Source: Candidatus Lokiarchaeum ossiferum (GTDB lineage: Archaea; Asgardarchaeota; Lokiarchaeia; Sigyniarchaeales; Promethearchaeaceae). Taken from it: a DNA stretch of 32,000 nt. A program made the translations under genes and the position numbers. The notes beneath the pieces were generated by a model. That model was not told the origin of the DNA, made no database searches, and saw nothing but the letters and a program-made list of their open reading frames with translations. Location: the NCBI GenBank assembly GCA_025839675.1, contig CP104013.1, positions 2,970,001-3,002,000 on the forward strand, in the 5' to 3' direction. This document shows, one piece after another, positions 1 to 32,000 of this stretch; positions within the stretch are counted from its first letter, which is position 1, and the number at the start of each line of letters is the position of its first letter.

Positions 1-2
1 GA

Positions 3-65
3 CCAGAAATGAAAGAAGATCTATTTAAAAGGATAAAAAACGAGTTTTCAAAATTTGATGATTAA
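3..65 (+). CDS. 3' end of a gene running in from the left edge (…PEMKEDLFKRIKNEFSKFDD*); product unknown
   Basis: Frame 3 is open from the window edge to TAA at 63-65. An 11-nt T run (83-93) follows 18 nt downstream, as expected for an archaeal terminator. Only 20 codons are visible. Confidence 0.25.
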   Translation, partial: PEMKEDLFKRIKNEFSKFDD

Positions 66-79
66 GATGCAATAATAGC

Positions 80-250
80 CTATTTTTTTTTTTCATCATA
101 GCATTTGACAGAATTATTCATTTGATCGCATATTTCTTGATCTAACGGACTTGTGGGTTGATTTTGAGCATCAGGATGCTGCTCTGCAAATAACTTCTGA
201 GAATTTTTCAATATTTTCTCCACTTTTGAATTTATTTGTGCAATTTCCAT
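80..250 (-). CDS. Small hypothetical protein, 56 aa (MEIAQINSKVEKILKNSQKLFAEQHPDAQNQPTSPLDQEICDQMNNSVKCYDEKKK)
   Basis: Hand-translated ATG(250)…TAG(80-82) ORF, below the 60-aa cutoff of the supplied track. The sequence is hydrophilic and looks helical. An AT-rich TATA-like element (AATAAATTT) lies about 27 nt upstream of the ATG. No family was recognised. Confidence 0.2.
   Translation of the reverse strand: MEIAQINSKVEKILKNSQKLFAEQHPDAQNQPTSPLDQEICDQMNNSVKCYDEKKK
83..93 (+). terminator. Oligo-T (T11) run, putative archaeal terminator for the gene ending at 65
   Basis: Uninterrupted T11 directly downstream of a stop codon. Archaeal RNAP terminates at oligo-T tracts. Confidence 0.3.
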
Positions 251-567
251 ATCCGTCTAGATACAAATCAAATTTATTCCATATAGTTTTATTTATTTGT
301 GTTAACAGTACAGATAGACATAATTGTATCTCCCAATTTTCTTGTAGGTATTAAATTATGGTGCATACTTTACTACTTTAAGAAATTAGTAAGAAAATTT
401 TGTAGAAATTATCTGAGAAGTAGTATTAATTGATCTTTTTTGATCATCGAATGATTCATTAAAAGAAAATCAAGATATCTTTTGTTTTTCGAGAATTTTT
501 TAAATACTAGCAATTTTATAATAACAAGCCACCTTGAATGTTGGGATTTCGATGATTTGATGAAATA

Positions 568-1062
568 ATGATAATTGAAACAAAATATACAGAAAAAGAT
601 TACCATAACGCCTTTTCTTCGTATTATTCTTCAGTATGGGTCTTTAAAATATTCCCAATGTTTGGCACTATAGCTTTTGTGCTCCCTTTTATTTTATATG
701 GCATATATAAAAGGTTAAGTTACCATTTGGGACTCCTCCTTATAGTATCACTCTTTTGTTTTCTTTTTAAATGGATAATTATTACATTTAATGTAAAGGA
801 AATGAAATCCAATAAAAATTTTGGGAGCGCTAATGTGGTTGAATTCTTTAATGATGGGCGCATTGAGGCTAGATCGGAGAATGCGAAATCCGAATTTCGA
901 ATAGATAGCTTCATTCATTATAAAGTTTCTAAAGGTTGGATTTATCTATTTATTCAAAAAAATCTTTTTATTCCAATAAGGATTTCCGATGCTACTCCAA
1001 ATGAGTCGTTTGAAGAATTATTAGGATTATTGCATAAATTTGGAATAAAAAAGAAAGGGTAA
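568..1062 (+). CDS. YcxB-like membrane protein (two TM helices plus a small C-terminal domain)
   Basis: ATG start. Two hydrophobic helices (FPMFGTIAFVLPFILYGIY and LGLLLIVSLFCFLFKWIIITF) precede a roughly 80-aa soluble domain with the YcxB-like pattern (…WIYLFIQKNLFIPIRISD…). Recognition is from memory of the family. Confidence 0.55.
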   Translation: MIIETKYTEKDYHNAFSSYYSSVWVFKIFPMFGTIAFVLPFILYGIYKRLSYHLGLLLIVSLFCFLFKWIIITFNVKEMKSNKNFGSANVVEFFNDGRIEARSENAKSEFRIDSFIHYKVSKGWIYLFIQKNLFIPIRISDATPNESFEELLGLLHKFGIKKKG

Positions 1063-1393
1063 TAACCGAATCTAATAATTTAGAAAATAATGGAAAATAG
1101 TTGAGAATTAATAGAATTTAGAACAGAATTTTATCCAATATTGTATTATTATTGAAGATACTGGCAAAAATGGTTAGAAAAATGTTGATAGACAGACCAA
1201 ATCACTCCAATCAAAGATTTAGGTGTTGATAGTTTGATTGGCAATGCTCTCCCTATTAGCTCTTTTATCATTTTTTCTTCTCCTATGAAGCCATATAAAA
1301 AGTCCTAAAGTAGGTAGATGCAAAAAAATCGAAAATTTTTATATTGATCTTGTATTAGATTACTTAGATCGTTAATCCGACTAAAAAAACCAT

Positions 1394-1513
1394 GCACATG
1401 TAGCCAAGCTGGTCGACGGCGCTGGACTTGAATTGATCTCTTCAATTTTGAAGGATCTAAAGATATCCAGTAAGCTTACGCTTTCGTGGGTTCGAATCCC
1501 CCCGTGTGCGCCA
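1394..1513 (+). tRNA. tRNA-Ser (anticodon UGA) with a 32-nt intron at 37/38, a long variable arm and encoded CCA
   Basis: - Acceptor stem GCACATG/CGTGTGC gives 7 bp including one G-U.
- The D arm has a 3-bp stem and a GG loop.
- Anticodon stem CTGGA(1422-1426)/TCCAG(1466-1470) is perfect, and the loop is CT-TGA-A…A.
- The 15-nt variable arm is TAAGCTTACGCTTTC with an AAGC/GCTT stem, making this a type II tRNA.
- The T arm is GTGGG-TTCGAAT-CCCCC.
- The discriminator is G, followed by CCA at 1511-1513.
- A T-rich tract follows the gene. Confidence 0.85.
1433..1464 (+). other. tRNA intron at canonical position 37/38
   Basis: Removing 1433-1464 restores a 7-nt anticodon loop (CTTGAAA) closed by the perfect 5-bp stem. 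The intron has an internal hairpin, GATCTCTTCAA…TTGAAGGATC. A bulge-helix-bulge fold is plausible but I did not fully verify it by hand. Confidence 0.7.
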
Positions 1514-1765
1514 TCTTTCTTTTATTTCCTTTAATTGTGAGTTAGTTATTTTTGATACTATGGAATAATAGATCAGGAAGTCTAGTGAGTGGAAAGAAAG
1601 CATTTTGAGCTCTATAAATTAGAAAAATTAATTTTCATTTCAAGCGAATAAACTCAAAAAAGGATTAGATTGTTTCTGAAAGGAGATTAAAGTAAATTTT
1701 TGCTATGCAATAGGCTGTTCAAGGAATTTTTTTGGTTGCTTATAATCAGAATTCATGGCACAGGG

Positions 1766-2443
1766 TCAATTATCTGGTATCTCATCAAGCATTTTTTGGG
1801 AACATTCAGGACATAATCCATGAGTAAATTCAGTACCTTTGCTCATGCGAAAATAATCATCTACTGGGAGCCAAGAACCTTCTTCCGAATGGATTTTTTT
1901 ACATGAAGAACATATTGGAAGAATTGATTCGAGGGTGTGAATTTTCATTAAAGCTTCCTGAAGATCATTATTTCGAAAAATTAATTCTAAATCCGTTTCA
2001 ATGACTTTCTGAAAGCTTCCAACGAGTTTATTATAATTATCTGTATAAGCATTCGGTTTTGAATCCAAAACACAGACGGTTCCAAAGATTTCACCGTTTG
2101 GCCAACTAATCGGAAATCCAAGATAAGAAATCATACCGAGTTTTATATCCGGATTCTGATTCCATTCTGGATCGTTTAAAGCATCTTGAACAATTAAGGA
2201 TCGTTGGGATTGCATCACGGTGGTGCAATAGAGTCCACTTAATTTCGCCTTTTCTCCAACTTCATAGGGATTTCCTTGTGTGTTACTCGAAACAAAGACT
2301 TCTATATTTGGAGGAGAGACACGCATAATTAACCCAGAGGGGACATTGATAATTTCCGCCATGATATTAACAATTTCTTGCCAATTTTTAATAAATTTAT
2401 CTGGAATTGAAGTAGAATTGGTGGAAATATCAAAATTTTGCAT
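1766..2443 (-). CDS. GAF-domain sensor protein with a C-terminal CxxC…CxxC (zinc-ribbon-like) module
   Basis: 225 aa. Residues about 20-155 have a GAF-like pattern (…SGLIMRV…YCTTV…LGFPISWPNGEIFGTVCVLD…). The C-terminus reads ILPIC178SSC181KKIHSEEGSWLPVDDYFRMSKGTEFTHGLC211PEC214SQKM. Confidence 0.8.
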   Translation of the reverse strand: MQNFDISTNSTSIPDKFIKNWQEIVNIMAEIINVPSGLIMRVSPPNIEVFVSSNTQGNPYEVGEKAKLSGLYCTTVMQSQRSLIVQDALNDPEWNQNPDIKLGMISYLGFPISWPNGEIFGTVCVLDSKPNAYTDNYNKLVGSFQKVIETDLELIFRNNDLQEALMKIHTLESILPICSSCKKIHSEEGSWLPVDDYFRMSKGTEFTHGLCPECSQKMLDEIPDN

Positions 2444-2663
2444 AATAATTATTATGAGGCAATATTTGAAAAAAAATATTATTAAAAATTATTTGTGGAA
2501 GAGATATTCTTCTAACAAATTATAAGGCAAAATTACCATGGAGATCAAAAATCAAAATGTGAAGTCAAATTTTTTCACATTTTTGGCGTTAAGACATTTA
2601 AAAAGTCAATTCATCATTATAATGGCATAGAATTATATAAGATTGAAACAGATTGAGAAGTGG

Positions 2664-3737
2664 ATGGCAATTCAAATATATGTATTCCTCAGGATGAGCT
2701 TAAACGGAGTTTTGTTCATTCTTTTTATAATATTTCTGTATAAAGCAATACGAAGGAAACAATTTGCCCCATTTTTGACTGGAAGCTTTTCTTTAGCTTT
2801 GATCGGCAACACTATAATCTTATTCACAGATCAAATCATTAAAATCAATTTATACGGTCATTTTCTGGTGGCTGTTTCTTTTTCTCTAATTTATCTTCAT
2901 TGTGTTGCCTTGATCAATTCCAGGCCAAACATGTTTATCCAGATCTTTTTCATCAGCTTGAATTCAGCCATTTTATTGATCTCTATGTTGAAATCTTTTG
3001 ATCTGCTTAGCGAAAATATTGCATCTCAGCTTGTAATGCAAATTTCTTCAACAATAAAAATGGTAGCACTGGTATTTTCTGTTATCATTGAGGTCAAGAT
3101 ATATTCAAACACGAAATTGGTAACTGTTAAAATAGAATTGATTTCAATTGTCATCTTGCTGATCTATGCAATCAACTTATTTATCCGAGATTTTTTATTT
3201 TTTTCAGAATATGCAATGATTTTTACCCAAATTTCGTGGTTTTCGGTTTTACTAGGGAGTATCCTATTAATTTGCAACTATATAACGCATGCAAACTACA
3301 TATACTATCTTCCCTTTCCGATTCATAGTATCATTGTATATAATGAAGGCGGAATGTTAACCTATGCTCAAAAATTTAATAATTCGAAATTTACTGATCA
3401 ACTTCCAGATGCTTTAATTTCTGGAATATACTCAGCAATATCATCATTAGTTAGAGATACATTGGGAGTAGGTGCTCAGTTGCAACATATTAATGCAGAT
3501 AAATATCAAATCTATTTCAAAGAAACTTCTAATTTGAAGGCAACCTTGGCAGTGATAGCCTTAGGGAAATCATTCTTTTTCCAAAAATCACTAAATAAAT
3601 TCATTGATTCCATCCCTAATAGTTTAATTAATGAAATAAATCAACCAGGGGTTGCTTTATCGGATTTTCAGCAAGAAATTGAGGAGTATGTTAAACAGTC
3701 TTTTCCTTATATTCAAATTCTAAATGATTTAGATTAA
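2664..3737 (+). CDS. Seven-TM membrane protein with a C-terminal cytoplasmic longin/roadblock-like domain
   Basis: The ORF opens at TTG 2643 and the first ATG is 2664 (MAIQIYVF…). I count seven hydrophobic helices up to about aa 222. The C-terminal ~135 aa (IHSIIVYNEGGMLTY…PDALISGIYSAISSLVRDTL…YQIYFKE…ATLAVIALGK…FFQKSLNKFIDSI) has a beta-beta-alpha-beta-beta-beta-alpha pattern. This domain is paralogous to the product of 24533-25084. Confidence 0.7.
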   Translation: MAIQIYVFLRMSLNGVLFILFIIFLYKAIRRKQFAPFLTGSFSLALIGNTIILFTDQIIKINLYGHFLVAVSFSLIYLHCVALINSRPNMFIQIFFISLNSAILLISMLKSFDLLSENIASQLVMQISSTIKMVALVFSVIIEVKIYSNTKLVTVKIELISIVILLIYAINLFIRDFLFFSEYAMIFTQISWFSVLLGSILLICNYITHANYIYYLPFPIHSIIVYNEGGMLTYAQKFNNSKFTDQLPDALISGIYSAISSLVRDTLGVGAQLQHINADKYQIYFKETSNLKATLAVIALGKSFFFQKSLNKFIDSIPNSLINEINQPGVALSDFQQEIEEYVKQSFPYIQILNDLD

Positions 3738-3873
3738 TGATTAAAATGTAGAATTGTTTTAGGTTTGATGGATTCATTAGCTGTCAAATTATATCACTCA
3801 GACCATCAGAATACAAACTTAGGATAATGAAGTCTTATGAAGTTATTTAAGGCAAAAAAGCCCATTATTTACT

Positions 3874-4728
3874 ATGAAATTGAAAGTTGGTCAAACTATA
3901 CAAAAAGTGGGAGAAGTGAAATCCTCCCATTTTATGAAGATGGTAAATCTCCTCGGGTTTGAACACGTGGAATTTGATCCTACTGTATTCGATGATATTG
4001 AGGCAACAATTCCAACCATTAGAAAACATTCCGTAGTGCTTCATGCCCCCTTCTACTCTTGGTGGGGGTATGATTTGAGTTCCCGGAATCAATCGGAAAA
4101 AGTTGAAGCTTATATGAAAAATGTGGAGAAGTTTGCATCCCAGTTGAAGGCACATTCAATTGTGGTGCACCCCCCGATGGATCCAGAGGGTGATAAAGTT
4201 TTTTTTTTAGAAAATCTGAATAGACTCCCTATAACAATTTTCTTAGAGAATCTTCCAGGACAAAAACTCTCTGATTTTGAACGGTGGTATCTTGAAACAA
4301 AAGCGAAAACTACGACTCACACAGAAATATGTTTTGATGTACCACACAGTTTTCTAACCCACGGAAGAGAGAATTTATTCAATATTCCCGAATCGTTGAT
4401 TTCAGACATAAATTACATTCACATCTCCGAGTTATCTTCGGAGAAAGATTGCCATTGGCCCTTTGGGACTCCAGGAGGAGAATTACCTTTTGAGAAATTT
4501 GTGGATTTTCTACATCGAATTGATTTCAATGGAATTATTAATATGGAAATGATGCCAGCAGATTTGCAAGGAATTAATAACCTTATCGATTCATACTTGA
4601 AATTAAAGAAACTTGGGACTAAGTTCCAATATATAATGAAAAAGATACGAGTCACGTTAATCAAACCTATTTTATTGAATAAGCTGCAAGGGGTGCCATT
4701 AAAAGCAGAACCTGATAAACATATTTGA
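3874..4728 (+). CDS. Sugar phosphate isomerase/epimerase (xylose isomerase-like TIM barrel, AP_endonuc_2 family)
   Basis: 284 aa with an ATG start. Family-typical strand-end motifs are present: VVLHAPF, SIVVHPP, IFLENL, ICFDVPH, IHISE, INMEM. Confidence 0.7.
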   Translation: MKLKVGQTIQKVGEVKSSHFMKMVNLLGFEHVEFDPTVFDDIEATIPTIRKHSVVLHAPFYSWWGYDLSSRNQSEKVEAYMKNVEKFASQLKAHSIVVHPPMDPEGDKVFFLENLNRLPITIFLENLPGQKLSDFERWYLETKAKTTTHTEICFDVPHSFLTHGRENLFNIPESLISDINYIHISELSSEKDCHWPFGTPGGELPFEKFVDFLHRIDFNGIINMEMMPADLQGINNLIDSYLKLKKLGTKFQYIMKKIRVTLIKPILLNKLQGVPLKAEPDKHI

Positions 4729-4943
4729 TTTTCAATAAATCACAGACAATTTTTTTTAAAGTGCCATTGATATATTCAAAATTGATTATAATATCGCTTC
4801 CATATATTTATAGGATTAAATAATTGTAAATTAACCTATCAAGGAATTGAAGAAAAATTGGAAAGGAATAATAATTTCAAACCGGATGAACTATTTAACT
4901 CATTTTTTTTGCAAAAATAAATATATATCCTAGATGAAATAAA

Positions 4944-7925
4944 TTGAAGGAAATGTCAGAACAAATATATCGGCAAGTTTTTGAAGGTGCTGCTGAGGGG
5001 ATTTTGATAGCAGATGTTAATACCAAGGAATTTTTATTTGCAAATCCTGCAATATGTAATCTATTAAAGTATTCTAAGGATGAATTAATTCGTCTATCAG
5101 TTTTGGATATTCACCCAAAGGAAGAGTTGGATCATGTACTTTCTGAATTTAATGCACAAGCCCGGGGTGAAAAAATTGTGGCAATGAGCATACCTTGTTT
5201 AAGAAAAGATGGAAAAGTGATCTATGCTGATATCAATACTACTAGGGTAATCATTAATAATAAGGAATATAACCTTGGGTTTTTTTCGGATGTTACCTCA
5301 CGAATAGATGCATTAAAGCAAGCTCAAGATCACATAATATTTCTAGAAAGTCTAGATAAAATTGAAGTAGCTATCAGATCTGCCACAAACGCAGAAGAAT
5401 TGCTTCATAATGTTTTGCAAGAAGTTTTCGCTATTTTCAATTGCGATAGGGCATTTCTATTTTACCCATGTGATCCTGAATCCCCTAGTTACCGAATTCC
5501 ATTTGAAATTTTTAAAAAGGAATATCCAGGAGCTTCCATCCAAGATCTGGACCAACCCATGAGACCTGGAGAAGTAGATATATGCAGAGCAGTTCTTGCA
5601 ACAAGCAATCCTATATCTTATGGACCAAATGGCGATTTCCCACTCTATACAGAAGGTACAGAACAATTTGGAATTCTTTCACAATTAGTAATAGCAATTC
5701 ATCCGAAATTAGATAAACCTTGGATTCTCGGTTTGCACCAATGTTCATTTGCTCGAATTTGGTCACCCGCAGAATATACACTTTTGAAGGAGATTGGTCG
5801 CCGGATATCTGACGGTTTAAATAGCTTGCTTATATTTCAACAACTCCAAGAAAGTCAAATGGAATATAAAAATCTTCTTGATGCTATTCCAGATATGGTT
5901 TGGGTAAGTGATTTGGAAGAAAAATTTCTATTTGCTTCGGAAGGCTGGAAACGTATTGCAGGTTATGATCCTAAAGAGTTGATTGGAAAACCTTTCTACG
6001 ATATAATGGTGAAAGAAGAACAAGCGGAACTTGATTTTGCACCTGAAGAATATCAAGAAGGAGTTAAAGAAAAATTTGATGATCTTAAAACAAAAGAAGC
6101 AGCTTATCGTGATTTTCTAAATTGGAATTATCATAAAAATGGTGAAAAACGATGTCACTCATCTAGCGCAGTGCCTCGATATGATAAACAAGGTAAATTT
6201 ATTGGATATGTAGGGATTGATAAAGATATAACAGATTGGGTTAAAGCAGAAAGAGCCTTAAAAATGAATCAAATACGTTTGGAAGCCCAAATTAAGCTCA
6301 ATAATATGATATCATCATCCATTACCCAAATAACAGATTTTACTTTAAATGAGGCGATAAAAATGACCGAGAGTGAACTTGGTTATTTAGCTTTTATAAA
6401 TCATGATGAATCTATACTAACGATACAGAGCTGGTCCCAAAAAACGATGAAACAATGCCAGATTAAAGACAAGCCTTTGAAATTCCAAGTTAAAGATACC
6501 GGGTTGTGGGGAGAATCAATTCGTCAAAGAAAACCAACAATTACTAATGATTATGATGCTCCTAATCCCTTCAAAAAGGGGATTCCAGAAGGTCATATTC
6601 ACCTTTCACGACATTTAAATGTTCCAATTTTTGAGAAAGACAAGATTGTTGCTTTGATAGGCGTTGCTAACAAGAAAGAAAATTATGATGAAGCAGATAT
6701 TTCCCAGTTGACCTTACTAGTGCAAGCAATGTGGATGATTATTACTAGGAAAAAATCAGAGGAGGAACTTCAAAAAGTTGAAGATCAGCTGATTCAAAGT
6801 AGAAAAATGGAAGCTATTGGACAACTTGCTGGGGGAGTTGCGCATGATTTCAATAATATCTTGGCGGGAATATTGGGTGCTGCTGAAGTTCTTATGGATA
6901 TAAATACAGATAATTCAAACCAAATAGAATTTTTAGAAATGATAATTCAGGATGTAAAACGTGCATCAACTTTAACCAACAAACTTTTAACTTTCAGCCA
7001 TAAAAATAAGAAAAAATTTGAGACAATCGATTGTTTAGAGGTAATTAATGACACAATCAGCATATTAAAACGAGCGATTGATAAAAAAATAAATATCAAA
7101 TTTGAAAACAACGCAGTTCAATCAATTATTTACGGAGATGAGTTTCAGCTGGAGAATGCTTTCATGAATATTGGGATAAATGGAAGCCAAGCCATGAAAA
7201 ATGGAGGAAATCTTAATTTTAAGACCAGTAATGTCTATTTGGATCAAACCTACTGTGACCATTCAATTTTTTCAATAACTCCAGGGGATTATTTTATGCT
7301 GGAAATTAAAGATGAGGGAATTGGAATTGTTCCAGAACATCTCACCAAAATTTTTGAACCTTTTTTTACAACAAAAGAATTAGGAAAAGGAACGGGGTTA
7401 GGTTTATCTGTTACCTATGGAATAATTCAAGAACATAATGGCGCGATAAAAGTGACCAGCGAAGTAGATGTAGGATCAAATTTTACAATTTATTTACCTC
7501 TAACCAAGGATCCTCTAACAATCCAATTGCCAAAAAAAATCACCCATGAGGGAAAAGGAACGATTCTACTTATTGATGATGAGGAAATGATTCGATATCC
7601 TGCGAAACGAATACTAGAAGGAATGGGTTACCACATAATTTTAGCAGAAAATGGTCGAGACGGTGTAAATAAATTTATTCAGCATCAAGATAGCATTATT
7701 TTAGTAATTTTAGACATGATAATGCCAATTATGAATGGAAGGGACACCTTTCTGGAATTACGGAGAATTGATGCTAAATGTAAAATAATTATTGCGACTG
7801 GATATGCGAAAGAAGAAAAAATTGAGGAATTGCGACAAATGGGACTATCCGGTGTTATTAAAAAGCCTTATCTTAAATCAGAACTAAGCATTCTCCTATC
7901 AAACATATTTTCGAATCACTCATGA
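4944..7925 (+). CDS. Hybrid sensor histidine kinase (PAS-GAF-PAS-GAF-HisKA-HATPase_c-REC)
   Basis: 993 aa.
- H-box: IGQLAGGVAHDFNNIL.
- N box: FMNIGINGSQAM.
- G1/G2: DEGIGI…GTGLGLSV.
- REC: ILLIDDEE…ILDMIMPIMNG…KKP.
- N-terminal PAS: YRQVFEGAAEGILIAD.
The start may be ATG 4953 rather than TTG 4944. Confidence 0.9.
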   Translation: MKEMSEQIYRQVFEGAAEGILIADVNTKEFLFANPAICNLLKYSKDELIRLSVLDIHPKEELDHVLSEFNAQARGEKIVAMSIPCLRKDGKVIYADINTTRVIINNKEYNLGFFSDVTSRIDALKQAQDHIIFLESLDKIEVAIRSATNAEELLHNVLQEVFAIFNCDRAFLFYPCDPESPSYRIPFEIFKKEYPGASIQDLDQPMRPGEVDICRAVLATSNPISYGPNGDFPLYTEGTEQFGILSQLVIAIHPKLDKPWILGLHQCSFARIWSPAEYTLLKEIGRRISDGLNSLLIFQQLQESQMEYKNLLDAIPDMVWVSDLEEKFLFASEGWKRIAGYDPKELIGKPFYDIMVKEEQAELDFAPEEYQEGVKEKFDDLKTKEAAYRDFLNWNYHKNGEKRCHSSSAVPRYDKQGKFIGYVGIDKDITDWVKAERALKMNQIRLEAQIKLNNMISSSITQITDFTLNEAIKMTESELGYLAFINHDESILTIQSWSQKTMKQCQIKDKPLKFQVKDTGLWGESIRQRKPTITNDYDAPNPFKKGIPEGHIHLSRHLNVPIFEKDKIVALIGVANKKENYDEADISQLTLLVQAMWMIITRKKSEEELQKVEDQLIQSRKMEAIGQLAGGVAHDFNNILAGILGAAEVLMDINTDNSNQIEFLEMIIQDVKRASTLTNKLLTFSHKNKKKFETIDCLEVINDTISILKRAIDKKINIKFENNAVQSIIYGDEFQLENAFMNIGINGSQAMKNGGNLNFKTSNVYLDQTYCDHSIFSITPGDYFMLEIKDEGIGIVPEHLTKIFEPFFTTKELGKGTGLGLSVTYGIIQEHNGAIKVTSEVDVGSNFTIYLPLTKDPLTIQLPKKITHEGKGTILLIDDEEMIRYPAKRILEGMGYHIILAENGRDGVNKFIQHQDSIILVILDMIMPIMNGRDTFLELRRIDAKCKIIIATGYAKEEKIEELRQMGLSGVIKKPYLKSELSILLSNIFSNHS

Positions 7926-7971
7926 CATGCCTCAATGTTTTTTAAGCTAGAAACCTTATTATATACCTACA

Positions 7972-9894
7972 TTGCCCACCAATTTATTTTCTCAAATTGA
8001 TTCCAGTCGGATATTATTTGATATTTCCCCAAATCCACAAGTTCTTCTTAACAAAAAGTATCTTATCGTAGAAGTTAATGAGGAATTTTCCAAAGTTATG
8101 GGTTATTCCAAAGAAGAAATGCTTAATAATCCAGTATCATCAATTTTTGCGAATATTCAAGAATATATCGAAGCTTCAGCCCTATTTACTCGAGATAATA
8201 AGCTCAAAAATTTTGAAATGATTCCGAAAATTGTGGATGGTTCAATTCAATATATGCTACTAAATATTAGGCAAATAATTGATCAACGACAAGATTTTTT
8301 AGGATATTTACTGACCTTCACAGAATATACTGCGATAAAAAATGTCATGGAATATACTCGACTAATCATTGAAACTTCTCCCAATCCTCAAATATTTTTG
8401 AATATCAACAATGAGATTTCAGATTTGAATAAACAATTATTGAAGGTAACAGGATATCAACGCGAAGATTTGATTGGAAATCCGGTTTCAATAGTTTTCC
8501 GTGATCATGAACAGTATCGAGCAGCCAACATCATCTTGAGAAAAGAAGGCCAGTTAAAAGATTTTGAAATGATCCCAAAATCTAGAGATGGAACGATATT
8601 TCACATGTTATTAAATATAAAACCCATGATAGATAAAAATGAAACAGTTTTGGGTTCTTTGCTTACTTTTACTGACATAACATCGCTCCGAAAGGCAATA
8701 GAAGTTGTTGAACAAATAACTGGGGATGTTTATTCAAGTAATACATTAGAAGAAAGAACAAATAATTCCCAACCAAAAAAAAATCAGCAAGATTTAGCTT
8801 CTATTAATCAAATAAAGATGGAAGCTGAGCTGAAAAAACGATCTCATGATTTAGATGAACGTATTAAGGAGTTACAATGTCTTTATGGAATTGACAAAAT
8901 TCTAGAAAATGAGGGGCTTTCCGTCAATGAGATTTTTCAGAACATTGTGTCTATCTTACCAGCAGGTTGGCAATTTCCTGAAATCACCAGAGCAAAAATA
9001 GAATTTGATGGGATCGCTTATATTTCTGCACAATATATTAATACAAATTGGAAGCAACGAAATAATATTCGGATTAATGGAGAAATTCGGGGGTATATTG
9101 AGGTTTTTTATTTGAAAAAAATGCCGAATGCTTCAGAAGGTCCATTTTTAAGAGAAGAACGTCATTTGATAGACGCAATTACTGAACGAATTGAAACCGT
9201 CTTTGAAAAAAAATTGGAGGAAAAAGCCCGAAAGCAGGCAGAAGAGAAGTTACAAGAACATGCTAGACGATTAGAAAACTCATTAAAAGAAAAGGAAGTT
9301 CTTCTTTCGGAAATTCACCATCGGGTGAAAAATAATCTCCAACTAATCTTTAGTTTAATTCTTCTGCAAGAACAATATGTTACAGATGAAAAACTCCAAT
9401 TAATGTATCGAGATTTTAAAAATCGCGTCAAAGCCATGAGTCAAATTCACGAAACACTATATTCCAGCGGGGATATCACCAAAATTAACTTTAATGCATA
9501 TATCCAAGAGATTATCACTAATTTAATTCACAGTTATTATATTGAAACGAATGTGGTTAAGTTGGATATATCAATCGAACAAATTGATATAAGTTTTAAT
9601 AAAACTATCTTATGTGGTTTGATTGTGAACGAAGTAGTATCAAATGTATTGAAATATGCTTTTCCAGACAATAAGAAGGGTAAACTTAAAGTAAAGATAC
9701 GAAAAAATAAAAAAAACGGAAATATTACAATCAACATTCAAGATAATGGAGTTGGATTCCCACTGGAGTTTGATTATTTAAAAACAGATACCTTAGGGTT
9801 ACGTATAGTGACATCTCTTTCAAAGCAACTTAAGGGATCTATTTCAATGAAAAATGAAAATGGAGTAAAATTTAACTTATCTTTCCAAGAATAG
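7972..9894 (+). CDS. Sensor histidine kinase, HisKA_2 type (2x PAS, a 'CLYGI' sensor module, HisKA_2, HATPase_c)
   Basis: 640 aa.
- Two tandem, clearly paralogous PAS units are present (SPNPQVLLN…FEMIPK…DG / SPNPQIFLN…FEMIPKSRDG).
- H-box: EIHHRVKNNLQLIFSLILLQ.
- N box: NEVVSNVLKYAF.
- G boxes: DNGVGF…LGLRIV.
- TTG 7972 is the only standard start upstream of the first PAS domain. There is an in-frame stop at 7948-7950, and the first ATG lies inside PAS1. Confidence 0.85.
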   Translation: MPTNLFSQIDSSRILFDISPNPQVLLNKKYLIVEVNEEFSKVMGYSKEEMLNNPVSSIFANIQEYIEASALFTRDNKLKNFEMIPKIVDGSIQYMLLNIRQIIDQRQDFLGYLLTFTEYTAIKNVMEYTRLIIETSPNPQIFLNINNEISDLNKQLLKVTGYQREDLIGNPVSIVFRDHEQYRAANIILRKEGQLKDFEMIPKSRDGTIFHMLLNIKPMIDKNETVLGSLLTFTDITSLRKAIEVVEQITGDVYSSNTLEERTNNSQPKKNQQDLASINQIKMEAELKKRSHDLDERIKELQCLYGIDKILENEGLSVNEIFQNIVSILPAGWQFPEITRAKIEFDGIAYISAQYINTNWKQRNNIRINGEIRGYIEVFYLKKMPNASEGPFLREERHLIDAITERIETVFEKKLEEKARKQAEEKLQEHARRLENSLKEKEVLLSEIHHRVKNNLQLIFSLILLQEQYVTDEKLQLMYRDFKNRVKAMSQIHETLYSSGDITKINFNAYIQEIITNLIHSYYIETNVVKLDISIEQIDISFNKTILCGLIVNEVVSNVLKYAFPDNKKGKLKVKIRKNKKNGNITINIQDNGVGFPLEFDYLKTDTLGLRIVTSLSKQLKGSISMKNENGVKFNLSFQE

Positions 9895-9906
9895 TGCTAA
9901 GAAATG

Positions 9907-11838
9907 TTATAGGGAACGATTTATGATGTCTTTTAATTGTTGAAGTGTAAAAGGTTTTTTTAGAACACCAATAAAACCATACGATATTGGGTCTGCCATG
10001 ATTGGATCATTAGAATAACCGCTACTCACAATTGCCTTTACATTTGGATCAAATTCTTTGAGTAAAACGATCGTTTCTTTCCCACCCATCGCACCTGGAA
10101 TAGTGAGATCCATAATTAACAAATCTACGGGATTTTCCGATGATTTAGCTTCCTTATATTTTAAAATCGTGTCTTTTCCATCATCCGTGAAGATAGCATG
10201 ATGTTTGAGATGTTTAAACATTTTCACTAGGATTTTTTGAATAGAAGGATCATCTTCTAACACCAAGATTGTCTTATTAGAAGTTGATTTCGAGGATTTA
10301 GATTTTGGTGGTGAAATAGAATTTGAACTCAAACCTTCAGAAATTACAGGAAGATAAATATAAAAGGTTGTTCCATGAGTTTCTGGAGCAGTACTAGAAA
10401 TAAAATAAATATAACCGTTATGGCCTTTCACAATAGAATACGCAGTGGCCAAACCTAAGCCACTTCCAGATGATTTAGTAGAAAAATAGGGTTCAAAAAT
10501 ACGAGATTGAATATCTTTTGGAATTCCAGAACCATGATCTTGTATCATAATCTCGATATATTTACCAGGGAGAAGATTTATTTTTTTTTGAATTTCTCGA
10601 TACCGGAGAAAATTTGTTTTTGTGTCAAAATTATGGAAACTAAGTATAATTTCTCCCCCTTTAGACATTGATTGATCCGCATTTATCACAATATTGCCAA
10701 TGACTTGAGAAATCTGGTTGGAATCAACATAACAATCCCACATTTTTTCATCAAAATCTAAAGTACATTTCGATTTGGAACCTCGTAAAGCAAATATTGC
10801 AGTAGAAGAAATTAATTGTGTAATGGATACATTAGATTTTACAGGCTTACCACCTTTTGAGAATGTAAGCAATTGATATGTAAGATTTTTTGCACGCATA
10901 ATTCCAGATTCTGTTTCACGTAGAATGGATTTGATATCTTCTAAATTATTTTCTTCTAATGCTAAACTCACATTTCCTAAGAGAGAAGCGAGAATATTGT
11001 TAAAATCGTGGGCAATTCCCCCTGCTAAATTTCCAATTGATTCTAATCGTTCCTGTTTTATTCGTTCTAGAGTTACTTTTTGACTTTGGGAAATGTGTCG
11101 TAAGAAACCTAAAACTTCAGTTGCTTCTTGATCTTGATATATAAATTGCAAATTAACTTCTCCCAAGAATTTTTCACCCGATTTAGAAATAATCTCAATT
11201 TCATGATAATCCTGAGTGGCCAGTCCTTTTTGTTTTTGTTGAATTAAATCTGTTAAAAATTCAATGGAATTGGGCGCAATAAATTCCTTAAAAGATATTC
11301 CAAGGATTTCATCTATTCTATAACCCGTTAGATTTAATCCGGCCTCATTAATTGAAGAAATTGTTCCATCATCTAAATGAACGGAAAAAACAACATCAGA
11401 AGAACGTTCAAATATTCGTTTATAACGTAATTCAGTATCTATTATGGATTCTTCTATGTTTCGAGAAAATGTAATATCTTGAAATTGCAGTGCAAAATAA
11501 GTCTGGATCTTGAAAACTCGTATAAAAACACAAATACTAGATTTATTTGACATAGGATCAATTTTCTGCGGATTGATCCAGATATCGTTGAATTTTGCAG
11601 ATTCTCCATGATTCAAAGATGAAATGTGCTCAATAATCCCAATATTTCGGAAATTCATGTCTTGAAAAAGATTATATGATTGGATGTGGAAAACTCCAAA
11701 GATGTCACGAAAAGATTGATTAAAATTCAAGACATTTCCCACTGAATCAACAATAAGTAATCCTAAAGGGTTTAACGCAAAAAATTCATTGCATAAATCT
11801 TTATCAAGCATTTTTTTCAAACTTTCCCGAACTTCCAA
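9907..11838 (-). CDS. Hybrid sensor histidine kinase (PAS-PAS-HisKA-HATPase_c-REC)
   Basis: 643 aa.
- H-box: IGNLAGGIAHDFNNIL.
- ATPase motifs: NADQSM, DHGSGI, GSGLGLA.
- REC: ILVLEDDP…LIMDLTIPGAMGG…KKP.
The start is TTG 11838 or ATG 11811. Confidence 0.9.
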   Translation of the reverse strand: MEVRESLKKMLDKDLCNEFFALNPLGLLIVDSVGNVLNFNQSFRDIFGVFHIQSYNLFQDMNFRNIGIIEHISSLNHGESAKFNDIWINPQKIDPMSNKSSICVFIRVFKIQTYFALQFQDITFSRNIEESIIDTELRYKRIFERSSDVVFSVHLDDGTISSINEAGLNLTGYRIDEILGISFKEFIAPNSIEFLTDLIQQKQKGLATQDYHEIEIISKSGEKFLGEVNLQFIYQDQEATEVLGFLRHISQSQKVTLERIKQERLESIGNLAGGIAHDFNNILASLLGNVSLALEENNLEDIKSILRETESGIMRAKNLTYQLLTFSKGGKPVKSNVSITQLISSTAIFALRGSKSKCTLDFDEKMWDCYVDSNQISQVIGNIVINADQSMSKGGEIILSFHNFDTKTNFLRYREIQKKINLLPGKYIEIMIQDHGSGIPKDIQSRIFEPYFSTKSSGSGLGLATAYSIVKGHNGYIYFISSTAPETHGTTFYIYLPVISEGLSSNSISPPKSKSSKSTSNKTILVLEDDPSIQKILVKMFKHLKHHAIFTDDGKDTILKYKEAKSSENPVDLLIMDLTIPGAMGGKETIVLLKEFDPNVKAIVSSGYSNDPIMADPISYGFIGVLKKPFTLQQLKDIINRSL

Positions 11839-11959
11839 AATTGGTTGTCATCTAACCAAACACCTACGTTTTAATATAGCTTTTTTTTTGCAAAGTTTTT
11901 TAGAAATATCTTTGTTGATCGGAATTAGGTTTATAACCGATATACGGTTTTTTTACTCA

Positions 11960-13252
11960 ATGCATCGACCGTTGATTACTGGAATTATTCAAAATATGGC
12001 TTTTAAAAAGTGTGAATTTAGTAAAGATGATAAATTGTATATTTTCGGGCGTAATCCAGAGCTTTCTCTGGCCGAAATTATCTCACGCTTTCATGTGATA
12101 GGGAGTACATATAAGATCAAAGCAATGAACAAAATTGGTGTAGTAATTGAAGCACCCAAACATATTTCTATCAGTAATTGTGGGGCGGTATTAAAACGAA
12201 GCAAACCACTAACAACCATCCATCAACCCTTAAATGTTCAAAATATAAAAAAGGACCTCACAGATCATATTATCAACGAATTTTTTGAAGAAAAAGGCAA
12301 TTGGACAATCAGCTATTATGCAAAAAAAATGGGACCTGAAGAAGAATATCTTTACCAAACAGTCCAAAAAATTATAAAAAATTCTCTAAAGAAAGCGGGT
12401 GTTAGAAAGGCTTTCTTCTTCAAAGGCGAGAAAAATAATATTGTGGAACCCCGAAGATTATGGCGCAAAAGAGTAATTCAAGACGGATTAGAAATAATTA
12501 TTTGGCAAAATAAAGGGGAGTTTACTCTCTGGCAAACTGAGGAAGTTATAAATATAGATGAAATAGCTAAGCGAGATAGTGATCGACCCCACAAACGGCC
12601 ACTTTTATTGTTAGGACTTGCACTTGCTCGGAGTATGATAAATCTAGTTTCTATTGAATCAAATCACCACGATCGTCCTATTTATGATGCATTTTGTGGA
12701 ATGGGATCAATTGTAAGTGAAGCTTATCATTTAGGTTTACAATCTTTAGGATCTGACATAGACGGATCTTGTACAACACGATCTCAAGAAAATTTGAGAT
12801 GGATTAGCCATTTAAAACCCAATCGTAAAAAGCGAGGCATTTTTCAAGAAAAAAACATCTTTACAATGGATGTAATGACCCCTGATATGGATAGATTGAA
12901 AAATTTCAATGGATCGATCGTTTCAGAACCAAATTTATTGACACCTTTAAAAAAATATCCCACTTACGCTAAAGCAAATGCACTCTTAGATACCTTTGAA
13001 AAAAATTATCGCGGTTATTTAGCAGGAATTAGAAAAATTTTGCCTAAAAATGGCATATGTGTGCTGATTTTCCCTCAATTTCACATTTCCACCAATGAAC
13101 GCGTGGGCTTAAATATAATTCAACTTCTTGGAGACTTTGGATTTAAAATGTGTGAATTTTCAATTGATTCATACAAATATCCCGCTCATTTTGTCCATTC
13201 GTGGAAAGATCCAATAATTGAACGACAAATAGTTGTTTTTAAAAAAGTTTAA
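11960..13252 (+). CDS. Trm11/UPF0020-like SAM-dependent RNA (guanine-N2-type) methyltransferase with an atypical motif IV
   Basis: - SAM motif I: YDAFCGMGSIVSEAYHLGLQSLGSDID.
- The N-terminus (LYIFGRNPELSLAEIISRF) resembles Trm11-family N-terminal domains.
- Motif IV reads SEPNL instead of (D/N)PPY.
- The track ORF starts at 11789, but residues 1-57 overlap the divergent kinase gene and look non-coding.
- ATG 11960 has a TTTATAA box 27 nt upstream; ATG 11996 is an alternative. Confidence 0.7.
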   Translation: MHRPLITGIIQNMAFKKCEFSKDDKLYIFGRNPELSLAEIISRFHVIGSTYKIKAMNKIGVVIEAPKHISISNCGAVLKRSKPLTTIHQPLNVQNIKKDLTDHIINEFFEEKGNWTISYYAKKMGPEEEYLYQTVQKIIKNSLKKAGVRKAFFFKGEKNNIVEPRRLWRKRVIQDGLEIIIWQNKGEFTLWQTEEVINIDEIAKRDSDRPHKRPLLLLGLALARSMINLVSIESNHHDRPIYDAFCGMGSIVSEAYHLGLQSLGSDIDGSCTTRSQENLRWISHLKPNRKKRGIFQEKNIFTMDVMTPDMDRLKNFNGSIVSEPNLLTPLKKYPTYAKANALLDTFEKNYRGYLAGIRKILPKNGICVLIFPQFHISTNERVGLNIIQLLGDFGFKMCEFSIDSYKYPAHFVHSWKDPIIERQIVVFKKV

Positions 13253-13391
13253 TTGGAAAAACTCTGTCACTTTTGTGTCCCTTGGATGGTATAAAATTCA
13301 CTTCCTTTTTAATAAAAATGTTTATATTTGCTTCACTCTAAGTTAAGCTATATCGTTTTTTTTTTAAGGGGTTTTTTTAGGGGTTAAGAAA

Positions 13392-13889
13392 ATGAAAAAA
13401 ATTAAACAAAAACTTGTAATTATCTTTGCTTTGGTACTTGTTAGTATTAATGGGATAAGTTTTGGGTCTGCTTGGGGATTTTACCCAACTAATCCGATTC
13501 CTGTTGATCCAATTGAGATAACCTATGCAAATTATCTTGAACTGGATGGTGATGGGTATGAAGATGATGTAATTACTCAATTTACATTGAAATCGCCAAC
13601 AGGATATTATGCCTATTTGGATGTCGAACTCGAACTTGAATTAGTATTACCATCGGGTTACACCTATATAATGCGATTTAGCATTACTGAATTTTATGTC
13701 GAATTACCTGTCACTGTTGAATGGCATAATTGTGCCACAGAAAGTGGCTGGTATGATTTTAATATTGAAGCAGATATCTTTGGATTTGATTCAGATATTA
13801 TTTTCTCTGGAATAGTCACAGATTCATTAACGTTTGATCCACCTTTTGATAAATCGGGCAGTTCAATATTTGGAATGGTGCGATACTAA
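13392..13889 (+). CDS. Small secreted/exported protein of unknown function
   Basis: 165 aa. The N-terminus is a signal peptide (MKKIKQKLVIIFALVLVSINGISFGSAWG). The mature part is acidic and rich in beta-strand-forming residues. No family was recognised. Confidence 0.6.
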   Translation: MKKIKQKLVIIFALVLVSINGISFGSAWGFYPTNPIPVDPIEITYANYLELDGDGYEDDVITQFTLKSPTGYYAYLDVELELELVLPSGYTYIMRFSITEFYVELPVTVEWHNCATESGWYDFNIEADIFGFDSDIIFSGIVTDSLTFDPPFDKSGSSIFGMVRY

Positions 13890-13970
13890 TTCCCTTCGTT
13901 TTATTTTTTCTTTATGTAAAAATGCATAATTAATTTTTTTTTTAAAAACAGGCAAAACGAGTAGGTTCTG

Positions 13971-15104
13971 GTGAAGAGGAAGAATTTAACAATCAAGGCA
14001 ATTCGAGTTCTATTAGCGCTAGAACAAAAGCCTTTAGCCACATATGATGAACTTTCTATTATTACTGGTTATGCAAAATCCGTTGTTTTTGGAATTATGA
14101 AACAGCTAAGTTCTTCTAAAGATCATCCTTCATATTTTTATGTCGTTGGTCATCCTAATCTTCATGCTTTGGGTTTAGAAGTTGTGGACGTCTTTGTTCA
14201 CGCAAATTCAATTGAACAAGTTACAAATCTCTATAAAATTTGTCAAGCTCATCCGTATACAATAGTATTTGCTCCTTGTTATGGTGCTACTAATGGAGCT
14301 TTGGTGCAATTTCGGATTCCTTTAAATTCTAAATCTCTGATAAATGACCTTTTTTCTCATTTTAAAGAGAATAATGTCATTCAAGACTTCCAAATCTTAA
14401 ATTTCGGAACAAAATCTATTTATACTTCTATTGATGTTAAATTCTGGGATTTTTCTTCCTTTTGTTGGAATTTTAATTGGGAAGAATGGTTTTCTTTTGA
14501 AATATCAGAATCAAAATCAGAACCAAAAACATTTGGAAAAGTAGGAACCGTAAAATCTTGGCTTAAAAAACGAGATATTGCTATACTTGCTCAGCTAACT
14601 GATGATGCAAGGAATAAAAAAATTGATATGATTAAAGCTTTGAAACAACAAGGATATAATTTTACGCCTCAAACCTTTAGTCGACGATTAAAACGTGTAA
14701 AAGATGAATGTATTTCTAAATATCGTGTTTTCATGGATTTAGCGTCTTTTGATTTGTTGAATTGTATAGCTATTTTAGGAAAGGGTAAAAAAAAAGAGAT
14801 TCAAGAACTTACTCAACGAGTATCATCTCAGCAAATTCCCTTTCATTCAGTGTTCAAATCAGAAAAGAATCGATTTTTTTGGTATTTATATCTACCTACC
14901 ACTCATACTGCAGATTTATTATATCATATTCGTCCCAAATTTAGTGATATAAAAATGTACTATATAGACCAACCTCGCAGTCATTTATTTTTACCTTGGC
15001 CTGAAACTTTTAATGAAGAGAAGGAAGATTGGAAAGTAGATCGCCAGTTCATGGTCGATGATGTAATTACCGCCCTAATTCCAAAGGATGAATCAACGGA
15101 TTAA
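13971..15104 (+). CDS. Putative transcriptional regulator with two winged-helix (Lrp/AsnC-like) HTH modules
   Basis: 377 aa.
- HTH 1: IKAIRVLLALEQKPLATYDELSIITGYAKSVVFGIMKQL.
- HTH 2: LKKRDIAILAQLTDDARNKKIDMIKALKQQGYNFTPQTFSRRLKRV.
- Each HTH is followed by a ~100-aa alpha/beta region.
- The GTG 13971 start is forced. There is an in-frame TAG at 13962-13964, and the first ATG lies after HTH 1. Confidence 0.6.
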   Translation: MKRKNLTIKAIRVLLALEQKPLATYDELSIITGYAKSVVFGIMKQLSSSKDHPSYFYVVGHPNLHALGLEVVDVFVHANSIEQVTNLYKICQAHPYTIVFAPCYGATNGALVQFRIPLNSKSLINDLFSHFKENNVIQDFQILNFGTKSIYTSIDVKFWDFSSFCWNFNWEEWFSFEISESKSEPKTFGKVGTVKSWLKKRDIAILAQLTDDARNKKIDMIKALKQQGYNFTPQTFSRRLKRVKDECISKYRVFMDLASFDLLNCIAILGKGKKKEIQELTQRVSSQQIPFHSVFKSEKNRFFWYLYLPTTHTADLLYHIRPKFSDIKMYYIDQPRSHLFLPWPETFNEEKEDWKVDRQFMVDDVITALIPKDESTD

Positions 15105-15395
15105 ATATTCTTGCACTAACGAAAAAAAATTGAATTATTTTATTTATCAATCAAGATAGCGCCATTGATACAAATTTTTTCGAGAGAGCTTTCGTGAATA
15201 ATGATGGAACCATGGAAGAAATCTTCAAAATATCCGTAAACATCAAATAATATATTAATCGATACTTTTACAAGTCGTTTTTTGTTTCTATATTCTTTTT
15301 GGGTCTTTAAACTGTGTTTTTGTATGATCTGTTTCCAGAAAATTATTCTTAAAAATCCTAATCAAACAATTTCACGCAAAATATAAAATTTATAG

Positions 15396-15405
15396 AAAAA
15401 AAAAA
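15396..15405 (-). terminator. Oligo-T (T10 on the minus strand), putative terminator of the large protease gene
   Basis: A10 on the plus strand at 15396-15405, which is T10 on the coding strand about 55 nt downstream of the stop at 15460-15462. Confidence 0.4.
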
Positions 15406-15459
15406 GTAGGAAAGGATGAGTTAATCCCTTCACCACTTTAAGAGGGGTTTATATCAGAA

Positions 15460-18400
15460 TTACAAAGTGAAATAACTACCTGAATTCCCATCAAATTCCA
15501 TAGGAGCATCGCCACCACTGTGAGGATACACTGAAGCAGCATAATCAAAAGCCGCTTCCATCGTTGTGGTTGCACTGCTACCAAAATGGTTGATCAAAGT
15601 ATATTCAAGGAAGTAATAAGTCCAAGCTCCATTATTATGGGCAGAATCATCATATCCATAGCCATCTTCAGTGCATGTGGTTGTGCAATAGACGTTATTA
15701 CTGTTAGGCATGGCCATTAATTCAGGACCAATTCCACCAGAATAACAATGATCAATGAACACAAATATGTCATCAGCAATGGCTCCATCAAGAATAGCAG
15801 CTAATTCAGTGTCATAAAAATCACCATCTTCACCACTTTCACCTGAACCGCAATCCCATGAGCAAATGTATGAACTACCAGATCCAGTACCAGAACCATG
15901 ACCAGAAGTGATATAAACGATTTCACCTTCTTGTTGAGCTAACCAATTCAAATAATATTTGGTATTGGCTTCGGTAGCTAGTCCATCATATTTTGGAAAA
16001 TTAGATGGATGACCATCACCAAGTACTATAATATTTGATTCTTCAAAGCCACAAACTGTGGTAAGATAATTGAAATAATCGGTTACATCTTCATCACAGT
16101 AAGATAAATCCGAAATTGCTTTATAATCAGAGACACCACAAAGTAAAGCATATTTTCCTCCAGTGCTAACCTCGTTATCAACAGTAATCGAAATAGAATC
16201 AATTTGACTATTTCCTGCGGCATCAAAGGCTTGAACTGATATGGTGTGACTACCTTCAGAAAGAGTGGTTGTATCAAAACTCCAGGAATAAGGAGCTGAT
16301 GCATCAGAAGTCCAGGATCCTGAATCAACTCGACATTGGACATCAACTACACCAACATTATCAGTGGCAGATGCAGTTATGGAAATTGTGTCTTCCACAG
16401 TGGCCCCATTAGATGGGGAGGTAATGGAAACGGTTGGTTTTTCATAATCCCCACCTGTTCCTCCAGTATAATAGCTCACAGTAGCGGTATACGCGGTGCT
16501 AGAAGCACTAGATGTGTACATCCGGACTGCAATATAGTAGGTTCCAGCAGTTTGAATGTTATATGAACAGGTTTCTGGATTGCTTGTGGTGTACCCCCGT
16601 GCAAGATATGAAGAATAGGATGCTGTTTGACAAATATACACATCAATATCATAACTTCCACTCCAGGAAACTGAAACGTCCATCATACCAGCTTCTACGG
16701 CAGATAATTCAAAGTAGTCAACTTCAGATCCAGCCACGCTTCCAGTAAGATCACGTTCAATCAATTGAACATCCCCATTATCATTGTCAACGGTGATGCT
16801 AACGTCATCTTCCCCAAAGTTTCCAGCAGCATCATACGCTTGTACCGTAATTGTATGAGCACCATCTGATAGAGTAGTAGTATCTAGTGACCAAGAATAT
16901 GGACTAGTAGAATCAGTTGTCCAAGATCCACTATCGACTTGATATCGAAGATAATCGACACCAACATTATCAGATGCGGATGCAGTTATAGAAATTGTAT
17001 CATCCACAGTGGCTCCATTTGATGGAGATGTGATAGAAATTGTTGGTTTTTCAGTATCAACAACAGTTCCACCAGTATAGTAAGAAACAGTGGTGGTGTA
17101 GCTTGTGCTTGATGCATATGAGGTGTACATTCTTACTGCAATATAATAAGTTCCAGCAGTTTGAATGTTATATGAACAAGTTTCAGGATTGCTAGTAGTA
17201 TAACCTCGTGCTAAATAGTTAGAATAACTAGCGGATGTGCAAATATATACATCAATATCATAACTATTTCCCCATGTGGCAGAAACCTGCATAAGACCAG
17301 GTTCAACATCTGTCAATTCAAAATAATCAACTTCACGTCCAGCAACTGAGCCAGTCAAATCTTCAGTAATTTGATCGGCTTTTTCATCAGCTAATTCATC
17401 AATTACACTTGCAACACCTAAGCTATAATATGATAATTCGGCAGAATAGGCCGTACTAGAAGCCCAGTAAGAGTACATCTTAATCCCAATATAATAAGTT
17501 CCTGCGGTTTGAATTTCATAAGAACAAGTTTCAGGATTATTAGTTGTATATCCTCGAGCAAGATAATTGGTAGTTGATTGAGTTGTTGAGATGTAACAAT
17601 CAATATCATAACTATTTCCCCATGAAACATCTAATTCCATTAATCCTGGTTGAGCTTCTACAATATACCAATCAGTTTCTCCTCGTCCAACACTACCTTC
17701 AAAGGTCTCAGTTATAGGAATTGGATTTGAATTGTCATTTGAGACACTAATTGAAATACTATCTTCATCAAAATTACCGGCTGCATCAAAAGCTTGAACA
17801 GTTATGGAATGACTTCCATCCGATACTGAAGTTGAATCCCAAGTCCAAGTATATGGTGCTGAATAATCTTGAACCCATGATCCAGAATCAATTCTATATT
17901 GAACATAGGAAACACCCACATTATCTGAAGCAGAAGCTTCAATGGCAACATCACCTAAAACAGTATCTCCAGATGATGGATTTGAAATTGCAACGGTAGG
18001 ATCAATTATATCTTCTCCACTGCTTGAACCTTTATAGTAAGATACGGTTGCTGTGTATGCGGTGGAAGAGGCACTACTGGTATACATTCGAATTCCAATA
18101 TAATAAGTTCCGGCTGTTTGAATTTCATAAGAAGTTGTTTCAGGGTTGTTAGTAGTATATCCTCGAGCAAGATAAGAGTTATAATTTGCAGTTTCACAGA
18201 TGTATGCATCAATATCATAACTTCCACTCCAAGAAACTGAAACATCCATCATTCCTGGTTCAACATTAGTAAGTTCAAAATAATCAATTTCAGATCCGGC
18301 GACGGAGCCTACTAAAGATTCAGTCACTAATATTGGACCTGTATAATCTTGATCAACATTTACAGTTATTTCATCAATATCGGTATTTCCTGCTTCATCA

Positions 18401-19950
18401 TATGCTTTTGCGGAAATATCGCGTGATCCGTCAGCTACTGAAGTAGAATCCCAAGTTAAAGCATAAGGAGAAGTTGTATCAGTTCCGATAATACTGCCAT
18501 CAATATAAAATTCGACTTTCGTAACACCTCTATTGTCTGAAGCATCAGCGGTGATTGTGATTGTATCTTGAACAATATCATTTTCTTTTGGATCTGTAAT
18601 AGTTACAGAAGGATCTATAATATCTTCACCAGAATTAGAATATCCTAAAAAGGCTTCAACATCAATTCGTCCACTTCCGTAAGTATTGTCCTTTCCAACT
18701 ACACCCATATCCACGGCACTTGCTTCAACAGCATCCTTAACGTCAGCAGGGGATACTTGGCCGTAGTATAAATCATAATAAAGAGCACATGAACCTGCAA
18801 CAAATGGAGTAGCCATAGAAGTACCACTCATTGTTGTGTATGAAGTTGTTGTACCAGCTCGAGCAGCTGTGATACTCACACCTGGACCACAAACATCAGG
18901 CTTAATTCTTCCATCAGGTAAAGGTCCCCGACTGGAGAAAGATGCAATATTCCATCCACCTTCACCAGGATCACTTACAGCACCTACAGTAATAGCATTG
19001 TATGCGCTTCCTGGAGAACCAATAGTTCCACTGCTAGGGCCAGAGTTTCCTGCTGCAATAACGACAGTTAAACCGCCAGCAACTAACTGATCGGCGGCTT
19101 CAGCGGTAGCATCATATAAGCCCCCATTATCATCCCCTAAACTCATGGATACAATATCGATACCATAAACATCTTTATTGGTTAAACACCACTGCATACC
19201 ATCAATTACTTGTTCATTTGTTCCACTACCAGAATCACTTAACACTTTGACTCCAACTAAGGCAGCTCCAGGAGCAACACCCATGTAATTAGAATTTGCA
19301 TCACCAGTTCCAGCAGCAATGCTAGAACAGTGAGTACCATGGCCATGACCATCATACGGATTGGATTGACCATTAATAGCATCGTACCATCCAATAACTT
19401 TTCCACCATCTAAATCAGCGTGAGAATTATCAATTCCGGTATCAACTACAGCAATAACAACATCATTCTTGCTGTAAGAAGTTGGATTTCCATCCCGATC
19501 CCCATCAACACTATAAGTTTGTCTTCCGGAAATTGCACCTGCATATTCTGCAGCAGTATCCATACATACTGTGAATTCACGGATATCATCTACACCTTTA
19601 ATTGAAGGTGCAGTCTCAAGTGCGGCGCGTATATTAATTGGGACTAACCCAACTACCATATCAAAACTTTCATATATTTTGTCGACAAGAATGCCGTTGG
19701 CTTCTAGGTACTCGTAATCGATACCGTCTTCAAAACCAATAATCTGTCGTTCGTATTCGATAGCATTTTGATCGACAGAAAAACTTTGTCTATATGAAGA
19801 AGATGATAGGGCTGATCCCAGAGTCAAAGACTGCGAAACCAGCATAAATAACATAAGTCCCATGAGTGGGACTATCATTTTATTCAATTTTTTATTCATA
19901 ATCAAACCAAACCCTTGATTATACCTTGATATCGAATTTTTTTTAATCAT
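15460..19950 (-). CDS. Large secreted multidomain protease: signal/anchor, pro-region, subtilisin S8, 4x(Ig-like + PPC-like), clan-CD cysteine peptidase-like domain
   Basis: 1,496 aa.
- S8 motifs: AVVD170TGID, GHGH204GTH, AAGN302SG, SGTS378MATPFVAG.
- Repeat modules span aa 441-1260.
- C-terminal motifs: KYALLCGVSDY…IVYITSGH1351G…FVFIDHC1402YSGG.
- The N-terminal hydrophobic segment is MIVPLMGLMLFMLVSQSLTLGSALS.
- The start may be ATG 19899 (MNKKLNKM…) instead of ATG 19950. Confidence 0.9.
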   Translation of the reverse strand: MIKKNSISRYNQGFGLIMNKKLNKMIVPLMGLMLFMLVSQSLTLGSALSSSSYRQSFSVDQNAIEYERQIIGFEDGIDYEYLEANGILVDKIYESFDMVVGLVPINIRAALETAPSIKGVDDIREFTVCMDTAAEYAGAISGRQTYSVDGDRDGNPTSYSKNDVVIAVVDTGIDNSHADLDGGKVIGWYDAINGQSNPYDGHGHGTHCSSIAAGTGDANSNYMGVAPGAALVGVKVLSDSGSGTNEQVIDGMQWCLTNKDVYGIDIVSMSLGDDNGGLYDATAEAADQLVAGGLTVVIAAGNSGPSSGTIGSPGSAYNAITVGAVSDPGEGGWNIASFSSRGPLPDGRIKPDVCGPGVSITAARAGTTTSYTTMSGTSMATPFVAGSCALYYDLYYGQVSPADVKDAVEASAVDMGVVGKDNTYGSGRIDVEAFLGYSNSGEDIIDPSVTITDPKENDIVQDTITITADASDNRGVTKVEFYIDGSIIGTDTTSPYALTWDSTSVADGSRDISAKAYDEAGNTDIDEITVNVDQDYTGPILVTESLVGSVAGSEIDYFELTNVEPGMMDVSVSWSGSYDIDAYICETANYNSYLARGYTTNNPETTSYEIQTAGTYYIGIRMYTSSASSTAYTATVSYYKGSSSGEDIIDPTVAISNPSSGDTVLGDVAIEASASDNVGVSYVQYRIDSGSWVQDYSAPYTWTWDSTSVSDGSHSITVQAFDAAGNFDEDSISISVSNDNSNPIPITETFEGSVGRGETDWYIVEAQPGLMELDVSWGNSYDIDCYISTTQSTTNYLARGYTTNNPETCSYEIQTAGTYYIGIKMYSYWASSTAYSAELSYYSLGVASVIDELADEKADQITEDLTGSVAGREVDYFELTDVEPGLMQVSATWGNSYDIDVYICTSASYSNYLARGYTTSNPETCSYNIQTAGTYYIAVRMYTSYASSTSYTTTVSYYTGGTVVDTEKPTISITSPSNGATVDDTISITASASDNVGVDYLRYQVDSGSWTTDSTSPYSWSLDTTTLSDGAHTITVQAYDAAGNFGEDDVSITVDNDNGDVQLIERDLTGSVAGSEVDYFELSAVEAGMMDVSVSWSGSYDIDVYICQTASYSSYLARGYTTSNPETCSYNIQTAGTYYIAVRMYTSSASSTAYTATVSYYTGGTGGDYEKPTVSITSPSNGATVEDTISITASATDNVGVVDVQCRVDSGSWTSDASAPYSWSFDTTTLSEGSHTISVQAFDAAGNSQIDSISITVDNEVSTGGKYALLCGVSDYKAISDLSYCDEDVTDYFNYLTTVCGFEESNIIVLGDGHPSNFPKYDGLATEANTKYYLNWLAQQEGEIVYITSGHGSGTGSGSSYICSWDCGSGESGEDGDFYDTELAAILDGAIADDIFVFIDHCYSGGIGPELMAMPNSNNVYCTTTCTEDGYGYDDSAHNNGAWTYYFLEYTLINHFGSSATTTMEAAFDYAASVYPHSGGDAPMEFDGNSGSYFTL
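15463..16164 (-). other. Clan-CD (caspase C14 / legumain C13-like) cysteine-peptidase-like domain at the C-terminus of the large protease (aa 1263-1496)
   Basis: The pattern is hydrophobic strand + DY (KYALLCGVSDY), then …NIIVLGDG…, then strand + HG (EIVYITSGHG), then strand + C (IFVFIDHCYSGG). This matches the His/Cys dyad topology of clan CD. The assignment is by motif only. Confidence 0.6.
16171..18630 (-). repeat. Intragenic tandem modules: four Ig-like domains and four PPC-like (pre-peptidase C-terminal) domains, period about 600 bp
   Basis: - Protein-level order is Ig1-PPC1-Ig2-PPC2-PPC3-Ig3-PPC4-Ig4.
- The two youngest units (about 16174-16749 and 16780-17355) are also recognisable at DNA level. 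For example, CCAGCAGTTTGAATGTTATATGAACA occurs at about 16543 and 17152. Confidence 0.85.
18646..19473 (-). other. Subtilisin-like (MEROPS S8) catalytic domain of the large protease (aa ~160-435)
   Basis: Asp-His-Ser motifs occur in the S8 order, with the oxyanion Asn in AAGNSG. Confidence 0.85.
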
Positions 19951-20327
19951 TTAAAAATAATTAAACGACTCTCAATATCAATGATATTTCATTCATAGTC
20001 TATATAAATATATTGAAAAAACTACCATCATTTTGTTAACAGTAGTAATTTTGAGTTGTTTATATATATTCAATTTTGAAACAGAATTTTGTGATTAAAA
20101 GATAAATTTTGTTAAGTTCTTAATATCTGGTTAATATGGATTGGGAAAAAAAAAGAATATTAAGACAAGGCATTTTTTTACCAATGGTCTGGATGCGAGG
20201 ATCATGCAAATAAAGATCATTCAACTTCGCATAATCGTCCTGTCTATTTTGACGGGCCAAATTTTTCCTGAGGAATTAGAATCTAAGAAAATATGAAAAA
20301 AGATGAGCGCTATCTCATTAAAACTTC

Positions 20328-21554
20328 TTAACTCAAAACAATTCTCAAGAAAACACCTATTATAACTAGGAAAGCAATAATACTTATTCCTAACTTCGAG
20401 AGAAGAAAGTTACGAGTAGGATTGACATGGAAATCGATTGCCTCGTGAGGACACAACTCAGTACAACAATAACAAGTGATGCATTTCTTTTTATCCCAAA
20501 GCGGAACAGTTTTTCCAACTTGTTTTTCTTCCGGAGGAGTTAAAGCATCCACAGGACAGTTTTGCCAGCATTTTCCACATAGTACACACTTGGAAGGATC
20601 CACTTTTAAACGAGATTTGAAGAGAATTTTACCCAGATATTCTGTAATCTTTTTGGGAATTTTAAATTTAGGTATTTTGATGGAAGGGAGTTTGAAAGGT
20701 CGTTTCACCGATTCAATTTTTTCTCCAACGAAGGTATAATCGTCCAGTTTCATGGAACCAAGATTTTTCTGTTCAGCTTTGGGTAAATACATAACTTGGT
20801 TTGGATCCACATCAATAATTTTGCACACTGTTGTATCCAAAGCTACTCCGTCATATCCAGCTAAGATCAGATCCAATTTAACAACGTCTCCAGCCGCTGG
20901 ACCTTTTCCTTCTTGACATAAATAACCATCTATAACAGTTAATTGGGGCGAAGAAACAGAATAAACATCAACTAAAGCGGAAGTGAAAGCATCAACCATT
21001 GGAAATCGCGCATGCATTTGAGCTTTATTCCCCAACATAACGGTCCCAAACATATTTTTAATGCAACAGGTTAGGGTTGTCAATCCATGGGTTTTGATTT
21101 TTGGGATATTTATAATCAAATCAGCATCTTCCAATAAATGTGTACTTGCTATTTCATCTAAAACAAATCCATTTTTAACTGAATAAATTTTTCGGGGAGT
21201 TTTTTCAAGAGGAGCACATTCAACATTTTCATCTATACACACTTGCAGAATTCCACAAGCTTTTAATGCCACCTGGGTAGCATTGGGAGAATTACTCCCT
21301 GAAGAATCACCCACAAAAACACGAGCAGGTTTAAATTGTTTCACCCAGCGAATGACAGCCCGTAAAACTTCAGGATGTGTGGTGACAGCTCGTTCCGCAG
21401 GTTTCCCACTGAGCACATTCGGTTTAATTAAAATGATCATACCTTCCCGAACCATCAATTCTTCAGCATTAATTGCTTTTAATGCGGTAAAAACCGCATT
21501 TTCTACCTCTTCATTATGAATTTTTTGAATTGAAATTAAGTTATTGTGAATCAT
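20328..21554 (-). CDS. DUF362-domain protein with a 2x[4Fe-4S] ferredoxin domain and a C-terminal TM anchor
   Basis: 408 aa.
- DUF362-like N-terminus: ILIKPNVLSGKPAERAVTTHPEVLRAVIRWV…VFVGDSSG.
- Two cluster motifs: CVLCGKCWQNCP and CITCYCCTELCP.
- C-terminal helix: LGISIIAFLVIIGVFLRIVL. Confidence 0.85.
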   Translation of the reverse strand: MIHNNLISIQKIHNEEVENAVFTALKAINAEELMVREGMIILIKPNVLSGKPAERAVTTHPEVLRAVIRWVKQFKPARVFVGDSSGSNSPNATQVALKACGILQVCIDENVECAPLEKTPRKIYSVKNGFVLDEIASTHLLEDADLIINIPKIKTHGLTTLTCCIKNMFGTVMLGNKAQMHARFPMVDAFTSALVDVYSVSSPQLTVIDGYLCQEGKGPAAGDVVKLDLILAGYDGVALDTTVCKIIDVDPNQVMYLPKAEQKNLGSMKLDDYTFVGEKIESVKRPFKLPSIKIPKFKIPKKITEYLGKILFKSRLKVDPSKCVLCGKCWQNCPVDALTPPEEKQVGKTVPLWDKKKCITCYCCTELCPHEAIDFHVNPTRNFLLSKLGISIIAFLVIIGVFLRIVLS

Positions 21555-21662
21555 AAATCTTGCACATTTAACTATTAGCTCCCATTCAATAAAAAATTAA
21601 AAACTCTAAAAACTTTGATAGACAGATTTGAATTTATACAAAGAAAAGGAGGGCGGAAAAAA

Positions 21663-22220
21663 TTAGAAAAGCGCATCTTCATGAATCGTTTCAAGACAAG
21701 AATAAGTGTTTTCAGTTTTTAACCCACTTTTCTCCATAATTTGAAAAATAAAAGATTCCAAACAATCAATACATCCTTCATCTTTAGAAGTAATGGGAAG
21801 AAAAGTTAATTGATGAATTAACGAATATTGAGTAATATTTTCAAGTTCATCGCATGTAAACGGTACTAGATCAATTTTATTCCTAATAATTAAAAATGAG
21901 ACTCTCCGAAGATTTTTTTCTTGAATTTTCATCTTCAAATAGCTAAAAAGTTGAGATGATTGAATTGTGAAATGATCACACACGAAAATAACTAAGTCCA
22001 CACCTTCAATTACTGGGGGAAAATTAAAAAAATCATTTATACTGGTGCCTCCGATTTCAATGAAATTCACATCAGTGGATAATCTTGATAAGTAATAAGT
22101 TTGCAAATCAACCCCAATTGTCGGTAAATAACTGGTTGTAAATTCTCCAGATCCAAATTTTTGCAAGATCTGTGTCTTCCCAACTCCAGGTTCTCCGATA
22201 AGTAATATTTTATAAACCAT
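21663..22220 (-). CDS. Ras/Rab-like small GTPase with a non-canonical G3/switch II
   Basis: 185 aa.
- G1: GEPGVGKT.
- Switch I: YLPTIGVD.
- G3: EIGGTS in place of DTAGQE.
- G4: NKID.
- G5-like: TSK.
- No CAAX or prenylation tail. Confidence 0.85.
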   Translation of the reverse strand: MVYKILLIGEPGVGKTQILQKFGSGEFTTSYLPTIGVDLQTYYLSRLSTDVNFIEIGGTSINDFFNFPPVIEGVDLVIFVCDHFTIQSSQLFSYLKMKIQEKNLRRVSFLIIRNKIDLVPFTCDELENITQYSLIHQLTFLPITSKDEGCIDCLESFIFQIMEKSGLKTENTYSCLETIHEDALF

Positions 22221-22443
22221 TTAGAATCCCTTTTTATCTTACTAATAGGTTGTTCTCTACTTCAATTTGAATTATTAGTTTTAGAAATATATCTATAAAC
22301 TTTACAATAAAAATGTCAGTTCTCCGAACTTTTCATAGTCAAGTAACTGTCTATCAAATGGTTCGAGCTAAATTTTTGAATTTTAGTAAAAACTATCAAA
22401 TTACATTTAATTACAACTAAGGGAAAAACTAGGGTAGAGAAAA

Positions 22444-24516
22444 ATGCTGACTATTGATCAAACCCATAAAGGTTTCATTGTTAAGTATAAAAACAAGATC
22501 ATTTTAAAACATTCCAAGGATTCTCCTTGCTGCAATTTTGGAACAGGAAATGCTTCTTATTCGGAACATCTTGGATCCTATAAAATTAAGGAAAATCTTT
22601 TTTACAAAACCAGTTTAACCAAGTTTAAAATTATAGAAACCAATGCTAGCCATCTACGAATTCACTTCTCAGATTCTACAAATCCTTCCGAGGTTCTGGA
22701 GATAATAATTCGAAATGAAAATCGAAGAATCGTGATAATCCCAAAAATTGGGACATTATCACCAGAAAATACTCTTATTATCGATGAAGGGAAGAAATAT
22801 AATCGATTTTGGATTAAATTAGCAGCCAATCCAGACGAGGCGATCTATGGATGCGGTGAACAATATTCAGAATTAAATCTCCGGGGGAAAAAATTACCTT
22901 TATGGGTGGAAGAACAGGGTATTGGTCGAGGAGATCCAAAATGGATCACATGGCTCGCCGATATCAAGGCTGGTGCAGGTGGAAAATGGTATACAACCTA
23001 CTATCCCCAGCCAACCTTCATTTCAACTGATCATTATTTTTGCCATGTAGATATGACCAGTTATTCTGTCTTCGACTTCATTTGTTCCGATTTCCACTTA
23101 TTACATTCATGGGAAATACCTAAGCAAATAATCTTAGAATATCATAATACACTATTAGATACCGTATCAGGTCTCTCTACATTTTTAGGCAGACAACCAA
23201 AATTAGCAGATTGGGTTTATGATGGGATGTGGCTGGCAATTCAAGGAAAAGGTGGAAACCAAGCAGTTCGAAACAGATTGCAAAAAGCCCTCGATGCAAA
23301 AGTTTTAGTCTCTGGAATTTGGAGTCAAGACTGGCAAGGAATCGTTACCACACCCTTTGGAACTCAATTGTTTTGGGATTGGAAGTGGGATGGAAAGGGT
23401 CGACCAGTTAGATTTGATAATTTTCCAGAATTTGTTAAAGAGATGCGGGAAAAAGGAATTCGATATTTAGGATACATTAACTCATTTTTGAATATTGAAG
23501 GAGAGCAATTTAAAGAAGCTTCGAAAAAGGGTTTGGTGATTAAAAATCGGGATGGAACCGATTTCATTACCAAAACAACCACTTTTCCAGTAGCATTATT
23601 AGATTTATCAAATCCAGCAACTCAAATATGGATCAAAGACATAATCAAGCAAAACTTGATAAATGAAGCGGGATTATCGGGCTGGATGTCGGATTTTGGA
23701 GAATATCTCCCCCCCGATGCAGCATTACACTCTGGAGAATCAGGAGAAAGTTACCATAACCACTTCCCAGTGGTTTGGCAACGGCTAAATCTGGAAGCGG
23801 TGCAAGAAGCGGGAAAGTCTGAGGAGATAGTTTTTTTCACCCGATCGGGTTATTCTCATACTTCTAAATATACAACTATGGTTTGGGCTGGAGATCAAAT
23901 GCCCAATTGGAGTATGGGTGACGGATTGGCTTCGGTCATTCCCGCAGGATTATCCTTAGGGCTCTGTGGAATCGGGTACTATCATTCGGATATAGGTGGT
24001 TTTACTTCAATTAAGCCTGTGGTTCGGAAAAAGGAAAATTTTATGCGATGGGTGGAACATTCTACATTCACGATGTTGATGCGGACTCATGAAGGAATTA
24101 AACCTGAAATCAACTGGCAATTTGATTCGGATCAAGAAACTCTTGACCATTTAGCGCGAATGACACATATTCATGCTATTATGAAGCCCTATCTACAACA
24201 CATTTCAGAAGAATATCAAACCACCGGTATTCCTCCGATGCGTGCTATGGTCTTGCACTATGAATCTGATCCAGAAGTCCGGGATCTCAAATATCAATAT
24301 CTTTTTGGGAAAGATCTTTTGGTGGCACCTGTAATTAAGAAAAAACGAAAATCCTGGAAAGTGTATATTCCTGATGATCAATGGATCAATATTTGGACCG
24401 GAAAAGATTGTATGAAGGGATGGCAAAAATATGCTGCACCCCTCGGAAAACCTCCTGTGTTCTATAGAAAAGGAACAAGATTTACCAATATCTTTGAATC
24501 TATCCAAAAATTATAA
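22444..24516 (+). CDS. Glycoside hydrolase family 31 alpha-glycosidase, YihQ-like subfamily
   Basis: 690 aa, collinear with E. coli YihQ as I recall it. Shared segments include ILKHSKDSPC, IYGCGEQ, YYPQPTF, LGRQPKLADWVYDG, nucleophile motif GWMSDFGEYLP, acid/base motif WAGDQ, MRTHEG and GKPPVFYR. Confidence 0.9.
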   Translation: MLTIDQTHKGFIVKYKNKIILKHSKDSPCCNFGTGNASYSEHLGSYKIKENLFYKTSLTKFKIIETNASHLRIHFSDSTNPSEVLEIIIRNENRRIVIIPKIGTLSPENTLIIDEGKKYNRFWIKLAANPDEAIYGCGEQYSELNLRGKKLPLWVEEQGIGRGDPKWITWLADIKAGAGGKWYTTYYPQPTFISTDHYFCHVDMTSYSVFDFICSDFHLLHSWEIPKQIILEYHNTLLDTVSGLSTFLGRQPKLADWVYDGMWLAIQGKGGNQAVRNRLQKALDAKVLVSGIWSQDWQGIVTTPFGTQLFWDWKWDGKGRPVRFDNFPEFVKEMREKGIRYLGYINSFLNIEGEQFKEASKKGLVIKNRDGTDFITKTTTFPVALLDLSNPATQIWIKDIIKQNLINEAGLSGWMSDFGEYLPPDAALHSGESGESYHNHFPVVWQRLNLEAVQEAGKSEEIVFFTRSGYSHTSKYTTMVWAGDQMPNWSMGDGLASVIPAGLSLGLCGIGYYHSDIGGFTSIKPVVRKKENFMRWVEHSTFTMLMRTHEGIKPEINWQFDSDQETLDHLARMTHIHAIMKPYLQHISEEYQTTGIPPMRAMVLHYESDPEVRDLKYQYLFGKDLLVAPVIKKKRKSWKVYIPDDQWINIWTGKDCMKGWQKYAAPLGKPPVFYRKGTRFTNIFESIQKL

Positions 24517-24532
24517 AAAACGAAAAGAAGCA

Positions 24533-25054
24533 CTATTCTTCTTCTTTTTTTCCTAAGTATTTTTTAAAGGCGTCTTTGAAATCCATCATCTTTCTTTTAT
24601 ATTGAGAACTTGCTACGTGATGTGCCAGTTTCAACCCTTTTAATTTGGTAATTTCTTCCATTTGTTGGGCAATTGCATCAAAGGATGAGACATTTCCAGA
24701 AAAAGATTCAGTAATTTCTGCTTGAAATTGTTTTGAGAATCTTGTTTTCATTCGTCCCAACACTTTTTCTGCGATAGCTACCGGACCCTTTCGATCCATC
24801 ACTACAACAAAACCAAGTTCTTCATTAAAGGAAAAAACCATACGAAAATTTTGTGTCTCCACCAATCGAATATCTTCTTGTAGGACTTCATTCGTAAAAT
24901 GCATAAAGGAAGTTAATAAACCGGAAATTAAAATTCCACTAATTTCTGTCATATCTGGCAGTTCTTCCACTGCCACATCTAATAAATTAAGACCCGAATG
25001 CCGTTGAAAAACGAGTATTTTATAAATTCCCATAATAAACAAAACAAGAATCAT
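24533..25054 (-). CDS. Longin/roadblock-like domain protein (paralogue of the C-terminal domain of 2664-3737)
   Basis: The ORF runs from TTG 25084, with ATG candidates at 25054 and 25033 (MGIYKILVF…). Pattern: IYKILVFQRHSGLNLLDV…GILISGLLTSFMHFTNEVL…IRLVETQNFRMVFSF…GFVVVMD…AEKVLGRMKTRFSKQF. It lies 41-92 bp downstream of the ABC pair on the same strand. Confidence 0.6.
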   Translation of the reverse strand: MILVLFIMGIYKILVFQRHSGLNLLDVAVEELPDMTEISGILISGLLTSFMHFTNEVLQEDIRLVETQNFRMVFSFNEELGFVVVMDRKGPVAIAEKVLGRMKTRFSKQFQAEITESFSGNVSSFDAIAQQMEEITKLKGLKLAHHVASSQYKRKMMDFKDAFKKYLGKKEEE

Positions 25055-25125
25055 AGCCTTATTTGTCTTTGGATAGGCAAACAAATGATATTCTACAATG
25101 AAGTGAAAAAGAATATAAAAAAAAT

Positions 25126-27009
25126 TTAGTTGGAAATAAATTCTGTGAGTTCAATTTGATTCCGAACCAAGGTATAATAGGCTCCTTGTTTTTTAAGGAG
25201 TTCTTCGTGAGTACCCATTTCAACAATATTACCATCATCGATTACAGCAATCATGTCGGCATCTCGAATCGTCGAGAGGCGATGTGCGATAATAAACGCC
25301 GTTCGATTGGAGAGCAAGAGTTTGATGGCTTTTTGAATCTTTATTTCGCTAAACACATCAACTGAACTGGTTGCTTCATCCAAAACAATAATCCGAGGAT
25401 CTGCTAATAAAGCCATTGCAAAGACTAATAGCTGGCGTTGGCCTACAGATAAACGTTTGCCTCGTTCTTGAAGAGGAGTATCGAGCCCATATTCAAAGCG
25501 TTCAATAGAATCTTTCAACCCCACCTGCTCGAGAACAAACCACATATCCTTATCTGTCGCTTTTGGGTCACCAAGGTGTAAGTTATCGCGAACACTGCCT
25601 GAAAACACAAAGAAATCTTGGGGAACTGAAGTAATTTGTTTGCGGAAAGAGGGGAGAGAAAAATCACTAATTTCTTGATCATCTACTAACAATCGACCCT
25701 TTTTGAGTTTATAGAGACGACTTAAGATGTTAATAATCGTTGTTTTTCCTGCACCAGTTTTCCCAACGAGTGCAATAGTCATACCTGCTGAAATATTCAG
25801 ATTGATTGGATCATAGATGGGAACATTATCATAATATTCAAAGGTGATATTATCGAAGGCAATAGCTCCTTCAATAGGGGGAAGATCAGGTAAGTGTAAA
25901 TTCCAGGGAACTTTCGTTTCAGTATCGAGAAGAGACTTAATCCGTTCGGCTCCTGTTAAAGCATCTTGTAATTCTTGATATAAATTTCCTAAGATCACAA
26001 TGGGGCGAAACAAGATAGCATTATAATTCAGAAAGGCCAATAACACTCCAATGGTGATTGCCCCAGCAAAATACCGATATCCTCCAATAAGCACCAAAAA
26101 TGCCGTTCCCAAGGAAGAACCTAAGAGTAATGTTGGAAAGAGTACGGCATGGATAATATTAGAGCGAATGGTAGCATGAGTATTAGCAAGATTAATCTTT
26201 TCAAAATTCCTATTATTTTGCGATTCACGATTGAGTGTTTTGATAACACGAATGCCAGCAATGCTTTCTCCAATATTAGCCATCATTTGAGCGTTTAATC
26301 GACGATTCTCTTTACGTCTGGCTCGAATTGATTTTCTTCCCACAACTCCAATACTTAAAATGAGTGGAATGACAACTACGGAAACCAAAGCCATAAATAG
26401 ATCTAAACTAAAGAGAAAACCGAGAATTACAAACACTGTGACGATGTTCGAAAGATTTGTTACCACCCTTCCACCCAAAAATTCTCGAATCGCCATAATG
26501 TCACTTGTTAAACGGCTCATGATTCTTCCCACCTCATTACGATCATGATATGACAAATCGAGCTCTTGAAGGTGAGAAAAGGTATCTTGTGCCATATCGC
26601 GGGAAGCTTGCAATCCCATATTTGACATCAATATAGTACGTCGATAGCTAGAATAGAATATAATTGCTTGAAATAATAGGTATAAAAATGCAACTAATCC
26701 CACTTCTAACCAAATTCGTTCCACTTGGGGGAAAATTCCTACTAACCAATCAATAAACTGGATTACTATAGCATCCAACCATTGGATATCAAAAAAAGTC
26801 GCTGCTTGGTCAGTAAATTTATCCATAGCAATTTTTATGAGGAGTGGAGAAATAGCGGTAAAAATTGTGTATAAGATCATTTGCCATATGATCCCTCCTA
26901 AGAGCCCTTTATATTTCTGCGTATATTTAAACATAAATTTATATAGAGTTAAATCCTTATAGCCAAAACTCCCTGTAGCTTTTTCTTTCTCGGCATCGGA
27001 ATGTTGCAT
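25126..27009 (-). CDS. ABC exporter half-transporter (TMD-NBD), subunit with a non-consensus signature motif
   Basis: 627 aa, six-TM type I exporter fold.
- Walker A: GKTGAGKTT.
- Signature: LSVGQRQ, where the consensus is LSGGQ.
- Walker B: IIVLDEATS.
- H-loop: IIAHRL. Confidence 0.9.
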   Translation of the reverse strand: MQHSDAEKEKATGSFGYKDLTLYKFMFKYTQKYKGLLGGIIWQMILYTIFTAISPLLIKIAMDKFTDQAATFFDIQWLDAIVIQFIDWLVGIFPQVERIWLEVGLVAFLYLLFQAIIFYSSYRRTILMSNMGLQASRDMAQDTFSHLQELDLSYHDRNEVGRIMSRLTSDIMAIREFLGGRVVTNLSNIVTVFVILGFLFSLDLFMALVSVVVIPLILSIGVVGRKSIRARRKENRRLNAQMMANIGESIAGIRVIKTLNRESQNNRNFEKINLANTHATIRSNIIHAVLFPTLLLGSSLGTAFLVLIGGYRYFAGAITIGVLLAFLNYNAILFRPIVILGNLYQELQDALTGAERIKSLLDTETKVPWNLHLPDLPPIEGAIAFDNITFEYYDNVPIYDPINLNISAGMTIALVGKTGAGKTTIINILSRLYKLKKGRLLVDDQEISDFSLPSFRKQITSVPQDFFVFSGSVRDNLHLGDPKATDKDMWFVLEQVGLKDSIERFEYGLDTPLQERGKRLSVGQRQLLVFAMALLADPRIIVLDEATSSVDVFSEIKIQKAIKLLLSNRTAFIIAHRLSTIRDADMIAVIDDGNIVEMGTHEELLKKQGAYYTLVRNQIELTEFISN

Positions 27010-27011
27010 GA

Positions 27012-28817
27012 TTAATTTTGCCCCTTTTTTGATGAATTGATGGATGAAGCGGGATTATTTCTTGCAACTGACTCATTCCAGTCGATATTTTTAAGTTGAT
27101 ATTGAACAGTTTCAACAAATTGCTGATATATGCCAGGAACAGAACGTAATGTATCATCGGTCCCATCTTGAACCACAAATCCTTTGTCCATAACGATAAT
27201 GCGCTCTGCATATTGTAGACTTGAAGGTCGTTGAGAAATAATGATAGTCGTACGATTCTCACCAAGTTTTTGGAGTGAAGCTTGAATTAAGCCCTCAGTG
27301 ACTGGATCTACTGCAGATACAGAATCATCAAAAATGATGATGGGAGGATTCTTAAGAAGAGTTCGTGCAATAGCAATACGCTGACGTTGTCCACCGCTTA
27401 AAGTTACCCCTCGTTCGCCAACAATGGTTTCATACCCTTCTTCTAAAGTACAGATAAACTCATGTATCTGTGCTGCTTTTGCAACTTTAATGACGTCTTC
27501 TCTTGTTGCATTGGGAAAACCATACGCAATATTATCATGAAGAGATAAAGTAAAGAGATAGGCTTCTTGATGTACAATTCCAATCTGTTTTCTTAGAGAG
27601 GATAGGGAAAAAGATTTTATATCAAAATCATCAATTAATATTCTACCTTTGGTAGGATCAAATAGGCGAGGAATTAAATTAACCAGAGAAGATTTGCCCG
27701 ATCCATTAGGTCCAAGTAGTACAATTTGTTGACCGGGTTCTATAGTGAAATTTATGTTTTGAAGTATTGGTACACCAGTAGGATAAGAAAAATCAACTTT
27801 GTCAAAGGTAATTTTTCCTTTAACCTCATTCATAATGAGATCCCCTTGTGATTGGAGAAGTGGGTTGGGTGCATCAAAGACTTCATTTAATCGTAAGGTA
27901 GCCGCATTAGCGTCAAAAGTTAACACCCCCAAATATCCCATCCATCTTCCGGGGATCCCCATTTGGATGACGAGTAGCATAAAAGCAACAAATTGTCCCG
28001 CTGTGATTATCCCGTTGAAAATAAAAGCACCACCCACAATTATAAGCCCCATAGTTGCTAAAGAAAGAATAAAAACCATTCCTTCCCGTAACCCCGCTCG
28101 TACTCGATATGTTTTCAGCATAGTATCAATATATTCATTGTTTTTCTTGACATATTTGGCAATTTGTTCTTCTTCTCTGCCAAAAGATTTAACCGTTTTA
28201 ATTCCAGCTAAATTTTCAGCGATAAAGTTGTTCAGTTTGCCCCCAACATATTTTTCTTGATAAAATTTGCCTTGATTCTGGCTAGAAGCATAAAATATTG
28301 TTCCAAAAATTATGGGTATTAAAATAAGAAGAATTAGCGATAAATATGGAGAAATTTGCCATACAGAAATTATTGAAAATAGATATAACCAAAGGAATAA
28401 AAGAAAAAGGCGATAGCCCCATCTTAAAATATTTCCAAAGGAAATAATTTCTCCAATTGTGCGGCTCATGATCTGGCCAACATTTTCATTAGCATAAAAT
28501 TCTAGTTCTTGGGATTGAAGAGTTTCATAGAGATCTTGACGCAAATCTCGGATTATAGCTTGCCCGAAGTAAGTCGCGGATACCCGAAGGGACATGTTCC
28601 CACCCCAGTCTAATAAAGCATACATAATTAAAAGCAAAAACCCTGGTACCAGTCGATCTAAATTTCGAGGTACGATAACAGTATCAATTAAAGACGACAC
28701 TTGAAATGGAATCAAAGTTTGGAAAACCGCCGTAGCAATAGCTGTCAGATTAACAATCATAAATATTGTTTTCTGACGTTTGACATATGGAATTAAAAGT
28801 TTGAAAAGTGCCTTCAT
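27012..28817 (-). CDS. ABC exporter half-transporter (TMD-NBD), subunit with a degenerate Walker B (E to D)
   Basis: 601 aa.
- Walker A: GPNGSGKSS.
- Signature: LSGGQRQR.
- Walker B: IIIFDDSVS, with Asp at the catalytic Glu position.
- Its stop lies 2 nt before the start of the downstream ABC gene. Confidence 0.9.
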   Translation of the reverse strand: MKALFKLLIPYVKRQKTIFMIVNLTAIATAVFQTLIPFQVSSLIDTVIVPRNLDRLVPGFLLLIMYALLDWGGNMSLRVSATYFGQAIIRDLRQDLYETLQSQELEFYANENVGQIMSRTIGEIISFGNILRWGYRLFLLFLWLYLFSIISVWQISPYLSLILLILIPIIFGTIFYASSQNQGKFYQEKYVGGKLNNFIAENLAGIKTVKSFGREEEQIAKYVKKNNEYIDTMLKTYRVRAGLREGMVFILSLATMGLIIVGGAFIFNGIITAGQFVAFMLLVIQMGIPGRWMGYLGVLTFDANAATLRLNEVFDAPNPLLQSQGDLIMNEVKGKITFDKVDFSYPTGVPILQNINFTIEPGQQIVLLGPNGSGKSSLVNLIPRLFDPTKGRILIDDFDIKSFSLSSLRKQIGIVHQEAYLFTLSLHDNIAYGFPNATREDVIKVAKAAQIHEFICTLEEGYETIVGERGVTLSGGQRQRIAIARTLLKNPPIIIFDDSVSAVDPVTEGLIQASLQKLGENRTTIIISQRPSSLQYAERIIVMDKGFVVQDGTDDTLRSVPGIYQQFVETVQYQLKNIDWNESVARNNPASSINSSKKGQN

Positions 28818-29005
28818 GGGTTGTTTTACCTAGGTAGATGAGTAAAATGTTTGATATAAATTTTTGGTTTTAATATAATATTTCGAATGTTTGAATTCGG
28901 TGCATTCCATCAAACACATTGATGCATCTAAATTTTCCCCAAAATCATGGACTTTTTTATATATGGACGAAAGTATTTTAAAGCATCCGAACGTTTACCA
29001 AAAGT

Positions 29006-30214
29006 ATGACACTAAATATGCGAAAGACGTTGGATGAGGACAAGACGAAAATGTTAGAACTCTTCCAGTATAGTTACGGTATGGCTCCAACCAATTTGGA
29101 TCGCACCTTTGATGTTGTAAAGGATGAATATTACTCAATAATTCAAGACGACGAGGTAGTAGCAAATATTCGAGCTATTCCTTTTGAACAAAATATCCGA
29201 GGCACCTTTAAAAAGATGGCGGGAATTTGTGATATTGTATGTGATCCTGTTGCACGTCGGAAAGGTTATATTCGGGAAGGTTTAAAGCAAATTTTTGCCG
29301 ATTTGCATGAAGAAGGAACAGCAACTTCAACTCTCACCCCTTTCAAGGATTCTTTTTATGAAAAAATGGGTTACATTAATTGTGTTCCCTACCGCAATGT
29401 AATAGTACAAACTAAATGGCTTCAACACTGGAATCAGCTCCCAAAAGGTTATACTTTCAAAAAGATGCGATTAAAGGATGGATATAAGTTAATAAAAGAT
29501 TTTCATCGAACTGCGATTTCCAAAATCCATGGAGGTGTTCCCCGAACCGATAAGCGGTGGAAAGAAGCATGGGGTAACAGTGATCGGTGGTTAATAGTTA
29601 TTTACAACCCTGAAAAAGAAATTGAAGGAATAATGCACTACGCCCATAAAGGCTATGGAGATCGACTCTTTGGAGAAGATAACATCGGCACAATTTCAGT
29701 GTTAGATTTTTATCCAATTACCCCGGCAGGTAAGCATGGGTTATTACATGTGTTATATTTGAACTCAGATCAAATAATCCAAGTTAATCTTCCCCTAAAT
29801 CCCCATGAAGAAAATATATACGCATGGTTTTCTGGTTTTGCAAAGACTAAAACACCACACCATATTGTCAATATGGCCCGAATTGTTGATGCGATTGCTT
29901 GCTTGACAGATCTTCCTGTAACGCACCAAACATCAGACATAATTCGGTTTCAACTGACCGATCCCGATTGTGTATGGAACAATCTCCACTTAGCACTTTC
30001 TGTTCAGAATGGAAAAATTCATGTTGAGAAGTTGGAGGGAGACACTCCTAACATGAAAATTACAATCCAAGGATTAACCGCAATAGTCTATGGAGTGATG
30101 TCTTATCCAGAGTTAATTTATTTCAAGTGGATTCAAGATGCAAGTGCTCAAGATCTTGCTATTTTGAAATTATGGTTTCCTCTCTCTCCAACCTGGTTAG
30201 CGGAATTCTTTTAG
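29006..30214 (+). CDS. Eis-like GNAT N-acetyltransferase (GNAT + central domain + SCP2-like C-terminal domain)
   Basis: 402 aa. The acetyl-CoA motif A region reads ICDIVCDPVARRKGYIREGLKQIF…LTPFKDSFYEKMGY. The C-terminal IRFQLTDPDCVWNN…L…QNGK…ITIQGLTAIVYG is typical of the Eis family tail. Confidence 0.75.
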   Translation: MTLNMRKTLDEDKTKMLELFQYSYGMAPTNLDRTFDVVKDEYYSIIQDDEVVANIRAIPFEQNIRGTFKKMAGICDIVCDPVARRKGYIREGLKQIFADLHEEGTATSTLTPFKDSFYEKMGYINCVPYRNVIVQTKWLQHWNQLPKGYTFKKMRLKDGYKLIKDFHRTAISKIHGGVPRTDKRWKEAWGNSDRWLIVIYNPEKEIEGIMHYAHKGYGDRLFGEDNIGTISVLDFYPITPAGKHGLLHVLYLNSDQIIQVNLPLNPHEENIYAWFSGFAKTKTPHHIVNMARIVDAIACLTDLPVTHQTSDIIRFQLTDPDCVWNNLHLALSVQNGKIHVEKLEGDTPNMKITIQGLTAIVYGVMSYPELIYFKWIQDASAQDLAILKLWFPLSPTWLAEFF

Positions 30215-30253
30215 ATTATTTCACTCTTTTTTTGTTTTTGTTTTATTTCTTTT

Positions 30254-30640
30254 TTATTCCTGATGCAATAATTTCTTAATGAACATCGACGACATTGGAC
30301 GGCTTTGAATTCTTTGAAGTTGCTTTTGGTGTACATTCATAGATTGCATCCATGTTTGATGAAGTGCACTTAAATACTCTACTCCATCCATAGTTAAATC
30401 ATAAATGCCATAGGTCGGTTTTTGAATGAGTTTCACACTTGTTAATTGCACTAGATGGTTTGCTAGGGCGGTTTTTTGAAGCTTCGATTGCAATAAAAGA
30501 GTTTGAAAGGAAATTGGCCCATCGAGAAGAGTGACCAAAATAGAAAATCGTTTGATATTACCGATAGCTTTGAGAATTGGGAAGAGATCTGCTGTAATAT
30601 CTTGAAAGGATTTTTTTAATGCTTTTCTAGCCAAACTCAT
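30254..30640 (-). CDS. ArsR/SmtB-like winged-helix transcriptional regulator
   Basis: HTH region: FPILKAIGNIKRFSILVTLLDGPISFQTLLLQSKLQKTALANHLVQLTSVKLIQK. ATG 30640 overlaps the upstream gene's TGA as ATGA, which suggests translational coupling. The longer ORF from ATG 30664 is the alternative. Confidence 0.7.
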   Translation of the reverse strand: MSLARKALKKSFQDITADLFPILKAIGNIKRFSILVTLLDGPISFQTLLLQSKLQKTALANHLVQLTSVKLIQKPTYGIYDLTMDGVEYLSALHQTWMQSMNVHQKQLQRIQSRPMSSMFIKKLLHQE

Positions 30641-31164
30641 CGTTTTTTCACCGGAATCATCCATTCAATTTCCGAAGCAGGATCTTCTAAACCCTTATAC
30701 ATCGGACCATATTGTTGAATTACATAAGGATAGGATTGGCAATAGTCTGATTTTTCTGATACGAGCCAATCTTGGAAGACATACTCTGTCTTTCGTTCAG
30801 CCATAGTGGTAGTAAATTCCACATATTGAGTAAGAGGTAATTGTTTAACCACCATTTCTAATGGGATTTCATCAAAATAATCAATTTCAATTCCTACAAA
30901 CACGTAATATCTACGTGTTTTCGCATATTCGGAAGGTTCAATATGGATTTCAAAAGCAAAATGGGGCTTTGAATTCAATTTTTCTAGAATAAATTTATAT
31001 TTCTGAGATAATTGGCCAAATCTTTGCCAGAGTTTTCCTATTTCATTTTCATATGACCATTCCTCACTGTTAAGAAACGGATCGCCATAAAATTCACAGC
31101 CTAAGAGACGGAATTGGAGTGGATCGGTAATTTTTGGAGTAAAATCCTGAGAAATTTCATCCAT
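30637..31164 (-). CDS. GyrI-like small-molecule-binding domain protein
   Basis: 175 aa. The family pattern is FRLLGCEFYGDP…IGKLWQRF…FEIHIEP…YYVFVGIEI…LPLTQYVEFT…, as in effector-binding domains of AraC/MerR-type regulators. Confidence 0.65.
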   Translation of the reverse strand: MDEISQDFTPKITDPLQFRLLGCEFYGDPFLNSEEWSYENEIGKLWQRFGQLSQKYKFILEKLNSKPHFAFEIHIEPSEYAKTRRYYVFVGIEIDYFDEIPLEMVVKQLPLTQYVEFTTTMAERKTEYVFQDWLVSEKSDYCQSYPYVIQQYGPMYKGLEDPASEIEWMIPVKKR

Positions 31165-31404
31165 GATTGAATTTAGTAAGGGAAATGAGAAATAAAAAGA
31201 TTCCTAAATAAAATGAACAAATGCATATTATTTAAATATAAAAAATGAACTAATATTCTTACTGCTGATCCAACAGGTATTTGCAGGTATTAGAACAAAT
31301 TTATGTTTAATTTTTCATGAAAAATACCATTATAATATTGAAATAGAGAATATTGTTGAGATTTGCACCACATTACAAAAATAAACTCAAGTGTGAAAAA
31401 AAAA

Positions 31405-31899
31405 ATGACAGCAAAAAAAGAAGAAATTGTTTTACATCCGATTGGAGAAGTTAAATCTAAAGAAGGAAAAACTTGGATAGAGGTAAAAGAACAATATAGA
31501 CTTGCCCTAAAAGAATTAGAAAAATTCACCCATGTCAATATCGTTTGGTGGGCACATAAAAATGATACCCCCAAGCGACGAGCGGTATTACTATCAGAAG
31601 AATTACCCCCATTTTATGGAAAAGACGCACCTAGTATGGGAGTTTTTGCCAATAGATCGGAATTTCGTCCCAATCCAATATGTGTTTCTGCAACACAGAT
31701 AATTAAAGTGGACCTGAAAGAAGGGATAATTCAGATCCCATGGACAGATGCGTTTCCAGGAACTCCAATTGTTGATATTAAACCATATCTTCCAATGGCT
31801 GACATCATTGAAGGGGCGGATTATCCTAATTATCTCCAACATTGGCCTAAAAGTCAGGAAGCAGCCATGAAATGGTGGGCTGAAATGGAACAAGAGTGA
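31405..31899 (+). CDS. trmO: TsaA/YaeB (TrmO)-family SAM-dependent methyltransferase
   Basis: Family motifs: HPIGEVKS, HVNIVWWAH, GVFANRSEFRPNPICVS, DAFPGTPIVDIKPYLP. The track ORF starts at TTG 31363. ATG 31405 (MTAKKEEIVLHPIG…) fits the family N-terminus better. Confidence 0.8.
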   Translation: MTAKKEEIVLHPIGEVKSKEGKTWIEVKEQYRLALKELEKFTHVNIVWWAHKNDTPKRRAVLLSEELPPFYGKDAPSMGVFANRSEFRPNPICVSATQIIKVDLKEGIIQIPWTDAFPGTPIVDIKPYLPMADIIEGADYPNYLQHWPKSQEAAMKWWAEMEQE

Positions 31900-32000
31900 T
31901 AATTTGAATCACCAAAATAATTCTTTTTTTTTATAAATCTATAAATAACTGAAAAGGATAAGTAATTAATAGGATTCGATTTGTATTCTGTGAATTCATA

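Follow-up and report, generated by a model that had tools for sequence, protein, structure and literature searches.

A seven-helix membrane bundle fused to a longin domain in Candidatus Lokiarchaeum ossiferum and other Asgard archaea

Asgard archaeal genomes encode many small GTPases as well as longin and roadblock proteins (PMC10933270; 10.1101/2020.10.19.343400), and Asgard roadblock, GTPase and TRAPPC3 proteins expressed in HeLa cells showed no membrane targeting (PMC10933270). Little is known of how these GTPases and longin/roadblock proteins are anchored in membranes or coupled to signals. Prokaryotic seven-transmembrane (7TM) receptors with diverse intracellular signaling modules (7TMR-DISM) were reportedly described by Anantharaman and Aravind in 2003, and the polytopic lysosomal protein SLC38A9 is coupled to Ragulator/Rag. 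Other polytopic lysosomal proteins, in the LYCHOS/GPR155-GATOR1 and PQLC2-WDR41-C9orf72/SMCR8 systems, recruit or regulate longin/roadblock GTPase regulators, and the membrane part of LYCHOS includes a GPCR-like 7TM domain (PMC11525196, PMC8213707, PMC12290439). In TRAPP, Mon1-Ccz1, DENN, FLCN, GATOR1 and SRX-SRbeta, longin domains pair up into platforms by which Rab, Arf and Rag GTPases are bound and regulated (PMC12290439, PMC8213707); those of the GAP type (the FLCN, NPRL2, SMCR8 and C9orf72 class) carry a GP motif at the start of strand beta2, beside a catalytic arginine (PMC12290439). In actinobacterial conservons, a membrane sensor kinase (CvnA), a roadblock/MglB protein (CvnB), CvnC and a Ras-like GTPase (CvnD) make up a system that has been explicitly likened to GPCR signaling (PMC13343842, PMC13621833).

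The gene described here lies in a 32,000-nt stretch of Candidatus Lokiarchaeum ossiferum DNA (contig CP104013.1; hereafter the window) and joins a membrane bundle to a longin domain in one polypeptide (Table 1). Its ATG start is also used by a 98%-identical orthologue from Ca. Lokiarchaeum ossiferum (357 aa, beginning MAIQIY). From an alignment of 90 sequences, AF2 modeled the full-length protein with a pLDDT of 92.8 and a pTM of 0.89; this model replaced an earlier one built from 12 sequences, in which the C-terminal domain was poorly resolved (pLDDT 42-76; Foldseek E 0.03-0.1). We conclude that the seven-helix bundle with its longin domain is a real new domain architecture. The initial annotation of this DNA had not recognized it as a described arrangement, and our literature search likewise found no paper describing a 7TM-longin fusion; an asCOG number with a terse annotation (Liu et al.) is still conceivable.

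Table 1. Coordinates of the 7TM-longin gene, its parts and the stand-alone longin paralogue in the window.
Feature	Position	Strand	Basis
Complete gene, 7TM-longin protein (357 aa) and stop codon	2664..3737	+	ORF list, orthologue, full-length AF2 model
Membrane bundle of seven helices, aa 2-208, N-terminus outside	2667..3287	+	Hydropathy, AF2/DSSP, positive-inside bias
TM3 cytoplasmic end and first residues beyond, aa 77-88	2892..2927	+	Family alignment, per-column conservation
TM7 end and linker NY..H(P/A)(D/N)YIYxLPFP, aa 205-219, joining the bundle to longin beta1	3276..3320	+	Conservation, residue counts
Cytoplasmic longin domain, aa 220-349, ending in conserved F-P-Y	3321..3710	+	AF2, Foldseek, Pfam, PDB sequence match
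Stand-alone soluble longin paralogue, 166-173 aa	24533..25054	-	Pfam Longin, hhalign, hmmsearch

Searches of Pfam and NCBIfam with the window protein gave no match (Pfam, 0 at E<=1), and no model of either collection covers either half of the family. Taken by itself, this absence would fit an artefact, that is, an ORF that is hydrophobic by chance, or genes wrongly joined, and no true fusion protein. That reading, to which we give practically no credence, is already refuted by family-wide conservation: at least 208 of the 50%-identity cluster representatives are relatives (E<=1e-3), almost all of them 340-390 aa long with the longin domain at the same position, and the single ORF is kept unbroken in 20 or more loci of different Asgard lineages. 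The high confidence of the full-length model also argues against it. One 3300-aa match in the representative search (P0161) proved to be a repetitive false positive. All named sources of family members are Asgard (Lokiarchaeum, Promethearchaeota, Heimdallarchaeaceae and Hodarchaeota), and a genome or locus may contain several paralogues, as in locus L011 and under two GPJ51 locus tags. Whatever its mechanism, the 7TM-longin family merits a Pfam/InterPro model of its own.

Comparison with the systems named above reveals both shared and distinct features. Like conservons, the family combines a prokaryotic membrane sensor, if the bundle is one, with a roadblock/longin-class protein. Conservons also include a small GTPase and consist of separate proteins encoded in one operon, whereas the 7TM-longin protein is a single polypeptide with no GTPase in its operon; their sensor is histidine-kinase-like rather than 7TM, and their platform is a roadblock rather than a longin domain. 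The lysosomal couplings are non-covalent and involve GAP-type longins with the GP motif and an arginine finger, while the coupling here is in cis and lacks the GP motif, and no homology to the membrane part of the 7TM-longin protein was detected in them. With 7TMR-DISM receptors the family shares a general design in which seven membrane helices carry an output module on the cytoplasmic side. It differs in having no extracellular DISMED-type domain and a longin output in place of a kinase, cyclase or phosphatase, and neither the window protein nor the 90 members matched Pfam 7TMR-DISM_7TM. Longin SNAREs (VAMP7, Sec22b, Ykt6) are also attached to the membrane with the longin domain on the cytoplasmic side, but they have an N-terminal longin domain, a SNARE motif and a single C-terminal anchor, whereas the order here is reversed and the helices are seven; no SNARE coiled-coil segment was seen in the model or the family alignment.

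The seven hydrophobic helices counted in the initial annotation are borne out by the Kyte-Doolittle peaks of the window protein (aa 7-25, 37-55, 66-84, 91-109, 124-142, 152-170 and 186-204) and by the helices of the AF2 model as assigned by DSSP (aa 2-31, 36-54, 59-84, 90-111, 117-150, 153-178 and 184-208). Only about 6 residues precede TM1. Lysine and arginine amount to 6.8 in the inside loops vs. 2.24 outside, which gives an N-out/C-in topology; the same holds for 90/90 relatives, so that the positive-inside rule places the C-terminal domain in the cytoplasm throughout, as had been proposed. The outer loop between TM4 and TM5 varies in length across the family alignment.

Whether the bundle deserves to be called GPCR-like, as had been suggested, depends on the level of comparison. 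Its best structural matches in the PDB, all weak, are class A GPCRs (NTSR1, CB1, SSTR2 and H1R) and a designed GPCR-like fold (E 0.02-0.08, TMq 0.33-0.40; none at E<=1e-3). Foldseek returned NTSR1 (9m0d_R, E 0.024, TMq 0.33) for the final model; for the earlier one, of low confidence, it had returned CB1 (8wu1_R, TMq 0.40) as well as the designed fold (8oyy_A, TMt 0.56). Class A GPCRs and the family also share seven N-out/C-in helices and a conserved charged/aromatic motif where TM3 reaches the cytoplasm. Sequence homology, on the other hand, was not found: Pfam 7tm_1 matched neither the window protein nor appeared in the best 25 of the 62 Pfam families listed for the 90 members, and the DRY, NPxxY and CWxP motifs are absent from the family alignment. 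The output differs as well, being a fused longin domain instead of a heterotrimeric G protein or arrestin.

Conservation within the family rises from the outer loops (0.61 bits) and outer TM halves (0.75) through the inner TM halves (1.14), the inner loops (1.30) and the longin domain (1.48) to the linker, which with a mean of 2.14 bits is the most conserved segment of all and keeps P217 in 89/90 sequences. This linker is rigid as well as highly conserved, and the full-length pTM of the model indicates that the orientation of the bundle to the domain is fixed. A gradient of this kind is receptor-like and speaks for reading the protein as a receptor, although it could reflect mere packing on the longin domain. 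At the cytoplasmic end of TM3, the family motif Y-L-H-Y-E-A-L...R-P is represented in the window protein by YLHCVALINSRP: H79 and P88 are kept, and the consensus Y80 and E81 are replaced (Y80C, E81V). Position 236 of the longin domain carries a basic residue in 58/90 members and Q in the window copy. The loss of these consensus residues counts against a receptor, as does the weakness of the similarity between bundle and GPCRs (E>0.01).

Conserved polar residues in the TM segments (H79, E81, E158 and N205) could also belong to a transporter or "transceptor", with a bundle that would move a small solute and a longin domain that would regulate it or report its occupancy. Its eukaryotic analogues would be SLC38A9-Ragulator, PQLC2-WDR41-C9orf72/SMCR8 and LYCHOS-GATOR1. 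Polytopic lysosomal transporters of eukaryotes that are coupled to longin/roadblock GTPase regulators provide a precedent (PMC11525196, PMC8213707, PMC12290439), and weak matches to MtN3_slv (E 0.021) and CitMHS (E 0.0049) point the same way. These matches are at noise level and come from one member each, while the polar residues are concentrated near the cytoplasmic ends and do not line a path through mid-membrane. Moreover, the Foldseek matches of the bundle are GPCRs rather than transporters, and a 3+1+3 duplication of the SWEET/PQ-loop type was rejected by hhalign (TM1-3 vs. TM5-7, Prob 9.8%; other pairings <=10%). We hold a transporter to be quite unlikely.

The C-terminal domain had been described as a soluble unit of about 135 aa with a beta-beta-alpha-beta-beta-beta-alpha pattern and a conserved "LISG" helix. 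The AF2 model shows the same order plus extra C-terminal helices: beta1 (220-227), beta2 (232-237), alpha1 (249-267, the "LISG" helix), beta3 (275-278), beta4 (281-287), beta5 (293-299), alpha2 (304-316/319-325) and alpha3 (336-346). The helix is conserved too, with L251 in 71/90, S253 in 60/90 and G254 in 76/90 members. Almost all of the top 15 Foldseek matches are longin domains (TRAPPC1/Bet5, TRAPPII, Mon1-Ccz1, AP-2 sigma, COPI and Fuzzy/Inturned; prob 1.00), among them 7b6d_C (E 9.8e-4), TRAPPC1 (2j3t_C, TMt 0.64, rmsd 4.2), 9l0d_A and 7q3e_C. Sub-threshold Pfam matches among the 90 members were to Sybindin (12/90, best 2.8e-4), Fuz_longin_1 (4/90) and Intu_longin_1 (1/90). The family profile found Trs23 (3cue_A, E 0.0022) as its best match among PDB sequences, for which shallow-alignment profiles had given nothing useful. 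Since the Foldseek, Pfam and Trs23 matches agree, the domain as modeled is longin-type, within the longin/roadblock fold class. This supports the longin/roadblock-type fold originally proposed. A roadblock/LC7/MglB identity was rejected on the longin-type order of elements and on the ranking of MglB, LC7 and LAMTOR below the longins, many with an rmsd of 9-10 A; Robl_LC7 was also missing from the best 25 of the 62 Pfam families listed for the 90 members.

Within the longins, the domain is TRAPP/sybindin-like and of the non-GAP type. A GAP-type longin was considered and rejected: G230 is invariant (90/90), but the next residue is L, I, M, V or T in at least 82/90 sequences, and the proline of the GP motif is outside the five commonest residues at that position. 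The TRAPP core longins (Bet5/TRAPPC1, Trs23/TRAPPC4), Mon1-Ccz1 and Fuzzy-Inturned are the best structural matches, share the beta-beta-alpha-beta-beta-beta-alpha-alpha order, and, as TRAPP/tri-longin GEFs, stand alone in giving a recurrent, if sub-threshold, sequence signal. They differ in being soluble subunits of multi-protein complexes, none of them fused to a polytopic membrane domain, and the sequence similarity of the 7TM-longin family to them stays below Pfam thresholds. TRAPP GEF activity also requires Bet3-type subunits.

A relative of this domain is encoded on the opposite strand of the same window. The initial annotation had matched the domain to a stand-alone protein drawn up to position 25084, where an upstream TTG start is probably not used, as homologues begin MGIYKI or MVGIY. 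Pfam Longin matched 7/7 members of this protein's family below threshold. Compared with the 7TM-fused domain pairwise by BLASTP (E 0.54-1.4) or by hhalign of shallow profiles (E 0.096), it gave no significant similarity. The match was recovered at the profile level only: the 89-sequence profile of the 7TM-family domain aligned with it over 121 columns in hhalign (Prob 97.3%, E 2.6e-11) and retrieved it from the window ORFs in hmmsearch (E 6e-11). Judged by these profiles, the stand-alone protein is a true paralogue of the fused domain.

Known longin and roadblock domains function as dimers, and Ragulator is anchored by lipidated LAMTOR1. By analogy, the 7TM-longin protein might be a constitutive membrane anchor or scaffold without ligand sensing, whose longin domain would heterodimerize with soluble longin/roadblock proteins into a Ragulator- or TRAPP-like platform; a bundle without a recognized ligand-binding feature, a soluble partner in the same window and the many stand-alone longin/roadblock proteins of Asgard genomes (10.1101/2020.10.19.343400; PMC10933270) would all agree with this. 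Yet anchoring needs far fewer than seven helices, conservation is highest on the inner face of the bundle and in the linker, and the orientation of bundle and domain is confidently fixed, which together favor conformational coupling over a passive tether. In addition, the diversification of the outer face and the paralogy resemble receptor families. We regard a mere anchor as rather unlikely.

The initial annotation had also proposed a survey of homologues for linked small GTPases, and such linkage was not borne out. A small GTPase adjoins the 7TM-longin gene in only two of 18 independent loci, once convergently and once divergently, and these two GTPases are only 31% identical to each other. 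Small GTPases occur around the family's loci at about 1 per 31 kb overall, vs. roughly 1 per 50 kb genome-wide in Asgard archaea, i.e. at about background density. All-vs-all clustering of neighbors across loci gave no conserved neighbor or operon partner across clades, and in the window the GTPase gene that the initial annotation had named (21663-22220) is unlinked, 18 kb from the 7TM-longin gene. Because most Asgard eukaryotic signature genes lie outside conserved operons (10.1101/2020.10.19.343400), missing synteny is weak evidence.

The lack of GTPase enrichment nonetheless counts against a GTPase client, as does the existence of GTPase-independent longin roles. Longin domains of sigma/mu adaptins, zeta-COP and longin-SNAREs are structural or regulatory without GTPase contact, and here too the domain might bind a lipid, a coat/adaptor-like or SNARE-like partner, or act as an autoinhibitory or dimerization module. 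AP-2 sigma, AP-3 and COPI subunits are indeed among its good structural matches, and the GAP-type motif is absent. In contrast, both structure and sequence place the domain closest to longins of the TRAPP sybindin type and the Mon1/Ccz1/Fuzzy type, which as GEF subunits bind GTPases. A GTPase-independent role appears unlikely.

The reading that we prefer, while placing it somewhat short of an even chance, is that of a membrane receptor or transducer whose longin platform would serve Asgard Ras-superfamily GTPases. A ligand or membrane state would be sensed by the outer half of the bundle, which is variable, and the change would travel via the inner face, which is conserved (H-Y-E of TM3, intracellular loops and linker), into the longin domain. 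This domain, which probably pairs with itself or with a soluble longin/roadblock protein (the paralogue, for example), may form a membrane-bound docking or regulatory platform. Its likeliest client would come from the numerous Ras-superfamily GTPases of Asgard archaea, and a GEF-like or recruiting role would be likelier than GAP activity. A more specific version, which we consider rather doubtful, is that Asgard archaea possess one-polypeptide "receptor-longin" transducers in which a GPCR-like seven-helix sensor of the cell membrane would directly control a TRAPP/Mon1-type platform and thereby how Arf-, Rab- or Rag-like GTPases are recruited or exchange their nucleotide. If true, these transducers would represent a forerunner, or an analogue, among prokaryotes of the membrane-coupled small-GTPase signaling of eukaryotes (LYCHOS-GATOR1, SLC38A9-Ragulator, receptor-GEF logic) and would tie environmental sensing to membrane/cytoskeleton remodeling in the lineage ancestral to eukaryotes. 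The family occurs widely among Lokiarchaeia and Heimdallarchaeia, and Lokiarchaeum ossiferum, which has it, is in culture; as integral membrane proteins with a built-in longin domain, its members are therefore concrete candidates for the missing membrane end of Asgard GTPase switches, and an entry point to whether receptor-to-GTPase coupling predates eukaryotes.

Upstream of the 7TM-longin gene, at a distance of about 26-33 nt, lies an A/T-rich, TATA-like element (ttatataa).

Hydropathy analysis of the 357-aa protein encoded from ATG 2664 gave seven peaks and no more (aa 7-25, 37-55, 66-84, 91-109, 124-142, 152-170, and 186-204). This agrees with the seven hydrophobic helices of the initial annotation and with the seven long helices of the AlphaFold2 model, showing that the product is an integral membrane protein. 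The start codon is that of the orthologues, which open with MAIQIY and are likewise 357 aa long; a TATA-like 'ttatataa' lies ~26-33 nt upstream in this AT-rich window (GC 30-39%), and the protein is 98% identical to a Candidatus Lokiarchaeum ossiferum hypothetical protein, which places the window in the genome of a Lokiarchaeum, one of the Asgard archaea. A KAIRRK cluster directly follows helix 1. Across 90 aligned members of the 7TM-longin family, inside loops carried 6.8 K+R per protein vs. 2.24 for the outside loops plus N-terminus, even though outside regions are twice as long as the inside loops, and the inside excess was seen in 90/90 sequences. This implies an N-out/C-in topology and thus a cytoplasmic C-terminal domain, the side on which it had been placed before.

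Run from 12 sequences, AlphaFold2 (pLDDT 73.5) gave a resolved bundle with the C-terminal domain still unresolved, while a 90-sequence alignment yielded a full-length model with pLDDT 92.8 and pTM 0.89. In this model the long helices are followed by a short helix (210-214), the succession beta1-beta2-alpha1-beta3-beta4-beta5, and two to three C-terminal helices; the element order is of longin and not of roadblock type. The high whole-chain pTM indicates that the modeled longin domain is held in a defined orientation on the bundle's inner face. Longin identity, nearest to the TRAPP/sybindin and Mon1/Ccz1/Fuzzy types, was supported by three independent lines. Foldseek against the PDB returned, among its leading matches, a Drosophila TRAPP core subunit (7b6d_C, E 9.8e-4), TRAPPC1 (2j3t_C, TMt 0.64, rmsd 4.2 A), and, as further longins, yeast TRAPPII/III subunits, Mon1-Ccz1, AP-2 sigma, COPI subunits, and CPLANE Fuzzy/Inturned. 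A Pfam scan of the 90 members gave sub-threshold matches to Sybindin (12/90, best E 2.8e-4), Fuz_longin_1 (4/90), and Intu_longin_1 (1/90), with no further recurrent soluble-domain family among the best 25 of 62 families. The family profile searched against all PDB sequences matched Trs23/TRAPPC4 best (E 0.0022, alignment spanning beta1-alpha1). The fold had first been assigned to the longin/roadblock class; the longin half of that assignment stands, whereas the roadblock half is contradicted by the element order and by the lower Foldseek rank of MglB, dynein LC7, LAMTORs, and Prometheoarchaeum Roadblock3, many at rmsd 9-10 A. The GP motif diagnostic of GAP-type longins (PMC12290439) is absent from the family, which rules out that class: G230 is invariant and the next residue is L/I/M/V/T in at least 82 of 90 members, Pro lying outside the five commonest there. 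The domain is thus a cytoplasmic longin of non-GAP type, and by fold the TRAPP sybindin subunits are the closest known system.

A soluble paralogue of this domain is present in the same genome, as the stand-alone longin protein of the window. BLASTP between the two proteins gave no significant match and a shallow profile-profile comparison only E 0.096; their kinship is beyond the reach of the two sequences by themselves. With the 89-sequence domain profile, hhalign aligned 121 columns from beta1 through the last helix (Prob 97.3%, E 2.6e-11) and hmmsearch of the window ORFs recovered the protein at E 6e-11, which bears out the relationship initially noted; the reciprocal stand-alone profile matched Heimdall 7TM members at E 3.6e-7. 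All seven members of the stand-alone family have a sub-threshold Pfam Longin match, and the true start is probably 10-17 codons 3' of the TTG. The gene lies 41 bp 3' of two tandem ABC half-transporter genes on the same strand, and from this spacing and orientation it looks co-transcribed with them. The arrangement is repeated in a close relative (L021), and at both loci a GH31 glycosidase and a small GTPase follow within 2.3 kb. In the window GTPase the P-loop (GEPGVGKT) and NKID are normal and G3 is atypical (IEIGGTS vs. DxxGQ), devoid of the Asp and catalytic Gln; judged by these motifs, the protein may switch slowly or depend on a regulator.

A word-indexed search found 11 relatives only, all near the length of the query protein. 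An exhaustive HMM search with the C-terminal-domain profile against 50%-identity cluster representatives retrieved at least 208 representatives at E<=1e-3, 123 of them at E<=1e-10. Nearly all are 340-390 aa long with the longin domain at ~residues 220-370, the modal number of hydrophobic segments is seven, and short matches look mostly like truncated gene calls beginning within TM7. No precomputed Pfam domain was found on any family member. One match, a highly repetitive 3300-aa protein aligned through four short stretches (E 2.5e-7), was rejected as a false positive of composition or repeats, so matches near E 1e-6 in this search need checking. The family is large and paralogous, and its named members all come from Asgard archaea (Lokiarchaeum, Promethearchaeota, Heimdallarchaeaceae/Heimdallarchaeota, and Hodarchaeota). 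Multiple paralogues occur per genome or sample (L011; L022 and L024 from one metagenome; GPJ51_15690 and GPJ51_08625), which suggests a multigene receptor-like family.

Searches of Pfam, NCBIfam, and PDB sequences found no relatives of the bundle. Within the top 50 structural matches listed, those to the bundle were confined to GPCRs of class A (NTSR1, CB1, SSTR2, H1R) and one designed GPCR-like fold, all weak (E 0.02-0.08, TMq 0.33-0.40). That the protein is a transporter or transceptor seems to us quite improbable. An internal 3+1+3 repeat was sought and not found. Mean conservation climbs steadily from outside to inside: 0.61 bits in outer loops, 0.75 in outer TM halves, 1.14 in inner TM halves, 1.30 in inner loops, 1.48 in the longin domain, and 2.14 in the TM7-to-beta1 linker. 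The junction of bundle and longin domain is rigid and highly conserved. Conserved landmarks comprise a basic cluster behind TM1, G-N within TM2, Y-L-H-Y-E-A-L...R-P where TM3 ends on the inner side, K...K.AT..E around TM5/TM6, N-Y..H-P-D-Y-I-Y-x-L-P-F-P-I-H from TM7 into beta1, and a C-terminal F-P-Y; the TM4-TM5 outer loop differs by >20 residues among subfamilies. A variable outside and conserved inside looks like the pattern of receptor families, yet packing constraints against the longin domain would also yield this gradient. The role of a passive anchor or scaffold we consider somewhat unlikely. At TM3 (2892-2927) the consensus LHYE reads LHCV, with its Y-E lost, in both the window copy and the 75%-identical relative, and both have Q at position 236 (beta2) instead of the common R/K; from these substitutions, the Lokiarchaeum subclade may couple differently from the remaining family.

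Genomic neighborhoods were compared at 18 independent loci (~248 kb in total) by a small-GTPase HMM scan and clustering of all neighbors, and no neighbor family was conserved across clades. Small GTPases make up ~2% of Lokiarchaeal genes, ~1 per 50 kb; the density around family members (~1 per 31 kb) is close to this background. Immediate neighbors occur in two clades only, L012/L013 and L023, and these Rab/Ras-like GTPases share 31% identity. Elsewhere a GTPase lies three genes away in one Heimdall clade, 5-8.5 kb away at three loci, and 18 kb away in the window, and is absent from the contig at ten loci. The linkage to small GTPases anticipated around homologues was therefore not borne out: about one adjacency is expected by chance, and adjacency in 2/18 loci is no enrichment. 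Since most Asgard eukaryotic-signature genes lie outside conserved neighborhoods (10.1101/2020.10.19.343400), missing synteny is weak negative evidence. We hold it unlikely that the longin domain works independently of GTPases. Conserved neighbors in the window clade are a GAF/zinc-ribbon protein in divergent orientation, a TIM-barrel protein resembling xylose isomerase, and a hybrid histidine kinase with PAS/GAF domains; this synteny is shared solely with the 75%-identical relative (L017/L018), which also keeps the dense signaling neighborhood. The Heimdall clade has its own conserved setting, with 122-aa and ~205-aa proteins divergently upstream and Ldh_2, a 171-aa protein, and an Arf-like GTPase downstream; the 122-, ~205-, and 171-aa proteins gave no Pfam match and might be further longin/roadblock-like partners.

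Coordinates of genes in the window and at loci carrying relatives
Feature	Coordinates	Strand	Remarks
GAF protein, Cys-rich C-terminus	window 1766-2443		divergent, upstream of 7TM-longin gene
7TM-longin gene	window 2643/2664-3737	+	no second long ORF here
Three large PAS/GAF sensor histidine kinases	window 4944-11838		directly downstream of 7TM-longin gene; two hybrids with receiver domains, one HisKA_2 type
ORF, 487 aa	window 11789-13252	+	
ORF, 377 aa	window 13971-15104	+	
Secreted subtilisin-like protease, 1496 aa	window 15460-19950	-	
Ras-superfamily GTPase	window 21663-22220	-	Pfam Arf, Ras, Roc ~1e-10
Stand-alone longin gene	window 24533-25084	-	with ABC genes, 24533-28817
Two tandem ABC half-transporter genes	window 27012-28817 and 25126-27009	-	upstream of stand-alone longin gene
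ABC-ABC-longin arrangement	L021 4215-8501		
Family member with adjacent small GTPase, L012/L013	L012 7253-9014		convergent, 14-bp gap
Family member with adjacent small GTPase, L023 (Hodarchaeota)	212-823 and 1537-2859	- and +	divergent
Heimdall clade	L002 8585-9560; L003 2021-2984, 5623-6138; L015 8713-9676, 12314-12829		small GTPase on opposite strand
Two neighboring paralogues, L011	3-551 and 745-1908	- and +	divergent

Longin domains in TRAPP, Mon1-Ccz1, DENN, FLCN, and SRX-SRbeta are paired platforms binding Rab, Arf, or Rag GTPases. Because of this analogy we tentatively favor a role in which the longin domain would pair up as a dimer and serve, at the membrane, as docking site for a small GTPase or a further longin/roadblock protein, with the 7TM bundle modulating the docking. 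GTPase coupling would thus be a reasonable analogy, one to which genomic context lends no support. Closest in logic is the actinobacterial conservon, in which a membrane sensor, a roadblock protein, and a Ras-like GTPase are, by contrast, separate proteins of one operon (PMC13343842, PMC13621833); the eukaryotic lysosomal couplings LYCHOS-GATOR1 and PQLC2-WDR41-C9orf72/SMCR8 have comparable logic (PMC11525196, PMC8213707). Earlier Asgard surveys describe many stand-alone longin/roadblock proteins and fusions to GTPase domains, TRAPPC3, and two-component modules, but not the 7TM fusion. Targeted full-text literature searches likewise found no account of it, in line with the original impression of novelty, though the asCOG supplementary tables may have a terse entry. 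The protein is a new domain architecture assembled from known folds, and it gives Asgard small-GTPase biology an entry point at the membrane that can be tested.

Elsewhere in the window, the protease gene, across which GC rises to ~39%, encodes four near-identical ~190-aa repeats (DYFELT...YDID.YIC...) alternating with Ig-like domains, and a long C-terminal extension. Neither the 487-aa nor the 377-aa ORF matched Pfam at E<=1e-5; the former carries a D-A-F-C-G-M-G-S motif similar to SAM-methyltransferase motif I.

Follow-up and report, generated by a model that had tools for sequence, protein, structure and literature searches.

One gene of Candidatus Lokiarchaeum ossiferum B-35 encodes a 1,496-aa polypeptide that carries two peptidases of different catalytic classes, which is an uncommon design: a complete S8 (subtilisin-type) serine peptidase domain and, at the other end of a long stalk of extracellular modules, a metacaspase-like cysteine peptidase domain. 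Judging from the sequence, we favour, with a probability of about 0.6, a secreted two-headed protease whose two complementary endopeptidases would degrade extracellular protein and so feed a peptide fermenter. Very few Asgard archaea are in culture; the host is one of them, and both its surface proteome and the way it feeds are poorly understood. The analysis also brings out a family of probably secreted, metacaspase-like enzymes that extends across the Asgard archaea, and a conserved gene module in which the caspase-like gene stands with those for a tandem Lrp/AsnC regulator and a small secreted protein; subtilases were recruited to this module repeatedly.

Architecture and authenticity of the gene

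The gene lies at 15460..19950, on the minus strand of the window (the whole stretch of 32,000 nucleotides that was analysed). It is one open reading frame, as the original prediction had it, and its product is identical to UYP46227.1 (NEF87_002512), deposited only as 'hypothetical' or 'Ig-like domain-containing'. The RefSeq start is M18 (nt 19899), giving 1,479 aa. From M18, the N-terminus (MNKKLNKMIVPLMGLMLFMLVSQSLTLGSA/LS) was judged by eye to be a probable Sec signal peptide: its n-region is basic, its core hydrophobic, and GSA/LS resembles a cleavage site. This agrees with the signal or anchor segment initially proposed; this leader covers aa 1-47 (19810..19950, minus strand). Between it and the catalytic domain lies a segment of about 100 aa (aa 48-150; 19501..19809, minus strand), judged by eye to be propeptide-like, which matched no Pfam family, including I9 (PF05922). 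The S8 domain, eight Big_7/PPC modules and a 234-aa C-terminal domain follow. The chain terminates within this last, conserved caspase-like domain (...EFDGNSGSYFTL), and no NCBIfam model for C-terminal sorting tags (PGF-CTERM and similar) matched NEF87_002512, so that the absence of an archaeal sorting tag, noted earlier from the sequence, was upheld. Just past the stop codon, a terminator-like hairpin followed by a T-run is found at 15410..15431 (minus strand), by consensus match only.

The S8 catalytic domain was placed at aa 151-440 (18631..19500, minus strand) by Pfam, by alignment to a solved structure and by its motifs. Pfam Peptidase_S8 (PF00082) matched aa 162-427 with an E-value of 5e-53 (180.7 bits, for a cut-off of 21.8), over profile positions 2-288 of 288. 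The residues D170 in VVDTG (codon 19441-19443), H204 in HGTH (19339-19341), N302 in AAGNSG (19045-19047) and S378 in SGTSMA (18817-18819), all on the minus strand, stand in motifs that align with those of the archaeal subtilase Tk-SP (PDB 3afg, E 1e-63); this alignment begins at chain residue 135, and its envelope at 95. The S8 domain is real, complete and intact, with the triad order and the oxyanion Asn of family S8, and the original assignment of its four catalytic residues stands.

Modules repeated four-fold inside a gene, and two halves that occur as separate genes in relatives, could betray an artefact, either a chimeric assembly via the repeated Big_7/PPC modules or a recent, functionless read-through of two genes. 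We consider the chance of this next to negligible. The gene is carried by three independent Lokiarchaeum assemblies, two closed L. ossiferum genomes and one short-read assembly (91% aa identity), with the same synteny and a conserved junction in all three. No exact internal repeat is longer than 29 nt, and the modules are just 65-74% identical at the DNA level. In the comparison with the 91%-identical strain, where the junction peptide is kept, dS was 0.64 and dN/dS 0.07 over both halves (0.074 overall, 0.056 for S8, 0.049 for C14 and about 0.08 for the stalk). A chimeric assembly, against which the original prediction had cautioned, is effectively refuted by these observations together. We concluded that NEF87_002512 is a real gene and is under selection.

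A metacaspase-like C-terminal domain

The C-terminal domain (aa 1263-1496; 15463..16164, minus strand) was assigned to the metacaspase-like, C14-type peptidases of clan CD from a structure model, Foldseek, a profile and an alignment. Its sequence is as first quoted, with H1351 in SGHG (codon 15898-15900, minus strand) and C1402 in DHCYSGG (15745-15747, minus strand). The AlphaFold2 model had a pLDDT of 95.8 and a pTM of 0.93, and its Foldseek matches were metacaspase-9, MALT1, Yca1 and legumain (E 2e-12 to 1e-9; query TM-scores 0.64-0.76). AtMC9 matched with an E-value of 2e-12 and a query TM-score of 0.76, and legumain was ranked under the metacaspases and MALT1. When the family profile was compared to Yca1 (E 2.4e-13), SGHG, DxC and CxxD were aligned, dyad included, the Yca1 counterparts being SGHG and DSCHSG for the dyad, and CIND and DSC for the acidic residues. 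A profile search of the PDB returned metacaspases only. The modelled fold and the profile thus confirm the clan-CD assignment, that is, a predicted caspase-hemoglobinase fold.

The domain had been described as caspase/legumain-like, and only the first half of this description holds. The Pfam scan suggested at the time found no C14 match (PF00656) on NEF87_002512 itself, and C13 (PF01650) alone, at 16.3 bits, under its cut-off of 22.8; close homologues nevertheless pass PF00656 (cut-off 21.4), P0008 with 41.5 bits and P0245 with 25.5 bits. The NCBIfam model caspase_w_EACC1 gave an E-value of 2.7e-5 on NEF87_002512, under its cut-off. Homologues scored with E 1e-10 against C14, versus 1e-3 against C13. 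From these homologue scores, the PDB profile matches and the Foldseek ranking, membership of C13 was rejected for C14: the domain is closest to metacaspases, not to legumain, as judged from homologues, profile and fold.

Four residues, H1351, C1402, D1288 and D1400, are invariant among 64 aligned sequences, so that the expected conservation of the dyad in homologues was found; H1351 and C1402 are also kept in the 91%-identical strain. Like the S8 domain, this second catalytic domain is thus real and intact in sequence. D1288 (in CxxD, after strand 1) and D1400 (two residues before the catalytic Cys) are candidate acidic residues of an S1 pocket. In published metacaspase structures, the CxxD and DxC acidic residues line the Arg/Lys S1 pocket. 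Acidic residues between His and Cys also align with the Ca2+ site of metacaspases. From these aligned residues we infer a basic P1 (Arg/Lys) specificity and a dependence on Ca2+.

Origin of the fusion and its Asgard relatives

Pfam recognised four Big_7 and four PPC stretches between the catalytic domains, in accordance with the linker of four Ig-like and four PPC-like modules originally described. On the minus strand, the N-terminal stalk (aa 441-844; 17419..18630) holds Big_7 #1, PPC #1, Big_7 #2 and PPC #2, and the C-terminal stalk (aa 861-1262; 16165..17370) holds PPC #3, Big_7 #3, PPC #4 and Big_7 #4. The two are separated by a short linker, aa 845-860 (SLGVASVIDELADEKADQ; 17371..17418, minus strand), identified as the fusion junction by colinearity with stand-alone relatives and conserved in L081. 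Indeed, a 677-aa protein of Harpocratesius repetitus aligns colinearly with aa 857-1496 over its entire mature part (75% identity, from its aa 41), and so does the mature part of P0245 (683 aa; 68% identity, from its aa 49). These stand-alone Lokiarchaeia proteins have the same order of domains, PPC-Big_7-PPC-Big_7-caspase, with their own signal peptide and without an S8 domain. The Harpocratesius gene has the same neighbours as the L. ossiferum gene, one for the regulator and one for the small secreted protein, and no S8 gene was found within 8 kb of its locus.

The colinearity with a stand-alone caspase protein means that the gene is an end-to-end fusion. As it shows, a subtilase gene with its own Big_7-PPC-Big_7-PPC tail was joined to a gene, once separate, for a secreted PPC-Big_7-PPC-Big_7-caspase protein, the short linker taking the place that the signal peptide occupies in the stand-alone relatives. 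The N-terminal stalk corresponds to the tail of that subtilase gene. The original prediction had looked for a possible assembly break around nt 16165, at the Big_7/caspase boundary; that boundary is ancestral and found in all relatives, and the real junction is at aa 845-860.

The caspase-like family, with 232 representative clusters at E<=1e-30, is widespread among the Asgard archaea. Its domain is always C-terminal and almost always accompanied by non-catalytic modules alone; in hundreds of relatives it is the sole catalytic domain, with only binding modules attached. The partner domains found, PPC, Big_7, CUB, PKD and cadherin, are all of extracellular types, and every complete relative whose N-terminus was read has a signal-peptide-like start. 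A Pfam scan of 66 long relatives yielded almost only non-catalytic modules, the exceptions being P0256 (S8) and P0275 (PAD_porph), and this led us to reject the idea that the caspase domain is a general tag on assorted secreted enzymes. P0275 is a family member fused to a Porphyromonas-type peptidyl-arginine deiminase, a fusion in which we see a hint of Arg specificity.

S8 and caspase-like domains were found in one protein only in L. ossiferum and in the metagenomic P0256, over a search that covered 78 genome loci, the matches listed from a 5.8-billion-protein database and the best 145 new cluster representatives. No description was found in the literature on Asgard or Lokiarchaeal metacaspases, on S8-metacaspase fusions or on the locus tags, and the fusion appears, as was supposed from the start, rare and undescribed. 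The S8 domain of L. ossiferum is only 35-38% identical to that of P0256, whereas it shares 52-58% identity with S8 proteins that are not fused. A single ancestral fusion common to both was therefore discarded, and P0256 is, by this sequence comparison, a second, independent S8-caspase fusion. Two other archaeal genomes, one Heimdallarchaeum and one unclassified, have an S8 gene in or beside the caspase gene cluster. In Heimdallarchaeum aukensis it lies immediately 5' of the caspase gene and in the same orientation, and the cluster of L015 contains an orthologue of this S8 gene. For most family members, no S8 gene was found within 8 kb.

The convergent neighbour of the gene (13971..15104, plus strand) encodes a tandem Lrp/AsnC-like (feast/famine-type) DNA-binding regulator of 377 aa. 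Lrp/AsnC proteins are known for amino acid sensing. The regulator adjoins the caspase-like gene in other Asgard genomes too (in 16 loci along with the gene for the small secreted protein, in 22 when the regulator alone is counted). Its conserved partner (13392..13889, plus strand) encodes a small secreted beta-sandwich protein of 165 aa with the motifs DxDxDGxxDD, LPSG and FDPP, for which only 9 homologues were found; AlphaFold2 gave it a generic beta sandwich of seven strands (pLDDT 76), with only weak, ApaG-like structure matches. A role in anti-phage defence was rejected on the PADLOC results: these were generic, domain-level matches to the subtilase (88 bits) and to the caspase (29.5 bits), no specific IetS or caspase-type system model was matched, and the neighbouring genes had no match.

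Proposed role and comparison with known systems

In the joint digestion that we favour, the propeptide-like segment would probably help the S8 domain to fold after export and would then be cleaved off, in the manner of other subtilases. The C-terminal head, which keeps the His-Cys dyad and two acidic S1-pocket residues, is for this reason expected to require Arg or Lys at P1, and probably Ca2+. With their different specificities, the two heads would jointly degrade extracellular protein, the Ig/PPC modules would attach to substrate or to the cell surface, and the products would feed the peptide-fermenting archaeon; the adjacent tandem Lrp/AsnC-type regulator probably sets expression. The culture media of L. 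ossiferum contained casein hydrolysate, tryptone, peptone or milk powder (PMC9834061). Most of the listed substrates (casein hydrolysate, tryptone, peptone, amino acids) are pre-hydrolysed, so that they do not demonstrate a need for an endopeptidase. Among the roles first suggested for the C-terminal domain, a second degradative activity fits best. Pure autoprocessing or anchoring is a poor fit, as most relatives are made up of no more than a signal peptide, binding modules and the caspase-like domain.

Alternatively, one head might mainly mature or release the other, the fusion ensuring 1:1 co-secretion of an enzyme and its activator: the subtilase could cut the stalk and activate a metacaspase-like zymogen, or the metacaspase-like domain could trim the subtilase's PPC/Ig tail. 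PPC domains are usually cleaved off once a protein has been secreted, and activation by proteolysis is a requirement for many metacaspases and subtilases. The S8-caspase link is moreover recurrent, with two fusions of unrelated S8 lineages and adjacency in two other archaeal genomes, and this recurrence fits a processing cascade as well as it fits joint digestion. We nevertheless hold a cascade to be unlikely, since the scarcity of nearby S8 genes in the family means that the caspase-like enzyme generally needs no dedicated subtilase, and since purifying selection on the whole stalk does not suggest a throw-away linker. A role in surface remodelling, in which the protein, held by its Ig/PPC modules, would trim proteins on the surface of its own cell or of syntrophic partners (shedding, adhesion, signalling), appears distinctly improbable. 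It would suit an organism that has many complex surface proteins and cell-cell contacts and no S-layer (PMC9834061), as well as the adhesion-type partner modules of the family (CUB, cadherin-like, He_PIG, Big), and the conserved small secreted protein could then be a substrate or an inhibitor. However, no membrane anchor or sorting tag is left once the signal peptide is cleaved, and a linked regulator of an amino-acid-sensing family points to nutrition.

Clan CD also includes transpeptidases, sorting enzymes and autoprocessing modules. That the C-terminal domain is a transpeptidase or sorting enzyme (legumain/butelase, GPI8, PorU), or a single-turnover autoprocessing module (as C80 of MARTX and TcdB), is in our view very improbable. 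Its constant position at the extreme C-terminus and the presence of legumain among the structural matches would agree with such functions, but profile and fold favour metacaspases over legumain, no sorting-signal family was detected in NCBIfam, and hundreds of relatives with binding modules alone have no cargo to release or anchor. A broader proposal, which we put forward tentatively, is that, at the surface of Asgard cells, a subtilase is obligately paired with a secreted metacaspase-like peptidase, the two acting as an activation cascade or by sequential cleavage, having been fused independently at least twice and being controlled by the dedicated tandem Lrp/AsnC regulator with its small secreted partner. 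If true, a widespread Asgard protease module, so far uncharacterised, would thereby receive its first functional assignment.

The S8 domain of L. ossiferum is of the Tk-SP/AprX type (S8A): about half of its residues aligned to 3afg (Tk-SP of Thermococcus kodakarensis) are identical, and the pre-pro-catalytic order followed by beta-sandwich C-terminal domains is common to both. Many S8 relatives are about 860 aa long and combine S8, Big_7 and PPC. Compared to Tk-SP, the tail is doubled in L. ossiferum, and runs on into a second protein with a cysteine peptidase. Metacaspases and orthocaspases (MEROPS C14B; Yca1, TbMCA2, AtMC4, AtMC9) share with the C-terminal domain its fold and a His-Cys dyad in SGHG and DxCxSG, at about 15-18% identity to the solved structures. 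Unlike them, the Asgard domain is predicted to be secreted and is always C-terminal, with Ig/PPC/CUB modules in the place of a prodomain, and in L. ossiferum it is joined to an S8 protease and falls below the Pfam C14 threshold. The C80 CPD of MARTX and TcdA/B is likewise a clan-CD domain within a long, multi-domain secreted protein, but there is no sequence or profile match to it, and the domain of the Asgard family is usually without cargo. The closest working analogy, and it is an analogy only, is with the gingipains RgpA, RgpB and Kgp (C25, clan CD) of Porphyromonas gingivalis. These are also secreted clan-CD endopeptidases carrying Ig-like and adhesin modules, and are also produced by a peptide-living anaerobe; their Arg/Lys specificity is predicted for the L. 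ossiferum protein. The arginine deiminase fusion of P0275 recalls the PPAD-gingipain pairing. The L. ossiferum domain differs in being C14-like rather than C25, archaeal, and without the T9SS C-terminal domain. Both domain families and their catalytic principle were thus known, and what is new is a rare fusion of known parts.

An intact gene for two catalytic domains

The minus strand at 15460..19950 carries one uninterrupted ORF of 1,496 aa, identical in sequence to UYP46227.1 (NEF87_002512) of Candidatus Lokiarchaeum ossiferum B-35, which was deposited under the name 'hypothetical protein' or 'Ig-like domain-containing protein' and whose RefSeq start is M18. The original prediction, a single secreted polypeptide joining an S8 subtilisin to a clan-CD domain, was borne out, as two complete catalytic domains of different classes are present. 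Peptidase_S8 was found at aa 162-427 (Pfam, E 5e-53), and alignment with the archaeal subtilase Tk-SP (PDB 3afg, E 1e-63) placed D170, H204, N302 and S378 in the canonical motifs, as had been proposed. The N-terminus, judged by inspection, is a Sec-type signal peptide, followed by a propeptide-like segment, S8, Big_7, PPC, Big_7 and PPC; the linker SLGVASVIDELADEKADQ then leads into PPC, Big_7, PPC, Big_7 and the C14 domain. The four Ig-like and four PPC-like modules first noticed by eye are thus recovered by Pfam as four Big_7 and four PPC stretches, and no NCBIfam model of a C-terminal sorting tag matched the protein, in agreement with the prediction. Signal peptide and extracellular module types, as read from the sequence, suggest that the product is exported.

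The same 1,496-aa ORF, with 11 substitutions, is found in a second closed genome, CP163304.1. A third assembly, a 39 kb contig from an independent short-read metagenome (L081, ENA ERZ26802894), encodes a protein 91.3% identical, with every catalytic residue kept; synteny is kept in both. Comparison of the window with L081 gave a dS of 0.64 and a dN/dS of 0.074 over the whole gene (S8, 0.056; caspase-like domain, 0.049; stalks, ~0.08). The internal module repeats share only 65-74% DNA identity, the longest exact repeat being 29 nt. The three assemblies with their synteny, the low dN/dS, the retained catalytic residues and the diverged repeats rule out both the chimeric assembly initially feared and a decaying read-through. 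We concluded that three Lokiarchaeum genomes carry the protease gene intact and that purifying selection acts on it.

dS is uneven along the gene (window 15460-19950 against L081 6001-10401): 0.16 in the propeptide, 0.42 in the N-terminal stalk, and 0.81-0.89 in S8, C-terminal stalk and C14. The cause may be recombination between strains. G+C is 0.37-0.40 (mostly 0.39-0.40) in the gene versus 0.31-0.35 in its flanks (window 16000-20000), which could reflect an extracellular protein rich in Gly, Ser, Thr, Asp and Ala, or a foreign origin of part of the gene.

The C-terminal domain

The last 234 aa hold SGH(1351)G and DHC(1402)YSGG. Curated libraries barely register this domain: Pfam C13 scored 16.3 bits, under the cut-off, Pfam C14 gave no match, and NCBIfam caspase_w_EACC1 scored E 2.7e-5, also under its cut-off. 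Its N-terminal half matches fungal metacaspase-1 as far as SGHG (E 7e-5). A word-indexed search returned 238 relatives at E<=1e-3, most with Pfam PF00656 and some named 'caspase family protein'; the top matches with a named source were all labelled Asgard (Heimdall-, Thor-, Hod-, Hermodarchaeota, Promethearchaeota). In an exhaustive profile search, 232 cluster representatives reached E<=1e-30 and 1,962 reached E<=1e-10.

H1351 and C1402, the proposed dyad, are invariant in an alignment of 64 sequences, as are the Asp of CxxD, D1288, and the Asp two positions ahead of the Cys, D1400. The AlphaFold2 model built with this alignment (pLDDT 95.8, pTM 0.93) has the expected caspase-hemoglobinase fold: Foldseek against the PDB returned Arabidopsis metacaspase-9 (E 2e-12, TMq 0.76), then MALT1, yeast and Candida metacaspases, metacaspase-4 and legumain. 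The family profile matches only metacaspases in the PDB (Yca1, E 2.4e-13), with SGHG aligned to the motif of the catalytic His, DHC to DSC(H)SG and CDED to CIND. From the invariant dyad, the Foldseek matches and the profile match to Yca1, the domain is predicted to be a clan-CD, metacaspase-like (C14-type) peptidase with its dyad intact. Of the "caspase/legumain-like" label given at the outset, clan CD and the C14-like part therefore stand; a legumain-like (C13) identity is rejected, since the profile finds only metacaspases in the PDB. In solved metacaspases, two acidic positions form the Arg/Lys-binding S1 pocket, and the Lokiarchaeum domain keeps both.

Origin and recurrence of the fusion

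Residues 857-1496 are colinear, without rearrangement, with the whole mature part of two stand-alone proteins: one of 677 aa from the lokiarchaeon Candidatus Harpocratesius repetitus (75% identity, aligned from residue 41, directly after the signal peptide), and P0245, of 683 aa (68% identity, aligned from residue 49). Both consist of signal peptide, PPC, Big_7, PPC, Big_7 and C14, without S8. The N-terminal half resembles the common ~860-aa subtilases made of S8, Big_7 and PPC; of the four Big_7 modules, those in this half have diverged most. This colinearity, together with the subtilase-like N-terminal half, shows that the gene arose when a subtilase gene was joined end to end to a caspase-protein gene. 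The two meet at aa 845-860 (nt 17371-17418), a junction that L081 also keeps, and not near 16165, the site first proposed for a check of the assembly.

The ORF around the caspase-like domain was rebuilt at 78 loci, each species being represented by a single genome; S8 was absent from all 78 (ORF lengths ~250 to 970 aa). A Pfam scan of 10 long loci and 55 long cluster representatives, all without S8, found only non-catalytic modules (Big_7, PPC, CUB, Big_13, PKD, fn3, cadherin-like, He_PIG, beta-helix). Two long relatives, both JGI metagenome proteins, are exceptions to such non-catalytic partners. P0256 (1,152 aa, on a 4.5 kb contig of 34.5% GC) combines S8, Big_7 and jelly-roll modules, and caspase; P0275 (1,396 aa) combines a Porphyromonas-type peptidyl-arginine deiminase, two proprotein-convertase P-domains, PKD repeats and caspase. 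The S8 of P0256 is less like the Lokiarchaeum S8 (35-38% identity) than are many unfused S8 proteins (52-58%), so the two fusions are independent events. The full-length query against 5.8 billion proteins gave no further S8-caspase protein among the 120 best matches, the architecture goes unmentioned in two surveys, on caspase homologues of prokaryotes and on serine proteases, and no paper was found on Lokiarchaeal metacaspases or on the NEF87_002512 locus. Within this scope, the fusion is undescribed, as the original prediction supposed.

The P0256 gene (L080 145-3603, JGI 3300009529) has a called non-ATG start right after a run of 12 A, which leaves both the real N-terminus and the signal peptide of P0256 uncertain. 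Two tandem caspase-family genes share a contig (L059) labelled 'Acetobacteraceae bacterium HOT.MB2.46'; this contig and the source of P0139, an S8-Big_7-PPC protein labelled 'Acetobacteraceae bacterium', may be mis-binned archaeal contigs.

Gene neighbourhood and proposed function

Two genes converge with the protease gene, one for a 377-aa protein (13971-15104, plus strand) and one for a small secreted protein of 165 aa (13392-13889, plus strand). The 377-aa family is assigned as a tandem Lrp/AsnC-type regulator by profile comparison with archaeal Lrp/AsnC proteins (E 2e-8), its second half matching LrpC. The 165-aa protein consists of a signal peptide and a beta sandwich of seven strands, in which the motifs DxDxDGxxDD, LPSG and FDPP are conserved. 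Homologues of both adjoin the caspase-like gene elsewhere (the pair at 16 loci, the regulator alone at 22), and synteny between L. ossiferum and Harpocratesius is limited to these three genes. The protease gene is thus part of a conserved gene module that includes a regulator. At L024, L025, L027 and L031 the order caspase, 165-aa, 377-aa looks like an operon; the module is also seen in L008, L015, L002 and other loci.

In Heimdallarchaeum aukensis (L008), a gene for a 339-aa secreted S8 protein (6368-7387, plus strand) directly precedes the Big_7-caspase gene on the same strand, at a distance of 184 nt, and is divergent from the 165-aa/regulator pair. These adjacent S8 and Big_7-caspase genes are a split counterpart of the Lokiarchaeum fusion. 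A 69% identical, secreted S8 orthologue of 349 aa occurs in the L015 cluster (12759-13808, plus strand), where the genes for the small secreted protein and for S8 flank one for a 434-aa secreted protein (11301-12605, minus strand). With two independent fusions and the H. aukensis adjacency, subtilases were recruited to the module at least three times.

Also nearby (window 20328-24516 and 4944-11838) are genes for a DUF362 and 4Fe-4S protein, a GH31 glycosidase, three PAS sensor histidine kinases or hybrid kinases, and a small GTPase of Arf/Ras-like type, which is a signature protein typical of Asgard archaea. The ORF at 11789-13252 (plus strand; 487 aa as listed, 430 aa as annotated) has only weak DNA-methyltransferase-like matches (Pfam N6_N4_Mtase, E 0.001; PADLOC mad2, E 6e-5), and its 5' end overlaps a kinase gene on the opposite strand.

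We infer that the protein is a two-headed extracellular endopeptidase, in which the S8 head would have broad specificity, the metacaspase-like head would be Arg/Lys-directed and probably Ca2+-dependent, and the Ig/PPC modules would act as spacer and binding elements. The caspase module would serve protein and peptide acquisition under amino-acid-responsive control. The Lrp/AsnC family is known for amino-acid sensing, which is consistent with this nutritional role. So are the growth of L. ossiferum on casein hydrolysate, tryptone, peptone or milk powder, and its complex surface proteome without an S-layer (PMC9834061).

The main rival reading is a cascade in which one head processes the other. 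The repeated S8 association supports it as well as it does joint digestion, but in most members of the caspase-like family S8 is not nearby, which weakens it. A sortase-like or autoprocessing-only C-terminal domain, with the autoprocessing or anchoring roles first entertained, is unlikely because this domain is usually the sole catalytic part of its protein. With this third refinement, added to the C14-like assignment and the relocated junction, the original interpretation is supported. Both domain families are well known, the caspase-like one being already auto-annotated as 'caspase family protein'; what is new is that two proteases are fused, a rare arrangement, together with the reconstruction of how the fusion arose, its independent recurrence and the conserved module in which the gene sits.

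The Porphyromonas arginine deiminase cooperates with Arg-gingipain. P0275, in which a deiminase of this type is joined to the caspase-like domain, mirrors the PPAD/Arg-gingipain partnership; by analogy, it hints at Arg specificity in the caspase-like family, and is likewise consistent with a two-headed protease of nutritional role.
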